Source: Pedosphaera sp. (lineage in GTDB: Bacteria; Verrucomicrobiota; Verrucomicrobiia; Limisphaerales; F1-12-MAGs170). Taken from it: 53,475 nt of DNA. Under the pieces are notes generated by a model. It had not been told where the DNA came from and did not search any database. It saw only the letters and a list, made by a program, of their open reading frames with translations. The stretch lies in assembly GCA_009695275.1 (NCBI GenBank), contig SIBF01000004.1, forward strand, positions 1 through 53,475. The letters run 5' to 3'. This document shows positions 1 to 53,475 of this stretch, piece after piece. Each line of letters opens with the position of its first letter. The first letter of the stretch is position 1. The translations under genes were made by a program, and so were the position numbers.

Positions 1-602
1 CCAAGGTCAGGAAAAAGGAGTGGGTCGTTTGAACAGTCTGTCATGCTCGAAATGAAAGCCAGTGCAGTGCCAATCCCTTTGATAAACCTAGCGCAATTGC
101 ACTTTTCTCTCTCCGTTTTCCGCCAGGCTATGATCGATCCGGGCTAGAGACAAGAAATCCGCAGAAAGTGCCGATGAACTCATAGTCGAAACCCAGGGTA
201 ACGCTAGAGCCGCCACCGATTGGCAAGTCTCAAGATGCAAACAACCACTGACGACTGAACTCATCGGACTTTCTGTGGACGAACTACGCACCGACCCGCT
301 TTAAGCAATGTGCGTACCACCAGAGCTTCGGAATTGCGCGCCGCTGAAGTTGTTCTTATGCAATGCAAAGAGAGGCTCACTCCATTCCAAGCAACTCAAC
401 GAGTTTTCAGATTGTAAGAGATACCGACACTTATCGATTGCGGATCAGAAGCTCGAGTTGCCGCAAATGTTGCATTGGCCATGGCTCTTTAGATGCCTTT
501 CGGGGTGGAAAGCATGGTTTGATTCAACACTTTGCTGAGTGCTGAACACCTCGGACACCTTTCTTTTGTCGTCCCATGCAGAGCGAACGAATCCGGGACC
601 AC

Positions 603-2879
603 TCACTCTCTCGTGATCGTCTCGTCGAGATTCAACAACACGCGCGCGACCGTCAGCCATGCCATTGCTCCGTTCGCTTCAGTCTTCTCCTCTTCCGAAA
701 GCAATTGAGCCAGACGCTCGCGCTCGGCCGGAGTGGGCTTGCGCGCCACGCAACATTGAAAGGCGAATTCGATCCTGGCCGCATTATCGCCACCGCGCGC
801 TTGAATCCGCGAGGCCAGACCTTGCGCGAGTTCGACGAACTGCTGGTCGTTCAACAGCGTGAGCGCCTGGAGCGGAGTGTTACTGCGCAGACGCCGGGTG
901 CAGGTGACGTAAGTGTCGGCTGAATCGAACACGGCGAGTGCGGGATGAAGCGTCGTTCGTTGTAGGTGCGTGTAGAGGGCCCGGCGATAGCGGTCGCCGC
1001 CGGTGCTGGGTTTCCATTCGCGCTTGTTCTGAGTGAAGGCATCAATGCCCAGGGGCTGCGGCGGAAAAACGGGCGGACCACCGAGGCGCGGATCCAGGAG
1101 TCCGCTGGCAACAAGGTGGACGTCGCGGATCAATTCAGCGTCGAGACGGAGCCGGTTCTGTCGTGTGAGAAGTTTATTGGAAGAGTCGGCCATTGCCAGT
1201 TCCGGGCGGGATTTGGAAGATTGGCGGTACGTTGTGCTTGTCACGATCAGCCGATGCATCGCCTTCAAACTCCAGCCTCTGGAAACGAACTCGGTCGCAA
1301 GCCAGTCGAGCAACTCAGGATGCGATGGGGGCGTGCCCATGCGTCCGAAATCATTTTCGGTTTCGACCAGGCCCTTGCCAAAATAGACCTGCCACACGCG
1401 GTTCATGATCACGCGTGCTGTGAGTGGATTGTTTTGAGAAACTAACCATTGAGCGAGATCGAGACGGGTGGGCGCGCGGCCTTCAGGCGGCTTCGATCCG
1501 GTCTCGGAACGGGGACCAGTAGAAGCACCCGCGTCCTTCTGCGATTCAGCCTGAAGCGGGCTGCCTCCCCCGCTCCGAAACTCACCGAGCACCACTGGCG
1601 TTCCAGCTTCGACCTTGTCAATCAGGCGCGTGAAATCGCCCTTGACCATCACATGTGTCTCGCGCCGTTTGGAATGTTCTTTCATCACGAGGGCCGTCGG
1701 AACCTTGGGACGTTGCTTCCGCAATTCATCGATCCCTTTGCGCCGCTCTCGGTGGTCTGCGTCTTGATCGCGGAATGCGTTGAATGCGGTCGCAATCTGA
1801 AACTCGTTCCTATCCTTCGCCGGCGCGGCAATGGCGGCGAGCACCTCGGGTTTCAATTTCTTTTTTGCTTCGTCGTCCAGCGCACTTTCCCACGCGGCTT
1901 GCCGGGGCTTGAGTTCCTTTTCGAGCCAGTCGTTGAGTTCCTTTTCGCGGGCTTTCAACTCTTCGCGGTGTTTGGCGAGCGCAGCAAGCTCTTCGGGCGT
2001 GCCCAGATCAAGCGTGTTCTCCGCTTCGAGCGCCGGGCTGCCGTGACCATCGTTCTCCTGTTGATTGAAGAAGGCGAAGAAGCGGTAGTAATCCTTTTGA
2101 GTGAAAGGATCGTACTTGTGATCGTGGCACTGGGCGCAACCGAGTGTGATGCCCAGCCAGACCGTCGCCGTGGTGTTGACGCGATCCATGGCGGATTCGA
2201 TGCGGAACTGCTCGGTGTCGATGCCGCCCTCGTGGTTCACCTGCGTGTTCCGATGGAAACCGGTGGCGACGATGGGATCTGAAGTTTGCGGTTTTGCATC
2301 AGGAGATTCAGATGTGGGCAACAGGTCGCCAGCAAGCTGCCAGATGGTGAACTGATCGAAAGGAAGGTCGGAATTGAGCGCGCGAACAACCCAATCGCGG
2401 TAGGGCCACATGCTGCGCAAGCTGTCTATGCTGTATCCATTCGAATCAGCGTAGCGCGCGGCGTCGAGCCACCAGCGGCCCCACCTCTCCCCGTAATGCG
2501 GCGATCCAAGCAACCGCTCAACAAGACGTTCGTATGCATCCGGCGCGGTGTCCTTCAGGAATAAGTCCACTTCTTCAGGTGAAGGCGGCAAACCCTTCAG
2601 ATCCAGGCAGACACGGCGGAGCAGAGTGAATCGATCCGCTTCTGGCGCTGGAGCAAGGCCGTCGCGTTGCAAGCGTGCATGAATGAAAGCATCAATCGGA
2701 TGACGCGCCGCGCCGGAGCCGGGCCGTGATTCGGGAACCACAGGCTGGACGGGTTTCTGAAACGCCCAGTGGTTGGGCTGGCCGGCGCCAAATTTTTCCA
2801 CCGCAGCATTTGTCACTTCCTGGAGCAACACTGCGATGAGGAGGAAAGTCCACGTCAGGTTCATTTGGATGGTCCTCAT
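603..2879 (-). CDS. PSCyt2/PSD1 (DUF1549/DUF1553) family secreted protein
   Basis: 778-aa ORF with the motif CAQCHDHKYDP and the WxxLxR/DxxRYADSNGY blocks typical of Planctomycete/Verrucomicrobial PSCyt2–PSD1 proteins. A signal-peptide-like segment MRTIQMNLTWTFLLIAVLL supports an internal start. No DUF1501 partner is adjacent; it would lie beyond the window's 5' end. Confidence 0.8.
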   Translation of the reverse strand: MRTIQMNLTWTFLLIAVLLQEVTNAAVEKFGAGQPNHWAFQKPVQPVVPESRPGSGAARHPIDAFIHARLQRDGLAPAPEADRFTLLRRVCLDLKGLPPSPEEVDLFLKDTAPDAYERLVERLLGSPHYGERWGRWWLDAARYADSNGYSIDSLRSMWPYRDWVVRALNSDLPFDQFTIWQLAGDLLPTSESPDAKPQTSDPIVATGFHRNTQVNHEGGIDTEQFRIESAMDRVNTTATVWLGITLGCAQCHDHKYDPFTQKDYYRFFAFFNQQENDGHGSPALEAENTLDLGTPEELAALAKHREELKAREKELNDWLEKELKPRQAAWESALDDEAKKKLKPEVLAAIAAPAKDRNEFQIATAFNAFRDQDADHRERRKGIDELRKQRPKVPTALVMKEHSKRRETHVMVKGDFTRLIDKVEAGTPVVLGEFRSGGGSPLQAESQKDAGASTGPRSETGSKPPEGRAPTRLDLAQWLVSQNNPLTARVIMNRVWQVYFGKGLVETENDFGRMGTPPSHPELLDWLATEFVSRGWSLKAMHRLIVTSTTYRQSSKSRPELAMADSSNKLLTRQNRLRLDAELIRDVHLVASGLLDPRLGGPPVFPPQPLGIDAFTQNKREWKPSTGGDRYRRALYTHLQRTTLHPALAVFDSADTYVTCTRRLRSNTPLQALTLLNDQQFVELAQGLASRIQARGGDNAARIEFAFQCCVARKPTPAERERLAQLLSEEEKTEANGAMAWLTVARVLLNLDETITRE

Positions 2880-3072
2880 GTTAGCACGGCGGAAATTGAA
2901 ACAACAGCGGAATGTCGGAACTTGCAGAGGGGCAAACACTCCACAGCCTTTTTTCCTTGAGGATCAAATGAACGAAGCTTCGGCATATCGAACCACAGTG
3001 TGAGAATCATGTCGGCAACCGTTTTGAGTTCTGCTGCTTTCTTTCAGCGCGATGGGTCCAACATTTTGAAGT

Positions 3073-4569
3073 TCAAACTTCACCGAACTTCCTGCGCAAG
3101 TAATCCAGGTGATACCTCGCCTGCGTAGCCTCGCCAGTTGCCGAGTGCATGAGCTGCGGTGGTTCGAAGCGTTGTCCGTGCTGGTGGACTTTGTTCCGGA
3201 GCCAGCCAAGGAGGCTTGAGTAGTCGCCGTTACCGAGTTGACTCTGAAGGTCCGGGAGGTTGGCGCTGGCACAGTGGAAGAGCTGGGAGGCGTTCAAATT
3301 GCCGAGCGTATAGGTCGGGAAGTAGCCGAAGTTTCCAAAGCTCCAGTGGATGTCCTGCAAACAACCGAGTGCGTCATTCGGCACCTTGAGCCCCATCAGT
3401 TTCTCGAACTCTTCATTCCAGACGTGCGGGACGTCCGCAACTTTGAGGGCGCCTTCAATCAAGCGTGTTTCAATCTCGAAGCGCAGGATGATATGGAGGT
3501 CGTAGGTCACTTCATCCGCTTCGACACGAATGAAAGAAGGTTCAACCCGGTTGACAGCAGCGTGCATCGCCTCGGGAGTGAACCTGGTCAATGAAGGAAA
3601 GTGTTTCGCGGCTCGCGGGAGCCAGTGTTCCCAAAAGGTGCGACTTCGGCCGACGTGGTTTTCCCAGAGGCGCGATTGTGATTCGTGAATGCCGAGCGAG
3701 GCGGCAGATCCGAGCGGCGTGCCGTGGGCCTCACGGCGAATGCCCTGCTCATACATTCCATGTCCCGCCTCGTGGAGGACGCCGTAGAGGGATTCAGTAA
3801 AGTCGGCTTCGTTGTAACGGGTCGTCAGCCGGCAATCGCCGGGACTGATGCCCGAGCAAAAGGGATGGGCCGTGGTGTCGATTCTTCCAGCCTTGAAGTC
3901 GAAGCCGAGTGCTTCGGCCACTTCACGATTGAAGGCTTGTTGAGCGGCGATGAGGTACTGGCCTCGAAGCATATCCGCAGGCAATCGGGCGCTGCGCTCG
4001 CCTGCGATCCGTCCGAGTTCCGCGATGACCGGGCGAAGTTCGCTGAAGAGTTTCTTCAATGCCGCGGCGCGGGCACCGGGTTCATAGGATTCGAGCAACG
4101 CGTCGTAACGGCTTTGTTCGTAACCCCAGCAATCCGCCATCCGGAGGCTCAGTTGCAGAAGTTTTTCGAGATGGGGTTGAAAGATGGGAAACTCGGACTT
4201 CTGTCGTGCCTCAATCCAGGCTTCGCGAGCAAAAGACTGCGCGCGTTGCAGCTCTTCGACGAGTTCAGCGGGCACTTTGGTTTTGCGGTCATAGGCACGG
4301 CGCCATTCACGGACGTTCGCCGCCTCATCAGAGTCGGGTGTGAATCCGTGATCTTCGCAGGCCTTGATCCAATCACCCACTTCCGGCTTCGTGAAAAGGC
4401 GGTGGGTCCATCCACCGAGATGCGCCAGTTGTTCCGCGCGGAACGGCAGGCACTCCGGTGGCATGCAGGTCTCCTGATCCCAGCTCAGGAGCTGGCAGGC
4501 GCTGTCGATAAGACCTATCTCGCGACTTCGGTGAAGGAGGTTTGAATAGGGTTGGGAGGGTTCGGTCAT
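3073..4569 (-). CDS. carboxypeptidase Taq-like (M32 family) metallocarboxypeptidase
   Basis: Carries the HEAGHGMYEQG (HExxH) motif plus the M32 signature blocks HPFC, DxRLTTRY, HESQSRLWEN, IRVEADEVTYDLH and GxLQDIHWS. Start set at the MTEPSQ codon so that it does not overlap the helicase stop. Confidence 0.85.
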   Translation of the reverse strand: MTEPSQPYSNLLHRSREIGLIDSACQLLSWDQETCMPPECLPFRAEQLAHLGGWTHRLFTKPEVGDWIKACEDHGFTPDSDEAANVREWRRAYDRKTKVPAELVEELQRAQSFAREAWIEARQKSEFPIFQPHLEKLLQLSLRMADCWGYEQSRYDALLESYEPGARAAALKKLFSELRPVIAELGRIAGERSARLPADMLRGQYLIAAQQAFNREVAEALGFDFKAGRIDTTAHPFCSGISPGDCRLTTRYNEADFTESLYGVLHEAGHGMYEQGIRREAHGTPLGSAASLGIHESQSRLWENHVGRSRTFWEHWLPRAAKHFPSLTRFTPEAMHAAVNRVEPSFIRVEADEVTYDLHIILRFEIETRLIEGALKVADVPHVWNEEFEKLMGLKVPNDALGCLQDIHWSFGNFGYFPTYTLGNLNASQLFHCASANLPDLQSQLGNGDYSSLLGWLRNKVHQHGQRFEPPQLMHSATGEATQARYHLDYLRRKFGEV

Positions 4570-4577
4570 GGTTGCTT

Positions 4578-6632
4578 TCAATAGCTTCGCAGGTTCCATT
4601 CGTTGAGCAGCTCGGTCGGGAGCTCGCGGAGGAAGCGGGAGGGTTGTTGCATCATGTCACCACCGTAACCCGCTGAGGCACGAATCAGCGGATAGCTCAG
4701 GTAAAGTTCATTCTTCGCCCGTGTCACCGCGACGTAGAACAGCCGCCGTTCCTCCTCTTCGTTTTCGATCCGCTCCAACGAACGCGCAGAGGGAAACATT
4801 CCGTCGCACAGCATGATGAGGAATACGACGGAGAACTCGAGCCCCTTCGCCTGGTGAATCGTCGAGAGCTTGAGTTCTTCGTCATCTTTATTCTTCGGAC
4901 GTTCATCATCGGCTTCGATGTTCGAAAGAAGGGCAAGTTGCGTGAGGAATTCTCCGGCGGTTTTGAATTGCCGCGCAAAGGTCGCGAGTTGATCCAGATC
5001 TTCAAGGCGATTGCGGTAATTGGGAAAGTTCTCCTTGAGGTAATCCTCGTAGTTGGCTTCAACAGCGAGACGAATCACCTCGGCTGCGTTGGAGAAGACT
5101 GGCTCGGAGTCGAGTTGCGCCATGGTGATCGCGAACTGCGCCCACGCGACCGCGGTTTTCTTGCCCACGGCCGAAGAACAACCTTGCAGCGCGGTGCCGA
5201 GAATCGGGCGATGGGGCGGAGGCACTCCTTCCACCGAAGAGGGACGGGCCGGACTCGCCGCTTCAACTTTTGTCAGCTCGCCCAGAAATCTATGCCAGAG
5301 TTTATCCGCGCCCTTGCCGCCGACGCCCGGCAAAAGTCGGACGAGACGTTTGAACGAAAGTTCGTCGCGAGGGTTGTTGACCAGTTTGAGGTAGGCCGCC
5401 ACGTCCTTGACGTGGGCTTGCTCGAAGAACCGGATGCCGCTCGTGATGCTGAAGGGAATGTTGCGGCGGGTAAGTTCCAACTGAAGTTCGAGCGCGTGAA
5501 AGTGAGAGCGATAGAGGACCGCCATGTCGTTCAGACTGGCTCCCTCGTCGCGGAGTTCGAGCGCTCGTTGAGCGACGAAGGCAGCCTGCTCCGCTGCATC
5601 ACCGCAGACAACGAGCGCCGGAACCGGCCCTGTCTTGCGCGCGGGAACGAGCAGCTTGGCGAACTGTTGAACATTGGGCGCGATGGCGGCGTTGGCGAGC
5701 GAGAGGATCTCCGGCGTGCTGCGGTAATTCGTCTCGATCTTATAGACCTTCGCGGTCGGGTAGCGCTTTGGAAACTCAAAGATGTTTTGAAAGTTGGCGC
5801 CGCGCCACGAGTAGATGCTTTGCGAGTCGTCGCCGACAACCATGACGTTATGATGCCGCGCGCCAAGCAGATCAATGATGTCGCTCTGGAGTTTGTTGGT
5901 GTCCTGATACTCATCAACGAGGATGAATTGGAAGCGACGCTGGTAAAGTTCCAGCACGTCAGGAAAATCGTTGAGGAGCTTGAGCCAAAATACAAGAAGG
6001 TCATCGAAGTCCATCACGTTGGTCGATTGCTTTCGCTTTCGGTACTGTGCGTCGATCTGAATGATTTGTTCTGCGATCGGCTGGAAGCTCGAGTAATCCC
6101 CGGCGAGAATTTGCGGGATTGTCCGTTGCGTGTTCACCGCCATTGAAAAGACATCGTTCAACACTTCGGCCTTCGGAAATCGCGTCGCCTTCACATCAAT
6201 CCCGGCGTCATCCATGCAAGCTTTCAAAAGATCCTTGCTGTCCTCTCGATCCAGAATTGTGAAATCGGGCTTGTAACCGAGCTGGTCCGCGTGACGACGG
6301 AGGATTCGGTTGCCGATCGAGTGGAATGTTCCACCCCAGAGCGCCGTGATGTCGTTCCCCAGAATGTCCGTTATTCGTCGCATCATCTCCTTGGCCGCCT
6401 TGTTGGTGAACGTCAGGAGAAGAATACGTTCCGGGGGAATGCCCTGTTCCAGCAGATAGGCAACCCGGTAGGTGAGAGTGCGGGTCTTGCCGGAGCCGGC
6501 GCCGGCGATGACAAGCGATGGCCCCGGAAGAGCGGTGACGGCGGCGTGCTGTTGTGCGTTCAGCTCGCGGGCGTAATCGATTTGCAATTCGACCGGCGCG
6601 CTGAACGGTTGCAGCACATAATCACGAGACAT
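4578..6632 (-). CDS. UvrD/PcrA/Rep family ATP-dependent DNA helicase
   Basis: Walker A motif AGAGSGKTRTLTYRVAYLL, a DEYQDTN motif, and helicase motifs VGDDSQSIYSWRGA, TNYRS and C-terminal QAKGLEFSVVF. Start placed at MSRDYVLQ. Confidence 0.85.
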   Translation of the reverse strand: MSRDYVLQPFSAPVELQIDYARELNAQQHAAVTALPGPSLVIAGAGSGKTRTLTYRVAYLLEQGIPPERILLLTFTNKAAKEMMRRITDILGNDITALWGGTFHSIGNRILRRHADQLGYKPDFTILDREDSKDLLKACMDDAGIDVKATRFPKAEVLNDVFSMAVNTQRTIPQILAGDYSSFQPIAEQIIQIDAQYRKRKQSTNVMDFDDLLVFWLKLLNDFPDVLELYQRRFQFILVDEYQDTNKLQSDIIDLLGARHHNVMVVGDDSQSIYSWRGANFQNIFEFPKRYPTAKVYKIETNYRSTPEILSLANAAIAPNVQQFAKLLVPARKTGPVPALVVCGDAAEQAAFVAQRALELRDEGASLNDMAVLYRSHFHALELQLELTRRNIPFSITSGIRFFEQAHVKDVAAYLKLVNNPRDELSFKRLVRLLPGVGGKGADKLWHRFLGELTKVEAASPARPSSVEGVPPPHRPILGTALQGCSSAVGKKTAVAWAQFAITMAQLDSEPVFSNAAEVIRLAVEANYEDYLKENFPNYRNRLEDLDQLATFARQFKTAGEFLTQLALLSNIEADDERPKNKDDEELKLSTIHQAKGLEFSVVFLIMLCDGMFPSARSLERIENEEEERRLFYVAVTRAKNELYLSYPLIRASAGYGGDMMQQPSRFLRELPTELLNEWNLRSY

Positions 6633-6832
6633 GCCGTTGAAGTTACCGGCACGCGGGGAGAAGGGAAAAGATGAAAAGGCAACTCGATCAGTAATTTCTG
6701 GAGAACTCCGCCATTGACGCTCCGTGATCATTCGGCTTAAGTTCCGCGACGTGATCGTCAGCAGCCATCGATTTACCGGCCTGTTCGTGAACTGGTGCTA
6801 TTACTTTAGCTCCCGTCTCCTGCGCGCCGGGC

Positions 6833-7942
6833 TTGTCTGACCAAAACAATCTGACCCGTGCCGCAGGTGAACCGCCTGCGGCATTTTTTGTTGAGCGCAG
6901 CGCGATTCAAGTAAACCAGAAAAAAGTTATGATCGTAGTTCTCAAACCCAAAATTAGCGCGAAGGAAGAAAAAGCTGTGCTCTCGGAAATCAAAAAACTC
7001 GGGTACAAACCGCACGTCATGCGGGGCGTCGAACGCACGGTGGTCGGTGCCATCGGAGACGAGCGGAAGCACAAGTCTCTCGAAACCCTGACCACATGGT
7101 CCCAGGTCGAGCAGGTCATGCCGGTCCAGAAGCGTTACAAACTCGTCAGCCGCGAGGCGCATAAGGCTAATTCCACCATCAACGTCCGGGGGAATATCGT
7201 GGGCGGGAAGAAATTCCAGGTCATGGCCGGCCCTTGCTCGGTTGAAAGCGAGCAGCAACTTCTGAAGACAGCTCACGCCGTCAAGAAAGCGGGCGCCACA
7301 ATTCTGCGCGGGGGAGCCTTCAAGCCACGCACTTCGCCCTACGAATTCCAGGGCCTCGGCCTCAAGGGACTCAAGTTGCTCGCCAAAGCCAGGAAAGAAA
7401 CGGGCCTCCCGGTCATCACGGAGCTGCTTTCCGAAGACCACGCCGAACTCGTCGCCGAGTACGCGGACATCCTCCAAATCGGCGCCCGCAATGCGCAGAA
7501 CTTTCAATTGCTCATCGCCGCTGCGAAGACAGGCAAGCCAGTGCTGCTCAAGCGCGGCCTCTCGATGAAAATCGAGGAATGGCTGCTCGCCGGCGAATAC
7601 ATCCTCGCCAATGAGAATCCCAACTTGTTCTTCTGCGAGCGCGGCATCCGCACATTCGAGACTTACACTCGCAACACTCTCGATCTCTCGACGATCCCGA
7701 TCATAAAGAAAGAATCCCATTGCCCGATCGTGATCGATCCGAGCCAGGGTGCTGGCCGTGCTGATCTCGTGGTCGCCATGTGCAAGGGCGCCGTTGCAAT
7801 GGGAGCTGACGCACTGCTGATCGAGGTTCATCCGAATCCAGCGGAAGCCTGGAGTGACGGAGCACAGCAGGTGACGCTGGAAGGCTTCGCCAAACTCATG
7901 GAAGAGCTCCAGCCATTCATCACAGCAGCGGGGAGAGAATAG
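6833..7942 (+). CDS. 3-deoxy-7-phosphoheptulonate (DAHP) synthase, type I-beta with N-terminal ferredoxin-like regulatory domain
   Basis: Strong block-wise match to Thermotoga-type DAHP synthase: GPCSVES, LRGGAFKPRTSPY, ILQIGARN, LLKRG, CERGIRTFE and IIDPSQGAG. An extra domain of about 90 aa at the N-terminus. The ORF begins with a TTG start codon, so the true start may be the downstream Met. Confidence 0.8.
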   Translation: MSDQNNLTRAAGEPPAAFFVERSAIQVNQKKVMIVVLKPKISAKEEKAVLSEIKKLGYKPHVMRGVERTVVGAIGDERKHKSLETLTTWSQVEQVMPVQKRYKLVSREAHKANSTINVRGNIVGGKKFQVMAGPCSVESEQQLLKTAHAVKKAGATILRGGAFKPRTSPYEFQGLGLKGLKLLAKARKETGLPVITELLSEDHAELVAEYADILQIGARNAQNFQLLIAAAKTGKPVLLKRGLSMKIEEWLLAGEYILANENPNLFFCERGIRTFETYTRNTLDLSTIPIIKKESHCPIVIDPSQGAGRADLVVAMCKGAVAMGADALLIEVHPNPAEAWSDGAQQVTLEGFAKLMEELQPFITAAGRE

Positions 7943-8293
7943 ACAGGCGTGAGCCGTGACGGTATTTGACTTCAATCTGGAACGTAGAACTTTTCAGAGC
8001 AGTTGGAATGCAGGCCCGGACGAGACTCGCCGACAATTTGTGAATGGCGTGCCTGGGCTCTCCTTCTGAAGTGTCGAGGTTATGCGATGCGAGGAACTCC
8101 CTCTTGCCGCCTGCACGAAGCAAGCTCACCTGCGATCCGGGCATCCTTGCCGGCGGATTCCGATCCCATGCTCAGGCAAGATCCAAGCCTGTGCTGCCAT
8201 ACGAGTTCGGAGGCAATGCCGGGATACACCTGAGTTCAGCCCACGACATGAATGCGTCTTGCGTGCGAACGATGACCAATTAGCCTTCGACGC

Positions 8294-9091
8294 ATGAAAT
8301 CCTTTCTTGCCTGCAACCGGTTGCGCTCAATTTTTCCAACACTTGTTTGTTTGCTCGTGTGCCTGTGGATCAGTGTCGGCAGGCTACCGGGCGCGGATTC
8401 GCCGGTGAATCCCGGCCACCAGCCACAACCCAGGCGGATCGTTGTTCCAAAGTTCAAAAGCAAAATCACCATTGATGGAAATCTCGATGAACGCGTCTGG
8501 AGCAGAGCAGCGGTGCTCAAGCCTTTTGTTCCGAACGATGGTTCCGGAGCGGAGCGGGAAGGCACCGAGGTCCGGCTGTGGTATGACGATCGTGCTCTTT
8601 ATATCGGCTGGATTTGCACCGACCGCGATATTCAGGCCACGTTCACCGCGCGCGACAGCAAGTTTTGGGAGGAGGAAGTGGCCGAGTTTTTCATCACAGC
8701 GGGCGGCCTCGACAAGTATTTCGAGCTGCAATGGAACCCTCTCGGCGGCGTGTTCGACGCCATCATTACCAACGAACTCGACACGCTGGGAGTCTCAAAG
8801 AAATTCACTGGCGACTGGAATTTCACGGCGAAGGGAATGAAGAGCGCAGTGCAGGTGAAAGGCACCGTCGGCAACTCATCCGACATCGACAAATACTGGC
8901 GAGTGGAGGTGATGCTCCCTTTCGCGGATCTGAATCAATCCACGCCGAAGCGCGGTGACGTGTGGCGGGCCAATTTTTACCGGTTTAATCGTGGCAAGGA
9001 TCAGGCCGCCGAATTATTGAGCTGGTCGCCGACGCTGCTGCCGGGTTTCCACCAGCCCAGCCGGTTTGGGTACATCCAGTTCGGAAAGTAA
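8294..9091 (+). CDS. secreted protein, CBM9-/DOMON-like beta-sandwich
   Basis: Signal peptide MKSFLACNRLRSIFPTLVCLLVCLWIS. The motifs WYDDRALYIGW and FELQWNP resemble carbohydrate-binding family 9 folds. Confidence 0.45.
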   Translation: MKSFLACNRLRSIFPTLVCLLVCLWISVGRLPGADSPVNPGHQPQPRRIVVPKFKSKITIDGNLDERVWSRAAVLKPFVPNDGSGAEREGTEVRLWYDDRALYIGWICTDRDIQATFTARDSKFWEEEVAEFFITAGGLDKYFELQWNPLGGVFDAIITNELDTLGVSKKFTGDWNFTAKGMKSAVQVKGTVGNSSDIDKYWRVEVMLPFADLNQSTPKRGDVWRANFYRFNRGKDQAAELLSWSPTLLPGFHQPSRFGYIQFGK

Positions 9092-9174
9092 TCCACTCCT
9101 GACAGTCCACGGAGCATGCCTGAACACGCCTGAAAGGTTTCAAGTGCATGGTTTTCCCGGTGGCTTGCTGATCC

Positions 9175-10110
9175 TCACTTCGCTCGTAGAGGACGGACAA
9201 TTTCCACCGTGCAATGCGCTCGGGCCGAGACCGCCGAGGCGAGCGTTCCCAGGAAGTGTCGATCGCCGTGGTGCAATCCCCGCGCTCCGAGAAACAAGCA
9301 ATCAGCGTTCATCTGCTCGATTTTCTTCAGCAGAACGTGCTTCGGGTCACCCTCGAAAACGTGCGATTCAGCGGGCCAGCCCGCAGCCGAGAGCCGCGCA
9401 GTAAACTTCTTCGCCATGTCGCAGACCCAGTCATCTGAATCACGGAAATGGTCGCTGACCCACTGATCCGCGTCCGGGCTGGGCCAGGCGCCGGCGGCTT
9501 GCAAGCGCGGATCTTTTATGGCTGCCACCATGAACTGAGTGTGGGCGGACCACGCCCGGGACGCAGCCTCCTCGACCGCAATTGCGCTGTCGGTGGATCC
9601 ATCCACCGCCACCATGATCCGCAGCGGCTTGATCACCGCATCTTTTCTGGCCCTCACAACACGGACGCTGCAGGCGGCTTCCGCCACGACACGCTGGCCC
9701 ACGCTTCCAAGAAAGAACCGCTCAAGCACCGATCGTCCATGTGACCCGACGCTGACCAGATCAGCATTCCAATCGACGGCTTTTCCAACAATCGCCCAGC
9801 CCGGTGAATCCGCGCAGATGAAGGGCCTGACAGTCCATGTGGGAAACCTGGCTTGCAACCGCACGCATGCTTCGTCAGCAATTTGACGCATGGACTCGAC
9901 CGCGGTGTTCGCTTGCGCGCGAGCCGCCTTGATGGCGGGAGTTAATGGGATTTTGTCCGCCGGATTACCAGCCTTATCCGATGGCAGCCAAACGTCCGCC
10001 ACGCTGATGACACAGACTTCCAATCGTGCCGGTAATCCCGCCACTGGCAGGTCTTCGAGCACGGATTCGGCACCCGGGGAACCATCATAAGCAATCAAGA
10101 GTCGTTTCAT
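9175..10110 (-). CDS. universal stress protein, tandem UspA domains
   Basis: Two repeats of the Usp fold: MKRLLIAYDGS…VGSHGRSVLERFFLGSV and RIMVAVDGS…LGARGLHHG. Confidence 0.8.
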   Translation of the reverse strand: MKRLLIAYDGSPGAESVLEDLPVAGLPARLEVCVISVADVWLPSDKAGNPADKIPLTPAIKAARAQANTAVESMRQIADEACVRLQARFPTWTVRPFICADSPGWAIVGKAVDWNADLVSVGSHGRSVLERFFLGSVGQRVVAEAACSVRVVRARKDAVIKPLRIMVAVDGSTDSAIAVEEAASRAWSAHTQFMVAAIKDPRLQAAGAWPSPDADQWVSDHFRDSDDWVCDMAKKFTARLSAAGWPAESHVFEGDPKHVLLKKIEQMNADCLFLGARGLHHGDRHFLGTLASAVSARAHCTVEIVRPLRAK

Positions 10111-10241
10111 GGTAGATGATTGATCGGTTCACGTTACGCAAACTCAACTCCACTTGCAATTCCATGGGCGTCTCTTGTTGGGCTCATCCGCAGAGATTGA
10201 TTGCCTATCCTGGCGTCTGATCAGTAACTTCGTGCCATCGC

Positions 10242-12575
10242 ATGACTCTTCACCTTGTGTCCTTTGTTCATGCTCTCGCATTTGTTCGAGGATGCCACAG
10301 ATTTCTAATTTGCCTGGCGCTTCTCAAAGGCGTTTGGGGAAATGCCGGAACCGAGACTGCAAAGCACTGGGCCTTTCAACCAATCGTGCGGCCGGCGCTC
10401 CCCGCCGGAAACAGCACCAACGCCATCGACCGGTTTGTCCTCGCAAGGTTATTGAAGAGCGGTGGTCCGGTTTTTTCAGAAGCCAACAGGCGAACGTTGG
10501 TCCGCCGCCTCAGCTTCAATCTGCGCGGTTTGCCTCCATCACCGGCGGAAGTGTCGGAGTTCCTCGCGGATGTGGCACAGGACGCGTACGAACGGTTGGT
10601 GGAACGTTTCCTCGCCTCTCCGCAATACGGCGAGCGGTGGGGACGGCACTGGCTGGACATTGTGGGTTACGCCGACTCGAATGGTTATTTCAACGCGGAC
10701 ACGGATCGACCTCTGGCTTGGAAGTATCGAGATTACGTCGTCCGCTCGATTGCCGCGGACAAACCGGTGAATCGTTTCATCACAGAGCAAATTGCAGGCG
10801 ACGAGTTGGCCGGTTACATCGCGGGAGGTGACGTGACTCCGGAGATGACAGAGGCCCTGATCGCAACGCATTTCTGGCGCAACGCACCTGACGGCAGCGG
10901 TGAGAGCGACGGGAATCCGCTTGAAGTCAAAGTGGATAATTACGCGGTGCTCGAAGGAAACGTCCATCTGCTCGGCTCGGCGTTCCTCGGGCTGACACTT
11001 CAATGCGCACGGTGCCACGATCACAAGTTCGAGCCGCTAACTCAGGACGATTATTACGCTCTGCAAGCGATCATTCGTCCAGTGTTCGACCCAAGCCGCT
11101 GGATCAAGCCAGACGAGCGCGTGATCGAAGCTGGCACCCGCGCCGCGCGCGATGGCAACCATAAACTCACGGCTGAAGTGGAGCGCGACCTCAAGACCTT
11201 GAACGCAAGCCTCGAGGGGTTGATCGGGCCATTCCGCAGACAAATGATCGAGGAAAACCTGGCGAAGTTCGTGGAGCCGTTTCGCAAAGATCTCTTGAAG
11301 GCGATCGACACGAAGGAAAAGGACCGCACCGAGTTGATGAAGTCGCTCCTGAAAACCAACGCGACGTTGGTTGATCTGAGTGAGGATACCGTGTTCAAGC
11401 GGTTTCCCACGGCAGCAACCGCGGCTCAACCGCTCAAGGTCGAGCTTCAATCCAGGCAGGCGGCGAAGCCGGTGCCGTTGGAACGTATCTCGGCAACGTT
11501 CGAGTCCACGAATTCACCTCCCGCGCATCATCTGCTCGTGCGAGGGAATCACGCGAGCGAAGGGAAGGAAGTGGCTCCGGGATTACCTCTGGCATTGCGC
11601 GGAACTGCTCTGCCTGGCGAAGGCCCGGCAAGCCTCGCGTCCACGATTTCTTCAGGACGCCGACTCTCACTGGCGCGGTGGCTGACATCAGCGGAAAATC
11701 CGGTTGTCGCCCGCGTGCTGGTGAATCGCGTGTGGCATTACCATTTCGGGCGGGGAATCGTGAGCACGATTGAGAATCTTGGGCAGGCCGGTGCAAAGCC
11801 GGCCAACCCCGGGCTGCTGGACTGGCTGGCGAGCGAGTTTGTCCGCTCAGGCTGGAGTTTGAAACATCTCCATCGGCTGATCGTGACGAGCGCCGCCTAT
11901 CGACAGGCGAGTCAGGAAACATCAGGCGAACGTGAGTCAAGCATTGCTGTACCCGGCACTGACTCGCTGAACACTCCACCTCTGAACTCTGTGTCGGCAG
12001 GACTGCGCCGCCTCGACGCTGAATCGCTCCGCGACGCAATGCTCGCTGTGACCGGGGAACTCGACTTGAAGCAAGGTGGACCATACGTGCCTACAAAAGT
12101 TGATGGCGAGGGTCAGATCATCATTGATGAAGCCCTGCCTGGCGCGCATCGGCGCTCCGTTTACCTCCAGCAGCGCCGGACGCATCCGGTGGACTTCCTG
12201 GCCACGTTCGACGGCCCGGCGCACAACCCGGTTTGTGTCCAGCGCGTTCCCTCGACCGTGGCTCAACAGTCACTATCGCTGCTGAATTCGGAATTCATCC
12301 GGACTCGTGCCAGGGCTTTCGCCAAACGCCTTCTGAGCGGCACGAGCACCGACTCGATCAAAGATGTTGCGCAGAGCGAGGAGCATAGCCTCATCGAAAA
12401 TGCCTTCGATATTGCCTACAACCGTCCGCCAGGCCAGGAAGAACTGGCAGCGGCGGAGAGCTTTCTTCGCGCCCAAGCAGCGGTTTATCCCGATCACAAA
12501 ACTCCCCGCGAGCAGGTTTGGTCCGACTTTTGCCAGATGCTGCTGGCGAGCAATGCATTCATGTATGTCGATTGA
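10242..12575 (+). CDS. PSCyt2/PSD1 (DUF1549/DUF1553) family protein
   Basis: Motifs CARCHDHKFEP and YGERWGRHWLDIVGYADSNGY. Co-linear with the 603..2879 protein. Its stop overlaps the downstream DUF1501 start. Confidence 0.85.
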   Translation: MTLHLVSFVHALAFVRGCHRFLICLALLKGVWGNAGTETAKHWAFQPIVRPALPAGNSTNAIDRFVLARLLKSGGPVFSEANRRTLVRRLSFNLRGLPPSPAEVSEFLADVAQDAYERLVERFLASPQYGERWGRHWLDIVGYADSNGYFNADTDRPLAWKYRDYVVRSIAADKPVNRFITEQIAGDELAGYIAGGDVTPEMTEALIATHFWRNAPDGSGESDGNPLEVKVDNYAVLEGNVHLLGSAFLGLTLQCARCHDHKFEPLTQDDYYALQAIIRPVFDPSRWIKPDERVIEAGTRAARDGNHKLTAEVERDLKTLNASLEGLIGPFRRQMIEENLAKFVEPFRKDLLKAIDTKEKDRTELMKSLLKTNATLVDLSEDTVFKRFPTAATAAQPLKVELQSRQAAKPVPLERISATFESTNSPPAHHLLVRGNHASEGKEVAPGLPLALRGTALPGEGPASLASTISSGRRLSLARWLTSAENPVVARVLVNRVWHYHFGRGIVSTIENLGQAGAKPANPGLLDWLASEFVRSGWSLKHLHRLIVTSAAYRQASQETSGERESSIAVPGTDSLNTPPLNSVSAGLRRLDAESLRDAMLAVTGELDLKQGGPYVPTKVDGEGQIIIDEALPGAHRRSVYLQQRRTHPVDFLATFDGPAHNPVCVQRVPSTVAQQSLSLLNSEFIRTRARAFAKRLLSGTSTDSIKDVAQSEEHSLIENAFDIAYNRPPGQEELAAAESFLRAQAAVYPDHKTPREQVWSDFCQMLLASNAFMYVD

Positions 12576-14019
12576 TTCTCCGTTTCACTGCAATCGCCGC
12601 GCGTTTCTCCGGGCGTCCGCTGGAGGACTCGGTTCACTGGCGCTGTCCCATCTGTTCTCGCTCGATTCGACGGGTCAATCGATCTCATCCCACGCGATGT
12701 CAGGAGCACTGGACGCAGCCCTGCCTTTGGCCCCGAAACCGCCGCATCATTGTCCGCGCGCGAAGGCGGTGATTTGCCTTTTCCAGCATGGCGGGCCGAG
12801 CCAGATGGATTTGTTCGACGTCAAGCCGGAGCTGAACAAGCGTGATGGGCAGGATCATCCGGGCGAGCTGGAAATACATTTCGACAAACAGGCTGGTAAG
12901 CTTCTCAAGTCGCCCTTCGGATTCCGGCGGGCGGGCCAGTGCGGGATGGAGTTGTCCGAGTTGCTGCCACACACGGCAGGAATCGCCGACGAGATCACCC
13001 TGGTGCGTTCGATGAAGACCGATTCAGTGGATCACGAATCAGCGCTGCGCATCATTCATAGCGGAAAATTTCAAGCAGGCCGGCCCACATGGGGATCGTG
13101 GGTTCTTTACGGCCTCGGAACCGAACGGCAGGATCTGCCTGCGTACGTGGTGTTGAGCGATCCAGGCGGGCTGCCGGTGGATGGATTGAAGAACTGGACT
13201 TCCGGCTGGCTGCCGGCGGCTTACCAGGGAACTCAACTTCGCAGCGAAGGAACGCCGGTTTTCAACCTCGCTCCGCCGTCCGATGTGCCTGCCGAGGCTC
13301 GCGCCAATCAGCTCCGGTTGTTGGATTCATTGAATCATTCTCATGCCGGCTCCCATCCTGGAAATTCCGAGCTGACCGCACGCATCCGCAATTTCGAGAT
13401 CGCCGCTCGAATGCAGAGCGCCGTGACAGACGTGATGGATCTGTCGAAGGAGCCCGGGCACGTGAAACGTCTTTACGGCATGGATCACGCGAACAAGGCC
13501 ACGGCCAACTACGCCAGGCGTTGTCTGATGGCGCGACGGTTGGTGGAGCAAGGCGTCCGGTTTGTCCAAGTTTATCTGAGCGGTCAGCCGTGGGACACGC
13601 ACGACAAGAACGCCGAGAAACTGCGCGGTTTGTGTGAAATGACCGACCAGCCCAGCGCAGCCCTCGTGCTCGATCTGAAGCAACGCGGCCTGCTGGAAGA
13701 TACGATCGTGCTTTGGACCGGCGAATTTGGGCGGTTGCCCGTCTCACAAGGCAAGGATGGCCGCGATCATAATCGCCACGGCTTTTCATTGTGGCTCGCT
13801 GGCGGTGGCTTCAAGAAGGGCTACATCCATGGTGCCACCGATGACTTCGGATACCGCTCTGTGCAGGATGTGGTTCGTGTTTATGACCTCCACGCCACAC
13901 TTCTGCATGCACTGGGATTGGATCATCGCAAGTTGACCTGCCCGCACGAGGGACGGGACGACAGCCTGACAGACACGGTCGTGACGAACGCCGAAATTGT
14001 GAATCAACTGCTCGTGTGA
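12565..14019 (+). CDS. DUF1501 (sulfatase-like, Tat-exported) protein
   Basis: Twin-arginine leader MSIDSPFHCNRRAFLRASAGGLGSLALS, then CLFQHGGPSQMDLFDVKPEL and the DUF1501 C-terminal block DHNRHGFSLWLAGGGFK. Start chosen at the Met just before the Tat motif. Confidence 0.85.
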   Translation: MSIDSPFHCNRRAFLRASAGGLGSLALSHLFSLDSTGQSISSHAMSGALDAALPLAPKPPHHCPRAKAVICLFQHGGPSQMDLFDVKPELNKRDGQDHPGELEIHFDKQAGKLLKSPFGFRRAGQCGMELSELLPHTAGIADEITLVRSMKTDSVDHESALRIIHSGKFQAGRPTWGSWVLYGLGTERQDLPAYVVLSDPGGLPVDGLKNWTSGWLPAAYQGTQLRSEGTPVFNLAPPSDVPAEARANQLRLLDSLNHSHAGSHPGNSELTARIRNFEIAARMQSAVTDVMDLSKEPGHVKRLYGMDHANKATANYARRCLMARRLVEQGVRFVQVYLSGQPWDTHDKNAEKLRGLCEMTDQPSAALVLDLKQRGLLEDTIVLWTGEFGRLPVSQGKDGRDHNRHGFSLWLAGGGFKKGYIHGATDDFGYRSVQDVVRVYDLHATLLHALGLDHRKLTCPHEGRDDSLTDTVVTNAEIVNQLLV

Positions 14020-14104
14020 GGCCGGTTAAAATCAGGATTCCCGTTTGACGGGTGCGTTCAGCGGGAGTTAAGTTGCCCCGCCATCCAACTCAACCCGATA
14101 CCTT

Positions 14105-14986
14105 ATGAGTAATCAAATGTCCCGCCGTTCCGCTTTGCGCAATCTCACCACTGGAGCCGCTGTCGCCGCCACCGCCACTTCACTTTCCCAACGACTGGGC
14201 GCTGCCGAAACGGCTCTGACCGGGATGAAGGGGCGCATTAACCATTCAGTCTGCAAGTGGTGCTACCCGAAGATCGAACTCAATGATCTCTGTGTGGCCG
14301 GAAAGAAGATGGGGCTGCAATCGGTCGAGCTGCTCGAAACCAAGGATTTTCCCACGCTCAAAAAGCACGGCCTCATCTGCGCGATGGTCAGCGGCGTGCC
14401 CGGTGGAATCGAGAACGGCCTCAATCGTTTGGCAAACCACGACAAAATCGTCGCATTCTATGAAGACGTGGCACCGAAGGTTGCGTCCGCTGGTTTCAAG
14501 AACATCATTTGTTTCTCCGGTAACCGCGGTGGGATGTCCGATGAGCAGGGCTTGGAAAACTGCGCCGTCGGCCTCAAGCGCATTACCGCCATTTGCGAAA
14601 AACATAACGTTGTCTCCGTCATGGAACTGCTGAACAGCAAGGTCAATCACAAGGATTACATGTGCGACCACACCAAATGGGGCGCGGAACTTTGCAAGCG
14701 CGTCGGCTCGGAACGCTTCAAACTGCTCTACGACATTTACCACATGCAGATCATGGAAGGTGACGTCATCCGCACCATTCGGGAAAGCCACCAGTACATC
14801 GCTCATTACCACACGGGCGGTGTCCCGGGCCGCAATGAGATTGATGAAACACAGGAACTCAATTACGCGACGATCATGAAAGCCATCACGGAAACCGGCT
14901 TCAAAGGGCACGTGGCTCAGGAGTTCATTCCCAAGCGCGATCCGCTCGCCTCGCTGGAACAGGGCGTCCGCATCTGCGATGTGTGA
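14105..14986 (+). CDS. xylose-isomerase-like TIM-barrel sugar phosphate isomerase/epimerase, Tat signal
   Basis: Tat leader MSNQMSRRSALRNLTTGAAVAATA. The motifs CFSGNRGG…MELLNSKVNHKDYM…HYHTGGVPGRNEID fit the hydroxypyruvate-isomerase/AP-endonuclease-2 TIM family. Confidence 0.7.
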   Translation: MSNQMSRRSALRNLTTGAAVAATATSLSQRLGAAETALTGMKGRINHSVCKWCYPKIELNDLCVAGKKMGLQSVELLETKDFPTLKKHGLICAMVSGVPGGIENGLNRLANHDKIVAFYEDVAPKVASAGFKNIICFSGNRGGMSDEQGLENCAVGLKRITAICEKHNVVSVMELLNSKVNHKDYMCDHTKWGAELCKRVGSERFKLLYDIYHMQIMEGDVIRTIRESHQYIAHYHTGGVPGRNEIDETQELNYATIMKAITETGFKGHVAQEFIPKRDPLASLEQGVRICDV

Positions 14987-15068
14987 CAATCCGGGAAGGC
15001 GGCCCTCATGTCATTTGTCAGCGGGTTTGCCCGTTGACGGTTCCTTACCCCTCCAGTTAACTCCGCAC

Positions 15069-15482
15069 ATGCGTCTGCTGTTCATTTTTGCGTTGGGAGC
15101 ATTGGCTCTCGCTGGATGTCGAAGTCCAAATTCAGCCGGGGATTCTTCCGCTCAATTTCAAGCGAAGCCTGAGCGCGTCTCGCCCAGGCGGGGCGATAAG
15201 CCAGCCGCCAACAGTCCTGCTCCACGCCCTCAGCCGCTGCCTCGAGTCACGCCGCTGAATGAATACTCCGGACGGATTGTCTCTGTGAATCCAAGCCTGA
15301 AAATTGTCGTTTTGGAATTTCCACTCGGCGGCTTCCCGCCATTGGACATGAAGATGAGCGCCTATCGACAGGGACAGAAAATGGCTGAGGTGAAAGTAAC
15401 GGGGCCTTCCCGCGATCAAAACATCGCCGGGGACATTCTGGCAGGCGAGGCGCAGGTGGGAGACGAAGTTCGTGGAAACTAG
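15069..15482 (+). CDS. hypothetical lipoprotein
   Basis: Lipobox-like MRLLFIFALGALALAGC, followed by a Pro/Ala-rich linker and a small C-terminal domain. No recognisable family. Confidence 0.4.
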   Translation: MRLLFIFALGALALAGCRSPNSAGDSSAQFQAKPERVSPRRGDKPAANSPAPRPQPLPRVTPLNEYSGRIVSVNPSLKIVVLEFPLGGFPPLDMKMSAYRQGQKMAEVKVTGPSRDQNIAGDILAGEAQVGDEVRGN

Positions 15483-15506
15483 CCTGCTTCGCCTCGTGCC
15501 CGTTCA

Positions 15507-16295
15507 TCAACGCTTCTTGCTCCGTCCGTCAGGCGCGACGTTCGGGTTCTGATGCTGCATGAACCACTCGTAGAGCGCCGGATTATTGTAGGATTCGGTC
15601 CAGGAGTCATGACCGGCATCAGGGTAAATGGTGAGTTTCGCGTCGTTTCCGATTTTGCGCAGTGAACTTACCATTTTCTCGGATTGCTCCAGTTTGACTG
15701 TGGAATCCTTTGCTCCGTGAAACGCCCAGACAGGAAGCTCCTTGAGCAGGCGCAGTCTCTTGCCTTCGGCCAGCAGGATGCCGAGATTGTCACCGCCGCC
15801 GCAGATCGGGGCAATCGCCGCGAACTTCTCCGGATACTTCAAACTCAGGCTCCATGAGCCGTATCCGCCCATGCTCAAACCCGTGAGATAAATCCGGCTT
15901 TGATCCACCTTATACTTGCGCGTCACTTCATCAAGCAACGTCAGCAAAACATCGATCGACCATGATTCACCCGGAGGGCACTGGGGGCTCACGACGATGA
16001 ACGGAAACTCGGGCTTCGATTGGACAATCTTGGGAGGTCCGTGAACAGCGACAATACTCAGGTTGGTGCCGCGCTCTCCGGCACCATGGAGAAACAGAAT
16101 CAGCGGCCAGCGTGTGGAGCCTCGAGGTTTGTAATCGTTCGGCAGATACAAGAGGTAGTCCGCCTCCACATTTTTGGTGATTCGTCGCTGAAAGTTTCGG
16201 GCTTGTTGGTTCTTCGGCATGGTATCCGCGCCTTGCAACGCGGAGAAAGTGAACCCAGCGACAGTGAGCAAAGCAAGTGTGGTTCGAATTCTCAT
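15507..16295 (-). CDS. secreted alpha/beta-hydrolase esterase (phospholipase/carboxylesterase–PHB depolymerase-like)
   Basis: Signal peptide MRIRTTLALLTVAGFTFSALQG, nucleophile elbow GLSMGG, LFLHGAGERG, and C-terminal DAGHDSW carrying the catalytic His. Confidence 0.75.
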   Translation of the reverse strand: MRIRTTLALLTVAGFTFSALQGADTMPKNQQARNFQRRITKNVEADYLLYLPNDYKPRGSTRWPLILFLHGAGERGTNLSIVAVHGPPKIVQSKPEFPFIVVSPQCPPGESWSIDVLLTLLDEVTRKYKVDQSRIYLTGLSMGGYGSWSLSLKYPEKFAAIAPICGGGDNLGILLAEGKRLRLLKELPVWAFHGAKDSTVKLEQSEKMVSSLRKIGNDAKLTIYPDAGHDSWTESYNNPALYEWFMQHQNPNVAPDGRSKKR

Positions 16296-16333
16296 GTTGT
16301 GTGACAGACTGAGGAAACCGAAAACGCGCCCTA

Positions 16334-17557
16334 ATGACAAGCATTCAAAACATTGTCAGCAAAGTGTGTTCTCTCACGGGCTTCTGTGCTTGTTTCCATC
16401 AAGGTCAATTGTTACCCGTAATCCATTCAAACAATCTGAAGACTGATCCTTCAAATCAACCGCCCCGCATCCCCGCGGTAATCTTCTGTGACGCAGCAGC
16501 CAGCGGTCTGAAAATCGCGGCGCTGACATTGCTCGACCGGCTGGTGGTGGCGGTGCATCGGGCGGGCGTTGATTCAATCGCGATTGTAACGCGCAGGGAA
16601 ACGCCGGCATTGAAGCGCGCCGCCGCACTCGGAATTGCTGTGCGAATTGTTTCTGAGTCGCCGGCTTTGGACAGCCCGGCACTCCTGGTTTATGGCAATG
16701 TCCTCGTTCAGGCTGTCGATATTCGGGCGTTGCTTCGGCAGGGTGGCCGCCTCACATCCGCCGATGGCACGCCGCTCCCCATTGGCATACTTCCGACGGG
16801 AGATCCGCCTGATGAAGCCGCTTTGGATCGTCTGCCGGAATGTTCGGCCACAGGAGTGGCCTTGCGCGTCAGCGATAGCGCCGGAGCTCGTCAAGCCGAG
16901 GCCGCGCTTTGGACATCGCTCACCAGTTCATCCGATGGACTCGTGGACAAAGTGTTCAATCGCCCGTGCGGCCGTTATTTTTCAAAACTCCTGATTCACA
17001 CGGCAATCAGTCCCAATGCCGTGTCGCTGACGTCCATTGGCATCGGCTTGGTGGCGGCGTGGTTCTTTGCAATGGGCAGCCACCAGGCCATGCTCCTGGC
17101 GGCAATTCTTTTTCAGTTTTCCGCCATAGTGGATTGCGTGGATGGCGACATCGCCCGGGTGTTGTTCAAGGAATCTCCTTTCGGCAAGTGGCTGGACCTG
17201 GCGGGTGACCAGGTCGTGCATGTCGCGGTGTTTGCGGCCATTGCCATCGGGTTGGCACGGACGGGTGAGTCGCCTTGGACACTCTGGCTGGGGATCAGCG
17301 CGGTGCTCGGGGCGGTACTGTCGTTCGTCGTAGTTGTTCGCGGCATGCGCCAGCCGGCGAATGACCGCAACCGGCTCCTTCAAAAATTGATCGATGCCGC
17401 CACAAACCGCGACTTCTCCGTGCTGGTTCTCGCACTGGCCTTCTTCAACCGGCTTGAATGGTTTCTCTGGATGTCAGCCATCGGCAGTCATCTGTTTTGG
17501 ATGACGGCGTTCATGATGCAATTCGGCTCACGGACAAGGGAACACCGGGCGCAATGA
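16334..17557 (+). CDS. CDP-alcohol phosphatidyltransferase family membrane protein with N-terminal (degenerate) nucleotidyltransferase-like domain
   Basis: Canonical CDP-OH transferase motif DCVDGDIARVLFKESPFGKWLDLAGDQVVH, i.e. DG(x2)AR(x8)G(x3)D(x3)D, with several TM helices. The N-terminal ~200 aa, AVIFCDAAASGLKIAALTLLDRLV, looks like a diverged NTP-transferase fold. The architecture recalls IPCT/DIPPS-type bifunctional enzymes. Confidence 0.65.
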   Translation: MTSIQNIVSKVCSLTGFCACFHQGQLLPVIHSNNLKTDPSNQPPRIPAVIFCDAAASGLKIAALTLLDRLVVAVHRAGVDSIAIVTRRETPALKRAAALGIAVRIVSESPALDSPALLVYGNVLVQAVDIRALLRQGGRLTSADGTPLPIGILPTGDPPDEAALDRLPECSATGVALRVSDSAGARQAEAALWTSLTSSSDGLVDKVFNRPCGRYFSKLLIHTAISPNAVSLTSIGIGLVAAWFFAMGSHQAMLLAAILFQFSAIVDCVDGDIARVLFKESPFGKWLDLAGDQVVHVAVFAAIAIGLARTGESPWTLWLGISAVLGAVLSFVVVVRGMRQPANDRNRLLQKLIDAATNRDFSVLVLALAFFNRLEWFLWMSAIGSHLFWMTAFMMQFGSRTREHRAQ

Positions 17558-18573
17558 AACTATTCTGGAAGGCCGCGGTTCTGCTGGCTGGGCTCGCTCT
17601 GTTTGGCTGGTACCTGACGAGCGCCGATTTACGATCGGTCGCCGAAGTGCTGGTTCGCCTCGGCTGGCTCGCACCGTTGATCCTCGTTCCTTACTTCGTT
17701 GTTTATGTGGTGGATTGTCTGGGTTGGAAGTTTTGCCTTCCGGCCGGACTGAAAGTTTCGTTTCCGACGCTCTTCCGCATTCGTTGGTCCGGTGAAGCGG
17801 TGAGTAATACCCTGCCATCCGCTTACGTCGGAGGTGAGTCGGTGAAAATTTATCTACTGCGAAAATACGGCGTTGCCTCCTCATTGGGTGCCACAAGCGC
17901 CGTCGTTTCAAAGACCGCGCAAACGGTGGCGCAAATGTTTTTCATTCTTCTGGCTGCCATTGCCTTCCTCAAACTCGCCGGCGAGAAGCCCGGACTTCGC
18001 GCCGGCATGATGATGGTGCTGGCCGGTGGTGTGGCTGTGCTGGCGGGACTTTTCTGGATTCAACGGCGCGGGTTGTTTGCCTCGCTGCTGACTCTCGTCA
18101 ATGCGCTCCATCTTAAGATTGCCTGGCTCGAAACCCGTCGGGCAAAGATCCTCGAGGTGGACGACACAATCACCTGCTTTTACCGGAATCATCGTTCTCG
18201 ATTCTGCGCTTCAACGGGCTTCTACTTTTGCGGCTGGATGCTGGACACGACGGAAATTTACCTTGTGTCGCAACTGCTCGGAATGCCCATCCTTTGGACG
18301 CAGGCCCTGGCAGTCGAAGCGTTCACCGGCGTGGCGAAAATGCTTGGCATGTGGGTGCCAGGATCATTTGGTATCCAGGAATCAGGCATAGTCATGCTAG
18401 GACGCCTCGCGGGATTGCCGGACACATTGAGCGTGGGCTATGCGCTCCTTCGCCGGGGCCGTGAAATTGTTTTTACGCTAGTCGGCTGGCTTTTGCTCTA
18501 TGGCAATCATGTCAGCCTGCGGGCGATCCGAAGCGGAGCCGTTTCCGCTGATAAACAATTGCCAGTTTATTGA
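17554..18573 (+). CDS. flippase-like (UPF0104 / lysyl-PG synthase TM-region-like) integral membrane protein
   Basis: MKLFWKAAVLLAGLALFGWYL, then 6–8 predicted TM helices and a conserved GxxxLxRG…Y pattern as in the MprF N-terminal flippase domain. Its start overlaps the previous gene's stop. Confidence 0.65.
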   Translation: MKLFWKAAVLLAGLALFGWYLTSADLRSVAEVLVRLGWLAPLILVPYFVVYVVDCLGWKFCLPAGLKVSFPTLFRIRWSGEAVSNTLPSAYVGGESVKIYLLRKYGVASSLGATSAVVSKTAQTVAQMFFILLAAIAFLKLAGEKPGLRAGMMMVLAGGVAVLAGLFWIQRRGLFASLLTLVNALHLKIAWLETRRAKILEVDDTITCFYRNHRSRFCASTGFYFCGWMLDTTEIYLVSQLLGMPILWTQALAVEAFTGVAKMLGMWVPGSFGIQESGIVMLGRLAGLPDTLSVGYALLRRGREIVFTLVGWLLLYGNHVSLRAIRSGAVSADKQLPVY

Positions 18574-18593
18574 TCACAATTATCAAACAATTC

Positions 18594-19343
18594 ATGAACG
18601 CCATACTCTACGCCGCCGGACGAGCTCAACGATTGGGAAAGCTGGGGGAAGAACGCCCCAAGATCCTGATTGAAATCGGCGGCAAAAGCCTGCTGGAGCG
18701 TCATGTGGAAATCCTCGCCAAATGTCGCCTGCCGAAGCTGTTCGTCGTCACAGGCTACATGAGGGAACGATTTCAGCCGATCTTTCGAGATCTCCAATCC
18801 CGCTACGGCGTGGAGATCGCCGAATTGTTCAATGCCGACTTCACCGAAGGGAGCGCGTTGAGCATGCATGCCTCGCTGCTGGTGCTGGAGCAGGTCGAGA
18901 AAGACATTCTGCTCATGGACGGTGACGTGCTTTACGACGTGCGAATGTTGGAACGGTTGATTCATTCACCCCATCGCACAGCGCTCCTGGTGGACCGCGG
19001 CTACGCCACCACCGATGACGATCCGGTGCTGGTTCCGATGCGCAATGGGAAGCCATTCGACTTCGTCAAGAAATGGAGCGGAACCGCCGACAGCATCGGT
19101 GAATCCATTGGTTTCTTCAAAGTGTCCGCCTCTGACCTCCCGCTGTTGATTTCCGAAACCAAGGCTCGGAGCGTTGGTCTGGGGCGCGCCGATTCTTATG
19201 ACGCGATCCTTCAGATCCTTGTGAAGGCGGGCCTCTTCAGTGCCGAAGACGTCACTGGCCTTCCGTGGACGGAAATCGATTTTCCAGAAGATCTGGAGTA
19301 TGCAAATCGCGTTGTTCTGCCGGCATTGAAGCGGGCTGGCTGA
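18594..19343 (+). CDS. sugar-/alcohol-phosphate nucleotidyltransferase (LicC/MobA-like cytidylyltransferase)
   Basis: NTP-transferase P-loop MNAILYAAGRAQRLG…ERPKILIEIGGKSLLE, with LLMDGDVLYD in the middle. Confidence 0.75.
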   Translation: MNAILYAAGRAQRLGKLGEERPKILIEIGGKSLLERHVEILAKCRLPKLFVVTGYMRERFQPIFRDLQSRYGVEIAELFNADFTEGSALSMHASLLVLEQVEKDILLMDGDVLYDVRMLERLIHSPHRTALLVDRGYATTDDDPVLVPMRNGKPFDFVKKWSGTADSIGESIGFFKVSASDLPLLISETKARSVGLGRADSYDAILQILVKAGLFSAEDVTGLPWTEIDFPEDLEYANRVVLPALKRAG

Positions 19344-19371
19344 AGATTCGTGGTGAGGAGGACCAAGCCTG

Positions 19372-20040
19372 TCACTGGGAAATCTTCGACACGTGCAAAT
19401 CATCAAAGCGGATCGGCGTGCCGGCGAATGGGCTCCCCCAGATCCCGGACCTGCCGTTCGACGCTTCCTGCGCATCATCGAATTTAATGGCCCATTTCTC
19501 GGGCTCCTTGTCGCCCTGCATCCACACTTTTCCTTCGGCCGTCCACGCTCCGTCTTTGACTTTCCGGACCTGCAATTTGAGTTGAGTCCACTTGCTTGAT
19601 TGCCACTCGAAAGGGATTGTCGCTTTCAAAGATTCTCCACGGTAAAGCTCGACCGCCTTTTTCGCGGGAGCGACCTGGAGTCGGTATCCGCCCTGTCCGC
19701 CAGCACCGATACCGAAAGTCGGAAACCGTCGTCCCTTGCCTGTGCCAAAGATTCGGGCACTTACGCGAATATTCTCTTTCTCTGCCGGGCCAAATAATAC
19801 TCCGAATGTCTCCAACGGCGCGCCCGGCAGCTCGATGAACTTGTTCCCTTCCTCCGTTCGTATTTCAAATCCCCCTTCAAGCACGAGGAAATCCTCCGGC
19901 AGGGGGCCGGGCGCGGTTTTTTCAAAATTGTTTTCGTAAAGCGGCTTGCCGTCTTGAGCCTGCAGTCCCCATGCGAGCAGCGCGCTCAATCCCGCCGCCA
20001 TTCCGAATGTCCTCAATCTCATGTTCATCGTTCGCCTCAT
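19372..20040 (-). CDS. secreted hypothetical protein (possible jelly-roll/LamG-like)
   Basis: Signal peptide MNMRLRTFGMAAGLSALLAWGLQA, followed by a beta-rich sequence. No motif recognised. Confidence 0.45.
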   Translation of the reverse strand: MRRTMNMRLRTFGMAAGLSALLAWGLQAQDGKPLYENNFEKTAPGPLPEDFLVLEGGFEIRTEEGNKFIELPGAPLETFGVLFGPAEKENIRVSARIFGTGKGRRFPTFGIGAGGQGGYRLQVAPAKKAVELYRGESLKATIPFEWQSSKWTQLKLQVRKVKDGAWTAEGKVWMQGDKEPEKWAIKFDDAQEASNGRSGIWGSPFAGTPIRFDDLHVSKISQ

Positions 20041-20116
20041 TTGCTTCATAACTTTCAACTTCTTGCTTGTGACTTTTTTCTCCTGACTCCCGTTACTTGA
20101 CTCCTGCTTTTCCACA

Positions 20117-23100
20117 TCATTCGCTCCTCAGAGCCTCAATCAACTTCCCACGCAAGGCCAGTGCTGCCGCAACCCACGTCCACACCGCCCCGCTCACAAG
20201 CACCCCGCCCAGCGTGAGCGCCAGCGACATCACTGGAAACTCGCCGCGTGGCGAGAGCAAAGCAGGCAACACCGCCACCAGAGCCGCCAGCACACCGACT
20301 CCCAGGCCCATCAAGAGCAGCGCTCCATGCTCGGTCACCACGAGCCGCTGGACAGCACGACGTCTGAAACCCACCGCCAGCAACACCGCCAGTTCGCTCC
20401 GGCGCTCCAGAACATTGCGCAGAACCACGACACCCAATCCCACGCTGCCCAGCAACAAGCCCAAACCACCCAACACTTGAAACGTGTTCAGATACGTGTT
20501 TTGCACCGCGTTCAGGGATGCCAACCTTGTTGTTGTGGCCGTCAACTCGAAGCCTACGTCCTGCATGGCGCGTGTCAGATTCGGCACAAACGTGTCCTTC
20601 GACGGAGCATCAATGAGGAACATTCGATAGCCGGTTTCGCTGGGGAAGCGTTCCTTGAATGAATCCTCGGAAATGAGCAGGCTGCCCTGGAGAATGGAAC
20701 TGGCCACCGCCCCGACGAGGCGCACTTTGAACTCACGCCCGCGCTCGTCGGTGTATTCAAGCGTGTCGCCGAGTTTCTTGCCCAGTGCCCATTGGATGGA
20801 AGCCGCGTCGCCAATCGCCGGAATGGCGCCGTCCTGATGTGACTCAGCCAGCAAACCCCAGGGATCTGCCCGCTCGAAACCCTTGGCAAAGCCAGCGAAG
20901 CTGAATGCATTCAATCGTTGCAGTTCCACCGGCTCCACTCCAAGGAGACGCGGCCTTTGCGCTCGGTTCAGATTCAAACAGCTCGCGTCATCTCCGTCGC
21001 GCACCCGCATCTGAACAAAGTTGACCCCGGCCAAATCTTTCTCATCCAGCCCAAACTCCTCCCGGCCCGACTTGGTGTTCAAGCTCACCACCACAGGCAG
21101 GCTCGATTCGCCGATGTAGCGAAATCCGCCCGTCCCGGAGGAACGTTTCGTCGCATCCTTGTCCGAATCCAGCCTGAACGCCCCGATCGATGTGATCAGA
21201 AAACTTCCGCAGGCCAGCAGCGCGATGACCGCCAGGCTTCGCTTCCGCCGTCGGGCAGCGTTGCGCAACGCAAGTTCACCCAGCGACGGCACCGCACCCG
21301 CGTGTCGGAGCAACCGGCGTAAGAATACTGATGAGAACGCCAGTCCGCCCATCAACAGCAGCGCCCCTACACCAAAGAACAAACCAGCGTGGGAAGTCCG
21401 GTTCGTGGCGAAGGCGAACGCGATTAGGCCCAGTGCTGCTGCGACGCTTAACAAGCCAGCCCAGCCAATCCTCCCAATCGCTGCGAAGGACCATCGGGCT
21501 CCAGCCTTTTCTCGAGCCGTGTGGATTGGTAAATCAACCTTCTGCTCTCGATCTGTTGTGTCCGATTTGCCATCTCCATCCTGGACCTCACCACCCGCCA
21601 GCAGCACTCGCGCCGGCTGGCGCGCCTGCCTCCGCAGCGCGAACCAGATGACCAACGCCGCCACAGCCGTGCCCGCCACCGCACCGATCACCAGTGTCAT
21701 CGGCTCCGCATGATAGCGCAAAGGCGAGGTGCCCACCGCGCTCCGCCAGATCGTCGAGAGGCCCCACAACATTCCCTTTGCGTAGGCGATTCCGCCTGCC
21801 ACGCCCATTACCGCGCCCAACGCCGAAAGCACCACGCCCTCGGCCAGCAGCAGCCGCCGCACTTGTTTGGGCTGAAACCCAAGCGCCAGGAGCGTCCCGA
21901 TTTCCGGCGCGCGTTGCTCGACGCCGAACTGAAAGAGCATTGCCATCAGGATCAACGCCGCACCGATCAGGAAAAAACTGAACCCGAGAAACAGTTGCCC
22001 GAAGTCCTGCCCTTGATTCGCCGCCGCCAACGCTCGCTCGCGCACTGGCTCCAATTTCAATCCTACATCCTCTGGGTTCAGATTCGCGCGAGTGTTCGAC
22101 TCGATGGATGCGCGTAAAACTTCCGGAGACGTGTTCGTCGGCACCAGCCAACGGATCGCCGTCAAGTTCCCGAAGCGGTTTGACCACATCTTCTGCCCCG
22201 CAGCCAGCGTGATGAAGGCCTTGGGTGTACCGCGATGATTTTTCCAATAGGCTTCGTCCTGATCGCGAATCTTGTGAGTGAGCTTGAAGCCCGCATCCCA
22301 ATCATGCGTGCTCTCCGCCTTCGCGATGCCCGGGAACTCCGGCATCAAGGTTCGGTCCGCGTGCAAGCCTTTCAGCGGCACCACGCCACGGACGCGAAAC
22401 GAATTCGTCCGCTCGATCAACTGGCTGCCCGAGTCCGCGAGGTAATAACTCAACTCGACCCGATCTCCTGCCCGCACTTTCAAATCTTCGGCTAACCACT
22501 CGTTAACCAGAATCTCGTCGTCCGCCATGTCCACCGGCACCCACGGCGCACCCGTGGCCGTGATCATCGAGTAAGGTGCTGCCCGCTCGCCTACACGGAT
22601 GAGGTTCACAAGGTAGGTGAGGACGCCGATGCCGTTGGTTGTAGCTCCCGGAGTCGAAGGCGCGCTGGCTCCTGATGCCAGAAGCGCGGGTGACCCGCCT
22701 TGCGGAATGGGAGCGGACCCTTGCTGTGACCCTGGGGTGGCGATGATTGAGGACGCCACTCCCGTTCCGTCCGGCAGGTTTCCCGCGCCACCCTTGCTGT
22801 AACCAAGCGCGGCAGCAATGACGGGTGGCTCGAGGAAAATGCGGCGAGTGTTGAGCTCGACCATTGTCAGGTTCGTTTCGGCATTAATCCCTGAAATGCT
22901 GGATTGAGTCATCCGTACGGTTAGCTCGGCATCAGAAAGCTTCCAAGCTTCCGCCAATCGCGGCTCAATCGCATCGACGGTTTCCCTGGATGTGACGGGA
23001 ACGCTGTATGGGATTTGAGGAGCTGCTCTCGGACTGATCCAGCGTCTTTGGGAGATCACCTCTCGCATCGTTTTCCACCAGTGTTGTGCCGGAGAGGGCT

Positions 23101-23848
23101 CATGCAAGCGGTAGGCCGAGAAAGGGAGAAACAAGTTAGCACGTCCATCCACACCAGCCGCTTTGGCCAGTTCATCCAAATTCATGAAAGCATTGAACGA
23201 TGCAACGTGGCTGTTTCTCAGGCCGAAATTCTCAAGAAATTGCCGGCCCGGTGGCTGAACCATTCTTCCTACGGTCATTCGCAATGCCACGGAAGAATCA
23301 TTGCGAGAACTGATCACAGCATCCCTCGAAAGCGCTGCTGGTTTGGATATGCGGATGATGATGGAGTCTCCCGCACGTACATCCAAGTGGCGCGTGAGGG
23401 TGCCATTCAGCCAGACGGTTCCTGGGAGGAGTAGATTCCCCGTTGGAAAGAAAGTACAGTTTGTGATGCCGTAGAGATGAACGCGATTGGCCCGTGCCGC
23501 CGCGTCCTGTCGCACAGCCGTCGCAGGCAAGTCCAGCAGCACAGCACCAGACATCGGAACCCCCCACGCCAGATCATCGGACATGTTCCGCTTTGGCAAA
23601 GCCGCTACAACGCTATTTTCCAAACGAGCGGGCAAGTCCTGTTCAAAAAAGCGATCACCGGAATCGATTATCGCATCTGCGCTCCCCAGCCTTTCCAACG
23701 CCTGCTCACGCAAGCTGCCGCGCACCGAGTCGCCCACCACGAGCGCGCCCACAAGCACCGCGCTGCCCACCGCCGCGCCAAGCAACGCGCCGAGGTGCGA
23801 CCGTGCATGGAACCGCAAACTCCGCAGGATGAGCGTCCGGGTAGTCAT
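20117..23848 (-). CDS. ABC transporter permease, MacB/YbbP-like with two FtsX domains and large periplasmic domains
   Basis: 1243 aa with two FtsX modules: LFLGFSFFLIGAALILMAML…LLALGFQPKQVRRLLLAEG and LGGLGLLLGSVGLGVVVL…LLAVGFRRRAV. It lies directly downstream of the ATPase gene. Confidence 0.85.
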   Translation of the reverse strand: MTTRTLILRSLRFHARSHLGALLGAAVGSAVLVGALVVGDSVRGSLREQALERLGSADAIIDSGDRFFEQDLPARLENSVVAALPKRNMSDDLAWGVPMSGAVLLDLPATAVRQDAAARANRVHLYGITNCTFFPTGNLLLPGTVWLNGTLTRHLDVRAGDSIIIRISKPAALSRDAVISSRNDSSVALRMTVGRMVQPPGRQFLENFGLRNSHVASFNAFMNLDELAKAAGVDGRANLFLPFSAYRLHEPSPAQHWWKTMREVISQRRWISPRAAPQIPYSVPVTSRETVDAIEPRLAEAWKLSDAELTVRMTQSSISGINAETNLTMVELNTRRIFLEPPVIAAALGYSKGGAGNLPDGTGVASSIIATPGSQQGSAPIPQGGSPALLASGASAPSTPGATTNGIGVLTYLVNLIRVGERAAPYSMITATGAPWVPVDMADDEILVNEWLAEDLKVRAGDRVELSYYLADSGSQLIERTNSFRVRGVVPLKGLHADRTLMPEFPGIAKAESTHDWDAGFKLTHKIRDQDEAYWKNHRGTPKAFITLAAGQKMWSNRFGNLTAIRWLVPTNTSPEVLRASIESNTRANLNPEDVGLKLEPVRERALAAANQGQDFGQLFLGFSFFLIGAALILMAMLFQFGVEQRAPEIGTLLALGFQPKQVRRLLLAEGVVLSALGAVMGVAGGIAYAKGMLWGLSTIWRSAVGTSPLRYHAEPMTLVIGAVAGTAVAALVIWFALRRQARQPARVLLAGGEVQDGDGKSDTTDREQKVDLPIHTAREKAGARWSFAAIGRIGWAGLLSVAAALGLIAFAFATNRTSHAGLFFGVGALLLMGGLAFSSVFLRRLLRHAGAVPSLGELALRNAARRRKRSLAVIALLACGSFLITSIGAFRLDSDKDATKRSSGTGGFRYIGESSLPVVVSLNTKSGREEFGLDEKDLAGVNFVQMRVRDGDDASCLNLNRAQRPRLLGVEPVELQRLNAFSFAGFAKGFERADPWGLLAESHQDGAIPAIGDAASIQWALGKKLGDTLEYTDERGREFKVRLVGAVASSILQGSLLISEDSFKERFPSETGYRMFLIDAPSKDTFVPNLTRAMQDVGFELTATTTRLASLNAVQNTYLNTFQVLGGLGLLLGSVGLGVVVLRNVLERRSELAVLLAVGFRRRAVQRLVVTEHGALLLMGLGVGVLAALVAVLPALLSPRGEFPVMSLALTLGGVLVSGAVWTWVAAALALRGKLIEALRSE

Positions 23849-24537
23849 TCAAGCTTTCCATCCCGCAGTTCAAAGACTCGTTTCATCCGGCGCGCAAGAT
23901 CGGGCGCATGCGTCACCACGATCAATGTCACCCCTTCCTCGCGATTCAGCTCCACCAGCAGGTCGCTGAGTTTCTCCGCGGAAGCGCGATCCAGGGCACC
24001 GGTCGGTTCGTCAGCCAGCAAGAGTTTGGGCTGGTTGATCAGCGCGCGAACCACGGCCACACGCTGGCGTTCACCGCCGGACAGTTGACCTGGCCGATGC
24101 GTCAACCGCTCGCCAAGGCCGACCCGGGCGAGCAGCCGTCGCGCGCGCGCTTCGGCACCACTGCGGAGACTTGCTTCTTTCGTGGCCAGCACGGGCACAA
24201 GGACGTTCTCCAGCACGGTGCATTGCGGCAGGAGGTGATGCCCCTGGAAGATGAAACCGATGCGCCGATTGCGGACGGCGGCGAGCTGATTTTCGTCGAG
24301 CCGGCTCAAGTCCTCATTGTCCAGAAGTACTTGACCGGAGCTGGGTCGATCCAGCGTGCCGATGATGTTGAGCAAAGTGCTCTTGCCCGATCCCGATGGT
24401 CCAACGATGGACGCTGATTCGCCGCTTTGCAGATCAAGGCTGATCTCTTGAAGCACCGCCAGTTCGCCACCTCCGTCCGTCGAAGAATACCGCTTGCTGA
24501 CCTTGGTCAATCTGAGAACGGGAGGCGCGTCTGGCAT
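23845..24537 (-). CDS. ABC transporter ATP-binding protein (LolD/MacB-type)
   Basis: Walker A GPSGSGKST, ABC signature LSGGERQRVAVVRAL, Walker B LLLADEPT, and H-loop VVTHA. Confidence 0.9.
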   Translation of the reverse strand: MPDAPPVLRLTKVSKRYSSTDGGGELAVLQEISLDLQSGESASIVGPSGSGKSTLLNIIGTLDRPSSGQVLLDNEDLSRLDENQLAAVRNRRIGFIFQGHHLLPQCTVLENVLVPVLATKEASLRSGAEARARRLLARVGLGERLTHRPGQLSGGERQRVAVVRALINQPKLLLADEPTGALDRASAEKLSDLLVELNREEGVTLIVVTHAPDLARRMKRVFELRDGKLE

Positions 24538-24669
24538 GGACGTAAGTTAGGCGTGGATGCCACAGTGACAAATATAAATTCATTATTCATCGATTTCATG
24601 TAACACGGTTCTTTTGACTTCAATTCCTCCGGCTCTTAACCTTTCTCAAACGAAGAGCCGAAGCTCCTG

Positions 24670-25101
24670 ATGACAACCATGACAACAGAAAAACAGCCCA
24701 GTTCTGCAATCCTACTTCCAAAGCATCTCCAAATGCTCCTGCTTGGTGCCTCGCTGCTGGCCGCCACCGGTTGCGCGGCAGTGCTGGTCGGCGGTGTTGC
24801 TGCGGGTGCCGGTGCCGTAGCCTATGTGCGCGGTGAATTGAAATCGGTCGAAGCCGCCCCTCTGGAAAAGACATGGACCGCGACCCTCGCCGCCGTGAAG
24901 CAGCTTGAATTCGCAATCACGGATCGGTCGAAGGATGGACTCTCTGCCAAACTCAGCGCACGCGGCTCGGGCGATCGCCGCATTCAGGTGGAACTTGCAA
25001 AATCAGGGGAGAAAATGACGGAAGTTCGCATTCGTGTGGGTGTCTTTGGGAACGAGACCTTGTCCCGCCAGATTCTCGAGAAGATCAAGTCGCGGCTTTG
25101 A
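24670..25101 (+). CDS. hypothetical lipoprotein
   Basis: Lipobox LLLGASLLAATGCAAV. Small, 143 aa. No family assigned. Confidence 0.45.
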   Translation: MTTMTTEKQPSSAILLPKHLQMLLLGASLLAATGCAAVLVGGVAAGAGAVAYVRGELKSVEAAPLEKTWTATLAAVKQLEFAITDRSKDGLSAKLSARGSGDRRIQVELAKSGEKMTEVRIRVGVFGNETLSRQILEKIKSRL

Positions 25102-25121
25102 GCCGCGTTCAATCTCATCTG

Positions 25122-26048
25122 TCATCTGGTGAGCCACGAACGAATGCTGCGTGTGACCAGATCCGCCGCATCCTGCTGAACAAAGTGCCCCGCATCGGGA
25201 ATCGTCACCAGCGTCAGATCGCGCTCCACGAACTCCCAGTTTCCGTTCAAGGCCGGGTGCAAGAGTGCCGTGTCCTTCAAACCATGAATCATGAGCACCG
25301 GGGACTTCACTTTCACAACTGGCGATGTGTCCTCCTTGTAGGGCTCGCGAGGATAATTCCGTTTGTAATAGTTCAGCATGGACTCGAAGTCCGAACGTTC
25401 AAAAGCCTCCACATAACGTGGGCGCGCTTCCAAGTCAGTCACCCAGAAAGTCAGCCCTTGCGCGGTCAGGTTGGTGTGGGCGCCGGGCTGTTGAAAGGTT
25501 CGCGCATACGCGCTGTTCTTCCGTTGCTCAGGATTGTTTGCCAGTTCACGCAGGATCCCACGAAAATGAGGAAGATTGAGGATGATCAACTTCTCCGTCA
25601 GCTCGGGATGCGCCATCGCAAAATTCCATGCCACCGCGCCACCCCAGTCGTGTCCGACGACAATCGCCGTCTTGCGTCCGCACGCGCCCACGACCGCAGC
25701 CACATCCTGCACCAACAGGCTCATGTCATAATTCTCCACGCCTTTGGGACGGTCACTGAGGTTGTAGCCACGCTGGTCGAGCGCCACGACTTGATGATCC
25801 TTCGACAGCTCCCGCATCTGGTGCCGCCACGTCAGCCAGTAATCTGGAAAACCGTGGATCATGATCATCAAAGGACCGGAGCCGAGACTCACGTAGTGAA
25901 TGCGCACGCCATTGTTCGTCGCGTAGGCGTGGGTGACGAGGCGTTCGATGTCGAGCACACCAGTCTCAGCTGCGTGCAGTGCGCGGAAGTCTGCGAGGAC
26001 GAGCCCGAACAGGATCGGGAGAAGCCGTGGGATAAATCGATGTGACAT
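25122..26048 (-). CDS. alpha/beta hydrolase, epoxide-hydrolase/haloalkane-dehalogenase-like, secreted
   Basis: [28 protein letters not shown] (nucleophile Asp) and a C-terminal GHFVQQD block. The signal peptide [19 protein letters not shown] supports an internal start. The upstream 200 codons of the ORF look non-coding. Confidence 0.8.
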
Positions 26049-26116
26049 GTTGACGAAGAGTAGTGGAGTTTGGAGCGCTGAAAAGAAACTTTCGCCCACT
26101 GAGGCCAGCTTGCTGC

Positions 26117-26698
26117 CTATCTGGTGATCGCATTCGTGTTTAGAGATCGATGGCGATAATGAATGATCTGAAATTCCGGGCGGTCGTCGATCACATCCAC
26201 TTTCGTGAACATGTCTTCGAAAGGAGGGAAGAACGCGTCCCCTTCGACGGTGCGTTTGACCACGGTGAGGTACAGGTCTGAGCACTTGGGAAGTGCCTGG
26301 GCATAAATCTGAGCGCCGCCGCAAATGAAAATGTCGTTGGGGAATTCCGCCGGATCGAGCTTGTCTAAAGAATTGAAAATCAGGATGTCCGTGGCACTGC
26401 CCCGAGCCAACGGCGTGAATCTCAGCTGGTACTCCCTCTTGATCTGCTTCCCAATTTCTTTGCCACCACGCCATTCCTTGTATTGGCCGAAGATTTCCGG
26501 ATGGCTTCTGATCAATTGCTGCGGATGACGGGTCAGGATCAGGTTCGTCCGGTTCGGGAGTGGTTTGCCCAGACTTTCGAAGGTCTTTCTTCCCATCACA
26601 ACAATGTTCCCAAGGGTCGTCTTCTTGAACCACTTGAAGTCTTCGGGCAGATGCCACGGAATCTGGTTGCCGACGCCGATCACTCGGTTCAACGACAT
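26117..26698 (-). CDS. folA: dihydrofolate reductase
   Basis: [44 protein letters not shown]…[10 protein letters not shown] is a classic DHFR motif set. Confidence 0.75.
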
Positions 26699-26759
26699 GG
26701 CGGCGATGGCTTTGAAATGTTTCACAGCGAAGCGGCTTGAATAGTTCTCGGAGCGCTGA

Positions 26760-27122
26760 TCAAGCGAGCAGTCGCACGAAAGGCGCGTACTCGTCGGGCA
26801 CACGGATCTTCCTGCCCAGGGCAAATTGAGACAATACTGTGGTCATCCATTCCCGCGACGCCGACGCGTCGCGGATGACCAAGCAAGTGCCCGAGTCGTC
26901 CGTCGTCAGTTCATACTTGTTAATCGATATCTGGATGGGCGTGGCTTCGCCCTTGAGCAGAATTTCGCAGTGGATGGAATTATTCTTCGAATCGATGCGC
27001 AGGTTCAGCATACGTCCGTAATTGTTGATGAGTTTCTGGGCGGCGCGCTCGACAAGCATCGAGCCGGCGGCATCCCGTGTCCGGCCCAACCAGCCTCCAA
27101 CCTTCTCAAGAGCGCCCTTCAT
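26760..27122 (-). CDS. hypothetical protein (120 aa)
   Basis: ORF with reasonable composition and spacing. Preceded by a structured inverted-repeat region. No family assigned. Confidence 0.35.
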   Translation of the reverse strand: MKGALEKVGGWLGRTRDAAGSMLVERAAQKLINNYGRMLNLRIDSKNNSIHCEILLKGEATPIQISINKYELTTDDSGTCLVIRDASASREWMTTVLSQFALGRKIRVPDEYAPFVRLLA

Positions 27123-27140
27123 CCTAAATCCGGCAGTTCA

Positions 27141-27266
27141 AACCGCGAAACACGCGAATTACGCGAAAGGAAAAGGAGTTGAATCGAAGAGCGTGTTCTC
27201 CCGTGGGTGAATCCGTCTTTTTCTCCAATCCGTTCTGTTTTCGCGTGGTTCGCGTATTTCGCGGTT
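27141..27266. promoter_or_regulatory. imperfect 28-bp inverted repeat, each arm carrying three ACGCGAA/TTCGCGT units, about 70 bp apart
   Basis: Arm 1 is AACCGCGAAACACGCGAATTACGCGAAA at 27141–27168. Arm 2 is TTTCGCGTGGTTCGCGTATTTCGCGGTT at 27238–27266. The region lies between the HTH gene and the 120-aa ORF, both on the minus strand. Confidence 0.4.
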
Positions 27267-27343
27267 CCAACTGTTTTTTCAAGTTCATCGGAAGTGTTCA
27301 TCGGCCATTCAGTCGAGCAGGCCTCAAGGATCAAGGGAACAAG

Positions 27344-27826
27344 TTACAACGGTTTGGTGCGGGACAAGTCGTCCTTTACTGCCACGAAGTTGCCATCCTC
27401 GCAATGCTTGACAAAACCTTCCGTCACGGATTTCAAATCCTCCCAACGCGCGCGGATGGTCTTGGATTCCTCCTTTGAAATCGAGTTGTCGAACGCCGCT
27501 GTCGCGATCACGGCCAGCAAGTCGGCGAACTCCTGCACAATCTGGTTCGTAGCGGGGATGACCAGGTGTGGATGCGGCCAGTGCGCCTTGGGATTCTTGA
27601 TGAAGAATCCGCCCGCCCGCTCGGATACCCACTGCGCCAGCCGGGTGTCGCCTGTCAGGCGGATGAGAGCGTCGATGCGATCGAGGGGATTCGTGGAGCC
27701 GCTGCCGTTTTCTTCCGGCGGTTCAGCCCACTTGTAAATCATCGAGAGAGACAACCCGAGTTCGGCGGCGATCTGCTTGGGACTGGACTCATGGAAGACT
27801 TCGCGCAACAGCTCGTGGGATTGCAT
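27344..27826 (-). CDS. HTH-domain putative transcriptional regulator (phage-regulator-like)
   Basis: Helix-turn-helix-like segment KQIAAELGLSLSMIYKW near the N-terminus. No close family recognised. Confidence 0.45.
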   Translation of the reverse strand: MQSHELLREVFHESSPKQIAAELGLSLSMIYKWAEPPEENGSGSTNPLDRIDALIRLTGDTRLAQWVSERAGGFFIKNPKAHWPHPHLVIPATNQIVQEFADLLAVIATAAFDNSISKEESKTIRARWEDLKSVTEGFVKHCEDGNFVAVKDDLSRTKPL

Positions 27827-28220
27827 GGCGGAAGGTTAGGAAGCAGCGCGCACGTGGCAAGCTTCAGTTTGCGACAACGGATCGGTTCTGACCAATTCCT
27901 CAACACCCGGTGCTTCGTCTCGTGGAAAGACGGCCTCCGCGTGCCGAGTCCTTCAAAGTTCCCGCTGAAGCTGCTTATGCAAGGTCATCCCTACAAACTG
28001 CGGAGGAACTTGTAGCAGACACTCAGCTCAAAATCGGTTTCCTTGCCAACGGTCAGAGACAGAATGAACACGACCACCCAACAAAGGCATGACTTCACGG
28101 AAGGCGTCCTCACTTCCAGCGCCGATCTGGCGGGGCTATCCCTTTCCTCCTTGCTGAAAGCGCCGTCGGAGAATCTACTGTGACCAACACTCAAACCAGC
28201 ACTCAAGAAAGCGAGGGCTT

Positions 28221-28790
28221 ATGGACCTGTTTCTAGTTTATCTCATTTGTTTCGGCGTCGGGCTGTTGTTCACCCTCGCCAGTGCGCTCATGTCGCACGA
28301 CTTCGGCCACGACGTCACAGGCCACGACACTGGCGGCGGAGCGGACGGCCATGCCGAGGCGGGCTTCGGTTCGCATGATATGCCAGGCTTCGCCGCGCTC
28401 AGCCCCACAACCATCGCATCCTTCGTTACGGCGTTCGGTGGGTTCGGGATGATTCTTTCCAAGATCGAGGCGACGCAATCGCCGTGGTTGAGCGCACCCA
28501 TCGCGTCGCTCGGCGGCTTCGCCATCGCGGCGTCCGTGCTTTGGCTGTTCCGCGCAGTGTTCCGCAAGACGCAAGGCTCCAGCGAATCACGCGTGGCCAC
28601 GCTGGTCGGAATGAGCGCCAGCGTGATCACTCCGATCACAGCGGAAGGCGTCGGCGAAATTGCTTACGTGCAAAGCGGCACGCGCTACAGCGCCCCGGCG
28701 CGCGCCGAGAACTCCGTGGCCATCGCCAGCGGTGCCACGGTAAAGATCACGCGCATCGTGGGAACGCAGTTTTATGTCAGCAATCAATAG
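28221..28790 (+). CDS. NfeD-like membrane protein (C-terminal OB-fold)
   Basis: N-terminal TM helices followed by the OB-fold tail GEIAYVQSGTRYSAPARAENSVAIASGATVKITRIVGTQFYV. Sits immediately upstream of a flotillin gene, the canonical NfeD–SPFH pairing. Confidence 0.75.
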   Translation: MDLFLVYLICFGVGLLFTLASALMSHDFGHDVTGHDTGGGADGHAEAGFGSHDMPGFAALSPTTIASFVTAFGGFGMILSKIEATQSPWLSAPIASLGGFAIAASVLWLFRAVFRKTQGSSESRVATLVGMSASVITPITAEGVGEIAYVQSGTRYSAPARAENSVAIASGATVKITRIVGTQFYVSNQ

Positions 28791-28805
28791 TCCGATCCCA
28801 GCACT

Positions 28806-28840
28806 GATTACGGATTACGAATTACGGATTACTCGTTACT
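28806..28840. repeat. 5× tandem heptamer (GATTACG/AATTACG/GATTACT/CGTTACT)
   Basis: Read directly in the nfeD–flotillin intergenic spacer. Confidence 0.6.
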
Positions 28841-28885
28841 AACCACCGACGACTGGCAAACTCTCACATCAACTCCACAACACCC

Positions 28886-30415
28886 ATGCAAACCCTCCCA
28901 CTCCTCGCCCAACTCAACATCCCCGGCGGCTTCGGCCTTGCGGCTCTTGCGGTCGTCGGCATCGTCATTGTCATCGTCATTTTTGGCGCTGTGTGGGCCA
29001 GCCGTTACACCAAGGTCGGCCCGAACGAAGTCCTCGTGGTTTCCGGCCGCCAGTACCGCGTCACCGATCCCGACGGCACGGTGCGCACACGTGGGTTCCG
29101 CATCGTCAAGGGCGGCGGCTCGTTCATCGTCCCGGTGCTGGAAAAGGTGGACATCCTCTCGCTGGAGCTGCTCACCATTGATGTGCAGACGCCCGAGGTT
29201 TACACCAGCAAGGGCGTACCGGTGAAGGTGGACGGCGTGGCGCAGATCAAGGTCAAGGGCGACGACATATCCATCGCCACCGCCTCTGAGCAGTTCCTCA
29301 GCAAGGACACCGCCGCGATCATGAACATTGCCACGCAGACGCTCGAAGGCCATCTGCGCGCGATCCTCGGCACGATGACCGTCGAGGAGATTTATCAGAA
29401 TCGCGACGCCTTCGCGCAGCAGGTGCAGGAGGTCGCTGCGGGCGACATGGCGAACATGGGCCTGGGCATCGTGAGCTTCACCATCCGCGATATCCGAGAC
29501 ACGCAGGGCTACCTTGACGCGCTCGGCAAGCCACGCATTGCGCAGGTCAAGCGTGACGCCGTCATCGCCCAGGCCGAGGCCGATCGCGACGCGATGATCA
29601 AGTCCTCGCAAGCCACGCAAGCCGGACAGGAGGCGAAGTTCGCCGCCGACTCGAAGATTGCCGAGGCGCAACGCGATTATCAGTCGAACGTCGCACAGTA
29701 CCAGGCCGCGGTGAACCAGAAGAAAGCCGAGGCCGACCTGGCGTATGATTTGCAAAAATTCAAGACTGGCCAGCTGGTGAAGGCCGAGGAAGTGCAGGTA
29801 CAGATCATCGAGAAACAGAAGATGATCGAGTTGCAGCAACAGGAAATCCTCCGCAAACAGCGCGAACTCGAGGCGATGGTGCAGAAGCCGGCCGACGCCG
29901 AGCGTTACAAGGTCGAGACCCTCGCCAACGCACGGAAGTTCCAGCTCGAAACCGAGGCTGCGGGCGCCGCCTCCGCCACGAAGGCGACCGGCTTCGCACA
30001 GGCCGACGTCAACAAAGCCACCGGCATCGCCGAGGCCGAGGCAAACAAGGCCAAGGGTCTCGCCCAGGCCGACATCATCATGGCGCAGGGCAAGGCGACC
30101 GCCGAAGCCACGCGCCTCAAAGCCGAAGCCTTCCAGCAATACAACCAGGCGGCCGTGATCGAACTGCTCGTCAAGGTGCTGCCGGAAATCGCAGGCCGCA
30201 TCAGCGAGCCGCTGGCGAAAATGGAAAAGATGATCATCATCAACTCCGGCAGCGGCCCCGGCGGCGGCGCAAGCAAGCTGACTGGTGACATCACGCAAAT
30301 CATCGCGCAGCTACCACCCGTCCTGGAGAGCCTGACCGGCGTGAAGTTCGAGAAGCTTCTCGAACAAGTGCCAGCGCTGAAGAAGGCGATGGGGAAAGAC
30401 GAGCCGAAAGCTTAA
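28886..30415 (+). CDS. flotillin / SPFH (band-7) family protein
   Basis: N-terminal TM segment, SPFH domain YTKVGPNEVLVVSGRQ…VDILSLELLTIDVQTPEVYTSKGVPVKVDGVAQIKV, and long coiled-coil EA-repeat region as in YqiK/FloT. Confidence 0.9.
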   Translation: MQTLPLLAQLNIPGGFGLAALAVVGIVIVIVIFGAVWASRYTKVGPNEVLVVSGRQYRVTDPDGTVRTRGFRIVKGGGSFIVPVLEKVDILSLELLTIDVQTPEVYTSKGVPVKVDGVAQIKVKGDDISIATASEQFLSKDTAAIMNIATQTLEGHLRAILGTMTVEEIYQNRDAFAQQVQEVAAGDMANMGLGIVSFTIRDIRDTQGYLDALGKPRIAQVKRDAVIAQAEADRDAMIKSSQATQAGQEAKFAADSKIAEAQRDYQSNVAQYQAAVNQKKAEADLAYDLQKFKTGQLVKAEEVQVQIIEKQKMIELQQQEILRKQRELEAMVQKPADAERYKVETLANARKFQLETEAAGAASATKATGFAQADVNKATGIAEAEANKAKGLAQADIIMAQGKATAEATRLKAEAFQQYNQAAVIELLVKVLPEIAGRISEPLAKMEKMIIINSGSGPGGGASKLTGDITQIIAQLPPVLESLTGVKFEKLLEQVPALKKAMGKDEPKA

Positions 30416-30460
30416 CACGATTGACGCGCCAAGGTTCTGAATCCCAATTCACAAAGCAGT

Positions 30461-30862
30461 ATGGCGAAACAATGGCTGATCTCCCCGCAACACGCGAAGG
30501 TTCGGCGCGTGCTGAGAACCGCCGGCCCGATTGTCCTCGTGATTGGAATTCTTTTCACGGCGACGGCGTTCGTCAGCTTCCTCGGCGCGATGGGCGGTCA
30601 AAGTGGACCTCCAAAGCTGTTCGGGTGCGGCTTTGTTGGTCTGCCGCTGATGTTCGTCGGCTCGGTGCTGTGCATGTTTGGATTCATGGGCTCAGTCACA
30701 CGGTATGCCGCCGCCGAGCAAGCGCCGGTTGCGGCAGACACCTTGAACTACCTCTCGGACCACACTCAGGAAGGCGTCAAGACGTTTTCCAAAGCCGTCG
30801 CCCAAGGCGTTGTCGAGGGAATGCGTAACACACAAGGCCGGAAGCCAGCATCTGAGAAGTGA
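30461..30862 (+). CDS. hypothetical membrane protein
   Basis: Two predicted TM helices: PIVLVIGILFTATAFVSFL and GLPLMFVGSVLCMFGFM. Confidence 0.4.
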   Translation: MAKQWLISPQHAKVRRVLRTAGPIVLVIGILFTATAFVSFLGAMGGQSGPPKLFGCGFVGLPLMFVGSVLCMFGFMGSVTRYAAAEQAPVAADTLNYLSDHTQEGVKTFSKAVAQGVVEGMRNTQGRKPASEK

Positions 30863-30916
30863 CCGCTCTCGAACTTGCCGCAACTCAAAATCTCGAACGA
30901 AAGGATTGAACTTATG

Positions 30917-31135
30917 TTTGCAGCAATGCTGGGCGGCTTGAAAATCCTGATGGTACTGTTTCTCCTGCCTCTGTGCCTGGCCTTCTTCGCTTTCTGGGTC
31001 TGGATGCTCATTGATTGCATTCGCAGCAAAGCGTTGAGCGATGGTGAGAAAATCGCGTGGACGCTTGTCATCGTGTTCACCCATGCAATCGGGGCATTGA
31101 TCTACCTCGTCGCAGGCCGCAAGAGGGCGTCTTGA
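30917..31135 (+). CDS. PLD-nuclease N-terminal (PLDc_N) domain small membrane protein
   Basis: The motif WVWMLIDCIRSKALSDGEKIAWTLVIVFTHAIGALIYLVAGRK matches the PLDc_N / cardiolipin-synthase N-terminal motif. Confidence 0.55.
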   Translation, partial: FAAMLGGLKILMVLFLLPLCLAFFAFWVWMLIDCIRSKALSDGEKIAWTLVIVFTHAIGALIYLVAGRKRAS

Positions 31136-31149
31136 CCACCTCATGCGTC

Positions 31150-32022
31150 ATGCGCCTTCTCGAAGCCATCATCGCCGCCAATCACCGCGCCGCTGCCGGT
31201 GACACAACCGCCGGGGTGAATCCCGGCGAGTTCGGCATTGCGTTGCCGATCGTGGCTTTGACGTGCATTGATCCACGGCTCAATCCACTCCTGCCCGAAG
31301 TGCTCGGCGTGCCGGAAGAGTCGTTCATCTGGTTGCGGAATGCGGGCAACATCATCACCGGACCGATGAGCAGCACGATGCGTTCGCTTGCGCTGGCATG
31401 CGCGGTCAAGGGCGGCAAGGAGATCGTCATCATTGGCCACACGGATTGCCTGGTGTGCAAGACGACGATGATGCAGCTCACCGACCGTTTTCGCGCCTTG
31501 GGCGTCGAGCGCGCAAGCCTGCCAGCGAATCTCAACGAATACTTCGGCCTGTTCGCCAGCGAACGGCAGAACGTGATGAAGGCCGTGGATCACGTGCGAA
31601 GCAGCCCGCTCATCGGCCCGCGTGTGCCAGTGCATGGATTGCTCGTGGAGATCACGACTGGGAAGTTGGAATGGATTGTTAACGGTTACCAGGCGCTCGA
31701 AAACGCTACGAGCACGTCGCCCTCGCCAATGCAGACCGCCGGCCCCATGCCCGGGATGAAACTTCCCGAATTCAAACTTGGTGAATTGAAGTTCCCCGAA
31801 GGCAAGATCGGCGGCGATGTGCTTCAAACCCAGAAGTGGCTTTCGCAAGTCGAAGTGGTAACGGCCGAATCCGAACAGTTGAAATTGAAAACGACTGAGC
31901 TGGAAACCAAGCCACCGCCGGTGAAACGCGGGCATGAGCCGCGCCCACCCTCACTTCCGCAGCTCCAAAAAGGGCAGGCGCCGCCGAAATTACACCAGCC
32001 TTTCACGAAGCCGAAGGAGTAG
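31150..32022 (+). CDS. beta-class carbonic anhydrase-like protein with ~100-aa Pro/Lys-rich C-terminal extension
   Basis: Metal-ligand motifs CIDPRL (CxDxR) and IGHTDC (HxxC) at canonical beta-CA spacing. The C-terminal tail PPPVKRGHEPRPPSLPQLQKGQAPPKLHQP is not part of the beta-CA core. Confidence 0.6.
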   Translation: MRLLEAIIAANHRAAAGDTTAGVNPGEFGIALPIVALTCIDPRLNPLLPEVLGVPEESFIWLRNAGNIITGPMSSTMRSLALACAVKGGKEIVIIGHTDCLVCKTTMMQLTDRFRALGVERASLPANLNEYFGLFASERQNVMKAVDHVRSSPLIGPRVPVHGLLVEITTGKLEWIVNGYQALENATSTSPSPMQTAGPMPGMKLPEFKLGELKFPEGKIGGDVLQTQKWLSQVEVVTAESEQLKLKTTELETKPPPVKRGHEPRPPSLPQLQKGQAPPKLHQPFTKPKE

Positions 32023-32547
32023 TAAACTGCGGGCGCATTGCTCTTTTCCAGCCTCGAGAGCATTCCATTTCGGGATTGCAGCTTGTGTGCCGGGCAAATC
32101 TGTGCTTCTATCCTGTTCAGATGACGGAAAACTGGCGCAACCAAATGCTGGGTTCTGGCACTGGTTACAAAGCCGTGCTGGCGGGGGTTCAGTTGCTCGT
32201 CTTCCTATCGCTGCTCTTTCTGGTTGCCTCGCGCGATCTCCACCTGACGTTCCACCCGAATGCGAAAGATGCCGATCACAATTGCGGCGTGACCTTGCTG
32301 GCCTCGGGCGGCCTCGAACCGGCTTCCAGCAATGTTGTGCTGCCGCGGCCACTCGGAGCCCCCCCTGCGCTGGTCGAATTTTCCTTTTCCCTGCCGTCAT
32401 CGTTCCTTCGACTGCTTCCTCACGGTCGAGCCCCTCCGGTGGTTTGATCCGATCCTTTCGCCTTGGCTGAGATGGATCCCGTGTTAGGATTCTCGAGCAG
32501 TTCAAACCATTGACCTTTAACCCGCCTGCCGCGCGGGCGGGTTCAGA

Positions 32548-34059
32548 TTGAAGCATATGAAGTCAAATTTCCTTTGGGCCTCGTCCCTCGCCTTGGGACT
32601 GGGTGCCCTGACGTGCTATGCCGATGATCCGGCAACCGTCGAAAAGTTACAGCAGCAATTGCAGCAGATGCAGGAGAACTTCAACCGCACCGTTCGCGAA
32701 CAACAGACGCAAATCGAGGCGCTGAAGAAACAGTTGGATCAGATCCAACGGAAGGAATCGATCCAACCGAAGGGGACGATTCCATCCTCGCCGCCCAGTG
32801 TCGCGGTCCCATCGGCGCCAGCATCGGGATCCGAGACCAAGCCCTGGTCCCCCACGGATCCCATCCGAGTCGGAGGTCGCTCCGCTTACGTTGACCTGAG
32901 CATGGTGGGAACCTTCGCGGCCGGGACTTCGACGGCGCACGATATTGAGGGCGGCACACAGATGGGGGGGCACGACCCGAATCAGCGTGGGTTCACGACC
33001 CAAGGCGTGGAACTGAACCTGCAAGGCGCGGTGGACCCCTATTTCCGCGGCAACGCAAACATCCTTTTCCAGCTCGATTCCGGCGGGGAATCGTTCGTGG
33101 AACTGGAAGAAGCATGGCTCGAGACCGTCTCCTTGCCCGCTAATTTGCAGCTTCGCGCCGGGCAATATCTGACAGAGTTCGGGCGGCTCAATACGCAACA
33201 TCCCCACAGCTGGGGCTTCGTGGATGCGCCCCTCGTCAACGGCCGATTGCTGGGCGAGGACGGCGTGCGCAATCCCGGCATCCGGCTCTCCTGGCTGGTG
33301 CCGACTCCGTTTTACTCCGAGTTGTTCGTCGGCGTGCAGAACAGCCAGGGCGGCACGTCGGACAGTTTTCGCAGCGATCATGCGGGCGAACCGTTCCTCG
33401 GGCGCATCTGGGAAGAACGCGGCGTCGGCAGTCTCGGCGATATGCTTTATTCCACGCGCTACGCGATGTCCTTTGACCTTTCGGACACGCAAACGTTGCT
33501 CGGCGGAGTTTCGGCCATCTTCGGACCGAACAGCACCGGCGGGAATACGGACACTCAAATTTATGGCGCGGATGTTTACTGGAAATGGAAGCCCGCGACG
33601 GCTCATGCCGGCTTTCCGTTCGTTTCCTGGCAGACAGAGGCGATCTTGCGGCGTCTCCAAGCGGGCGCGTTCCGCAACGACTTCAACGGCAGCGGAACGT
33701 TGGACGCCGGCGAGGATGTGTTTGGCGACGGACTGATCCACACGGCCCCGCGGGAAGGGCTCACAAACTGGGGCCTCTACTCACAATTGCTTTATGGATT
33801 CCGCGAAGGCTGGGTTGGTGGATTGCGCGGCGATTACGTGGGACGAACCAGGCGGGCGAGCTATGAGCTGGCGTATGGCGACGATTCAGACCGTCTCAGC
33901 CGCTGGCGCATTTCTCCGAACCTGACGTGGTATCCCAGCGAATTCTCCAAAATTCGCCTGCAATACAACTACGATGACCGGGACAAGATCGGCGTCGATC
34001 ACTCGGTCTGGCTTCAATTCGAGCTATTGCTCGGCGCCCATGCGGCGCACAAGTTCTGA
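32548..34059 (+). CDS. outer-membrane beta-barrel protein (porin-like) with N-terminal coiled coil
   Basis: Signal peptide, a Q-rich coiled coil, alternating amphipathic beta-strands and a C-terminal …HKF aromatic terminus. Sits immediately upstream of znuA/znuB. Confidence 0.55.
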   Translation: MKHMKSNFLWASSLALGLGALTCYADDPATVEKLQQQLQQMQENFNRTVREQQTQIEALKKQLDQIQRKESIQPKGTIPSSPPSVAVPSAPASGSETKPWSPTDPIRVGGRSAYVDLSMVGTFAAGTSTAHDIEGGTQMGGHDPNQRGFTTQGVELNLQGAVDPYFRGNANILFQLDSGGESFVELEEAWLETVSLPANLQLRAGQYLTEFGRLNTQHPHSWGFVDAPLVNGRLLGEDGVRNPGIRLSWLVPTPFYSELFVGVQNSQGGTSDSFRSDHAGEPFLGRIWEERGVGSLGDMLYSTRYAMSFDLSDTQTLLGGVSAIFGPNSTGGNTDTQIYGADVYWKWKPATAHAGFPFVSWQTEAILRRLQAGAFRNDFNGSGTLDAGEDVFGDGLIHTAPREGLTNWGLYSQLLYGFREGWVGGLRGDYVGRTRRASYELAYGDDSDRLSRWRISPNLTWYPSEFSKIRLQYNYDDRDKIGVDHSVWLQFELLLGAHAAHKF

Positions 34060-34095
34060 ATCTGAAACGAACATGAACTCGCCCGGACCGATTTT

Positions 34096-35004
34096 ATGAA
34101 AACATTTCTCGCAACAGTTTTCGCCACGTTGATCGCGACGTCGGCGCAAGCAAAGCTCAATATCGTCGTCACGACTCCCGACCTCGCCGCAATCGCCAGG
34201 GTGGTCGGCGGCGACCAGGTCGAAATCACCACGCTCGCGCGACCTACTGAAGATCCGCACTTCGTGGACGCGAAGCCGAGTTTTATCGTCAGACTTAACA
34301 AGGCGAGCGTGCTCATCGAGGGTGGGGCGGAGTTGGAGATCGGCTGGCTGCCGCCGTTGCTCGCGGGGGCGCGCAATCCGAAAATCCAATCAGGCCAGCC
34401 TGGGCGTGTTCTCTGTAGCGATGGCATATCCATGCGGGAAGTCCCGACCACTCTGGATCGCTCGAAGGGAGACTTGCATGCCAGCGGTAATCCACACTTC
34501 ATGGTTGATCCGATGAACGCCCGCATCGTGGCGCAGCATCTCGCGGATGCATTCGGCAAGCTGGAAGCGTCATCCGCAGGCATCTTCAGCGCAAACGCGA
34601 GTAAGTTCGGGGACTTGCTCGATGCAAAGATGCTCGAATGGGAGAAAACACTGGCACCTTTCAAAGGGCGCGAGATCGTGGCGTATCACAATTCGTGGCT
34701 TTACTTCGCGGAACGGTTTGGACTGAAGATTGAACTATTTCTTGAGCCAAAGCCGGGCATCCCGCCCTCACCCTCACATCTGGCGGAGGTGATTTCAAAG
34801 ATGAAGGAGATGAACGCGCGCGTGGTCATCGTGGATCCTTACCTGAACCGCAAGACTGCGGAAACCGTGGCGCGCGGTACGGACGCCACCGTTCTTGACG
34901 TGGCACAATTCCCGGGCGGCGTGAAGGGAACGGAAGGCGGCTACATCGCGTTGATGGATTATCTGGTGAACTCGCTGGCGAAGGCTCTGGGAGACAAGAA
35001 GTGA
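34096..35004 (+). CDS. znuA: zinc/manganese ABC transporter substrate-binding protein (ZnuA/TroA family)
   Basis: Signal peptide, then TTPDLAAIARVVGGDQVEITTLARPTEDPHFVDAKPS and later HNSWLYFAERFGL, a cluster-9 SBP signature. Confidence 0.8.
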   Translation: MKTFLATVFATLIATSAQAKLNIVVTTPDLAAIARVVGGDQVEITTLARPTEDPHFVDAKPSFIVRLNKASVLIEGGAELEIGWLPPLLAGARNPKIQSGQPGRVLCSDGISMREVPTTLDRSKGDLHASGNPHFMVDPMNARIVAQHLADAFGKLEASSAGIFSANASKFGDLLDAKMLEWEKTLAPFKGREIVAYHNSWLYFAERFGLKIELFLEPKPGIPPSPSHLAEVISKMKEMNARVVIVDPYLNRKTAETVARGTDATVLDVAQFPGGVKGTEGGYIALMDYLVNSLAKALGDKK

Positions 35005-35005
35005 T

Positions 35006-35872
35006 ATGGATGCGAATGATCCAACGACTTGGTGGCAGGTGCTGGCCGTAATGAAATGGCCTCTGGTTGCGTGCCTGATTCTACCGCCGCTGCTGGTTTA
35101 CTTCGGCCTGCACATCATCCGGCGGGGAGTGATCTTCGTTGACCTTGCACTCGCGCAAGTGGCCACCCTGGGCGCGTGCGTGGCGATCCTGTTCCAATTT
35201 GACCCGCACGACTGGCAAAGCTACGCATTCTCTTTTGCGTTCACGCTCATCGGCGCGGCAATCTTCACGCTCACGCGCACGAAGGAACATCATCAAGTGC
35301 CCCAGGAGGCATTGATTGGCATCGTCTATGTGGTCGCGGCCGCGGGCGGGATTTTACTGCTCAACAACAGTCCGCACGGCAACGAGGAACTGAAGCAGAC
35401 GCTCGTCGGCGAATTGCTCTACCTGCAAACGCCGGCGCAAGTGCTCCTGCCCTTTGCGCTTTTCATGGCGATCGGCGTCGTACACTTCATCTTTCGCAAA
35501 AAGTTTCTCACCATCTCATTCGAACCGGCGCTCGCCAGGAAGGAAAAGCTCTCGATCCGGGGTTGGGATTTTCTTTTCTACGCGCTGTTCGGAATCGTGG
35601 TTACGACGTTCGTTCACATTGGCGGTGTGCTGCTGGTATTTTCCTATCTGATCATCCCGGCGGTTTGCGCAAATCTTCTGGCGCGAGGCCTGATTCCGCT
35701 GCTCGCCATCGGGTGCGGGATTTCCACTCTGGGAAGTGTGCTTGGAGTGTACTGCTCTGGTGCATTCAACTGGCCTGTTGGAGCGGCGATTGTCTGCGTG
35801 CTCGGAGTTGTCCTTCTCGGTGTAGCAGTCGTCGCCAGTTTGCGTCGGATCAACCCGGATCCTCATGACTGA
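35006..35872 (+). CDS. znuB: metal ABC transporter permease (ZnuB family)
   Basis: Eight TM helices and the conserved G(x)nLLxxSPHGNEEL…FEPALA block. Starts 2 bp after the znuA stop. No cognate ATPase gene is adjacent. Confidence 0.8.
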   Translation: MDANDPTTWWQVLAVMKWPLVACLILPPLLVYFGLHIIRRGVIFVDLALAQVATLGACVAILFQFDPHDWQSYAFSFAFTLIGAAIFTLTRTKEHHQVPQEALIGIVYVVAAAGGILLLNNSPHGNEELKQTLVGELLYLQTPAQVLLPFALFMAIGVVHFIFRKKFLTISFEPALARKEKLSIRGWDFLFYALFGIVVTTFVHIGGVLLVFSYLIIPAVCANLLARGLIPLLAIGCGISTLGSVLGVYCSGAFNWPVGAAIVCVLGVVLLGVAVVASLRRINPDPHD

Positions 35873-36001
35873 TACTCGGAGTCGCAATTCCCATCAGTTG
35901 GTTTGATTTCCCTAATCTGATGATTCTCTCATCAATCAGCCGCGCGCTGGCAGCGCTCAAAAGTCAATTGTGCCTCCAATAAACGCTGCTACCTTGCCGC
36001 C

Positions 36002-37054
36002 GTGAATGTTTTAGTTATCGCGATTCTTATCGTGGCCGCCTTGGGCAATTCCGCCTCCTTGACGAAAGCGGCCCAAACAAAGGAACGTCAGAAAAGCTCC
36101 CAAAAGCCAGTTGCCAGCACCACGTACATAGACCCCATCGAGCACGAGTATGAGAAGCTTCTCGAACTCGACGACGCGGCTCAAGAGGAAGTGGACAAGT
36201 GGATTCGCGACGCAAAGGCCTTCGAAGTGAAAGGCTCTTCCCTGCCGGAAGCCATGCTGAACTCTAAAATCGAGCAGCGTTTCGGTGAGGTGAAGAAATC
36301 ATACGAAACGTTTCTTCAGTTACACCCAAAACATGCGAAAGCGCGCCTGGCTTATGGAAGTTTTCTAAATGACATCCAGGAGGACGGAGCAGCCGTCACG
36401 CACTGGGAGAAAGCACGTGAACTGGACCCGTCAAATCCGGCAGCCTGGAATAACCTCGCCAATCACTACGGTCATCGCGGCCCGATAAAGAAGTCGTTCG
36501 AGTATTATGACAAAGCCATCGAACTCAATCCGAAGGAACCCGTGTATCTCCAAAACCTCGCGACGACCGTTTATCTGTTTCGGGATGACGCCATGGGACA
36601 TTACCACATCACCGAGGATCAGGTGTTCGCCAAAGCCCTCGACCTTTATCGTCAGGCGTTGAAGCTCGACCCGAAAAATTTCCCGCTCGCGACCGACCTT
36701 GCACAGTCGTATTACGGCATCAAACCCCTGCGAACCAAGGAAGCCCTCGAAGCTTGGGAATACGCCGTCAAAGTGGCCAACGACAACATCGAGCGCGAAG
36801 GCGTGTACCTGCACATGGCCCGGGTGGAACTCAACTCAGGAATGTTTATTGCCGCCCGCCAGCATATCAACATTGTCACCAATCAAATGTATGATGTGTT
36901 AAAGGGCCGCCTCATCCGCAATCTTGCTGAGAAGGAAGCAAAAGCGAAGAAAGGCGATTCCGCAGGAGCCGCAAACACGCTCGGAACTTTAAGCTCTGGC
37001 GCCTCGAAGCCTTCCGCGTCCGCAATCGGCACCAGTCGCGAGCCTGCAAAGTAG
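36002..37054 (+). CDS. TPR-repeat secreted protein
   Basis: Signal peptide plus repeated TPR-like units: W..A.ELDPSNPAAWNNLANHY, YYDKAIELNPKEP, ALDLYRQALKLDPKN. Confidence 0.7.
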   Translation: MNVLVIAILIVAALGNSASLTKAAQTKERQKSSQKPVASTTYIDPIEHEYEKLLELDDAAQEEVDKWIRDAKAFEVKGSSLPEAMLNSKIEQRFGEVKKSYETFLQLHPKHAKARLAYGSFLNDIQEDGAAVTHWEKARELDPSNPAAWNNLANHYGHRGPIKKSFEYYDKAIELNPKEPVYLQNLATTVYLFRDDAMGHYHITEDQVFAKALDLYRQALKLDPKNFPLATDLAQSYYGIKPLRTKEALEAWEYAVKVANDNIEREGVYLHMARVELNSGMFIAARQHINIVTNQMYDVLKGRLIRNLAEKEAKAKKGDSAGAANTLGTLSSGASKPSASAIGTSREPAK

Positions 37055-37133
37055 CTCCACTGCGTCAATGACGGCAGTGACTCTCCACGGCAGAGCCGAA
37101 AGGATTGTCCTCAATCCCTCTCCGATTTCCGCG

Positions 37134-37613
37134 CTACGGCGAAACCGCCAGCCGTTCCTCATTCGCTTCATGCTTCATCAGGACGCCGTGCTCCTTGTAA
37201 GGCTTCAGCAGGAAGTGGGTGGCCGTGGAGATGACACCTTGAATCGTCGCCAGTTTTTCAGAAACAAACGTCGCCACTTCGCGCAGACTGTTTCCTTCGA
37301 CGATGACCAGCAGATCGTAGCCTCCGGACATCAGATAGCATGACTCCACCTCGGGATACTTGGCGATCCTCTCCGCCAGCCGGTCGAATCCGCCTCCGCG
37401 TTCGGGGGTGATCTTCACCTCGATCACGGCGCGCACGCTTTCCATGCCGAGCTTTTCCTCGTTCAAAATCGTTCGGTAGCCGAGAATGACGTGATCCTGT
37501 TCGTAGGACTTGATCTTCGCCACCACTTCGCTCTCGGATTGATTGAGCATGGCGGCAAGTTGATTTGGTTTGAGCGCGGCGTTCTCCCGCAAAAGTTTCA
37601 GCAACGGTTCCAT
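37134..37613 (-). CDS. Lrp/AsnC family transcriptional regulator
   Basis: HTH at LLRENAALKPNQLAAMLNQSESEV and a C-terminal RAM/ACT domain VESCYLMSGGYDLLVIVEG. Confidence 0.9.
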   Translation of the reverse strand: MEPLLKLLRENAALKPNQLAAMLNQSESEVVAKIKSYEQDHVILGYRTILNEEKLGMESVRAVIEVKITPERGGGFDRLAERIAKYPEVESCYLMSGGYDLLVIVEGNSLREVATFVSEKLATIQGVISTATHFLLKPYKEHGVLMKHEANEERLAVSP

Positions 37614-37813
37614 GCGTCAAAGCTACACACATTGAAGCCCGGCCGCCAAGAGCGCATTCATGTATTCCAAACACCGCAAGGGCTCTAAAACCCATCATCA
37701 CCGACTTCCTGAGACCTCGACCGCCGCGTTCAAGCTCTTTGCGAAAATCGAACTTTCGTGAATCGACAACCAAAGAAGGCTGCGATCCAATCTCGCCGCT
37801 GAAAAACCATCCC

Positions 37814-39256
37814 TCACGCAAGCAATTCACGGACGACCTGCCCATGGACATCCGTCAGCCGGCGGTTCGCGCCGCTGTGACGGATCGTGAGGCGTTCGTG
37901 GTCGAGGCCGAGCAGGTGAAGCACGGTGGCGTGGAAGTCGTGGTTGGTGGTCACGTCCCGGGCAGCGCGCCAGGACCACTCATCGCTTTCACCGCAGGCC
38001 GCACCTGGACGCACGCCGGCACCGGCCATCCACCCAACGAAAGTTCCGCCGTTGTGATCACGGCCTTCGCTTCCTTGCGAGAACGGCATCCGCCCGAACT
38101 CGGTGTTCCAGAGCACCAGCGTGTCTTCCAACATGCCGCGCGCCTTGAGGTCTCGGAGCAGGGCGGCCACCGGCTTGTCCGTCGCGGCGCACATGGGCGG
38201 GAGTTCCTTCTGGATGTTCCCATGGTTGTCCCAATTGTTCGTCGGGCCACCCGCGCCGCTCCACACCTGCACGAAACGCACCCCCCGCTCGATCAACCGC
38301 CGTGCGATCAAGCAACGCCGGCCAAAGTCTTCGGTCACCTTGTCATCGAGCCCATAAAGCTGGCGCGTCAGCTCCGTTTCGCCGGTGAGATCGAACACTT
38401 TGGGCGCGCTGAGTTGCATCCGGGCGGCGAGTTCGTAGGAGCGAATGCGGCCATCCAGACGCGTGTCTCCGTCGTTCGCTTCGAGATGGCGGGTGTTCAA
38501 TTTTCCCAGCAACGCGAGGCCGTCCGTGCTGGCGTCAGGCGTGAGGTACTTCGCCGTCGCAGGCGGACGCAGGTGCGCCATTGGTTCGGCGAGCGCGGTG
38601 TTGATGATTGTCCCCTGATGCTGCACCGGGAGGAAGCCGCTGCTAAAATTTCCCTTTTGGTTGTAGGGCAGTCCGCGGGCATCCGGCAGGACGACGAACG
38701 ACGGCAGATCATCGCTCACCCGGCCCAGCGCGTAACTCACCCACGATCCGAAACACGGGAAGCCGGGAATCAGAAAGCCGGTGTTCATCAGGTAACTGGC
38801 CGGCCCATGCACGTTGGTGCGCGAAGTCATCGCCATGAAGAACGCGAGATCATCGACACACGTCGAGAGATGCGGCAACAGGCTGCTGACCCAACGACCA
38901 CTCTGGCCGTGTCGTCGAAGCTCGAACTGCGGCTTCAACACCTTGCCTGGCTCGCTCGTCGGGGCCTCGACGCGCTGGCCGCCGCCCGGATCGAACTTCT
39001 CTCCCGCGCGTTTGAACAATTCCGGCTTGTGATCGAACAAATCCATCTGGCTCGCGCCGCCGTTCATGAACAACTGGATGACGAATTTCGCGCGCGGCGG
39101 ATGATGCGGGATGAGCGGATGGCTGACGGCTCCTTCAGCGAGCAGTTTCTCGGTGCCGAGCAATTGAGCCAGCGCGACACCGCCAAGTCCGCCTCCGAAA
39201 CGCCACAAGAATTCGCGGCGGTTCAAGGCCTGGGAAGTAAGTTGGCCAGCGTTCAT
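37814..39256 (-). CDS. DUF1501 (sulfatase-like, Tat-exported) protein
   Basis: Tat leader MNAGQLTSQALNRREFLWRFGGGLGGVALA, then QLFMNGGASQMDLFDHKPEL and DHNGGTFVGWMAGAGVRPG. Paralog of 12565..14019. Confidence 0.85.
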   Translation of the reverse strand: MNAGQLTSQALNRREFLWRFGGGLGGVALAQLLGTEKLLAEGAVSHPLIPHHPPRAKFVIQLFMNGGASQMDLFDHKPELFKRAGEKFDPGGGQRVEAPTSEPGKVLKPQFELRRHGQSGRWVSSLLPHLSTCVDDLAFFMAMTSRTNVHGPASYLMNTGFLIPGFPCFGSWVSYALGRVSDDLPSFVVLPDARGLPYNQKGNFSSGFLPVQHQGTIINTALAEPMAHLRPPATAKYLTPDASTDGLALLGKLNTRHLEANDGDTRLDGRIRSYELAARMQLSAPKVFDLTGETELTRQLYGLDDKVTEDFGRRCLIARRLIERGVRFVQVWSGAGGPTNNWDNHGNIQKELPPMCAATDKPVAALLRDLKARGMLEDTLVLWNTEFGRMPFSQGSEGRDHNGGTFVGWMAGAGVRPGAACGESDEWSWRAARDVTTNHDFHATVLHLLGLDHERLTIRHSGANRRLTDVHGQVVRELLA

Positions 39257-39260
39257 TGTT

Positions 39261-39734
39261 TCATTTTGTTTCCGCCACAGAGGTGTGGTCATGGATGATC
39301 CGCCAGCCTTCGGGCATTTTAAGCAGGATGAGCGTGAAGACTCCGGAGCCTTCACCATTCGCACCTTTTTGGTGCCAGCGGCCAAAGGCCATCGCGGTGT
39401 CCGGCGAAAGAATTTTAATCTCCACGTTGGAAAAAGTTGTGGTACCCATCGCCGCCGGATCGGCGTAGCGCTTCCGATAGCGATCAAATACCTGCTGCCA
39501 CCCAAGCATGACGTTACCACCGGACGCGAAGCGCGTTGTGTCCGATTTCGCGTAGCCTTCCATGAACCCGGCCAGATTGCCCACGTTCCAGTCGCGGACC
39601 TGTTGAGCCAGCATCCCACGGATGGCGGCTTCTCTGGACGCTACATTCGTCTGTGCCTGGGGCGTTCGGCAGCCGTTGACTGCCAATGCTGCTGCCAGCA
39701 TTGCGATGGCGAGGAACAGGAATGAAAGTCTCAT
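39261..39734 (-). CDS. NTF2-like/SnoaL-like (DUF4440-type) lipoprotein
   Basis: Lipobox MRLSFLFLAIAMLAAALAVNGC. The W…NVGNLAGFMEGYAKSDTTRF…GRWH…GWRIIHDH pattern is typical of NTF2-fold proteins. Sandwiched between a PSD1 gene and a DUF1501 gene. Confidence 0.55.
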   Translation of the reverse strand: MRLSFLFLAIAMLAAALAVNGCRTPQAQTNVASREAAIRGMLAQQVRDWNVGNLAGFMEGYAKSDTTRFASGGNVMLGWQQVFDRYRKRYADPAAMGTTTFSNVEIKILSPDTAMAFGRWHQKGANGEGSGVFTLILLKMPEGWRIIHDHTSVAETK

Positions 39735-39738
39735 GGCA

Positions 39739-42480
39739 TCAATTCACAAACACGAATTCATTGCTGTTGAACAGGAGCCGGCACAGGTTGGCCAGTCCAT
39801 GTTGCTTTGCGTAGGCCGACAATTCGCGCGCTTCATCGGCATCCGGTAAACGCCCCCAGGTCCACTCGCAAGCTTCGTTGATGCTATGTTCCAGACCGGT
39901 TGCCCCACGGTCGAGCTGCGAGGCAAAGTGTTCGGCATAGCGGACCGTGAAGGCACTGTTCCAAAGCGCGAGCGCTTGTTGCACAGTCACGGAGTTGTTG
40001 CGCACCGGGGCGAGTTGATCACCCGCCGGGCAGTCGAGCGCGTCCATCATCGGATCCGGCAAGGTGCGGAAAAGGAAACGATACACGCTGCGCCGGCGGG
40101 CCATGTCGCTATCCACGTCGAACTTTGTGTAATCGACTTTTGGCGTGACATGAATGCCTGGCTGCAGATCGAATTGCTGATCGCTCGGCCCACCCATGCG
40201 CAGCTCCAGCCGGCCGGACATGAGCAGAATGGCGTCACGCACCTCCTCGGCATCGAGCCGTGTGCGGTTCATGCGCGAGAGGTAGCGGTTGTCGGGATCA
40301 GTCGTGTCCAGTTTTCCAGCCGCCTGCCGGTAACTCGCGCTGGTAACGATCAATCGATGAAGCTTCTTCAACGAGCCCCCGGCGTCGTCACGGAACCAGA
40401 CTGCCAGCCAGTCCAACAACTCGGGATGAGTGGGTGCCGATCCCATGCGTCCGAAATCGTTGACTGTCTCGACAATTCCGCGCCCGAAATGAAGGTGCCA
40501 GATGCGATTGACGATGGAGCGCCACACAAATGGATTCTCGGGATGCGTGAGCCAGCGAGCCAGGGCCGCACGGCGGGGACCTTCGACCTTCGCATCAGCG
40601 ATTGCGAATTGACTCGGCAGCGCGCGCGCACAGGAGAGAGTGCCTGGAGATGCGAGTTCGAGAGGCTTCGTGATTTCGCCGCGCCGCAGCATTCGCACTT
40701 CTCGTGGAGCACCGGCAGGCTTGTGACTGGCGTCCGGGGGGAAATCACTCGCTCCGGCAAAGACCAGCGCAGGCTTTGGAAGCCGGGAGAGGTCGCGCGT
40801 GATCCGTTCGCGTGCGACGAACGTGGCGAGCTGCAAGCGCTGCTCTTCGGTGCGTTCGCGTGGGGCGATCTTCACGAGCTTGTCGATCGTCTCGGGAACG
40901 ATTCTTACGGGCACTGGCGCATCAGTGATTGCCAGCCGCAGGCGTCCGATCAGATGCCCTGCGCCATGAAGTTGTTTCAGCGTGATGACAAGCTTCGAGC
41001 CGTCCGGCACGGACGCGGCTTGAGCAAGTTCGAAAACAGCCTGGTGCGACTCACCTTCACGCGGATGAACTCCCCACGCGGTCTTCTCGTCGCTGTCCAG
41101 CGCGTGACGGATCGTCCATCCGTCCTGATCGAAATCCGAACTGGCGTTGGTGAGGGAGAGCACGCGCGGAACTTCCGCCCCGCGCTCAAACAGGAACGCC
41201 TGAAATTCGCTGAGGTGCAGGTTGCCATTTTCATTCCTGCCCGGCCCGCTCTTTGGCAGGCGCTCATCCGCCAGTAATTCGAGACGAATTGCCGTCAGTT
41301 TTGGCAGGCCAACGCTCGTGGTGATCGTGTAGGTGTCCCGCTCCGGACGCGTGCCACTGGCGAACAACGACGCGTCCGATTGCCGCTTCAACGTGGTCCC
41401 GTTGGCCGAGAGGAACGTCTCCGGTTCCAGGACTTGCCATGCCGGCGGGTGGTGCTGTTGTTCCTCCCAGTCGGCGACGTCGCGCGCCGCCGCATCACTC
41501 AACAGAAGCGCGCGGTCACCCTGAGCGGCGCGCTTCAAGAACTCCTGCAACTCGCGCCTGCGCTGGTGAACCGTCTGATCGGGATCGTAAAAGCGATTAG
41601 CCTTGTCGGTGCCGGCGAACACGGCTTGGAGCGCGTAATAATCCCGCTGCGGGATTGGATCAAACTTGTGATCGTGGCAGCGGGCGCATTGAACAGTCGT
41701 GCTGGTGAACGTCTGCATCACCGTCGTCACGATGTCATCCCGATCAATATAGCGGGCACTCTGGCGATCCAGGGTATCTTCGCGAATGTCACGCAACGAA
41801 CTTTCATCCCACGGGCCTGAGGCCAGCAGTCCCATCGCCACGATCCCTTGCGGGTCTTCAGGGAACAGCACATCCCCCGCGACCTGCTCCTGCACGAAGC
41901 GTGGGTAGGGTTTGTCCGCGTTGAACGCGCTGATCAGGTAATCGCGGTAAGGCCACGCGTTCGTGCGGATGCGATCCTGATCATGGCCGTGGGTCTCGGC
42001 GAAATGAACCGCATCCATCCAGAGCCGCGCCCAGCGTTCGCCAAAGCGCGGGCTTTCGAGCAGGCGGTCCACCAGCCGCTCGTAAGCGTTCGTTGAGGTG
42101 TCGTTGAGAAACGTGCTGATTTCTCCCGGCGAGGGTGGAAGACCCGTGAGGTCAAAAGAGACGCGGCGAATGAGTGTCCTCCCATCCGCTTCGCCTGCCG
42201 GCTTGAACCCCTTTTGGTCCAGCCTGGCCAGGATGAACTCATCAACCGGATTGCGTGCGGGGTTTCCCCCGGAACTTGCGAAAGAATGATTTTGAACCGC
42301 TGGTCTGACCAGCGGGCGAATGGCCCACCACTCATTGGTTTCAGTCGCACCGAGCCTTACCGCCAGCGAAAGGACGAGCCCGCAAAGAACCGGACTCCGT
42401 CGTTTGCGAATCACATGGCAAAGAAGCAAGCCAAGACCGTTCAACAACGAACGGAAGTTCAACCTGGCTGTCTGGGTCAT
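39739..42480 (-). CDS. PSCyt2/PSD1 (DUF1549/DUF1553) family protein, long form
   Basis: Motifs CARCHDHKFDP and YGERWARLWMDAVHFAETHG, with an extra middle domain of ~200 aa relative to the other two copies. Start placed at MTQTARL before the hydrophobic segment. Confidence 0.85.
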   Translation of the reverse strand: MTQTARLNFRSLLNGLGLLLCHVIRKRRSPVLCGLVLSLAVRLGATETNEWWAIRPLVRPAVQNHSFASSGGNPARNPVDEFILARLDQKGFKPAGEADGRTLIRRVSFDLTGLPPSPGEISTFLNDTSTNAYERLVDRLLESPRFGERWARLWMDAVHFAETHGHDQDRIRTNAWPYRDYLISAFNADKPYPRFVQEQVAGDVLFPEDPQGIVAMGLLASGPWDESSLRDIREDTLDRQSARYIDRDDIVTTVMQTFTSTTVQCARCHDHKFDPIPQRDYYALQAVFAGTDKANRFYDPDQTVHQRRRELQEFLKRAAQGDRALLLSDAAARDVADWEEQQHHPPAWQVLEPETFLSANGTTLKRQSDASLFASGTRPERDTYTITTSVGLPKLTAIRLELLADERLPKSGPGRNENGNLHLSEFQAFLFERGAEVPRVLSLTNASSDFDQDGWTIRHALDSDEKTAWGVHPREGESHQAVFELAQAASVPDGSKLVITLKQLHGAGHLIGRLRLAITDAPVPVRIVPETIDKLVKIAPRERTEEQRLQLATFVARERITRDLSRLPKPALVFAGASDFPPDASHKPAGAPREVRMLRRGEITKPLELASPGTLSCARALPSQFAIADAKVEGPRRAALARWLTHPENPFVWRSIVNRIWHLHFGRGIVETVNDFGRMGSAPTHPELLDWLAVWFRDDAGGSLKKLHRLIVTSASYRQAAGKLDTTDPDNRYLSRMNRTRLDAEEVRDAILLMSGRLELRMGGPSDQQFDLQPGIHVTPKVDYTKFDVDSDMARRRSVYRFLFRTLPDPMMDALDCPAGDQLAPVRNNSVTVQQALALWNSAFTVRYAEHFASQLDRGATGLEHSINEACEWTWGRLPDADEARELSAYAKQHGLANLCRLLFNSNEFVFVN

Positions 42481-42628
42481 GGTCGGGAGAATAGTCGCCA
42501 CACTTCCGCACGCAAGCACAGGCAATAGTCCTCGGCGACGGTCGAATGCTGCGGAGAACTCAATTTCTGATTGGTTCAGTTTAGAATTCCGCTTGCCAGA
42601 CACGCGTCCGGTGCCTACCAGAGACGGC

Positions 42629-44014
42629 ATGAACCGCCGTAAATTCCTCAAGCAAAGCTCCACCGTAATCGCCGCCGCTGCCGTCGCTTCCTATGTTCCC
42701 ACCACTTTCGCCGCCGGGAAGTCGATCCGCGTCGGCCTCATCGGCACGGGCTGGTACGGCAAGAGCAGTTTGCTTCGCGCCATTCAGGTAGCGCCGATCG
42801 AAGTCGTTTCGTTGTGCGACGTGGATAGCAAGATGGCTGGTGCCGCCGCCGACCTGGTGGCCACCCGCCAGCTTTCCAAGAAGAAGCCGCGCATCTACTC
42901 GGACTTCCGCAAAGCAATCGCCGAGAAGGATGTGGACATCATGATGGTCTCGACGCCAGACCACTGGCATGCCATTCCGGCCATCACCGCGATGCAGGCA
43001 GGGTTCGACGTGTATTGTGAGAAGCCGACCGGCGTGGATGTGGTTGAGAGCCAGTCGATGGTGGCCGCCGCACGGAAGTACAACCGCGTGATGCAGGTCA
43101 ACACTCAGCGCCGCAGCACGCCGCACCTGATCGAGGCAAAGGAGGAGATCATCAAGGCCGGTCTGCTCGGCAAAGTGCAGAAGGTCGAGATCGGGGTCTG
43201 GTGGCACATGCGCAACAACATGCCCGTTTCGGAGGCCCCGGACATCGCGCCACCGGAAGGATTCGATTACGAGATGTGGACCGGTCCGGCGCCAAAGCAG
43301 CCCTTCAACAAGATCATTCACTCGCGCGGCTGGCGGGCCTACATGGAATACGGCAACGGCATCGTCGGCGACATGTGTGTTCACATGTACGACATGACCC
43401 GCTGGTTGCTCGACCTCGGCTGGCCGAAGAGCATCACATCCTGGGGCGGCATCCTCAACGACCGCAATTCGCGCGCAAACATCACCGACACGCAGACGGC
43501 GATCTACCAGCACGACGACTTCGACGTGACGTGGAACCATCGCACCTGGGGCAAGTCGCCCGAGCCCGACCCTGACTTTCAATGGTTCGGCACGATCTAT
43601 GGCGAAAAAGGCGTCCTCAAGTGCAGCGTGTTCCGCTACGACTGGATTCCATATTCGTCCGGCAAGGTCGAGCGCACGCGCAAGGCGTTGTTCGAATACG
43701 ACAAGCACCCCGAGGACAAGGCGGAGGAGAAGGAATGGAATCTCGAAGGCCACGTGGCCTCCGCGATGCGCCGGCATTGGCTGAATTATCTCAACGCGAG
43801 AGAGAACCGCGGCAAGATTCTGCCCGTCGCCGACATCGAGCAGGCGCACATCTCCAGCTCGTCGTGCTTCCTGGCCAACCTTTCGCAGAAGCTGGGCCGC
43901 ACGCTCGAGTTCGATCCCGCCACGCATACGGTGAAAGGCGATGCCGAGGCGAACCGGCTGCTGGCCCGGCCTTACCGCACACCTTGGGTCCACCCGACCC
44001 CGGACAAAGTCTGA
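42629..44014 (+). CDS. Gfo/Idh/MocA family oxidoreductase, Tat-exported
   Basis: Tat leader MNRRKFLKQSSTVIAAAAV and Rossmann GLIGTGWYG. A CEKP motif. Confidence 0.85.
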   Translation: MNRRKFLKQSSTVIAAAAVASYVPTTFAAGKSIRVGLIGTGWYGKSSLLRAIQVAPIEVVSLCDVDSKMAGAAADLVATRQLSKKKPRIYSDFRKAIAEKDVDIMMVSTPDHWHAIPAITAMQAGFDVYCEKPTGVDVVESQSMVAAARKYNRVMQVNTQRRSTPHLIEAKEEIIKAGLLGKVQKVEIGVWWHMRNNMPVSEAPDIAPPEGFDYEMWTGPAPKQPFNKIIHSRGWRAYMEYGNGIVGDMCVHMYDMTRWLLDLGWPKSITSWGGILNDRNSRANITDTQTAIYQHDDFDVTWNHRTWGKSPEPDPDFQWFGTIYGEKGVLKCSVFRYDWIPYSSGKVERTRKALFEYDKHPEDKAEEKEWNLEGHVASAMRRHWLNYLNARENRGKILPVADIEQAHISSSSCFLANLSQKLGRTLEFDPATHTVKGDAEANRLLARPYRTPWVHPTPDKV

Positions 44015-44048
44015 TCAAACACCAGAGCTCCTCTTAGCCGTAATTACC

Positions 44049-44193
44049 CAGTTGAAATGGAGAGCGCGGTCGTCTCGACCGCTGTTCTCGGCGTCTCGCC
44101 GAGAACTCAGTGGGCGTGACCAGTCACCAGAGGGTGGGTTTCCGGAGCGGACGAGCTGGTCAGCGAGACGCTGACCAGGGCGTGCGAGACGCA
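44049..44193. repeat. intergenic REP-like composite palindromic element (GGAGAGCGCGG…CGCGCTCCCC termini, four inner hairpins with TCTC/AGAC loops)
   Basis: Four hairpins read directly: GCGGTCG-TCTC-GACCGC, GTTCTCGGCG-TCTC-GCCGAGAAC, CTGGTCAGCG-AGAC-GCTGACCAG and GCGTGCG-AGAC-GCACGC. Located between convergent genes, where it could act as a terminator. Confidence 0.8.
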
Positions 44194-44219
44194 CGCGCTC
44201 CCCAATTGCGACTGAATAG

Positions 44220-45362
44220 TTACGGTTTAGTCGCTGAATTGCTGAAGCGGGGATTCCAAAATCGGCGTTCTATGAACCGGTGAAACAAACTGCCAAGCAG
44301 GATCGTTACGCCCACGCAGCAAGGAATCCGTAGTAGCAGAATCCCCATCGGGGTGTCGGCACCAGACGAATCAAAGGCATGCCCCACGAGCCGCACCACC
44401 GGCCAATGCACCAGATAAAGGCTGTAGCACATTAGTCCCAGAAAACGCAGTGGAGATAGAATCTGAAGGTTATACGCGGTGCCGTCCCATCGCTTCAGTC
44501 CGAGGATCAGCAGGGCGTAGGAAAATGCCGCCAGGTACGCTTGATTGAGTGGAAGCCGGAGTTGTCGCAAGTCTGGCACTGCCCACAGGATGCCGACCAC
44601 AAGCGGGAGACAAAACCAACCCCATCTTCGCAAGGGGACGTAATTCGAAACGTAATAGACCAGAACTCCCGAAGCGAACATCAGCCATTGACCATCGAGA
44701 AACAGGCCCTCCGTGCGCAACGTTCGCAGTGGAAACAGAACCAGGACGGTTACGATCAGCGTCACCAAACTCAGTGCATGAAAGAAAAATCGGCGCGTGA
44801 CGACCAACGCCAAACCTACCAGGAAATAGAACTGCTCTTCGAAACACAGCGTCCACGAAGGCGGCAGCAGGGGGTTTTCAGAGCCGCCAGTCAGATGCCA
44901 TCGCCAGGTTTCGGTCAGACTCAAATTCCCAAGCCACTGCCATCTCTTCAGTGATTGTGGCGGCGGGACGCCAAGAGCTTCAAAATAGCTCGCAGGAAGA
45001 AACCCCTCAGACAGCCATGCGAACAAGGCTGTCATAGCAAGCGCAGCCCAGAATGGCGGGTAAATCCGCCGGAAGCGTCGCCAGAAGAAAAACTTTGCCG
45101 CGCCAGGTTCCGATCGTAATAGGTCCGCCGATGCCGTGACGCAGTAGCCGCTGATCACAAAGAAGAGTGGAACTCCAATCCAGCACTTTCCCAGGATCGC
45201 AAAGATGCCAGCAGTCACGCCGCTGGTCTCCTGGAGCGGACTTCGCGCGGAATGATAAACGACGACGAGAAGGCAAGCAAAGCCCCGCCACAACGTCAGT
45301 GAGTCATAGCGAACTCGTGAGTGTGTTTCTCCGGCATTCTGCCTTTGGTCTTCCAGCTGCAA
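44220..45362 (-). CDS. acyltransferase family 3 (OafA-like) membrane O-acyltransferase
   Basis: N-terminal YDSLTLWRGFACLLVVVYH, the acyltransferase-3 signature, and about 10 TM helices. Confidence 0.8.
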   Translation of the reverse strand: MQLEDQRQNAGETHSRVRYDSLTLWRGFACLLVVVYHSARSPLQETSGVTAGIFAILGKCWIGVPLFFVISGYCVTASADLLRSEPGAAKFFFWRRFRRIYPPFWAALAMTALFAWLSEGFLPASYFEALGVPPPQSLKRWQWLGNLSLTETWRWHLTGGSENPLLPPSWTLCFEEQFYFLVGLALVVTRRFFFHALSLVTLIVTVLVLFPLRTLRTEGLFLDGQWLMFASGVLVYYVSNYVPLRRWGWFCLPLVVGILWAVPDLRQLRLPLNQAYLAAFSYALLILGLKRWDGTAYNLQILSPLRFLGLMCYSLYLVHWPVVRLVGHAFDSSGADTPMGILLLRIPCCVGVTILLGSLFHRFIERRFWNPRFSNSATKP

Positions 45363-45454
45363 ATCGTTTCACTCCACACACCGTGCGATAATCGGGCGAA
45401 AAGCCTTGCCAGCGGGGCCGTTTCTGACGCTCAACAGTGCCCGGTGAGAGAAAC

Positions 45455-48400
45455 TCACGCCAGGAGTGCTTTGGCCTTTGCCAACGCCTCGTCCAGCTTG
45501 CCCGGATCCTTGCCGCCACCGCGTGCGTTGTCGGGTTTGCCGCCGCCTTTGCCACCGACGATGGGGGCGATCTGCTGGATGATCTTTCCGGCCTGCACCT
45601 TCGCGGTGAAGTCCGGTGAGACGGAGGCGACCAGTGAGACGGCGTTGTTCGCTGCCCCACCGAGGACGATAACACCCTTGAACCGGCTCTTAAGCGCATC
45701 CACCACGGCTTGGAGATAATCCGCGTCGCCATCGGGGAAACCCTGCGTGATGAGCGGGATGCCGTTGACCGTCTCCGACCGGGTGAGCAACCAGGCCGCG
45801 GTCTGCGCCGCGTTTCGGGCGATGGACGTCTTGAGCGCCTTCTCCGACTCCTTCTGCTGCGCGAGCAGGCTCTCGACTTTCTTCTCCAACTCGGCGACGG
45901 GGGAATTCAACTTTCCCGCGACGGTGCGAAGGAGGTGAAGTTGCTGGTTCGCGAGTTCGTAAGCGGTGAGGCCGGCAACGGCTTCGATACGGCGCACGCC
46001 GGCAGCAATGGCGTTCTCGCTCACGATGCGGAACAGGCCAATCTCGCCTGTCGCACGGGTGTGGGTGCCGCCGCAGAGTTCCATTGAGTAACCATCCAGT
46101 TTGTTCGCCGCGCCGCCGATCTGGACGACGCGTACGGTGTCGCCGTATTTGTCGCCGAAGAATTGCATCACGTCCTTGCGCGATTTCACGTCGGCGTAGG
46201 GGACTTCGGTCCACGAGACGCCGGTGTTTTCAAGAATGCGTTCGTTGACGAGTTTCTCGATGTCGGCAACCTGCGCGGGTGTAAGCGGCGCGCTGTTGAA
46301 GTCGAAAGTCAGCTTGTCCGGGCCGACGAATGAACCTTTTTGCGACGCTTCCTGGCTTACGACTTCGTGCAGCGCCCAGTGGAGCAAGTGCGTGACGGTG
46401 TGGTGACGTTGGATGGCACTGCGGCGTTCGTGATCGACGGTGAGAAGGACTTCCGAACCGACAATTGGCAGCGCGTCGCCAGACGCGCTGGGAGCGCGAC
46501 CGTCCCGGTCGCCCTGCTGCGCGTCTCGCGCAGCAGATCGGTGGGGGTGGAAAACGAGAAACGTTGAGGAACTCGCGGCACCCTCGCGCGGGGAATCGGT
46601 CGGCGAGACGCCGACCGATGCGACCGGGACGGTCGCGCTCCCCTCTTCGATGAAATGGAGCCAGGTGTTGCCGGATTTTTGCGTGTTGGTGATGCGCCAG
46701 AGCTGGCCGCCGCCATTCAATTCGCCGGTGTCACCGACCTGGCCGCCCATCTCGGCGTAGCAGGCGGAAGCATCGAGGATGACAGCGGTCTTGTCCTTGA
46801 GCGAGACGACCTCCAGGACTTTGGCTTGGACGGCGAGGTGCTCGAAGCCGACGAACTTCGTGGGTGTCGTGGTCTCGATTTTCGAAAGTGAAATGACTTC
46901 CTTCTTCTGCGCGGCACGGGCGCGGGCGCGCTGCTCTTTCATCAGCTCTTCAAAGCCCTCCACGTCCACCGTCAGGCCACGTTCGCGCGCCATCAACTCG
47001 GTGAGGTCGAGCGGGAAGCCCTGCTCGTCATAAAGCCGGAACGCGAACGCACCTGAGATTTGGGCAGGGATGGCTTGGGGAGCGCGCCCGCCCCGGGCGC
47101 TGTTTCCCGCGCCCTCGCGGGAAACGGTCGGGCGTGGGACGTCACCGGACGCCGAGATTTCATTGTGCGTTCCCGAGCCGCCCGGGGCGGGCGCGCTCCC
47201 TGGCGCATCGGGAGTCCACAGCCAGCGATAATTCTCCGACGAGGGAACCACGGCGTTGTCCCAGGGATTGCGGCAGATGTAATGAAACTTCTCTTCCAAG
47301 TCCGAGTCGCCTCGCATCAGGCGGTCAAAAAAATCTTCCTCCCAAATATGAACTCCAGAGACCTTGGCCGCTTTGTTGATCTTGTGTGCGGTCGTGGACT
47401 TGATTCCGTGGAGGATTTCTCCGAGCGGATAAAAGACCGGTTTGCCGTCTTTGTCTTGCTCCTTGATTTGGGGTTCGAACAGCAGGTGAACATGGTCGGG
47501 CATCACGCGCGCGGCAAAAAGTTGATACTGCCGATGGGTGTGAGCATAGAGAACGCTCTCCAGCACGATGTCGCGCTCGGCCGGAGTGAGTTGCCGTTTC
47601 TCTCGCGTGGAGAAGGTCACCATGTATTTGCCCCAGGGTCGTTCGAAATGCGGCAGGCGTCTTTTGGAATAGGTAGCACCGGGGTTGTCGGACGCTCTGG
47701 GGCCGACCGCGAGGGCGCGGTCGGCTGCGCCCGGGGCGGGCGCGCTCCCCATCACCAATGGAAGCGGCGATCCCGCAGTCATGTGTGTCTTGTTTCCAAG
47801 TGTAATTCGAGCGGGACCACCCTGAATCAGACTCGCTTCCTCGTTGAAGAGCGCGATACCTTTGTCGAGCGTCTTGTTAAACGCCTCCTCCTCACGCTGG
47901 ATGACCTCCTGCACATGGGCTTTCCGGGCGCGAATTTCAGGGAAGACATCGCCCATTGTGTCGGCGAGCACGTCCACGAGCTTGTAGAAGAACGGTTGGT
48001 GGAAGCCGAGCGTGCGGCCGTAGCGCACGGCGCGGCGCAGGATGCGGCGGAGGACGTAGTTGCGGTCGGTGTTGCCGGGTTGGATGCCGTCGGCAATCGC
48101 AAACGAGAGCGTGCGGATGTGATCGGCAATAACCCGGAAGGCGATATCGAGCGCGATTTGCTCCGCACCATGGGCAGCGCGACCGTCCCGGTCGCTCTGT
48201 TGCGCGTCTCGCGCAACAGCCCCGGGGGTGTGGGAAGCGAGAGATGTTGAGGAACTCGCGGCACCCTCGCGCGCGGAATCGGTCGGCGGGACGCCGACCG
48301 ATGCGACCGGGACGGTCGCGCTCCCCGTCGCTTCGCGACGTAGCTTTTCCTCGGTCGCAGCGTCGGGTGTCCAGAGCCATCGATAGTTTTCCGTGGATGG

Positions 48401-49867
48401 CGCGACGCCGGAATCCCACGGGTTGCGGCAGATGTAGTGGAACTTCTCTTCGAGATCGGCGTCGCCACGAATCATGCGGTCGAACGATTCGTTCTCCCAC
48501 ACTTGGCCCGTGGTGTTTTCCGCCTTGTTGATCTCGTGGGCGGTGAACGATTTGATTGAGTGCATCAACTCGGACAGCGGCCAGAACACGGGCTTGCCTT
48601 CCTTGTCCTCCTCTTTGATCTGCGGCTCGAACAGGAAATGAACGTGATCGGGCATGACGCAGGCGGCATACATCTGATAGCGGCGCTGATCGTGTCCGAA
48701 AAGGAGGCTCTTGAGCACGATGTCCTGCGCTTGCGGCGAAAGCTGACGACGCTCGCGCGTTGTGAAACTAACCATGTATTTCGCCCACGGATGCTCGAAG
48801 TGCGGAAGGCGGCGCTTGTAGTAGGTAGCTTGAGGAGCGCGACCGTCACGGTCGCTCTGCTGCGCGTCCCGCGCGGCAGATCCGGGAGCGTGGGAAGCAG
48901 ATGATGCCGTTGGACTCGTCGCGCGCGTGGGATCGGGCGGCGGGACGCCGACCGGGGCGACCGGGACGGTCGCGCTCCCCGCTCCCTGCGGGAGTGTGCT
49001 GCCATAGCGTTTTCCACTCATTGCTTCCAGCGCGTCGAAGATCGGCCGAAAGATGTCGGTTTCATAGTTGGAGATTCTGGCGTTGGCGAAATCGGTCAGA
49101 CCCTTTGTGCCCTGCATGATGCTCGTGACGCGCTCGAAGCCCATGCCCGTATCCACGTGCTGGGCAGGCAACGGGGAGAATGTGCCGTCCGGGTTCGCGT
49201 TGAACTGGATGAAGACCAGGTTCCAGATCTCGATGCAGCGGGCGTCGCCTTTGTTGACAAGTGAACCCTTGGTGTCGCCAGCGGGCGTCAAATCAACGTG
49301 CAGTTCGGAGCAGGGACCGCATGGCCCGGTCTCACCCATCATCCAGAAGTTGTCTTTCTTGTTGCCGTTGACAATGTGGGCGGCGGGATCGAGGCCGACG
49401 CTGCGGAACTTTTCGGCCCAGAAGTTCCATGCTTCCTCGTCGCGCTCGGCAGGATCACCAATGGATTTGTCCGGATTGTAAATCGTGGCATAGAGCCGTT
49501 GGGGCGGAAATTTCCAGACACCGATAACCAATTCCCACGCCCACTCAATAGCCTCTTTCTTGAAGTAATCGCCGAAGGACCAGTTGCCGAGCATTTCGAA
49601 GAACGTGTGGTGGTAGGTATCAAGGCCGACGTCGTCGAGGTCGTTGTGCTTGCCGCCGGCGCGGATGCACTTCTGGGTGTCGGCGGCGCGGCCGGGTGTG
49701 TAGGGGCACCTGGTCTGGCCGAGGAAGATGGGCACGAACTGGTTCATGCCGGCGTTCGTGAACAGGAGGTTCGGCGAATCGGGCATTAGCGAGGACGATG
49801 GGACGATGGAGTGCTGCTTCGACTTGAAGAAGTCGAGAAACGACTGGCGGATTTGCGAACTCGTCAT
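45455..49867 (-). CDS. alaS: alanine–tRNA ligase (AlaS) carrying three in-frame mobile-element-derived insertions (1471 aa)
   Basis: N-terminus [50 protein letters not shown], tRNA-recognition block [37 protein letters not shown], editing-site [31 protein letters not shown], and C-Ala tail [16 protein letters not shown] are all collinear with AlaS. The roughly 600 extra residues map to three discrete stop-free inserts listed as separate features. Confidence 0.85.
   Translation of the reverse strand: [1470 protein letters not shown]
46484..46645. repeat. solo REP-like palindrome inserted in frame in alaS (~53 codons) just upstream of the editing-domain HxxxH region
   Basis: GGAGCGCGACCGTCCCGGTCGC…CTGCGCG-TCTC-GCGCAG…CGGTCGGCG-AGAC-GCCGACCG…GCGACCGGGACGGTCGCGCTCC. 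Translated as [54 protein letters not shown], between …WLHFIE and [17 protein letters not shown]. Confidence 0.8.
47075..47749 (-). mobile_element. second REP–RAYT–REP module in frame in alaS, 225 codons, ~70% identical RAYT core, variant REP termini
   Basis: Core [26 protein letters not shown]…[13 protein letters not shown]…[16 protein letters not shown]…YRWLWTPDA. Flanks GGGAGCGCGCCCGCCCCGGGCG… are GC-variant relatives of the first REP. The right flank is a 129-bp perfect palindrome encoding GSAPAPGG…RGGRAPQ. The insert lies in the helical tRNA-binding domain between …EEASLIQG and [13 protein letters not shown]. Confidence 0.8.
48173..48979 (-). mobile_element. REP–RAYT–REP module (IS200/IS605-like Y1/HuH transposase, TnpA_REP type) inserted in frame in alaS, 269 codons
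   Basis: Flanked by two ~160-bp palindromic REPs with GGAGCGCGACCGTCCCGGTCGC…GCGACCGGGACGGTCGCGCTCC termini, translated as GSATVPV…RDGRAPQ. The core is [26 protein letters not shown]…[13 protein letters not shown] (HuH) …[15 protein letters not shown] (catalytic Tyr) …YRWLWTPDA. It has no stop codon of its own and reads in the alaS frame. The insert sits between the aminoacylation and tRNA-recognition domains. Confidence 0.8.
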
Positions 49868-50077
49868 TCGTTGAAATGTTAAATCGTTAAATTGTGAACC
49901 GTAAAATCTTTGCCGCGAAAGAACGCAGAGAACACAAAGAATTCTTCCGCAACAAGGCGGGGAAACTAGCCGAAACCGTCCACGAGAGGCGAGTGGAAGT
50001 TTTGGCCCTTTTGGAGGTTCCACTGAAGAGGCAAGCGTGCCCGGCAGCCTTTTCCGACAAAACAGCCGGAAGAGTAT

Positions 50078-50740
50078 TCAGGGCATGAAACGGGGGGGAG
50101 GTGCTTTCACGAACGTCGTCGCGCGGAGATAGATGGGTTCAAGCAGCTCTCCTGGCAGGAAGTTGCTTCGCGTAACCGCGAGCTGACCGATGGCAGATGC
50201 GGCTGGCTCAACGTCGTGTGCTGATTGGAATTTTGCGGATAACCCCGGTCCGAAAAGACCACATTGATCACCGAGCAGAGAGTCGAGTTGTTCACGAGAC
50301 TTGAGGTTCATGGCTTCGATAATCGCGATGGTATTCGGGAAAATGTTCAACAAGGTCACGTAGAATTCACCTCGCTGCGCATCAATGGCGATTCGCACTT
50401 TGTCCCGGAGGCCTCTTTGCTGGAGTTGAAATGCGATGGCGTCAGCGCTGCCAACGCCTTGGAGTTTCAGACCTGTCGCCAGTTGCCAGCCCTGGGCGAT
50501 GGAGATGGCTGCCCGGATGCCGGTGTAGGAACCAGGTCCGAGTCCAACCACGATCTCACTTATCTCGCCGCGTTTGAGCCCGGCAACTCCAAGCGCGTTT
50601 TGTATCAACGCCAGCGGACGCACATTGCGATCCCCGGCATCGGCGGCTTCTCCCAGGATCTTCGCGGCACTGTCGCCATTGGCGGAAAGGATCGCCGCGC
50701 TCCGGATATTTCCTGAGAATTCGAGCGCCAATGTGATCAT
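50078..50740 (-). CDS. tsaB: tRNA threonylcarbamoyladenosine biosynthesis protein TsaB (YeaZ)
   Basis: MITLALEFSGNIRSAAIL…VVGLGPGSYTGIRAAISIAQG. Start chosen at MITLAL, 4-bp overlap with tsaE. Confidence 0.8.
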   Translation of the reverse strand: MITLALEFSGNIRSAAILSANGDSAAKILGEAADAGDRNVRPLALIQNALGVAGLKRGEISEIVVGLGPGSYTGIRAAISIAQGWQLATGLKLQGVGSADAIAFQLQQRGLRDKVRIAIDAQRGEFYVTLLNIFPNTIAIIEAMNLKSREQLDSLLGDQCGLFGPGLSAKFQSAHDVEPAASAIGQLAVTRSNFLPGELLEPIYLRATTFVKAPPPRFMP

Positions 50741-51192
50741 GCTTTTCCTGGTTTGATGCCCGTCTCGTCCGGCGTTGTAACGGTGATCCTGCGTTCTGTT
50801 TCGCCCAGAGTTTCGAGCACGACACGCACGAAATCTCCGGGCAATGGACCATTCCAGCGTTCGATCCATTCGATCAAGGCAATACCGTCCGGTTCGAGAT
50901 ATTCGACAAGTCCCGCGCCTATGATTTGAGCATCCGAATCCAGCCGGTAGAAATCAATATGGTGGAGCGGCAGACGTCCGCTGAAGTAGGTATTCAGCAG
51001 GGCGAATGTCGGAGATTGAACACGTTCCTTAACGCCAAGTCCGCGGGCAAAACCTCGTGCAAATTGCGTCTTGCCGGCTCCAAGATCGCCGCTCAGACCG
51101 ATCACGGTGCCCGCTGGCAATATTCCAGCAAGATCGTGCGCGATCGCTTCCGTCTCGGAAGGGCTACGAGAAATGTGTGTAACCGCTGACAT
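50737..51192 (-). CDS. tsaE: tRNA threonylcarbamoyladenosine biosynthesis ATPase TsaE (YjeE)
   Basis: P-loop GDLGAGKTQFARGFARGLG and SPTFALLNTY. Confidence 0.8.
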   Translation of the reverse strand: MSAVTHISRSPSETEAIAHDLAGILPAGTVIGLSGDLGAGKTQFARGFARGLGVKERVQSPTFALLNTYFSGRLPLHHIDFYRLDSDAQIIGAGLVEYLEPDGIALIEWIERWNGPLPGDFVRVVLETLGETERRITVTTPDETGIKPGKA

Positions 51193-52129
51193 TCAGTGGA
51201 CGCAGGCCGAACTTGTCCTGGAGGCGCAAGCCTGGTTTGACGGTGATCTTGCCTACGCACGAGATTTTGAGCGTCGAAAATCTTTGCTTCCAAGCGTCAA
51301 GCAGTGGAACAGCATCAGCGCTCCCGACGGTGAAGAGCAACTCGAAGTCCTCGCCGTCGGTTAATGCGGCGAGCAGCGCCTGGCCGGATGTGTCCACTTC
51401 GATCTCCAGGTTTCCTTTGCCAGGCAGTGCGGTGCGCGCTTTTTGCCGGGCTGCGCGGCTGACCGGAATGGCGCGGCCAAGCAGTTCGGCACCGACACCG
51501 CTACTCTGAAGAATATGGCGCAGATCCCCGGCGATGCCGTCGCTCAGATCCATCATGCTGTGGATGGAGAAGTTTTCCGCCAGCCACCGCGCCTCGGTAA
51601 GGCGCGGCTCGAAGTCGAGATGTTTGCCAAGAATCGAACCGCCCAACTCGCCTGTAACGAAAATGACGTCGCCTGGTTTGGCACCTGCCCGGAGAATCAT
51701 ACGATTCTTTGGCAGCACTCCCGTGACAGTCACGGAAATGAAGATGCGTTCCGGATTGCAGGTGGTTTCTCCGCCGACGATCGCGATGCCGTGTCGTTCG
51801 GCGAGAAGGCGCATCCCGGCGTACAGACCATCGATCCACTCAGGGTCGAAGCCTGGAGGCAAGCCCAGTGTGACCATCGCGTGTCTCGGAGTGCCGGCCA
51901 TGGCGGCAAAATCGCTGAGGCATCGACCGAGCGCTTTGTGCCCGACGCGCGGGGCTTCTGTTTCCGCGGTGAAATGGACGCCCTCGACCACGGCATCTGT
52001 TTTCAACAGCAGAAATTCGCCGGCCAGGCCGATATCCACGACCGCGCAATCGTGGCCTGCGCCGGCAATGACCGAGGAGTTGGTCGGGAGATTGGGAATC
52101 AGCCGTTGGATCAGATCAAACTCGGTCAT
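51164..52129 (-). CDS. thiL: thiamine-monophosphate kinase
   Basis: MTEFDLIQRL…GHDCAVVD…LLKTDAVVEGVHF…DFAAMAGTP…DLSDGIAGDL, AIR-synthase-related fold with ThiL motifs. Confidence 0.85.
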   Translation of the reverse strand: MTEFDLIQRLIPNLPTNSSVIAGAGHDCAVVDIGLAGEFLLLKTDAVVEGVHFTAETEAPRVGHKALGRCLSDFAAMAGTPRHAMVTLGLPPGFDPEWIDGLYAGMRLLAERHGIAIVGGETTCNPERIFISVTVTGVLPKNRMILRAGAKPGDVIFVTGELGGSILGKHLDFEPRLTEARWLAENFSIHSMMDLSDGIAGDLRHILQSSGVGAELLGRAIPVSRAARQKARTALPGKGNLEIEVDTSGQALLAALTDGEDFELLFTVGSADAVPLLDAWKQRFSTLKISCVGKITVKPGLRLQDKFGLRPLNVSGYTHFS

Positions 52130-52149
52130 TGTGAGAGATTCCTGGAGGC

Positions 52150-52866
52150 TCAGGCTCCGGGTGAAAGTGCCACCCGCAGAAAGTTCACAAGGTTGAAGAA
52201 GGCGTGCATGACGATTGAACTTAGCAGGTTGTTGGTGCGCTCGTAAACAAAGGTGAGCATCAGAGCCAGCACGGTGAATGGAAGGATGGTCATTCGATTA
52301 CTATGGATCACCGCGAACAATAGCGACGTGCCCCAAAGCGCCATGCGCGGAAAACCCAACTGCTTGACCGATGGATAGAGGATGCCGCGAAAGACAATCT
52401 CCTCCGCGACCGGTGCCAGGATGACAGCCGCAAAAAAGATCGTGACACTCAAAGGCCAGCCCGGCTGTTTTTGAAGCATTTGCACGGGAGCCTGCAGCTC
52501 CGTCTTCATGCCCAGCAATTGGAAAATAATTGCGGAGAGTTCGCCCAGTCCAATGATCAGCGGGAGAGTGATGACACCGATCAATATTCCGAAGCCCGCC
52601 GCCCGCCACATTCGCGGCGTTGAGAAACCGAAGGCCAGCCCGCTGCCTGTTCCGTGCTCGCGCAGCAGCCATGGTAAAAGCGCAAGGACCACTCCATGAA
52701 AACTCAATGTGCCGCCGATGATCGTGGCATAGTCCTCCGGCACCCGGATCGGCGCATGTTCTGAGGTGAACCACGCCACAAGCAACATGCCGCCGCAAAA
52801 GCCCGCCATCACCAGAAGCAGATACTGCAAGACGATGTCCATCCGCCATGGTTTCTCCGATAACAT
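52150..52866 (-). CDS. CPBP family intramembrane glutamic endopeptidase (CAAX protease-like)
   Basis: EEIVFRGILYP (EExxxR), FAVIHS and HAFFN motifs on a multi-TM scaffold. Confidence 0.8.
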   Translation of the reverse strand: MLSEKPWRMDIVLQYLLLVMAGFCGGMLLVAWFTSEHAPIRVPEDYATIIGGTLSFHGVVLALLPWLLREHGTGSGLAFGFSTPRMWRAAGFGILIGVITLPLIIGLGELSAIIFQLLGMKTELQAPVQMLQKQPGWPLSVTIFFAAVILAPVAEEIVFRGILYPSVKQLGFPRMALWGTSLLFAVIHSNRMTILPFTVLALMLTFVYERTNNLLSSIVMHAFFNLVNFLRVALSPGA

Positions 52867-52958
52867 CCGGCGGAAACTAAGCAGCGGCTTCGTGAGTTAC
52901 GATGGAAAAATGAGGTTGGCGCTGATTGCCGAAGGCTCTTATCCGAATCCATGCAACA

Positions 52959-53130
52959 GGAGCGCGGAATTCATTCCGCGTGGATCCTGCAAGGCCCCAA
53001 GGGCTGTAGGCTCGACGACATGCCAAGTGATCAAAAACCAGGTCATAGGAAAGTGACCAACGCGAAAAGCAATTTGCCGCGGCCGAAATCTCCGGCCAAA
53101 GTGGGAATTCCACGCGGCTGCGGAATAAAT
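52959..53130. repeat. REP-like nested inverted repeat element (GGAGCGCGGAATTCATTCCGCG…CGCGGAATAAATTCCGCGCTCC)
   Basis: 20-bp terminal inverted repeat with 1 mismatch. An inner pair CCGCGTGGAAT/ATTCCACGCGG. Shares the GGAGCGCG terminus with the alaS REPs. Confidence 0.65.
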
Positions 53131-53295
53131 TCCGCGCTCCTATTGAATTGTTCCGCATGTCCGCTGCGAGGCCTCCCCCAATTGACTTACACTCGGTGAA
53201 GTAATGAAAGACAAGCTGTTTTGACTGGCTGTCCCTTCGAACGATGCTTTCGCCACCGTAAAGCCCATCGTTGATGGAATGAAGGACTCTCACCG

Positions 53296-53475
53296 CTTTT
53301 CCATTGAGGGCGCGCTCCCAACCTTGAACCTTGAACCTTGAACCTTGAGTCGAGTAGGTCTCCGCGCGGAGAGGCGTCAGGTGGGAAAGAGAGCTGACCG
53401 CGGAGACTTACTCGACTGTTGGACGAAGCCTAGTCGCGGCTCCCTTATGGGAAAAGTAACGTCCGAGGCCGACTG
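53296..53475. repeat. repeat cluster: …GGCGCGCTCCC terminus, 4× AACCTTG tandem, and 20-bp inverted repeat GAGTCGAGTAGGTCTCCGCG/CGCGGAGACTTACTCGACTG with GTCTC/GAGAC cores
   Basis: Read directly. Runs to the window edge, so possibly truncated. Confidence 0.55.

Follow-up and report, generated by a model that had tools for sequence, protein, structure and literature searches.

REP hairpins and RAYT transposase domains occupy the alaS reading frame of a Pedosphaera sp. and of relatives across the Verrucomicrobiota

The repeats that recur in the window, by which we mean the whole stretch of 53,475 nucleotides analysed here, belong to a family of REP hairpins, and most of them lie inside the coding sequence of alaS, where they flank two RAYT domains held in the frame of the host gene. 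The reading we propose, with a probability of about 0.75, is that RAYT is a passenger domain of AlaRS that mobilises dispersed REP doublets. This reading builds on what was observed of the anatomy, the conserved frame, covariation, purifying selection and the fold, from which we infer that the inserts are translated and that the transposase is active.

A total of 11 REP units, arranged as five inverted doublets of 125–155 nt and one singlet, were found between positions 44057 and 48982; two of the units are extragenic and nine lie inside alaS. Each unit consists of a GG(G/T)AGC head followed by two covarying hairpins. The motif GGGGAGCGCG (with at most one mismatch) occurs 22 times compared to 10.6 expected, a count reached by 0 of 100 shuffles, and a covariance model of the unit run on the full 53 kb yielded 11 matches with E-values from 1e-3 to 8e-11. 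Because these 11 units belong to the seed of the model, the informative outcome of that search is the absence of any further REP match in positions 1–43000. The initial annotation had reported a REP family recurring in the window, and both the shuffles and the covariance model indicate that the family is real and not a product of chance.

To describe the unit beyond the window, we used REPs that flank RAYT domains in related loci. The variable position of the head was G in 103 and T in 17 of 120 flanking units (GGAG or GTAG), with an outer consensus of T-Y-Y-G-GGKAGC. The fold comprises 18 pairs in two helices, and in 114 units 83.6% of the paired cells were complementary compared to 63.3% in shuffles. 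The covariation score was 0.536 compared to 0.174 for shuffled alignments (0 of 500 shuffles scored as high), while slid controls gave 0.10–0.15. The 98% pairing of helix 1 is inflated, since that helix served to select the units; helix 2 was unfiltered, and hairpin 2 displayed changes on both sides in 10 of its 11 pairs across the same 114 units. The REP structure inside coding DNA is under selection at the level of the nucleic acid and is kept by compensatory changes.

The two extragenic units form a single REPIN-like doublet at 44057–44205, composed of a forward unit (44057–44116) and a reverse unit (44146–44205) scoring 56.7 and 65.2 bits with the covariance model. Its termini are GGAGAGCGCG on the left and CGCGCTCCCC on the right, and its inner hairpin loops are TCTC and GAGA(C). 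The neighbouring genes are convergent: a GFO/IDH/MocA oxidoreductase gene on the forward strand ends at 44014 and an acyltransferase_3 gene on the reverse strand ends at 44220. An earlier description of this copy was correct about the convergent setting and the loops, but its extent (44049–44193) was off by about 10 nt. As single-stranded DNA the doublet has a predicted folding energy of −52 kcal/mol (z = −6.6). Whichever way the doublet is oriented, its head frame contains a stop, and its length is not divisible by three. It had also been suggested that intergenic copies double as transcription terminators. A scan for hairpins followed by a T-run found 0 sites in 43500–45000, compared to an average of 2.5 in shuffles, and without a downstream T-run a canonical terminator role for these hairpins is unsupported. 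An Rfam search of 43000–53475 returned a MIR918 match on the doublet (30.9 bits against a gathering score of 268), which we rejected as a spurious miRNA-precursor match.

Two further copies had been claimed at the right end of the window. The element at 52955–53145, previously placed at 52959–53130, is a divergent inverted-repeat doublet that we regard as weakly related to the family and a doubtful member. The common features of this element (about 52957–53142) are the GGAGCGCG head and a 7-bp first hairpin (GCGGAAT...ATTCCGC) that differs from that of the REP unit, and the second hairpin is absent. The covariance model scored it at 16 bits (E = 0.17), and its hairpin variant was found nowhere else in 1.5 Mb of related loci. 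The supposed REP cluster from 53296 to the end does not belong to the family; after an 11-nt head-like fragment come (AACCTTG)x4 and a long palindrome that is unrelated.

The nine intragenic units occupy alaS (45455–49867, reverse strand), which translates without interruption into 1470 amino acids plus a stop. The product is a 923-residue AlaRS in four segments split by three in-frame inserts, and AlaRS and both RAYTs share one frame of a single 1522-codon ORF. Pfam domains identified in it are tRNA-synt_2c (three stretches), tRNA_SAD, DHHA1 and Y1_Tnp (two stretches, E = 3.7e-13). Compared to relatives, the AlaRS host segments have a dN/dS of 0.09–0.15. Each of the inserts (810, 675 and 156 nt) has a length divisible by three, contains no stop and follows the strand and frame of alaS. 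What had been called three REPs plus variant flanks within alaS is in fact four doublets and one singlet, and the apparent local hotspot near alaS resolves into two REP-RAYT-REP modules and a solo doublet, all in frame within the gene.

Insert 1 (48170–48979, reverse strand, residues 297–566) consists of a doublet, a RAYT and a second doublet. It lies at alaS site 1, near position 263/264 of the Pfam tRNA-synt_2c profile, a site that is also filled in 11 other Limisphaerales loci. The doublet on the N-terminal side of RAYT-1 (48830–48982) encodes the linker GSATVPVAPVGVPPPDPTRATSPTASSASHAPGSAARDAQQSDRDGRAPQ, and that on the C-terminal side (48170–48328) was recovered by the covariance model. 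Insert 2 (47075–47749, reverse strand, residues 707–931) carries a singlet, a RAYT and a doublet at site 2 (profile position about 375/379), which is filled in 25 loci from Limisphaerales, Chthoniobacterales, Akkermansiaceae and Ereboglobus. Here the singlet lies on the N-terminal side of RAYT-2 (47692–47752, reverse strand, 46 bits) and the doublet on the C-terminal side (47075–47203, 56.7 and 27.7 bits), with a degenerate second hairpin in its inner unit. Insert 3 (46487–46642, reverse strand, residues 1076–1127) is a solo doublet of 52 in-frame codons at site 3, detected by the covariance model at 46487–46645. Site 3 is empty in the related loci L008, L073, L023, L026 and L052 and holds other REP-like inserts in L005–L007, L015 and L018. 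When read in the opposite orientation, the intragenic doublets at 46489–46643 and 48172–48326 each contain a stop in the head frame.

In the window the inserts start with Gly-Ser-Ala and end ...APQ|A, ...AAH|G and ...APS|A, while junctions outside the window end ...ALP|T/G/I or ...ATQ|S. The linkers encoded by the REPs are composed to 85% of G, S, A, P, T, R, D, E and Q, with 3% hydrophobic or aromatic residues. REP DNA encodes Gly/Ser/Ala/Pro-rich linkers, which are predicted to be disordered. In an AlphaFold2 (AF2) model of the fusion, linker residues 292–348 and 514–565 have pLDDT below 50 and both RAYT domains about 77–96 (mostly 85–96), but the model as a whole is poor (mean pLDDT 60.5, shallow alignment), so that low linker pLDDT is weak evidence of disorder. 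For the same reason of a shallow alignment, the catalytic domain in the model of residues 1–1075 was too poor to show how RAYT packs against AlaRS.

The RAYT-1 core (48356–48829, reverse strand, residues 347–504) contains PDHVH as its HUH motif and FHYICRNPW as its Tyr motif, and the RAYT-2 core (47201–47677, reverse strand, residues 731–889) is a Pfam Y1_Tnp domain. The two cores are 70% identical, share the motif forms PDHVH and F-x-Y-I-x-R-N-P-W, and lack start and stop codons of their own. Both motifs are present in about 83 of 85 copies, including both in the window; the catalytic Tyr of the aligned motif is missing from only two copies and no copy has an internal stop. The dN/dS of RAYTs is 0.03–0.12 (0.07 for RAYT-1, and 0.03–0.06 for RAYT-2 relative to L007, L011 and L015), and the RAYT protein is under purifying selection. 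An AF2 model of the RAYT (pLDDT 87.7, pTM 0.83) has as its top PDB match in Foldseek 4er8_A, TnpA-REP with a REP hairpin (E = 2.9e-6, TM 0.65/0.62), followed by the TnpA proteins of IS200, IS608 and ISDra2 (TM 0.50–0.55). A sequence-profile search of the PDB with the RAYT alignment gave no match, and the link to 4ER8 comes from fold comparison only. Since TnpA-REP works as a monomer (PMC3479197), activity of RAYT as an internal domain would be compatible with this relative. The heads of the flanking REPs point outward on both sides of the RAYT, in the window and in most of 80 related loci. That the REPs are candidate RAYT substrates, as proposed earlier, gains support from the two RAYT domains lying between REPs and from the modelled similarity to 4ER8. 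The expected association with RAYT genes was found in part: RAYT domains are flanked by REPs, but they are embedded in alaS and not free-standing.

To define how widespread this arrangement is, we surveyed the best 80 RAYT loci in GTDB Verrucomicrobiota genomes, with one genome per GTDB species. RAYTs lie in frame at fixed sites of host genes in 71 of the 80 loci and are free-standing in 9, an embedded fraction that may be inflated because an embedded RAYT was the reference for ranking the loci by similarity. The hosts of the 71 are alaS (35), recG (18), metH (10), thrS (7) and priA (1). One frame spans both sides of the insert in embedded loci, giving host ORFs of 560–1660 aa, and in the 9 free-standing copies the reading frame also runs through the REPs. 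In four long-read assemblies (L001–L004) RAYT was confirmed inside alaS, but the gene is fragmented by frame changes, and these were left out of the frame analysis. The 120 closest AlaRS homologues are each 1084–1408 aa, many with both PF01411 and PF01797. Among the best 150 RAYT matches in cluster representatives (one protein per 50%-identity cluster), 37 exceed 400 aa. Pfam scanning of 30 of these identified hosts that include AlaRS, RecG, PriA, ValRS, PurH, DnaK, BirA and a PFL-like enzyme, and in most of these long proteins the RAYT match starts well inside. We found no description of embedded RAYTs in the literature on RAYT, Y1 and HUH transposases, inteins, in-frame insertion and aminoacyl-tRNA synthetases, and the fusion with the host is visible only in automatic JGI names.

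Comparison of RAYTs with their hosts points to mobility of the modules. RAYTs from different alaS sites differ by distances of 0.09–0.12, compared to 0.16–0.23 for their host AlaRSs, and co-divergence of RAYT and AlaRS is moderate (Spearman 0.48 at site 2 and 0.26 at site 1). A single ancient, frozen insertion was rejected as the sole history, both for this moderate correlation and because cross-site RAYT pairs are closer than their hosts. In a neighbour-joining tree of 85 RAYTs, host gene and bacterial order each account for part of the grouping, though with 155 aa the resolution is too low to tell gene conversion from re-invasion. Further REP copies exist outside the window: the identical 23-mer spanning the head and hairpin 1 was found in at least 127 dispersed units, spread over at least 120 metagenome contigs and for the most part not within ORFs of ≥300 aa. 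An inverted partner accompanies 66 of the 127 units, and the resulting doublets have length modes of about 100–110 and 140–150 nt with no bias to multiples of three. Within 800 kb from the 80 genome loci, 124 of 158 REP units lie within 320 nt of a RAYT and 34 lie away from RAYTs, compared to 11 in a shuffled control. Most REP units in these loci are thus RAYT flanks, which makes the evidence that RAYT spreads REP doublets indirect.

Taken together, we propose that a Verrucomicrobiota-specific RAYT, a single-strand DNA transposase of the HUH/Y1 type, uses these repeats as its recognition hairpins. In each unit a GTAG-type head, in this case usually GGAG, precedes two stem-loops. In this lineage the REP-RAYT-REP unit, with no promoter, start or stop of its own, is housed in frame on the coding strand of housekeeping genes. 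Ribosomes would read through the inserts to give an AlaRS of about 1470 aa, in which the translated REPs, rich in Gly, Ser, Ala, Pro and Arg, may form disordered linkers and each RAYT may be an independently folded domain looping out from a surface or inter-helix loop. In this way the host gene would bear the cost of expressing RAYT, and RAYT would be shielded from deletion because imprecise loss would kill alaS. The protein would bind REP hairpins on single-stranded DNA and mobilise REP doublets such as those at 44057–44205 and at alaS site 3, and whole modules may occasionally be moved or converted between permissive sites. What counts against read-through is the predicted structure of the doublets in mRNA (−112 kcal/mol and z = −10.3 for Insert 3), which would have to be unwound five times in an essential message. 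More generally, we think it fairly probable that this is an HUH/Y1 lineage that has given up autonomous expression, an "intein without splicing" whose REP-RAYT-REP units are still-moving, in-frame passengers of alaS, thrS, valS, metH, recG, priA, purH, dnaK and birA, with recognition hairpins that double as coding sequence for flexible linkers.

Removal of the insert after transcription or translation, like an intron or intein and with RAYT released as a separate protein, is unlikely in our judgement. The niche is intein-like, with fixed sites in aminoacyl-tRNA synthetases, RecG, PriA, MetH and DnaK. Terminal inverted REPs would pair the two junctions in RNA, and protein splicing or proteolytic release would also need the in-frame continuity that is observed, including the frame kept at the C-terminal junction. 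Against this, no Hint/intein domain was found with Pfam (E ≤ 0.01), neither a group I or II intron nor any other Rfam family was found in 43000–53475 (E ≤ 1), the junction residues differ from the conserved intein nucleophiles, and removal at the RNA level would not require C-terminal REP segments that are stop-free and keep the frame. We give almost no credence to the idea that alaS is a pseudogene broken by transposons, with a long ORF that is an accident of high GC and a second alaS doing the work. Composition alone could leave the frame open with a chance of 0.3–0.6 per REP doublet, but the length of all three inserts in multiples of three, the shared strand and frame of both RAYTs, the low dN/dS of the AlaRS segments, the intact architecture in 35 independent genomes and the inserts in all 120 nearest AlaRS homologues (1084–1408 aa) all speak against it.

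The elements could also be ordinary extragenic REPs, acting as terminators or mRNA stabilisers and clustered near alaS by chance. The doublet at 44057–44205 would suit this view, lying as it does between convergent genes with a stable fold, as would the exact 23-mer, which is mostly outside long ORFs in metagenome contigs. We nevertheless consider it decidedly improbable, given that the alaS ORF holds 9 of the window's 11 units, where they flank RAYT domains, that hairpins with T-runs are absent from 43500–45000, and that 124 of 158 units across 800 kb of related loci are at most 320 nt from a RAYT; for the alaS copies it is contradicted by the reading frame. A very small probability attaches to domestication, in which RAYT serves a host function in AlaRS, such as nucleic-acid binding or regulation, and has lost its mobility. 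Purifying selection is indeed stronger on RAYT than on AlaRS, the insert is fixed in all close relatives, and such a role fits the published picture (PMC5581495 and bioRxiv 10.1101/2022.05.22.493013) of RAYTs as generally single-copy transposases that are domesticated and inherited vertically. However, RAYTs have kept both their catalytic HUH and Tyr residues and the REP hairpins on either side, and modules swap sites faster than their hosts diverge. The occurrence of RAYT in hosts as unrelated as AlaRS, ThrRS, ValRS, MetH, RecG, PriA, PurH, DnaK and BirA also argues against a host-specific role. The reading of RAYT as a mobile passenger of AlaRS is the one we retain.

Inteins with homing endonucleases are selfish elements translated within an essential host protein, occupying a few fixed sites in proteins such as synthetases and helicases; they lack expression signals of their own, and their DNA endonuclease drives their spread. 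The modules described here resemble them in the kinds of host, the fixed sites, the encoded nuclease and the lack of their own expression signals. Unlike inteins, they have neither a Hint domain nor conserved splice-junction residues, their nuclease is of the HUH/Y1 type for single-stranded DNA hairpins, and there is no sign here that the insert is removed from the protein. In the IStrons of Clostridia, a group I intron is fused to an IS200/IS605-family element and RNA self-splicing restores the host message. The likeness lies in an IS200/IS605-superfamily element that neutralises the damage of inserting into a gene, but no intron was detected here with Rfam, and inserts that keep the frame and avoid stops point to translation by read-through. 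IS608 and ISDra2, with their IS200/IS605 TnpA proteins, resemble the RAYT system in combining an HUH/Y1 fold with subterminal hairpins that bear a short guide or head. Those TnpA proteins are obligate dimers from autonomous insertion sequences with their own ORFs, and their structural match to our RAYT (TM 0.50–0.55) is weaker than that of TnpA-REP (TM 0.65).

The closest relatives are the REP/REPIN-RAYT systems, including TnpA-REP of E. coli (4ER8, PMC3479197), those of Pseudomonas (PMC3116915) and GTAG-tagged REPs (PMC3733652). Shared features are a GTAG-type 5' head at the hairpin base, the pairing of units as inverted doublets, a transposase of the HUH/Y1 type between inverted REPs, and a fold nearest to TnpA-REP; dispersed, mostly extragenic copies in related genomes may be a further likeness. 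In contrast to those systems, the transposase here is an in-frame internal segment in 71 of 80 loci with REPs that are probably translated, one gene holds two RAYT copies, GGAG prevails over GTAG as the head, and there is an additional second hairpin of 10–11 bp. In-frame intragenic REPs are known from Opitutus terrae and other species (PMC3733652). According to the same paper, which cites Ogata et al. 2000 for the Rickettsia palindromic elements (RPEs), intragenic REPs and RPEs lie in frame in conserved genes, including those for tRNA synthetases and DNA repair and replication, add 20–80 aa and are presumably tolerated in loops. Insert 3 is exactly of this kind, being palindromic, in frame and missing from homologues. 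Those elements are short and non-autonomous, whereas here the transposase itself is in the host frame and the sites are conserved across orders.

REP and RAYT are usually pictured as extragenic hairpins together with one free-standing, domesticated transposase gene. Here, transposase and hairpins are found within the coding sequence of essential genes throughout the phylum. In surveys where "unexpectedly long" Y1 proteins were taken for fusions or misannotations and discarded (PMC6006769), exactly the embedded RAYTs would have been dropped. If read-through is correct, it would be a third harmless way to inhabit a gene, beside intron and intein splicing, and it would place one sequence under the double constraint of DNA hairpin and peptide linker. 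AlaRS, ThrRS, RecG, PriA and MetH would then carry a single-strand DNA nuclease domain, and most Verrucomicrobiota would make AlaRS and other core enzymes with such a nuclease built in and active. This may have effects on genome stability and on nuclease delivery, with RecG and PriA acting at forks where single-stranded DNA is exposed, and it would offer a directly testable system for the expression and restraint of RAYTs.

We analyzed the alaS gene of the window, which encodes alanyl-tRNA synthetase (AlaRS). The minus-strand ORF at 45455–50023 runs for 1522 codons without interruption, giving a protein of 1470 aa from a probable start at 49867. In this product Pfam recognises three separate stretches of the AlaRS catalytic/tRNA-recognition family, together with tRNA_SAD, DHHA1 and two stretches of Y1_Tnp, the IS200-like transposase family. 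AlaRS proper makes up 923 aa in four segments, broken by inserts at 48170–48979 (810 nt; REP doublet, RAYT, REP doublet), 47075–47749 (675 nt; REP singlet, RAYT, REP doublet) and 46487–46642 (156 nt; a solo REP doublet, site 3). All three are a multiple of three in length and free of stops in the alaS frame. Both RAYTs share the strand and frame of alaS and have no start or stop codon of their own, and the REP head is read as GG(G/T) AGC GCx (Gly-Ser-Ala) and the opposite REP end as CGC GCT CCC (Arg-Ala-Pro). The intergenic doublet, by contrast, meets a stop in the head frame whichever way it is read, and its length is not divisible by three; two intragenic doublets would likewise meet a stop if inverted. 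Since composition alone leaves a doublet open with a chance of 0.3–0.6, the window by itself is suggestive rather than decisive.

To survey related loci, a RAYT alignment was scanned against one genome per GTDB species, yielding 80 loci ranked best by similarity to an embedded RAYT, a choice that may inflate the embedded fraction. All are from Verrucomicrobiota MAGs (Limisphaerales, Chthoniobacterales/Udaeobacter, Akkermansiaceae and Ereboglobus) except two apparently mis-binned loci, L014 (labelled Bifidobacterium) and L019 (labelled Acidobacteriota). The RAYT lies in alaS in 35 of the 80, at site 1 or site 2 and, in locus L007 as in the window, at both. It occupies recG in 18 (one site), metH in 10 (two sites), thrS in 7 (one site) and priA in 1 (one site), and is free-standing, with no host site, in the other 9. 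At every embedded locus the host reading frame on either side is that of the RAYT and one ORF of 560–1660 aa covers everything, with exceptions in a few long-read assemblies with frameshifts. A RAYT query mostly matched proteins of ~205 aa named 'REP element-mobilizing transposase RayT', together with fragments in which RAYT is fused to AlaRS or MetH sequence. An insert-free AlaRS is ~900 aa long; the 120 nearest homologues of the window's AlaRS all (120/120) measure 1084–1408 aa, and many bear the JGI pipeline name 'alanyl-tRNA synthetase/REP element-mobilizing transposase RayT'.

Searching 1.84 billion representative proteins exhaustively with an HMM extended this range of hosts. Among the best 150 RAYT matches, 37 exceed 400 aa, and the 30 long proteins scanned with Pfam include AlaRS, RecG, PriA, ValRS (P0203, P0242, P0256), PurH (P0234, P0249, P0224), DnaK (P0266), BirA (P0213), a glycyl-radical enzyme (P0139) and a DNA methylase (P0221), the numbered proteins carrying a distant RAYT internally. 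They share one order: palindrome-encoded peptide, RAYT, palindrome-encoded peptide. These more distant subfamilies are of a 'RNLPHW...TYFVTFRL' type, and their peptide repeats are exemplified by GAGVPPASPG...RRDACPT on both sides in DnaK. A ValRS-like ORF at L106:5832–9131 contains two REP units. Two modules are found in a single MetH ORF at L034:4819–9807 and in L032, one between the homocysteine-binding and pterin-binding domains and the other before the activation domain, mirroring the double occupancy of the window's alaS. Some AlaRS proteins have further short inserts in the catalytic domain (L014 and L073, alignment columns ~270–300 and ~410–460; L018, site 3), of which GGDASSPKGGGSAPASGSAPGAAQPLVE in L014 looks REP-encoded, suggesting that alaS has more permissive sites than the window's three. 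In an Akkermansiaceae MAG, a second, far more divergent RAYT-like ORF (L080:1589–1864, minus strand; 34–40% identity) lies ~3 kb upstream of a RAYT-bearing alaS, so more than one RAYT lineage can coexist per genome.

Both the embedded proteins and their flanking hairpins are conserved. Embedded RAYTs contain 0 internal stops and have a dN/dS of 0.03–0.12, and the PDHVH + Tyr motif is kept in about 83 of 85 RAYT copies. Repeat finding and motif listing defined the REP unit as a 5' head, GGGGAGCGCG, hairpin 1, in which the inner four bases of the 7-bp stem show compensatory variation (ACCG/GGTC, CCCG/GGGC, GTCG/GACC, TGCG/GCAC), and hairpin 2 with a 10–11 bp stem and a 3–5 nt loop. In 114 flanking units, pooled from all host genes, 83.6% of hairpin cells are paired compared to 63.3% in shuffles, and the covariation score is 0.536 compared to 0.174 shuffled (0/500 reach 0.536) and 0.10–0.15 in slid controls. 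Because hairpin 1 served as the selection filter for units, its 98% pairing is inflated; hairpin 2, on which there was no filtering, shows both-side changes at 10 of 11 pairs. The outer end has the consensus T-Y-Y-G-GG(G/T)AGC, whose T variant contains GTAG, the canonical head of REPs associated with RAYTs (PMC3733652). The two conserved pyrimidines adjoining the head on its outer side may correspond to the CT at which E. coli TnpA-REP cleaves (PMC3479197).

The terminus motif occurs 22 times in the window (≤1 mismatch) compared to 10.6 expected, with 0 shuffles reaching 22. A covariance model built from 114 units, the window's own among them, found 11 units in the whole 53 kb, all within 44057–48982 (five doublets and one singlet), and none in 1–43000. 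As the window's units are part of the model, the informative result is the absence of further matches. The core family described in the initial annotation is therefore real. Its intergenic copy, placed at 44049–44193, is indeed an inverted doublet but lies ~10 nt away, at 44057–44205, with outer termini GGAGAGCGCG and CGCGCTCCCC, two hairpins per arm and, in agreement with the TCTC/AGAC loops proposed, TCTC/GAGA(C) in both arms. A match of MIR918, an Rfam plant microRNA precursor, to 44026–44235 is a false positive from the long hairpin (30.9 bits; gathering score 268). Two other supposed copies are not borne out: the one at 52959–53130 is an element (52957–53142) sharing the head only, with a different first hairpin (16 bits, E 0.17), and the one listed from 53296 to the end amounts to an 11-mer resembling the head, beside a heptamer repeat and an unrelated palindrome. 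There, at 53311–53420, the fragment GCGCGCTCCCA directly precedes four tandem AACCTTG heptamers, and these in turn precede a long palindrome with arms of ~20 bp (GAGTCGAGTAGGTCTCCGCG ... CGCGGAGACTTACTCGAC). One further instance of the heptamer pair lies in metagenome locus L145, and the palindrome has no second occurrence in the fetched DNA. Elsewhere in the window, a PSCyt2/PSD1 (DUF1549/DUF1553) ORF at 39739–42663 (−) and a GFO/IDH/MocA oxidoreductase ORF at 42320–44014 (+) overlap on opposite strands by ~340 nt as listed; one of the two probably has its true start further inside. The two families are characteristic of PVC bacteria, consistent with a Verrucomicrobiota source for the window.

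The elements may still be mobile. Site-1 RAYTs of L011 and L014 are 88–90% identical to the window's site-2 RAYT (distance 0.10–0.12), closer than the host AlaRS proteins (0.16–0.20), and the correlation between host and RAYT distances is only moderate (Spearman 0.48 for site 2, 0.26 for site 1), indicating either exchange of modules between sites or between genomes, or their homogenisation through gene conversion. Among metagenome contigs from soil and peat, at least 120 contain an exact 23-mer spanning the head and hairpin 1 (at least 127 units). Among the 127 units listed, 115 are not close to any RAYT or known host gene, about 90 lie outside any ORF of ≥300 aa, and half are in doublets of ~100–110 or 140–150 nt with no multiple-of-three bias; this looks like a dispersed population of non-autonomous REP doublets. 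In contrast, RAYT flanks account for 124 of 158 REP units at the 80 genome loci, the remaining 34 comparing with 11 in the shuffled control. The nine free-standing RAYTs (L031, L033, L035, L037, L050, L056, L060, L068 and L084; around 5850–6570 in most) have ORFs containing both flanking REPs (9/9), with an ATG 5–20 codons upstream of the left head in 6/9 and a stop 2–10 codons past the right head. Thus, REP-encoded N- and C-terminal tails seem general to this RAYT family and not limited to embedded copies.

Confidence is high for the RAYT core as modelled with AF2 (pLDDT 87.7). Among PDB structures it aligns best with TnpA-REP in complex with a REP hairpin (4ER8, TM 0.65); the IS200/IS608/ISDra2 transposases rank lower. 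TnpA-REP is a monomer, while IS200/IS605 enzymes are dimeric (PMC3479197), making RAYT activity as an internal protein domain plausible. Of the residues in REP-encoded linkers, 85% belong to the set Gly/Ser/Ala/Pro/Thr/Arg/Asp/Glu/Gln, and 3% are hydrophobic or aromatic. In an AF2 model of AlaRS residues 1–1075, poor overall (mean pLDDT 60.5), all four linkers fall below 50 and essentially lack regular secondary structure, and both RAYT domains reach about 77–96, mostly 85–96.

Could alaS be a pseudogene? This is contradicted by selection on its AlaRS segments, whose dN/dS of 0.09–0.15 indicates that the gene is not decaying, and by the 35 intact alaS parallels. Removal of the insert in the manner of an intron or intein would be compatible with frame conservation alone, but the Rfam and Pfam scans returned no intron family and no Hint domain, the junctions have no conserved nucleophile, and we regard such removal as improbable. 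Domestication of the RAYT to serve the host fits poorly with its presence in at least nine unrelated host proteins and with retention of both catalytic residues and hairpins. A role for REPs as mRNA stabilisers or terminators, the latter suggested initially for the intergenic copies, could apply at most to the one intergenic doublet, and even this is followed by no T-run.

Much has been published on REP/RAYT systems, REP doublets and GTAG heads. Intragenic REPs that keep the reading frame are also on record, with Opitutus terrae, a verrucomicrobium, as the richest case and the RPEs as the Rickettsia example (PMC3733652); the solo doublet at alaS site 3 is typical of this class. We found no description in the literature of housekeeping genes that carry the transposase itself as an in-frame insert. 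The phenomenon seems undescribed, although automatic annotation displays the AlaRS-RAYT fusion and the data are thus public.

Alongside the anatomy, frame, conservation, covariation and fold that the embedded modules display, the most likely mechanism is one of read-through passenger domains. The REP-RAYT-REP module would be a mobile element whose survival requires in-frame insertion on the coding strand, at a tolerant loop encoded by a gene indispensable to the cell. It would be transcribed and translated along with the host protein and retained in the mature enzyme, the REPs becoming flexible linkers and the RAYT a looped-out folded domain. A point against this mechanism is that it places five very stable structures in an essential mRNA, one doublet reaching −112 kcal/mol. 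The embedded RAYT, presumably an active nuclease, would act on REP hairpins exposed in single-stranded DNA, and the module may gain from its niche both free expression and protection from deletion.

Follow-up and report, generated by a model that had tools for sequence, protein, structure and literature searches.

How a gene for an indispensable enzyme can carry two transposases within its own reading frame is the question raised by the alaS gene of a Pedosphaera sp. contig, of which a stretch of 53,475 nucleotides (the window) was analysed. To our knowledge, mobile elements are thought to survive within bacterial genes only by removing themselves, as introns and inteins do, or by killing the gene. 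The source chromosome belongs to the Verrucomicrobiota and is close to Limisphaerales MAGs. A preliminary description had proposed that two REP–RAYT–REP modules (RAYT, REP-associated tyrosine transposase) and a solo REP interrupt alaS and leave a single open frame, and this architecture was confirmed. The minus-strand ORF at 45455..50023 is one frame of 1522 aa when counted from a GTG, as in the ORF listing of the window, and an ATG at 49867 gives 1470 codons and a stop, without stops or frameshifts along the way (45455..49867, minus strand, as are all features below). The ATG is the likely start, judging from sequence conservation: homologs begin with the same MTSxQIRQSF, and the alternative GTG at 50023 adds 51 non-conserved residues.

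No part of AlaS itself is missing. The AlaS model TIGR00344 (NCBIfam, cut-off 457) is matched with 811 bits in four stretches that are collinear, as had been claimed for the AlaS blocks, and PF01411, PF07973 and PF02272 are all matched in the product, with tRNA_SAD and DHHA1 present in the Pfam and NCBIfam searches; AlaRS structures in the PDB are matched as well. The class II catalytic core, the tRNA-recognition region, the editing domain with its HxxxH motif (tRNA_SAD) and the C-terminal DHHA1 follow one another in four segments. Segment A (aa 1-295, 48983..49867) is the class II aminoacylation domain, has a dN/dS of 0.08-0.17 and ends in the conserved K-R/K-Y-G-S-T-L-P directly before insertion site 1. 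Segment B (aa 566-684, 47816..48172) extends from site 1 to site 2 and forms the helical region of tRNA recognition, and segment C (aa 932-1075, 46643..47074) ends in WLHFIE directly before site 3. Segment D (aa 1130-1470 and the stop, 45455..46480) holds the editing domain and DHHA1. When the inserts are deleted, a core of 898 aa remains, which aligns along 100% of its length with AlaS proteins of normal size, at 80-83% identity.

Between these segments, the three inserts comprise about 575 extra codons in total, somewhat fewer than the 600 or so first estimated, at three loop or linker positions. In alignments to solved AlaRS, site 1 maps to the interval ~297 to 304 of the human enzyme and site 2 to the interval ~415 to 426; site 3 immediately precedes the region that matches the editing-domain portion of A. 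fulgidus AlaRS, from residue 575. All three are permissive, hypervariable positions. Each RAYT-bearing module has a length that is a multiple of three and is read in the alaS frame, and neither RAYT has a start or a stop codon of its own, which the ORF and its translation bear out as first reported.

Insert 1 (aa 296-565) consists of a RAYT between two REP doublets of type T1. The left doublet (48831..48982) has the tag GGGGAGC at its 5′ end, the hairpin GCGACCG-TCC-CGGTCGC and a partner in inverted orientation; its reading in the alaS frame is GSATVPVAP...DRDGRAPQ. It is followed by RAYT 1 (aa 347-503, 48359..48829), an HUH/Y1 domain of type T1 with the motifs PDHVHFLFE and FHYICRNPW, and by the right doublet (aa 514-565, 48173..48328), a direct repeat of the left one with a start-to-start spacing of 660 nt, or 220 codons. 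Insert 2 (aa ~685-931) is of type T2. It opens at the left edge of site 2 with 22 extra codons that are absent from the closest homologs (GGPARITLGNKTHMTAGSPLPLVM region, 47750..47815), and continues with a T2 REP (47678..47749), which carries the GGGGAGC tag and the hairpin GCGCCCG-CCC-CGGGCGC and is translated as GSAPAPGAADRALAVG. RAYT 2 (aa 731-888, 47204..47677), an HUH/Y1 domain of type T2 with the motifs PDHVHLLFE and FHYICRNPW, precedes the right T2 REPs (aa 889-931, 47075..47203), whose arms are at 47078-47099 and 47179-47200. The left T2 REP and the right end of the module form a 45-nt inverted repeat with 89% complementarity, in which 47076-47120 pairs with 47707-47751. The residue ranges given for the two RAYT domains in the preliminary description (~399-556 and ~783-940) were numbered from the upstream GTG. 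Insert 3 (aa 1076-1129, 46481..46642) is a T1 REP doublet of 54 codons alone, without a RAYT, and its site is empty in L001 and L003. At the three junctions, no convincing shared DNA target motif or target-site duplication was found beyond the tag of the element itself.

Family scores, motifs and fold all mark the two nested domains as RAYTs. The proposed check against Y1 transposase models turned out positive, with 50 bits for PF01797 Y1_Tnp (Pfam, cut-off 23) and 136.5 bits in two stretches for NF047646 REP_Tyr_transpos (NCBIfam, cut-off 80). The motifs, including FHYICRNPW in both copies, are present as stated, and the HUH motif and the Tyr motif (HYxCxNPW) are each at least 95% conserved over 130 embedded RAYT copies. 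A direct sequence search of the PDB with RAYT 1 gave no match; a profile search links it to 4ER8 (E = 3.8e-7), to whose motifs PDHVHF/PDHVHL and FHYICRNPW align. An AF2 model of the RAYT alone (pLDDT 89.9) has 4ER8_A, TnpA_REP on a REP hairpin, as its best Foldseek match (TM 0.68/0.65, E = 1e-6), followed by the IS200/IS605 TnpAs of ISDra2, IS608 and IS200. In AF2 models of the fusion, the RAYT core reaches a pLDDT of 85-96 and the REP linkers ~22-25, so that, as protein, the latter are predicted to be disordered. In the model of residues 1-700, the shallow alignment left part of the AlaS catalytic domain with low confidence, and the model is therefore of little help in judging whether the inserts disturb the AlaRS fold. 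Close relatives of 225-290 aa likewise read through their REPs, and the only ones with a classical appearance are distant and ~165 aa long. A phage vector for the modules was considered and dismissed, since viral contigs hold only eight RAYT relatives, all distant (26-32% identity).

The palindromes are more elaborate than first described. They do lie in the open alaS frame, but each T1 "REP" is an inverted doublet of ~150 nt, REPIN-like, with 40-nt arms that are 85% complementary, and the two modules differ in REP type. The REP cores occur eight and seven times in the 53 kb window, where about zero are expected by chance, and every copy is inside alaS. The GGGGAGC tag is invariant at the 5′ side in six RAYT/REP types (124 occurrences) and adjoins a type-specific 7-bp stem with a 3-4-nt loop; the type of a RAYT agrees with that of its flanking palindrome in 98% of nearest neighbours. 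Folded as single-stranded DNA, the REPs have z-scores of -9.2, -5.9 and -3.9, the first of which belongs to insert 3 (-68 kcal/mol). In the flanks of host genes in related genomes (514 kb), eight cognate REP clusters were found in non-coding-looking spacers, about one per 64 kb, and 19 of 80 host ORFs carry an extra REP copy.

A gene of this kind might be suspected of being an artefact of repeat-driven chimeric assembly, or a decaying alaS pseudogene backed by another copy. The alaS region is rich in repeats, and the window covers 53 kb only, which leaves room for a second alaS. The two modules are not collapsible repeats, as their RAYTs share 71% protein identity and their REPs are different, and over 100 independent assemblies, drawn from JGI, ENA and NCBI and including contigs of 0.2-4 Mb, show the same architecture, which rules out a misassembly or a one-off. 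Moreover, stops and frameshifts are absent, and all AlaS segments are under purifying selection (dN/dS 0.08-0.18), which argues for their being functional. An artefact or a dead gene is accordingly hardly credible.

Embedded RAYTs are in fact numerous, with more than 130 in the alaS genes of related Verrucomicrobiota, some of them on contigs of 0.2-2.3 Mb, and JGI already lists an [quoted passage not shown]. When the 120 best homologs were taken with the RAYT-containing protein as query, all were 1084-1408 aa long and every one contained a RAYT: at site 1 in 57, at site 2 in 55, at both in eight, and at sites 2 and 3 in one. The impression of a clade-wide fusion is due to ranking bias, because the query held two RAYTs. 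In a second search, with the insert-deleted AlaS core as query, only 13 of the 120 closest cores (~11%) had a RAYT, and all three sites were empty in 28. A fusion that is ancient, fixed and shared by the clade as a whole is thereby ruled out, most close AlaS proteins in that search being without a RAYT.

Two ancient RAYT lineages, each bound to its site, are likewise ruled out, since the modules fall into six types, four of which (T2, T4, T5 and T6) occur at more than one site. The clearest sign of turnover comes from the pair P0109 and P0024, in which the AlaS sequence flanking site 1 is 98-99% identical and the modules are of types T4 and T1, with RAYTs that are only 57% identical; three further pairs likewise combine near-identical AlaS flanks with different modules. 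Such pairs indicate, at the level of sequence comparison, a cassette-like turnover that may be caused by transposition or by allelic recombination. Among modules of one type, the divergence of the RAYT correlates only weakly with that of AlaS (Mantel rho 0.33 and 0.16). Neighbour-joining of the AlaS cores yielded an uninformative, star-like tree, and nearest-neighbour, pairwise and Mantel tests were used instead.

The same RAYT clade is not restricted to alaS. As the preliminary description had suggested searching for, in-frame insertions were found in other genes of related genomes, where RAYTs are nested in ThrRS, ValRS, MetH, RecG, PriA, CarB, PurH, BirA, AroK and Ham1, and also in a glycyl-radical enzyme and in DNA methylases; most of these sites are linkers between domains. 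There are individual MAGs with nested RAYTs in two host genes.

The earlier argument that the stop-free inserts point to selection holds for the RAYTs and much less for the REPs. The RAYTs have a dN/dS of 0.07-0.09 (0.07 for RAYT 2), as low as that of the AlaS catalytic core, at a dS similar to that of the AlaS segments (~1). The REP linkers have a dN/dS of 0.4-1.5 and a dS of just 0.2-0.68, and this depressed dS shows that they are constrained as DNA. Since four to five of the six frames are open in the REP parts, their lack of stops is weak evidence of selection; what carries the argument is the frame match of the RAYTs together with the purifying selection on them.

This strong selection would fit equally well with a domesticated fusion, in which the RAYTs were recruited for a host function, such as regulation or nucleic-acid binding by AlaRS, or a task of the REP/RAYT system at the level of the cell, and are kept in alaS for the benefit of the host. 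The similar dS of RAYTs and AlaS in orthologous pairs indicates a long co-residence, the co-divergence of the two within one module type is weak but significant, and RAYTs are commonly viewed as vertically inherited domesticated transposases. Against domestication stand the rarity of the RAYT in the closest alaS genes and the many alleles that are empty at every site, the different module types at the same site of near-identical alleles, and the same modules in a dozen unrelated host enzymes. Low prevalence, turnover and many hosts fit a function centred on the element better than one centred on AlaRS, and the modules are best seen as mobile or replaceable cassettes rather than as an ancient fixed fusion; domestication is an unlikely explanation.

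An AlaRS of normal size could also be restored if the modules were removed before function, by precise single-strand excision through the Y1 enzyme in some cells of the population, from the RNA, or by proteolysis or protein splicing. Precise excision from single-stranded DNA is typical of Y1 transposases of the IS200/IS605 type, the direct REP doublets with their spacing of a multiple of three could mediate in-frame loss, and empty and solo-doublet alleles exist. A loss before translation, though, needs neither a matching frame nor the absence of stops, and both are kept in over 130 copies and across numerous host genes; excision from DNA, moreover, would lose the element and not maintain it. 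Readings as an intron, a ribozyme or an intein found no support in Rfam, Pfam or the junction residues: no Rfam family was matched at E <= 1 on either strand of 45000-50300, no Hint/intein family of Pfam was matched in the alaS product, and the junctions (...PQGA|GSATV... and ...GRAAH|GAEQ...) do not have the Cys/Ser...His-Asn-Cys/Ser/Thr signature. Removal before function is thus quite improbable, and of the three hypotheses first put forward, it is the one disfavoured, while toleration as surface loops and selfish hitch-hiking fit best.

The explanation preferred here, with a probability of roughly 70%, is that the modules are REPtrons without start and stop codons, which owe their expression to read-through and hitch-hike in permissive linkers of housekeeping enzymes. 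The ribosome would read through the inserts and produce an AlaRS of 1470 residues, to which two independently folded HUH domains would be tethered by disordered, Gly/Ser/Ala/Pro-rich linkers encoded by the REPs. Translation as one polypeptide and AlaRS activity are suggested by the maintained frame and by selection. The transposase would be made through the transcription and translation of the indispensable alaS, and the module would be shielded from deletion because an imprecise loss destroys the gene. Presumably in the manner of TnpA_REP and the TnpAs of IS200/IS605, the RAYT would cleave and rejoin single-stranded REP DNA at the GGGGAGC tag beside the type-specific 7-bp hairpin, and recombination between the direct flanking doublets could leave an in-frame solo doublet such as insert 3. 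The activity of the RAYT on REPs, the mechanism of transposition and the selfish rationale are inferred. One point against this explanation is that REPs outside host genes are sparse in ~0.5 Mb of related sequence and that none lies outside alaS in the window.

With odds slightly better than even, the modules may represent a distinct class of "ORF-transparent" HUH transposons. Their hairpin ends would be included in one open, phase-preserving coding unit, expressed solely in frame inside expressed host genes; they would persist as translated internal domains in permissive linkers of essential enzymes with several domains (AlaRS, ThrRS, ValRS, MetH, RecG, PriA, CarB and others), compete for a few hot-spot sites and undergo cassette-like replacement, filling an intein-like niche without protein splicing.

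If the inserts are translated, they would provide a third solution besides self-removal and gene killing, in which a whole DNA transposon, recognition hairpins included, becomes a harmless in-phase coding insert that borrows the promoter, the ribosome-binding site and the indispensability of its host gene. Such a solution would explain how a transposase without a start is expressed and why it persists and is hard to lose. In addition, essential enzymes with insertions of 150-270 residues at defined linkers form a natural catalogue of permissive sites, which covers AlaRS, ThrRS, MetH, RecG and others, and the turnover between near-identical alleles offers a handle on the question of selfish versus domesticated RAYT/REP systems. 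At present, a protein that bears such modules is either given the name of a bifunctional enzyme or thrown out as an erroneous fusion.

Among known systems, the modules are closest to REPtrons and RAYT-REPIN systems (Nunvar 2010; Bertels & Rainey 2011; Ton-Hoang 2012, PMC3333891; Messing 2012, PMC3479197; Quentin 2018, PMC6006769). In either case, an HUH/Y1 enzyme that has HxH and carries its Tyr in YxxxNP, with 4ER8 as the best match by fold and by profile, lies between inverted cognate palindromes with an invariant 5′ tag and a hairpin; in both, REPs form inverted doublets, the RAYT type co-varies with the REP type and extragenic REP copies are present, here sparsely. In contrast to those of known REPtrons, the alaS RAYTs have no start or stop and are in frame within the ORF of an essential host gene, one gene houses two different RAYT/REP types, and the tag is GGGGAGC instead of GTAG or CGTC. 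Classical RAYTs are single-copy and stably vertical, whereas the alaS modules are polymorphic and replaced between near-identical alleles. In line with the earlier statement that such fusions had not been described, no description of RAYTs nested in host ORFs was found in the limited literature collection searched, and Quentin et al. dropped "unexpectedly long proteins" as fusions or errors (PMC6006769).

Intragenic in-frame REPs have been reported before and are frequent in the verrucomicrobium Opitutus terrae (Di Nocera 2013, PMC3733652), and the analogy initially drawn with the Rickettsia palindromic elements (Ogata 2000/2002) is apt. In all of these, palindromes are found at tolerated positions of housekeeping proteins such as tRNA synthetases and repair helicases, and the lone doublet of site 3 belongs precisely to this type of insertion. 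The known in-frame palindromes are 20-80 aa long and consist of the palindrome only; here, a transposase of 157 aa is included with its linkers, the modules reach ~230-270 aa each, and the RAYT is under strong purifying selection.

Like inteins, the modules are presumably selfish in-frame coding elements without their own start or stop in essential conserved genes, are polymorphic among close relatives and reuse the same sites, and their hosts overlap with those of inteins (helicases, synthetases, glycyl-radical enzymes). Unlike inteins, they have no Hint splicing domain or splice-junction residues, for which reason they presumably stay in the mature protein; their nuclease is an HUH/Y1 single-strand enzyme and not a homing endonuclease, and they occupy permissive linkers rather than conserved active-site motifs. 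With IS200/IS605 they share the Y1 HUH transposase, subterminal hairpins and single-strand DNA chemistry, but they have neither a translation signal of their own nor tnpB, and the model NF033573 transpos_IS200 stays at 32.9 bits, below its cut-off of 55. Finally, as in IStrons, insertion into a gene is neutralised, in this case not by a ribozyme and RNA splicing but by an open, in-phase coding insert.

The alaS gene of the window is a single open frame on the minus strand (45455..50023) which, counted from the ATG at 49867, comprises 1470 codons and a stop. This ATG, which opens the N-terminus MTSxQIRQSF shared by the product and its homologs, is likely the start, because the further 51 codons that are open 5' of it as far as a GTG (49868-50023) are not common to homologs. 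In hmmscan, the product matches the AlaS family TIGR00344 in four stretches that are collinear (811 bits), as well as tRNA_SAD and DHHA1, and, in two stretches, the family of REP-associated tyrosine transposases (RAYTs), NF047646, at 136.5 bits (cut-off 80 bits); PF01797 is also matched. Insert 1 (aa 296-565) consists of a RAYT (347-503) between two type 1 (T1) REP doublets, insert 2 (aa ~685-931) of 22 aa, a T2 REP, a second RAYT (731-888) and more T2 REPs, and insert 3 (aa 1076-1129) of a solo T1 doublet. Aligned to solved AlaRS, site 1 falls between human residues ~297/304, site 2 between ~415/426, and site 3 just upstream of the stretch that matches the editing-domain part of the enzyme from A. 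fulgidus. Since ORF, hmmscan matches, insert anatomy and AlaRS alignment agree, the preliminary description of alaS as interrupted in frame by two REP–RAYT–REP modules and a solo REP is correct, minor corrections aside. No third RAYT is found in the window.

The ~22 residues that open insert 2 (GGPARITLGNKTHMTAGSPLPLVM; aa 685-706, window 47750-47815) separate the conserved FNEE...LIQ from the T2 REP tag, and are not found in the homologous allele P0001 or in other site-2 alleles. Antisense to alaS, a 396-codon ORF (47060-48250, plus strand) spans RAYT 2, the T2 REPs and the AlaS segment between sites 1 and 2 (segment B), and, the DNA being GC-rich, is probably open only by chance. TsaB-like and TsaE-like genes come after alaS, and three DUF1549/DUF1553 proteins (603-2939, 10242-14019, 39739-42663), one of them followed by a DUF1501 protein, are a PVC-superphylum signature.

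The best 120 database relatives are AlaS proteins of 1084-1408 aa, all from metagenomes and MAGs of Verrucomicrobiota; for many, a Y1_Tnp domain is precomputed, and the JGI label for such relatives is 'alanyl-tRNA synthetase/REP element-mobilizing transposase RayT'. Segment-wise BLAST places a RAYT at site 1 in 57 of them, at site 2 in 55, at both in 8 and at sites 2 and 3 in one. The same palindromes flank RAYTs in homolog loci on contigs of 17 kb, 222 kb and 2.3 Mb. An artefact or a unique case is rejected, as the architecture recurs in these 120 relatives and on contigs of up to 2.3 Mb.

This list is biased because the query itself contains two RAYTs. When the query is the product with its inserts deleted in silico (898 aa), a RAYT is present in 13 and absent in 107 of the 120 closest AlaS (77-83% identical); all three sites are empty in 28, while 62 have a filler at site 1, 72 at site 2 and 15 at site 3. 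Palindromes of other kinds, tandem repeats and a non-palindromic segment that is conserved are also found as fillers. At site 1, some alleles (P0027, P0035, P0013, P0009, P0025) have tandemly repeated peptides, perfect or nearly so, such as repeated HGRPVDA or SPNVGxP, and the conserved filler PLKTSGEAPSNIIEV, which is not palindromic, is common to many alleles with a site-2 RAYT. Alleles with a site-1 RAYT (P0005, P0015, P0017, P0024, P0040, P0053) often hold 60-140 unique, helix-like, non-palindromic residues at site 2, which differ between lineages.

Alleles P0109 and P0024 share 98% identity in AlaS segment A, 99% in B and 98% in C, whereas their site-1 modules are of types T4 and T1, with RAYTs only 57% identical; P0097/P0017, P0080/P0109 and P0101/P0007 behave in the same way, and P0001 and P0019 are distinguished by presence or absence of the site-1 module. 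T2, T4, T5 and T6 each occupy more than one site. Within a type, RAYT and AlaS distances are weakly, though significantly, correlated (Mantel rho 0.33, p = 0.002 and 0.16, p = 0.028). From the replacement pairs and this weak correlation it follows that the modules owe their distribution in part to inheritance along with the gene and in part to replacement.

As DNA, a type-1 REP is in every case an inverted doublet of ~150 nt. The window has 8 and 7 copies of the REP cores against ~0 expected, every one inside alaS. The doublets flanking RAYT 1 (48171-48258 and 48831-48918) are direct repeats with a spacing of 660 nt, which is divisible by three, and a further copy lies at site 3 (46488-46575); recombination between the two would leave an in-frame solo doublet like that one. 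The six RAYT types (T1-T6) co-vary with the flanking palindrome-derived peptides (nearest-neighbour agreement 98%). The 5' tag GGGGAGC is identical in every type (124 occurrences) and adjoins a 7-bp stem, specific to the type, whose loop is 3-4 nt long; the stem is GCGACCG in T1, GCGCCCG in T2 and GCACGCG or ACACGCG in others. Computed as single-stranded DNA, each REP arm folds into an unpaired tag and two hairpins, and the solo doublet reaches -68 kcal/mol (z = -9.2). Close RAYT relatives (225-290 aa) continue reading through their REPs, and only distant ones (~165 aa) look like classical stand-alone RAYTs. An extra REP copy lies inside 19 of 80 host ORFs; outside host ORFs, cognate REPs are sparse (8 clusters in 514 kb, in non-coding-looking spacers). 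The homolog loci named above, whose RAYTs have the same flanking palindromes, also include one intergenic type-1 doublet.

Stop-free insertion had been taken as an argument for selection over decay. In REP doublets, however, 4-5 of the 6 frames are open, so that an absence of stops there is by itself uninformative, and the case for selection stands on the RAYTs. By Nei-Gojobori against three homologs, RAYT dN/dS is 0.07-0.09 and that of AlaS segments 0.08-0.18, with similar dS (~1). In the REP linkers, dN/dS is 0.4-1.5 and dS only 0.2-0.68, which shows that it is their DNA, and not the encoded peptide, that is conserved. The HxH and Tyr (HYxCxNPW) motifs are at least 95% conserved over 130 embedded RAYTs. 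An AF2 model of residues 1-700 gives pLDDT 85-96 for the RAYT core and ~23-25 for the REP linkers; the AlaS helical segment after insert 1 is well predicted, and part of the catalytic domain poorly so because the alignment is shallow. Modelled alone (pLDDT 89.9), the RAYT best matches 4ER8, TnpA_REP bound to a REP hairpin (TM 0.68), followed by IS200/IS605 TnpAs; a profile search likewise ranks 4ER8 first (E = 3.8e-7), and its alignment brings the HUH and Tyr motifs together.

Searched with HMMER in full against 1.8 billion representatives, RAYT 1 has 5237 relatives, many of the closest inside long proteins. After removal of AlaS fragments, the hosts are RecG (several), PriA, ValRS, PurH, shikimate kinase (AroK), BirA, Ham1, a glycyl-radical enzyme and DNA methylases. 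A survey with one genome for each species confirms 519 loci, the best 80 of which are nearly all in Verrucomicrobiota MAGs (Limisphaerales, Chthoniobacterales and others), enclosed in frame by AlaS in ~55, ThrRS in 9 (L014, L016, L019, L021, L028, L033, L050, L077, L082), MetH in ~10 (among them L043, L047, L048, L052, L059, L064, L069, L079), RecG in 3 (L065, L081, L083) and CarB in 1 (L070). Within single MAGs, RAYTs can be nested in two hosts, and by Pfam coordinates most insertions lie between domains. Three of the MetH frames stop soon after the RAYT (L071, 713-2350; L074, 4786-6525; L080, 5464-6546), in L071 with an overlapping downstream ORF that begins within the REP; gene splitting, frameshifts or errors of assembly could each account for this. 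Six loci on contigs labelled Gemmataceae, Bifidobacterium, Acidobacteriota, Acidoferrum or Nitrospirota (L009, L025, L026, L041, L046, L071) hold Verrucomicrobia-like AlaS or MetH with nested RAYTs, probably by mis-binning, not transfer.

The finding is confirmed and applies more widely than the preliminary description held. Removal of the modules before expression is disfavoured, since it would not need the frame match that holds everywhere; alaS matches no Rfam family, and its inserts contain neither a Hint domain (Pfam) nor intein junction residues. The RAYT relatives on viral contigs are all distant. Purely host-centred domestication of the RAYT, which the low dN/dS permits, fits poorly with the polymorphism, the turnover and the many hosts. 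The modules are best described as start-less, stop-less REPtrons (RAYTs with their own REPs) that would be read through in permissive linkers of housekeeping enzymes; translation of the inserts, AlaRS activity and RAYT activity are predicted. In-frame REPs in housekeeping genes, tRNA synthetases among them, are already known, most numerously from Opitutus terrae and R. conorii (PMC3733652), as are REPs in frame within tnpA_REP genes. A literature search of incomplete coverage turned up no publication that describes RAYTs inside host ORFs, which is absence of evidence only. What appears new is a RAYT/REP variant that, compared with inteins, would fill a similar niche without splicing.

Follow-up and report, generated by a model that had tools for sequence, protein, structure and literature searches.

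Two RAYT domains within the alaS reading frame

The alaS gene (alanyl-tRNA synthetase, AlaRS) found in the window analysed here, a 53,475-nucleotide stretch of a Pedosphaera sp. genome (contig SIBF01000004.1), likely houses, as in-frame cassettes, two members of anciently separated Verrucomicrobiota RAYT clades. RAYTs are HUH/Y1 single-strand DNA endonuclease-transposases of the class 2 TnpA-REP type. The host gene lies on the minus strand (45455..49867), and its stop-to-stop open reading frame (ORF; 45455..50023, minus strand) is one uninterrupted frame with a probable start at M53 (49867) and the N-terminus MTSSQIRQSF. Its product matches the Pfam families PF01411, PF07973, and PF02272 and, internally, Y1_Tnp (PF01797, E = 3.7e-13) in two stretches. 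When the window AlaRS was compared with solved AlaRS structures using phmmer, three matching stretches were retrieved, with breaks exactly at the inserts, the positions of which correspond to 6- and 10-residue loops of the solved enzymes. The host segments are under purifying selection (dN/dS, omega, of 0.06-0.21), although a second, insert-free alaS elsewhere in the genome is not excluded. A tRNA scan of the window found none.

Both inserts contain a RAYT core. That of RAYT-1 (48359..48829, minus strand; aa 399-555), with a Y1_Tnp Pfam match, occupies alaS site C, and that of RAYT-2 (47204..47677, minus strand; aa 783-940), which also keeps its catalytic residues, occupies site B. The motifs KRRLPHFE, DHVH (the HuH motif), FHYICRNPW (containing the Tyr), and ENYRWLWTPDA are found in both, as is the class 2 signature Y-x3-NP with a single Tyr, here in the form YICRNP. 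All 87 aligned RAYT cores carry H62, H64, Y132, and N136 without exception. An AlphaFold2 model of RAYT-1 (pLDDT 89.4) had its best Foldseek match in E. coli TnpA-REP (PDB 4ER8_A, E = 3.9e-6, TM 0.66), and 4ER8 was the sole sequence match in the PDB (E = 0.009).

Neither RAYT has a start codon ahead of the conserved N-terminal KRRLPHFE; the cassettes, devoid of start and stop codons of their own, are read in-frame within alaS. The three sense frames through the RAYT inserts contain 2/0/2 and 3/0/5 stops, so that the AlaRS frame alone is stop-free, and the probability of one open frame arising by chance is about 5-7e-4 per RAYT insert.

Each RAYT is flanked by its own type of REP

The REPs flanking RAYT-1 have the structure GGAGC-GCGACCG-tcc-CGGTCGC and those flanking RAYT-2 the structure GGAGC-GCGCCCG-ccc-CGGGCGC, with stems that differ by one compensatory change, from an A:T to a C:G pair. 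RAYT-1 has a REP dimer (REPIN, an inverted REP pair) of the GCGACCG flavour on both sides. The gene-upstream one (48833..48980, minus strand; hairpin z = -4.0) folds as a long hairpin and is translated as 'GSATVPVAPVGV...RDGRAPQ', and the gene-downstream one (48173..48326, minus strand) has a hairpin z of -10.7. By contrast with this double arrangement, RAYT-2 has a single GCGCCCG REP gene-upstream (47727-47748, which together with an adjoining secondary hairpin spans 47690..47751, minus strand) and a GCGCCCG-flavour REPIN downstream (47078..47200, minus strand; hairpin z = -7.4), with an inverted repeat of 22 nt that is 100% complementary. A solo REPIN of the RAYT-1 flavour, without any RAYT, is inserted in-frame at alaS site A (46490..46643, minus strand; translation 'GSATVPVASVGV...RDGRAPS') and is 90% identical to the RAYT-1 downstream REPIN (46490-46643 vs 48173-48326). 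As DNA, the flanking REPINs form very stable hairpins (-52 to -66 kcal/mol) that bring the host flanks together.

The two flavours account for nine matches in the window, against 0.01 expected by chance, and all nine are inside alaS: six are of the GCGACCG type (46491, 46620, 48174, 48303, 48834, and 48957) and three of the GCGCCCG type (47079, 47178, and 47727). The sole extragenic REP member found in the window is an intergenic REPIN-like element between convergent genes (44060..44203, without strand), which has the same GGAGC tag and two other stem flavours, GCGGTCG and GCGTGCG; our first REP pattern search missed it because its stems differ. REP copy number is thus very low (9 intragenic and 1 intergenic in 53 kb), so that ongoing REPIN mobilisation is only weakly supported. 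The density of REP-like motifs is 0.74 per kb inside host ORFs vs 0.034 per kb outside. The tag never varies from GGAGC (GGGGAGC in its extended form) and is neither GTAG nor CGTC, and the element ends always read gg/GGAGC...GCTCC/cc (boundaries shown by slashes). However, exact boundaries and target duplications could not be resolved, because the distances from REP to REP are not divisible by three and the variability of the host loops prevents their alignment. The cassette ends, which read GGGGAGCG, have one mismatch to the TIRYT consensus GGGG[AT][CG]A[CG]. TIRYTs (subclass 2.1) combine these inverted repeats with a C-terminal HTH extension (PMC6006769); no C-terminal HTH domain was found in the RAYT by Pfam or in the AlphaFold2 model.

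A preliminary description, made from the sequence alone, had reported at 47075-48979 two diverged RAYT copies with about 70% amino acid identity and conserved catalytic motifs, each with its own REP flavour. Its coordinates correctly cover both cassettes and both claims held (70.3% identity with HuH and Tyr intact; GCGACCG at RAYT-1 and GCGCCCG at RAYT-2).

Divergence, selection, and age

The two cores are identical at 111 of 158 residues (70.3%) and at 70.0% of their nucleotides. Identity by codon position is 82%, 85%, and 42%, the last value being so low that synonymous sites are saturated (pS 0.75, with dN 0.20). The longest identical DNA run is 14 nt, which, together with the 70% DNA identity, rules out both recent gene conversion and a recent duplication of the pair. 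Compared with their orthologues, RAYT-1 has omega values of 0.04-0.07 and RAYT-2 of 0.03-0.06 (medians 0.051 and 0.041), below those of AlaRS itself. The RAYT cores, with all their catalytic residues intact, are under stronger purifying selection than the enzyme that hosts them, although purifying selection alone does not separate a 'transposase function' from a domesticated one.

One could suspect that alaS is here a paralogue or pseudogene in decay that tolerates junk inserts, or that the RAYT pair reflects a recent duplication or an assembly artefact. In support of this, gene callers often fragment or mislabel these genes in public assemblies (for example, as AlaRS fragments named 'RayT'). 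Nevertheless, the purifying selection acting on the host segments, the repetition of the arrangement in about 100 independent assemblies, and the divergence of the two copies (30% of sites, synonymous positions saturated, longest identical run 14 nt) leave this explanation virtually excluded.

For each copy, orthologues occupy the corresponding alaS site in about 20 further species-level genomes, and for the same genome pairs RAYT dS equals or exceeds host dS. Both observations indicate that the RAYT lineages separated long ago without recent duplication, and the second speaks against a recent horizontal transfer. That RAYT and alaS diverged together by strictly vertical descent was only weakly supported (Spearman 0.20 and 0.33, with patchy occupancy). 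The RAYT lineages are thus old, but in this genome the age of either insertion is not fixed.

RAYT-REP pairing across genomes

In 134 of 173 cases, the tag is followed by a perfect 7-bp hairpin. The hairpin covariation score was 0.587 vs 0.234 in shuffles, and none of 500 shuffles reached the observed value. In a REP census of about 80 genomes, every RAYT clade carried a distinct stem sequence, and the base-pair changes in the stems are compensatory. RAYT clades follow host site and REP flavour; 12 clade-diagnostic residues separate RAYT-1 and RAYT-2. In the other genes with co-resident RAYTs for which both REPs were readable (loci L014, L044, and L062), the flavours also differ. The REP-encoded linkers have omega values of 0.33-0.82 with depressed dS and are constrained at the nucleotide rather than the protein level. 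In a composite AlphaFold2 model of the AlaRS N-terminal half plus RAYT-1, the RAYT has pLDDT 85-97 and the REPIN-coded segments, including the one encoded at 48833..48980, are predicted to be disordered (pLDDT <35); this model was poor for the AlaRS part (mean pLDDT 61) because of a shallow alignment and served only to contrast domain with linkers.

The further inference of the preliminary description, namely that the insertions are old, independently maintained, and co-evolving with their REPs rather than recently duplicated, is supported, except that insertion age in the source genome is not fixed. Its proposal of purifying selection 'for transposase function' held as regards selection (omega 0.03-0.07), whereas a domesticated function cannot be separated. 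Most of the checks that it had suggested were run, all with favourable outcomes: pairwise alignment and dN/dS (far below 1, with saturated dS and dN 0.20 between copies), catalytic residues (intact, the four listed above being invariant in 87 cores), structure (predicted fold closest to E. coli TnpA-REP, 4ER8), and the REP census (clade-specific stems in about 80 genomes, with compensatory covariation in the hairpin). The comparison with free-standing RAYTs used other genomes only.

Recurrence in other host genes

Among species-representative genomes, 83 of the 87 related RAYT matches (which come from 82 loci) are inside host ORFs of at least 550 aa, with AlaRS (three loop sites), ThrRS, and MetH as hosts; a profile search added RecG, PriA, ValRS, PurH, and DnaK. 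In a metagenome sample, which had been selected by alaS, all RAYTs (37/37) are sense and in-frame in long ORFs. The same arrangement, always sense and in-frame, recurs across hosts in many Verrucomicrobiota genomes. A candidate exception is the short contig L088, where the RAYT is inverted between its REPs and would truncate AlaRS; a real allele and an assembly chimera are here indistinguishable. Occupancy is patchy, with at least one RAYT in 34 of 80 related alaS genes. RAYT-2-type elements are found at site C in three genomes (L026, L042, and L045), and all five metagenome loci whose site C holds an R1-type RAYT also have REPs at site A, in three cases with the GCGACCG stem. No cultured carrier was found among the matches to a Methylacidiphilum-MAG junction query, which retrieved metagenome fragments only.

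Related RAYT copies are also found in operons as cistrons that abut their neighbours, an arrangement suggestive of translational coupling.

These distributions bear on two alternative explanations. The first is complete domestication, with the RAYTs turned into immobile accessory domains that provide the host enzymes or the cell with a new function, such as ssDNA/RNA binding or REP processing. It is favoured by a RAYT omega lower than that of AlaRS and by RAYT dS at or above host dS, consistent with vertical descent; a domesticated host function would likewise predict strong purifying selection on an element that is apparently single-copy and passed on mostly by vertical descent, and RAYTs are generally viewed as domesticated, single-copy, and vertically inherited (PMC8266576, PMC6006769). 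We nonetheless consider it unlikely, given the patchy occupancy among the closest alaS relatives (34/80), the presence of one RAYT clade at different sites, the many unrelated host proteins, the retention of flanking REPs with structural covariation, and the existence of solo REPIN copies.

The second is that the cassettes are lost before AlaRS becomes functional, whether through RNA or protein splicing or, in most cells, through DNA excision. The REPIN hairpins juxtapose the host flanks, and the niche, essential housekeeping genes, is similar to the one used by inteins and group I introns. Yet splicing requires neither sense orientation, nor phase, nor freedom from stops, and the embedded copies (83/87 and 37/37) have all three. 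The insert termini (GSA... and ...RAPQ) have no intein-type N-terminal Cys/Ser or C-terminal His-Asn followed by Cys/Ser/Thr, the fold is HUH and not Hint, no intein Pfam match was found in the alaS ORF product, and an Rfam scan of the window found nothing, including no intron or ribozyme. We regard removal as very unlikely.

Proposed lifestyle of the embedded cassettes

We thus favour the view of old RAYTs residing as translated cassettes in alaS. Each cassette consists of a REP, a RAYT, and an inverted REP, without promoter, start, or stop of its own, in a short alaS surface loop. The RAYT would be synthesised within the AlaRS polypeptide as one of its internal domains, with the Pro/Ser/Ala/Gly-rich REP-encoded peptides as putative disordered linkers. 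The domain may still cut and join single-stranded DNA at its cognate GGAGC-tagged hairpins, which would account for the 90%-identical REPIN copy at site A. The essential host gene would shield the cassette, because any imprecise loss would be lethal, and two cassettes in one gene would be tolerable only with diverged REPs, since with like REPs, recombination or RAYT action between the cassettes would remove the essential stretch that separates them. Translation of the fusion and catalysis are both inferred, as there are no protein, RNA, or activity data.

A bolder reading, towards which the balance tips only slightly, is that start- and stop-less REP-RAYT-REP cassettes persist throughout the phylum as translated internal domains of essential proteins, including AlaRS at no fewer than three sites, ThrRS, ValRS, MetH, RecG, PriA, PurH, and DnaK. 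If true, this would be the first intein-like niche for a DNA transposase, which would borrow host transcription and translation, use host-gene essentiality as a shield, and keep an HUH nuclease with intact catalytic residues tethered to housekeeping enzymes. Cassettes that share a gene would then have to diverge in REP specificity to coexist, turning the window pair into a naturally occurring orthogonal RAYT/REP system. RAYTs serve as the standard example of a 'domesticated transposase', and their cellular role and the mode of REP dissemination are unsettled; a RAYT expressible only through an essential host protein, yet more constrained than it, makes it more pressing to ask which function selection maintains in RAYTs. 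One polypeptide may combine two RAYT/REP specificities that are naturally orthogonal (specificity being inferred without activity data), and with one compensatory stem pair and 12 diagnostic residues they offer a compact system for mapping hairpin-recognition determinants. The inserts also identify permissive domain-insertion sites in AlaRS, ThrRS, MetH, RecG, DnaK, and others.

Comparison with known systems

In the full-text literature searched, REPs inside ORFs and REPs inside RAYT genes are described but RAYTs embedded in housekeeping ORFs are not, and an in-frame embedded, intein-like lifestyle for a transposase looks undescribed there. A survey of RAYTs set aside 'unexpectedly long proteins', taking them for gene fusions or annotation errors (PMC6006769), so that embedded RAYTs would have remained hidden in databases.

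The closest relatives are REPtrons (E. coli YafM, PDB 4ER8; class 2, Quentin et al. 2018, PMC6006769), with which the alaS cassettes share the HUH motif and single Tyr in Y-x3-NP, a 4ER8-like fold, and inverted REP hairpins with a conserved 5' tag around the gene. A further shared trait is RAYT-REP co-evolution, which has been shown experimentally for other RAYT/REP pairs (PMC8266576). However, the REPtron tag is GTAG or CGTC instead of GGAGC, and a canonical REPtron, with a free-standing RAYT that has a start and a stop and with extragenic high-copy REPs, does not fit the alaS cassettes, which are embedded in a host ORF without start or stop of their own and whose REPs are translated within the frame, at very low copy number and mostly intragenic (a genome-wide count was unavailable). 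In subclass 2.4 tnpAREP genes (PMC6006769), REPs are likewise read through in-frame within coding sequence, but there the REP is inside the RAYT gene, whereas in the window both RAYT and REPs lie within an essential gene, alaS, that is unrelated to them. Intragenic REPs and Rickettsia palindromic elements (Di Nocera et al. 2013, PMC3733652, a study that includes Opitutus terrae) are in-frame palindromic repeats in housekeeping genes, including tRNA synthetases and repair genes, and likewise encode extra peptide segments tolerated by the host; they are short non-coding repeats only, whereas the alaS inserts include a transposase gene under strong purifying selection.

IS200/IS605 TnpA proteins (IS608, ISDra2) share the HUH/Y1 fold and a hairpin-recognising single-strand DNA chemistry, the latter inferred for RAYT-1 and RAYT-2. 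They are class 1 enzymes with a Y-x3-Q type motif, in contrast with the class 2 Y-x3-NP of RAYT-1 and RAYT-2, and their elements are multi-copy, near-identical insertion sequences with asymmetric left and right ends bearing subterminal hairpins, whereas the alaS cassettes have symmetric inverted REPs, no TnpB, and RAYT copies that are 70% identical. In lifestyle, there is a parallel with inteins, which are also selfish or neutral coding inserts translated within essential housekeeping proteins (aaRS, helicases, DnaK-type proteins, and glycyl-radical enzymes), with a patchy distribution and recurrent sites. The alaS inserts differ from them in having no Hint fold and no splicing residues, in being presumably retained in the mature protein, and in occupying variable loops, whereas inteins reside in conserved active-site motifs.

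In-frame insertion of two RAYTs in an alanyl-tRNA synthetase gene

The alaS stop-to-stop ORF (45455..50023, - strand; 1522 codons, with M53 at 49867 as the likely start) encodes an alanyl-tRNA synthetase (AlaRS), with Pfam matches to tRNA-synt_2c (E = 1.3e-171), tRNA_SAD, and DHHA1, and has within it two Y1_Tnp (IS200-like transposase) stretches. The AlaRS sequence is broken at three places, at none of them by a stop codon. Site C (48173-48980, -) holds a REPIN (an inverted pair of REP hairpin repeats), the REP-associated tyrosine transposase RAYT-1 (core at 48359-48829, -; aa 399-555 of the ORF), and a second REPIN; site B (47077-47751, -) a single REP, RAYT-2 (core at 47204-47677, -; aa 783-940), and a REPIN; and site A (46490-46643, -) a solo in-frame REPIN devoid of RAYT. 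Solved AlaRS structures align with the protein in three blocks, with breaks that coincide exactly with sites C and B; the counterpart loops of human AlaRS there have 6 and 10 residues. At site B, a 24-residue stretch, 'GGPARITLGNKTHMTAGSPLPLVM' (47751-47822), lies directly upstream of the REP of RAYT-2, without counterpart in the related loci inspected.

In each RAYT insert, the only stop-free sense frame is the one continuous with AlaRS (the three sense frames contain 2/0/2 and 3/0/5 stops); one open frame has a chance probability of 5-7e-4 per insert, and no start codon was found ahead of the conserved N-terminal motif. The alaS REPs are also within the reading frame, coding for 'GSATVPVA...' and 'GSAPAPGA...'. 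We infer that RAYT would be expressed as an internal AlaRS domain; an explanation by splicing appears unlikely beside this uninterrupted frame. In a composite AlphaFold2 model covering residues 53-754, the RAYT domain has pLDDT of 85-97 and the REPIN-encoded stretches <35, which fits a predicted folded domain on disordered linkers; the AlaRS part of the model is poor. An antisense ORF of 396 codons (47060-48250, +) is stop-free across all of RAYT-2 plus the adjoining AlaRS segment; antisense frames of RAYT-1 are all closed. G+C content probably explains this ORF, which is nonetheless relevant if inversion occurs.

The alaS gene is co-directional with, and directly downstream of, genes with AIRS (thiL-like), TsaE, and TsaD-family (tsaB-like) domains (50078-52129). 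The window also has PSCyt2/PSD1 (DUF1549/DUF1553) genes at 603-2939, 10242-12575, and 39739-42663; these three are of a kind characteristic of the Planctomycetes-Verrucomicrobia (PVC) group. Neither tRNA genes nor Rfam matches were detected in the 53 kb window.

Two old RAYT lineages under purifying selection

RAYT-1 and RAYT-2 are identical at 70.3% of amino acid and 70.0% of nucleotide positions (82%, 85%, and 42% by codon position), with a dN of 0.20, saturated synonymous sites (pS 0.75), and a longest identical DNA run of 14 nt. Both conserve the motifs KRRLPHFE, DHVH, FHYICRNPW, and ENYRWLWTPDA; H62, H64, Y132, and N136 are invariant in 87/87 aligned cores, and twelve core positions separate the RAYT-1 and RAYT-2 clades. 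Median dN/dS is 0.051 and 0.041 in these clades, respectively, and 0.06-0.21 in AlaRS segments of the same genome pairs. As RAYT dS equals or exceeds host dS, the higher RAYT protein conservation reflects stronger selection, not recent transfer. The REPIN-encoded linkers show dN/dS of 0.33-0.82 with unusually low dS, so that the nucleic acid, rather than the peptide, appears to be constrained. With the AlaRS segments themselves under purifying selection, a pseudogene explanation is improbable. RAYT-1 and RAYT-2 are two old, separately maintained lineages under strong purifying selection, not a recent duplication. The preliminary description, which reported two diverged RAYTs with conserved motifs and their own REP flavours (stem sequences), held as written, as did its reading of them as old, independently maintained under purifying selection, and each co-evolving with its cognate REP rather than recently duplicated.

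REP flavours and stem covariation

Nine REPs, hairpin repeats with a GGAGC tag, match a degenerate pattern (0.01 expected), all nine inside alaS. Six, located at site A and on either side of RAYT-1, have the form GGAGC-GCGACCG-tcc-CGGTCGC; the other three, around RAYT-2, have the form GGAGC-GCGCCCG-ccc-CGGGCGC. The two forms differ in a single loop base and in one stem pair, where A:T is replaced in a compensatory manner by C:G. The window REPINs fold as long hairpins (z -4 to -10.7). The tag is invariant across RAYT clades and the stem clade-specific: GCGACCG in the RAYT-1 clade, GCGCCCG in the RAYT-2 clade, and GCACGCG, with varied loops, in the ThrRS, MetH, free-standing, and other AlaRS clades. 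Without any pairing filter, a perfect 7-bp hairpin follows 134 of the 173 tags adjoining RAYT cores. In a set of 41 distinct REPs, pairing holds in 90.9% of cells, compared with 70.7% after shuffling; double changes occur in six of the seven stem pairs, and the covariation score is 0.587 versus 0.234 shuffled, a value that 0/500 shuffles reach. In the other doubly occupied genes with both REPs readable (loci L014, L044, and L062), the RAYTs carry different flavours. In the mechanism that we propose, RAYT would keep HUH/Y1 activity on GGAGC-tagged hairpins, an inference without activity data, and coexistence of two cassettes (a RAYT between REPs or REPINs) in one gene would need diverged REPs.

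An intergenic REPIN-like element (44060-44203), between convergent GFO/IDH/MocA oxidoreductase and acyltransferase genes, shares the GGAGC tag; its ends differ in stem (GCGGTCG and GCGTGCG), neither matching the REPs of the two alaS RAYTs. Among related loci, L032, L044, and L045 have a fourth in-frame REPIN site, in the AlaRS catalytic domain after 'FIQFNAQP' ('GSAPASG...'), and site A elsewhere is occupied by REPINs in another frame ('GARPSRS...') or, in L044, L052, and L062, by a complete RAYT.

Embedded RAYTs in other genomes and host proteins

With a single genome scanned for each species, 479 relatives were obtained, of which we analysed the best 80 loci plus two fetched earlier. In this set, 83 of 87 RAYT matches are inside stop-to-stop ORFs 550 aa or longer, in AlaRS (site C 36, site B about 30, site A 3), ThrRS (9), and MetH (7). 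An independent metagenome sample of 80 alaS genes, picked by the AlaRS segment between the inserts and not by RAYT, has a RAYT at site C in 15/77, at site B in 22/78, and at both in three, as well as site A REPs in 15/76; each of the 37 RAYTs is in sense orientation and in-frame. Given beside these counts, an artefact seems an unlikely explanation.

Protein searches retrieved hundreds of Verrucomicrobiota 'RayT' proteins of ~200-240 aa, their ORFs spanning both flanking REPs, together with joined RAYT-AlaRS and RAYT-MetH fragments. When 1.84 billion representative proteins were searched with a profile, 237 matched at E <= 1e-30, and the best 150 of these include ~40 long proteins with an internal RAYT. 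Ten long proteins scanned singly with Pfam identified as hosts RecG (P0133, P0140, P0143, and P0203, DEAD helicase domain split), PriA (P0179), ValRS (P0202), PurH (P0234 and P0258), DnaK (P0262, HSP70 domain split), and a DNA methylase (P0218); family counts over all 41 add Ham1, shikimate kinase, pyruvate formate-lyase, and biotin ligase.

The inspected 'free-standing' relatives are wedged among co-directional genes, with stop and start codons that adjoin or overlap, at conserved operon positions (L001, 4997-5660; L083, L084, and L087, around 4001; L085 and L086, 3998-4609), namely after an Amuc_1100-like gene of a pilus cluster and between two T2SSE ATPase genes. These codons may indicate translational coupling rather than an independent promoter. 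Being embedded in-frame or wedged between co-directional genes, this RAYT group seems generally reliant on host expression signals. The embedded in-frame state is a conserved habit of the group across many genomes and host proteins, which is beyond what could be seen from sequence alone, and an essential host gene may shield the cassette. In other alaS relatives, sites C and B carry insertions of an unrelated kind, either tandem repeats or helical, so these loops are general insertion hot spots.

Descent and turnover

In a neighbour-joining tree, RAYT cores group by host gene and site, the RAYT-1 clade being found only at AlaRS site C and the RAYT-2 clade at site B, except three members at site C. 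The main rival, that RAYT is a fully domesticated, immobile domain, remains possible. Against it, RAYT occupancy is patchy in the nearest alaS relatives, with weakly correlated RAYT-host distances, and L045 has a RAYT-2-type element at site C and a cleanly empty site B. The window site A REPIN is 90% identical to the RAYT-1-adjacent one at 48173-48326. Metagenome RAYT-1-type elements (identity >=83%) at site C are accompanied by a site A REP in 5/5 cases, with the GCGACCG stem in 3/5. The metagenome alaS L091 has an orphan GCGACCG-type REP at site A and an empty site C with a 24-nt loop, which could reflect clean loss of a RAYT-1-type cassette. Patchiness, site switch, and site A REPINs hint, only indirectly, at REPIN mobilisation and clean cassette loss.

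Compared with window 47076-48149, a 945-bp metagenome contig (L088) has an R2-type RAYT inverted between its REPs relative to alaS, which would cut AlaRS short after ~130 antisense codons; it may be a real inversion allele or an assembly chimera.

Comparison with known systems

The literature describes REPs within ORFs, among them tRNA synthetase genes and ORFs of the verrucomicrobium Opitutus terrae, as well as Rickettsia palindromic elements inserted in-frame (PMC3733652). In-frame REP insertions within RAYT genes have also been described, in a study that excluded 'unexpectedly long proteins', treating them as fusions or errors (PMC6006769). Experiments have demonstrated that TnpA-REP co-evolves with its cognate REPs (PMC8266576). 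In the full-text literature searched, we found no account of RAYTs that lie, together with their REPs, in the reading frame of housekeeping genes. Sequence, motif, and fold identify the window elements as RAYTs: for RAYT-1 modelled alone (AlphaFold2, pLDDT 89.4), the nearest structure is that of E. coli TnpA-REP in complex with a REP hairpin (4ER8, TM 0.66), and the IS200, IS608, and ISDra2 transposases come next. However, canonical REPtrons combine a free-standing gene with extragenic high-copy REPs, a definition that the window RAYTs do not meet, and have a GTAG/CGTC tag that the window REPs lack.

Follow-up and report, generated by a model that had tools for sequence, protein, structure and literature searches.

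Introduction

In the current view, RAYTs are domesticated genes that stand alone in a single copy, and neither their regulation nor what the host gains from them is understood. For the RPEs of Rickettsia no dedicated transposase is known; these elements, ~100-150 bp in length, were described by Ogata et al. in 2000 as lying in frame within housekeeping genes, where they are reportedly translated and tolerated at the protein surface. The element analysed here, a REPIN that we term E2, lies within alaS, the gene for AlaRS, on a stretch of 53,475 nucleotides (hereafter the window), and an earlier note on this DNA had likened it to the RPEs. The likeness is apt as an analogy and, the host being a Verrucomicrobium, analogy is all that we claim: the Rickettsia lineage and the sequence of its elements are unrelated, and E2 has a cognate RAYT in the same ORF.

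Di Nocera et al. 2013 have already reported in-frame intragenic REPs in number, with the verrucomicrobium Opitutus terrae accounting for the majority: single REPs and dimers lying wholly within ORFs encode 20-82 residues there, and the host genes include tRNA synthetases and repair genes (PMC3733652). The locus described here resembles theirs in having single REPs and dimers inside ORFs and a degenerate foot, which in O. terrae is of the GTGG type, and E2 likewise is a whole REP element within an ORF, with the frame kept and with homologs that lack it. It therefore adds a case to a known phenomenon, and the earlier statement that it shows a REP family to be capable of invading coding sequence is not new (PMC3733652). 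What the present case adds is an empty-site control, structural mapping and a census of an insertion hot spot; alaS is not among the hosts listed by Di Nocera et al. 2013, who describe neither a recurrent hot spot with many REP types nor an in-frame RAYT in a host gene (PMC3733652).

The REP/REPIN-RAYT systems (Nunvar 2010, PMC2817692; Bertels & Rainey 2011, PMC3116915; TnpAREP, PMC8266576) share with this locus G+C-rich hairpins whose 5' head is conserved, inverted doublets able to fold into one long hairpin and the flanking of a Y1/HUH RAYT by the same repeats, and here too a separate REP variant goes with each RAYT (variant 1 with RAYT-1, variant 2 with RAYT-2). In contrast to these systems, the element and the RAYTs are here intragenic and in frame rather than extragenic, the foot is TGGG-like instead of GTAG, each REP has a second hairpin of varying stem sequence, and the copies in the window all lie in one gene. 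REP insertions inside tnpAREP genes have been noted for subclass 2.4 by Quentin et al. 2018, who took TnpA proteins that were "unexpectedly long" for fusions or errors of annotation and discarded them (PMC6006769); the host there is the transposase gene itself, whereas in our case REPINs and RAYTs alike reside in the gene of an essential synthetase. More distantly, inteins, IStrons and MITEs are also selfish elements that persist in genes without destroying the product, and MITEs are likewise non-autonomous derivatives of transposons, but the present element has no Hint domain, no intron RNA family and no DDE-type terminal inverted repeats with target-site duplication. We found no report of a RAYT or REPIN inside alaS in the full-text literature searched, a body from which most subscription journals are absent.

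Structure of the element

E2 is a REP doublet of 154 nt with the termini GGGAGCGCG/CGCGCTCCC, composed of the following parts:

46490..46643, minus strand: REPIN E2, the palindromic element under study, 154 nt; two inverted REPs and a spacer
46484..46645, minus strand: net in-frame insertion relative to empty alleles, 162 nt or 54 codons (EGSATVPV...DGRAPSA), with limits taken from the earlier note
46620..46643, minus strand: gene-proximal REP, head and conserved hairpin hp1 (GGGGAGC-GCGACCG-TCC-CGGTCGC; consensus of 179 copies)
46595..46619, minus strand: gene-proximal REP, second hairpin hp2 (ATCGGTCGGCG-TCT-CGCCGACCGAT; loop also given as AGA)
46537..46594, minus strand: non-palindromic spacer, common to E5 (see below), holding the only stop of E2, in one frame of the opposite strand
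46514..46536, minus strand: gene-distal REP, second hairpin hp2 (CTGCTGCGCG-AGA-CGCGCAGCAG; loop also given as TCT)
46490..46512, minus strand: gene-distal REP, hp1 and head, inverted
46469..46490, minus strand: extra 9-bp hairpin adjoining E2, its host-side half encoding GDALP

The end motifs are GGAGCGCG (46491-46498) and CGCGCTCC (46634-46641), and the arms 46490-46529 and 46603-46642 are 85% complementary across 40 nt. As DNA the element folds with -68 kcal/mol (z -8.47; 0 of 200 shuffles equally good), and in the mRNA sense a fold of -127.6 kcal/mol is reached over 201 nt (z -9.97). With inverted REP hairpins, a short spacer and a single long hairpin fold, E2 has the structure of a REPIN, although its place inside the alaS ORF is not the extragenic one expected of REPINs. 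Ends, arms, fold z and repeat copies together confirm the REP-type palindrome and the termini proposed in the earlier note, and its inner hairpin loops, read there as TCTC/AGAC, are essentially right (TCT and AGA). The insertion was put at 53 residues, which needs correcting to 54, since 46484-46645 spans 162 nt, the palindrome proper being confined to 46490-46643. Enrichment of the encoded peptide in Pro, Ser and Ala is borne out by its composition: 17% S, 17% A and 9% P compared to 5, 10 and 4% in the AlaRS core. On the other hand, the open frames cannot be ascribed to palindromy as had been supposed: one of the six frames contains a stop, and dinucleotide shuffles of E2 (72% G+C) leave a mean of 4.0 of 6 frames open, with at least five open in 33% of cases, so that base composition accounts for the scarcity of stops. 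Beside the element, the host-side half of the extra hairpin (GDALP) looks like a decayed REP end, reading ..ETPALP in relatives.

Across copies of this REP type the second hairpin is present in 138 of 179, with 106 different stems, compared to 0 of 179 in shuffles. The conserved GT[AG]G foot is lacking: the consensus is (A/T)TGG-G-GAGCGCG and the 5' foot reads TGGG, AGGG or CTGG in place of the canonical GTAG, with AGGG on one side of E2 and CTGG on the other. The nearest published variant is the GTGG of O. terrae GTAG-20 (PMC3733652).

The host gene and the position of the insert

45455..49867, minus strand: host gene alaS, probable start ATG at 49867; the ORF is open from 50023

E2 is contained in a single ORF (45455..50023, minus strand), between WLHFIE (46646-46663) and LPIVGSEV (46448-46471), with the junction peptide exemplified by DGRAPSASGDALPIVGSEVLLTVDHER. 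The HxxxH (46379-46402) and CxxxH (46061-46075) motifs are intact. The insert had been placed immediately N-terminal to the HTVTHLLH motif: it is indeed N-terminal to it, but not immediately so, as the insert ends at residue 1180 and the motif starts at residue 1208, 28 residues further on. Its place is a loop of the beta-barrel subdomain, which comes before the editing core, and on the structure of A. fulgidus AlaRS (PDB 3wqy) it maps between residues 574 and 575, where nothing is found. In an AF2 model of moderate overall quality (mean pLDDT 66.9), the insert (residues 141-194) is coil with pLDDT ~30 and the flanking strands have pLDDT ~90 or more; the prediction is thus of a disordered loop at the surface, flanked by two beta-strands modelled with confidence, and the frame is kept. 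Given the open frame, it is presumably translated as part of AlaRS.

RAYTs and further REPINs in the same gene

Upstream of E2 the same ORF holds two RAYTs, each within an in-frame REPtron:

48173..48981, minus strand: REPtron 1, comprising REPIN E6 (48831-48981), RAYT-1 and REPIN E5 (48173-48326)
47076..47751, minus strand: REPtron 2, comprising a single REP (47727-47748), RAYT-2 and REPIN E3 (47076-47200), with the REP variant GGAGCGCGCCCGCCCCGGGCGC

Both RAYTs are full-length REP-associated tyrosine transposase domains, in which the HUH and Tyr motifs are present and nearly invariant among orthologs. RAYT-1, flanked by E6 and E5 and hence a REPtron, matches the profile NF047646 with 80.2 bits at a cut-off of 80 as well as Pfam Y1_Tnp; a search of PDB sequences with this domain gave no match at E <= 0.01. 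REPtron 1 has the REP type of E2: E2 is 90% identical to E5 (139/154) and 75% identical to E6. Its closest counterpart is the E5 of its own gene (0.90, spacer included), compared to 0.78-0.81 for the E5 orthologs in L120 and L121, both of which are genes with an empty E2 site (site 3). In the gene-distal hp2 (46514-46536), E2 and E5 differ by a compensatory pair, and the right hairpin of E2 is of the E6 type, unlike that of E5; this is a hint that E2 is a mosaic or a product of gene conversion and not a plain copy. The 22-nt REP head motif has 9 matches in the 53-kb window (0.00 expected), all 9 of them in alaS; likewise, the three REPINs of this type in the window all lie within alaS, and the type also occurs at many loci of related MAGs. 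REPtron 1 is the likely source of E2 and of its cognate enzyme, and from the E5 paralogy together with presence and absence among orthologs we infer that RAYT-1 would be the enzyme that mobilises it. The description of E2 as a solo element without transposase cargo hence holds locally, but a cognate RAYT with the same REPINs lies ~1.5 kb upstream in the same ORF.

Orthologs and the REP type in other genes

The segment is absent from orthologs, where the empty site reads FIE/GGDAPA (the slash marking the site) and the empty alleles L120 and L121 have TTC ATC GAG/GGC GGC GAC GCG (as an oligonucleotide, GAGGGCGGCGACGCG). Amongst 121 AlaS sequences, site 3 is empty in 62 (two of these having 6-8 extra residues), carries REP-type peptides in 58 and holds a whole RAYT in one, P0016. 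At least six peptide types in three reading frames are represented, including the O. terrae GTAG-19 peptides GTGVPPV and HGRHARAT in P0026 and P0114, and the left junction GAAGAG/GGGAGCGCG recurs in the distant L122 and L124: site 3 of alaS is an insertion hot spot. An NJ tree with Fitch parsimony requires 28 gains or losses at this site compared to 40.5 with shuffled tips, a result that is only an indication of high turnover, since all the sequences share ~80% identity and the resolution of the tree is low. When metagenomes were scanned with the codon-degenerate right flank LPIVGSEVLLTVDHERR for a strain that is nearly identical but has an empty allele, 0 matches were obtained.

Outside alaS, the REP type of E2 is found in frame in ValRS, PurL, PurB, GlnE and RecG of relatives and also in a gltD-like gene, and all 10 metagenomic copies of the subfamily with hp1 and hp2 are intragenic and share one frame. 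A protein search with the 55-aa insert peptide gave no candidates with enough 5-mers in common, and the host genes come from DNA motif scans. Identity among orthologous REPINs is 0.83-0.97, compared to 0.56-0.81 at 4-fold sites of the same genes: the REP arms are conserved above the level of synonymous sites.

Origin and maintenance of E2

E2 is probably a non-autonomous REPIN that was copied from the E5 flank into a permissive loop of AlaRS, with its cognate RAYT-1 in the same ORF. It consists of two inverted REPs, each with the conserved hairpin followed by the second hairpin, to which the HUH/Y1 enzyme RAYT-1 is the putative cognate. In this lineage, a copy of the downstream flank E5 would have been placed into the loop of the beta-barrel subdomain, at a position that bears REPs in many relatives and where an older REP was probably present before E2; the route could be cleavage and joining of single strands by the RAYT, or conversion of one REP by another. 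In vitro, TnpAREP cuts and rejoins cognate single-stranded REPs (PMC8266576). The copy would survive because it adds a net 54 codons that are, being G+C-rich, free of stops in the frame used and that encode small, flexible residues: this frame encodes G/S/A/T/P/V and could thereby yield a disordered surface loop, with which, we propose, AlaRS would keep working, and the insert would be close to neutral for the enzyme.

The insertion carries no target-site signature to tell transposition from recombination, and the element could also have arisen independently of a transposase, by ectopic conversion or recombination within alaS that carried E5 onto an older site-3 REP via their shared heads. In keeping with this, all filled alleles have the hp1 head in common at 0-2 codons from FIE, however they continue; the flank on the right, GGCGACGCGCTGCC (GDALP), is similar to the decayed end of an insert, "..GETPALPIPG", that the nearest relatives carry, and E2 looks mosaic, with a left part and spacer like those of E5 and a right hairpin like that of E6. 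We nevertheless consider such an origin unlikely, as the same REP type stands in frame in unrelated genes of other genomes (gltD-like gene, ValRS, PurL, PurB), which calls for a dispersal mechanism, and as the REP arms are kept intact as substrates of the RAYT type.

Slightly less likely again is that E2 resembles a solo LTR, in that site 3 once held a REPIN-RAYT-REPIN unit from which the RAYT was lost by recombination between the flanking direct repeats, so that a single in-frame REPIN stayed behind. A whole RAYT stands at exactly site 3 in P0016, the short inserts of P0053 and P0103 can be read as the left flank of P0016 joined to its right flank, and sites 1 and 2 have short REP-only inserts in 36 and 53 orthologs, respectively, where others carry RAYTs. 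However, the 90% identity of E2 to E5 from end to end, spacer included, marks it as a paralog of an existing flank and not as a hybrid from a separate unit; no RAYT remnant is present at E2, a RAYT occupies site 3 in only 1 of 121 orthologs, and the flanks of that in P0016 are of another REP type.

Against the copying of a mobile element one could also set a function for the host, either through a selected alaS mRNA structure that affects translation or stability, or through a loop that modifies the beta-barrel or editing. The stability of the mRNA fold (z about -10), REPIN conservation above the synonymous level and the presence of some insert at site 3 in about half of the orthologs would all fit; yet the diversity of the site-3 peptides (unrelated types in three frames) and the empty site in half of the orthologs argue against a specific protein function, conservation resides in the hairpin arms, as expected of transposase substrates, and the insert is predicted to be disordered, which leaves this reading improbable. 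That the segment is native, lineage-specific AlaRS sequence, or a spliced intein or intron, has only the kept reading frame in its favour and can be dismissed: native sequence is refuted by the 90% identity to E5 and by the empty-site orthologs, the insert (predicted disordered) has no Hint or other Pfam/NCBIfam match, and no Rfam family, group I/II introns included, has a match at E <= 0.1 in 45000-50500, which tells against an intron or IStron.

Wider implications

Two RAYTs lie in frame inside AlaRS, presumably translated with it, in more than 60 of the 121 orthologs sampled, and their presence in alaS across the clade is a more unusual feature than E2 itself. A broader reading, which we put forward tentatively and which as a whole may well not hold, is that alaS could serve as a conserved home, inherited vertically, for an intragenic REPtron across a Verrucomicrobiota clade of order rank (Pedosphaerales/Limisphaerales-like). 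The RAYT domains would have no start or stop of their own and be made only inside the essential AlaRS, and the REPINs, including the "solo" E2, would be live substrates under selection at the nucleotide level that repeatedly remodel three permissive AlaRS loops and seed in-frame copies in housekeeping genes. If true, a domesticated transposase would here persist in a new way, by having its expression and its retention bound to an essential gene. The RAYTs and REPINs of alaS offer a tractable system for REPIN/RAYT persistence and for the targeting of insertion to REP-like sequence, and they call for caution in annotation pipelines and in phylogenomics that relies on the lengths and alignments of aaRS.

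RAYT homologs of ~205-260 aa that appear to be free-standing were also found, though some of these may not truly stand alone: P0121 (L134) in fact lies within a frame-broken alaS, and P0139 (L135) has pilus-related genes on both sides, overlapping one by 1 nt and lying 2 nt from the other.

An in-frame REPIN within alaS

The segment at 46484-46645 is enclosed by a single minus-strand open reading frame of 1522 codons (45455..50023), identified as alaS by Pfam matches to tRNA-synt_2c, tRNA_SAD and DHHA1, with two Y1_Tnp (IS200-like transposase) domains on the same frame. The start codon is probably the ATG at 49867: 52 open codons (49868-50023) lie upstream of the conserved MTSSQIRQSF start of alaS, and hence the mechanical 1522-aa frame is too long by that much.

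Features within alaS (coordinates; strand; description)
46490-46643; minus-strand frame alaS; palindrome proper (E2), 154 nt
47076-47751; minus; complete REP-associated tyrosine transposase (RAYT) domain in frame in alaS (RAYT-2), own REP variant each side, no own start or stop
48173-48981; minus; RAYT domain in frame in alaS (RAYT-1), own REP variant each side, no own start or stop

In its anatomy E2 is a REPIN, an inverted doublet of palindromic repeat (REP) hairpins. Its termini are GGGAGCGCG and CGCGCTCCC, and the 17-nt hairpin GCGACCG-TCC-CGGTCGC is present on both sides; each copy adjoins another hairpin, gene-proximally ATCGGTCGGCG-TCT-CGCCGACCGAT and distally CTGCTGCGCG-AGA-CGCGCAGCAG, with a 58-nt non-palindromic spacer separating the two hairpin pairs. 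The DNA fold of E2 reaches -68 kcal/mol (z -8.5) and the mRNA-sense fold of its region -127.6 kcal/mol over 201 nt (z -10). E2 is identical at 139 of 154 positions (90%) to a second REPIN in alaS, E5 (48173-48326), and 75% identical to a third, E6 (48831-48981), whilst the 22-nt REP head motif occurs nine times in the 53-kb window against an expectation of 0, with all nine copies between 46491 and 48978 and hence within alaS. Termini, hairpins, fold, identity to E5 and position in the frame confirm that the earlier note had correctly recognised a real REP-type palindrome translated within AlaRS; the insertion is, however, of 54 codons and not 53 residues, and the HxxxH motif, said to follow immediately, begins 28 residues past the last inserted residue. 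The same note took palindromy as the cause of the lack of stop codons: E2 is open in five of six frames, but dinucleotide-shuffled versions of this sequence (72% G+C) already have 4.0 of 6 open on average (at least 5 in 33% of cases), and thus the lack of stops calls for no particular cause. By comparison, random 162-nt pieces of the window have a per-frame open probability of 0.37.

Evidence for insertion

Three agreeing lines of evidence, from orthologs, a solved structure and a predicted structure, identify the E2 segment as an insertion in AlaRS. Within the 120 best AlaRS homologs, all from Verrucomicrobiota (source names include 'Verrucomicrobiae', 'subdivision 3', Limisphaerales and Pedosphaera), 62 display the short loop ...WLHF(I/V)E-GGDAPAxG... 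or alike at the E2 position, which is site 3 of three insert positions in alaS. Empty-site DNA from two related loci, L120 and L121, reads TTC ATC GAG|GGC GGC GAC GCG, compared to GAA GAG [GGGAGCGCG...CGCGCTCCC] AGC GCG TCT GGC GAC GCG at the filled site in the window, a net gain of 54 codons; these empty sites speak against native AlaS sequence, the outcome named beforehand as refuting an insertion. In the A. fulgidus AlaRS structure 3wqy, residues 574 and 575, the counterparts by alignment of the residues flanking E2, are contiguous. In an AlphaFold2 model of residues 989-1522 (43 aligned sequences; mean pLDDT 66.9, moderate overall with the flanks of the insert confident), the E2 peptide (model residues 141-194) has a pLDDT of about 30, lacks secondary structure and is predicted to be disordered, sitting between two beta-strands of a beta-barrel subdomain with pLDDT of about 90 or more, in agreement with the surface loop for which such a model had been proposed as a check. 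Pfam and NCBIfam searches of the E2 insert matched no family, and neither did an Rfam search of 45000-50500, self-splicing introns included.

In-frame transposases and their REP family

E6 and E5 flank the full-length RAYT-1 domain, whose HVHFLF and YICRNP motifs are intact and whose score for NCBIfam NF047646 is 80.2 bits (cut-off 80). RAYT-2 has another REP variant, GGAGCGCGCCCGCCCCGGGCGC, on its flanks; the pairing of each RAYT with one REP variant is known from the literature as the mark of REPtrons, RAYTs with flanking REPs (PMC6006769). No Met precedes the conserved RRLPHFE(H/R)PW N-terminus of these domains and no stop follows them, and the catalytic residues hardly vary among orthologs: as judged from sequence, the RAYTs are thus most probably produced as domains within AlaRS.

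The consensus of 179 REP copies from the window and loci L001-L124, (A/T)TGG-G-GAGCGCG-(A/C)CCG-(T/C)CC-CGG-(T/G)CGC, exhibits a TGG(G)-like foot in place of the canonical GT[AG]G foot; a GTGG foot has been reported for the Opitutus terrae GTAG-20 family (Di Nocera et al., PMC3733652). Directly 3' of the conserved hairpin, a second one of at least 8 Watson-Crick pairs is present in 138/179 copies, compared to 0/179 shuffled controls. There are 106 distinct stems among these 138 hairpins, with GCG-TCY-CGC conserved at the top, and such variation with retained pairing represents covariation that argues for selection on nucleic-acid structure.

Elsewhere in the window, two convergent ORFs enclose an intergenic REPIN of another subfamily (44054-44204; hairpins GCGGTCG-TCT-CGACCGC and GCGTGCG-TCT-CGCACGC). 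At 52941-53158, GGAGCGCGGAATTCATTCCGC and its partner form an inverted pair of REP-like hairpins, and the ACAG/ATAG ahead of them is nearer to the canonical GTAG foot; the pair is overlapped only by an ORF of 138 codons (52877..53293, minus) and is probably intergenic. Several stretches of 70-100 nt that are 72-78% similar across distant parts (1222-1319/11808-11905, 12742-12842/39009-39109, 10981-11068/41624-41711 and 2085-2156) probably reflect motifs that paralogous genes have in common.

Origin of E2

The identity of E2 is 0.90 to E5 of its own gene, spacer included, whereas E5 orthologs in L120 and L121, both empty at site 3, reach 0.78-0.81; E2 is thus a lineage-specific paralog of the RAYT-1 downstream flank. 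Its most likely history is that this flank was copied into a REP-prone, structurally permissive loop of AlaRS and kept because it is harmless. A simple copy-and-paste origin is complicated by the distal hairpin of E2 (CTGCTG...CAGCAG), which is of the E6 type and set apart from E5 by a compensatory pair, and by a 9-bp hairpin, CAGCGCGTC-GCCA-GACGCGCTG, that abuts E2 at 46469-46490. The host-side half of the latter encodes GDALP, resembling ...GETPALPIPG, the decayed right terminus of the REP insert in the nearest relatives, and this likeness (GDALP/..ETPALP) suggests nested or successive insertion. The same head of the first hairpin (hp1) begins 0-2 codons from FIE in all filled alleles with DNA, whatever comes next, except for L133 with six extra codons in between. 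Moreover, L122 and L124 share the left junction GAAGAG|GGGAGCGCG and the arms of the window's element with a different spacer, their AlaRS cores being only about 76% identical to the window's. From the shared hp1 position, this junction and the abutting hairpin we infer that E2 may have inserted into an older REP at site 3, or taken its place, with the site serving as a landing pad; this would fit a transposase for which REPs are substrate and target alike. An origin akin to that of a solo LTR, with a RAYT lost from between two REPINs, fits E2 less well than copying of the RAYT-1 flank; such loss does occur at site 3 in another REP type, where P0016 holds a whole RAYT and the inserts of the homologs P0053 and P0103 resemble its two flanks put together.

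Turnover at three sites

Nearly all length variation among 121 AlaS sequences, a set biased to word-sharing with the query whose counts are not population frequencies, falls at three positions.

Inserts at the three sites (n=121, length criterion for site 3)
Site 1; query residues 345-618; RAYT-sized 64, short 36, empty 21
Site 2; query residues 731-988; RAYT-sized 65, short 53, empty 3
Site 3; E2 position; RAYT-sized 1, short 57, empty 63

Sites 1 and 2 are the positions of the two RAYTs in the window. By peptide classification, 62 of the 121 are empty at site 3 and 58 have REP-type peptides. These peptides are of at least six REP-derived types with no conserved sequence across them, and the same REP head is read in all three frames (GSATVPVA, GARPSRS and others); P0026 and P0114 carry GTGV(S/P)PV and HGRDARAT, peptides listed for O. 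terrae GTAG-19 REPs (Di Nocera et al., PMC3733652). The empty/filled state requires at least 28 changes on an NJ tree of poor resolution, compared to 40.5 with shuffled tips. The REPINs flanking RAYT-1 are 0.88 identical between the window and L121 (four-fold sites 0.63) and 0.83 between the window and L120 (0.56), with 0.97 for the site-3 REPIN of L122 and L124 (0.81): conservation of the repeats, mostly of their arms, thus exceeds the neutral level of the gene that hosts them.

REP peptides in other genes and previous reports

A REP-head scan with one genome per species returned at least 119 loci, mostly Verrucomicrobiota MAGs. Among the matches listed, REP peptides translated in frame in related MAGs lie inside ValRS (L026 and L044, at different sites), PurL (L039), adenylosuccinate lyase (L110) and GlnE (L064), all Pfam-confirmed hosts, as well as in several large secreted or cytochrome proteins and in alaS of L051, L061, L086, L093 and L118. 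In a Chthoniobacteraceae MAG (L048:5118-7886), a 923-aa RecG ORF holds a whole in-frame RAYT between DEAD and Helicase_C, preceded by the REP peptide GSAPVPGA. A metagenome scan for the exact arm of E2 (both hairpins) gave 10 copies, all intragenic and in the GSATVPVAS frame of small residues, the other two frames being Arg-rich: alaS holds three of them at site 1 and five at site 3, and a gltD-like gene the other two. With perhaps 3-4 independent events behind these copies, the bias in frame is no more than suggestive. A short in-frame REPIN of the exact E2 arm subfamily (GSATVPVASVGVPP..ARDAQQSDRDGRAP) is present at L129:~2500-2700 and L131:~11400-11560, in a host identified as gltD-like (glutamate synthase small-subunit-like) from the flanking peptide only. 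At L134:2133-5674, a RAYT called as a 'free-standing' 220-aa gene (P0121) has parts of an alaS with a broken frame on both sides; RAYTs of this clade that are annotated as 'stand-alone' may therefore often belong to alaS.

Di Nocera et al. (2013, PMC3733652) described REPs, single or as dimers, that lie within genes whose function is known, glycyl- and isoleucyl-tRNA synthetases included, and encode 20-82 residues there; GTAG-type intragenic cases are most numerous in the verrucomicrobium O. terrae, and some R. conorii cases were equated with RPEs. Quentin et al. (2018, PMC6006769) reported REPs inserted in frame in tnpAREP genes and set aside TnpA proteins that were 'unexpectedly long', taking them for fusions or errors. 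E2 thus adds to a known phenomenon and its novelty is low to moderate, whilst the earlier parallel with Rickettsia RPEs holds as analogy, not as membership. A full-text literature search returned no publication that places RAYT domains or REPINs within alaS and none describing two in-frame RAYTs. The part worth follow-up is that an essential synthetase gene houses the transposases of its own repeat family in frame, clade-wide; JGI automatic annotation names such proteins 'alanyl-tRNA synthetase/REP element-mobilizing transposase RayT'.
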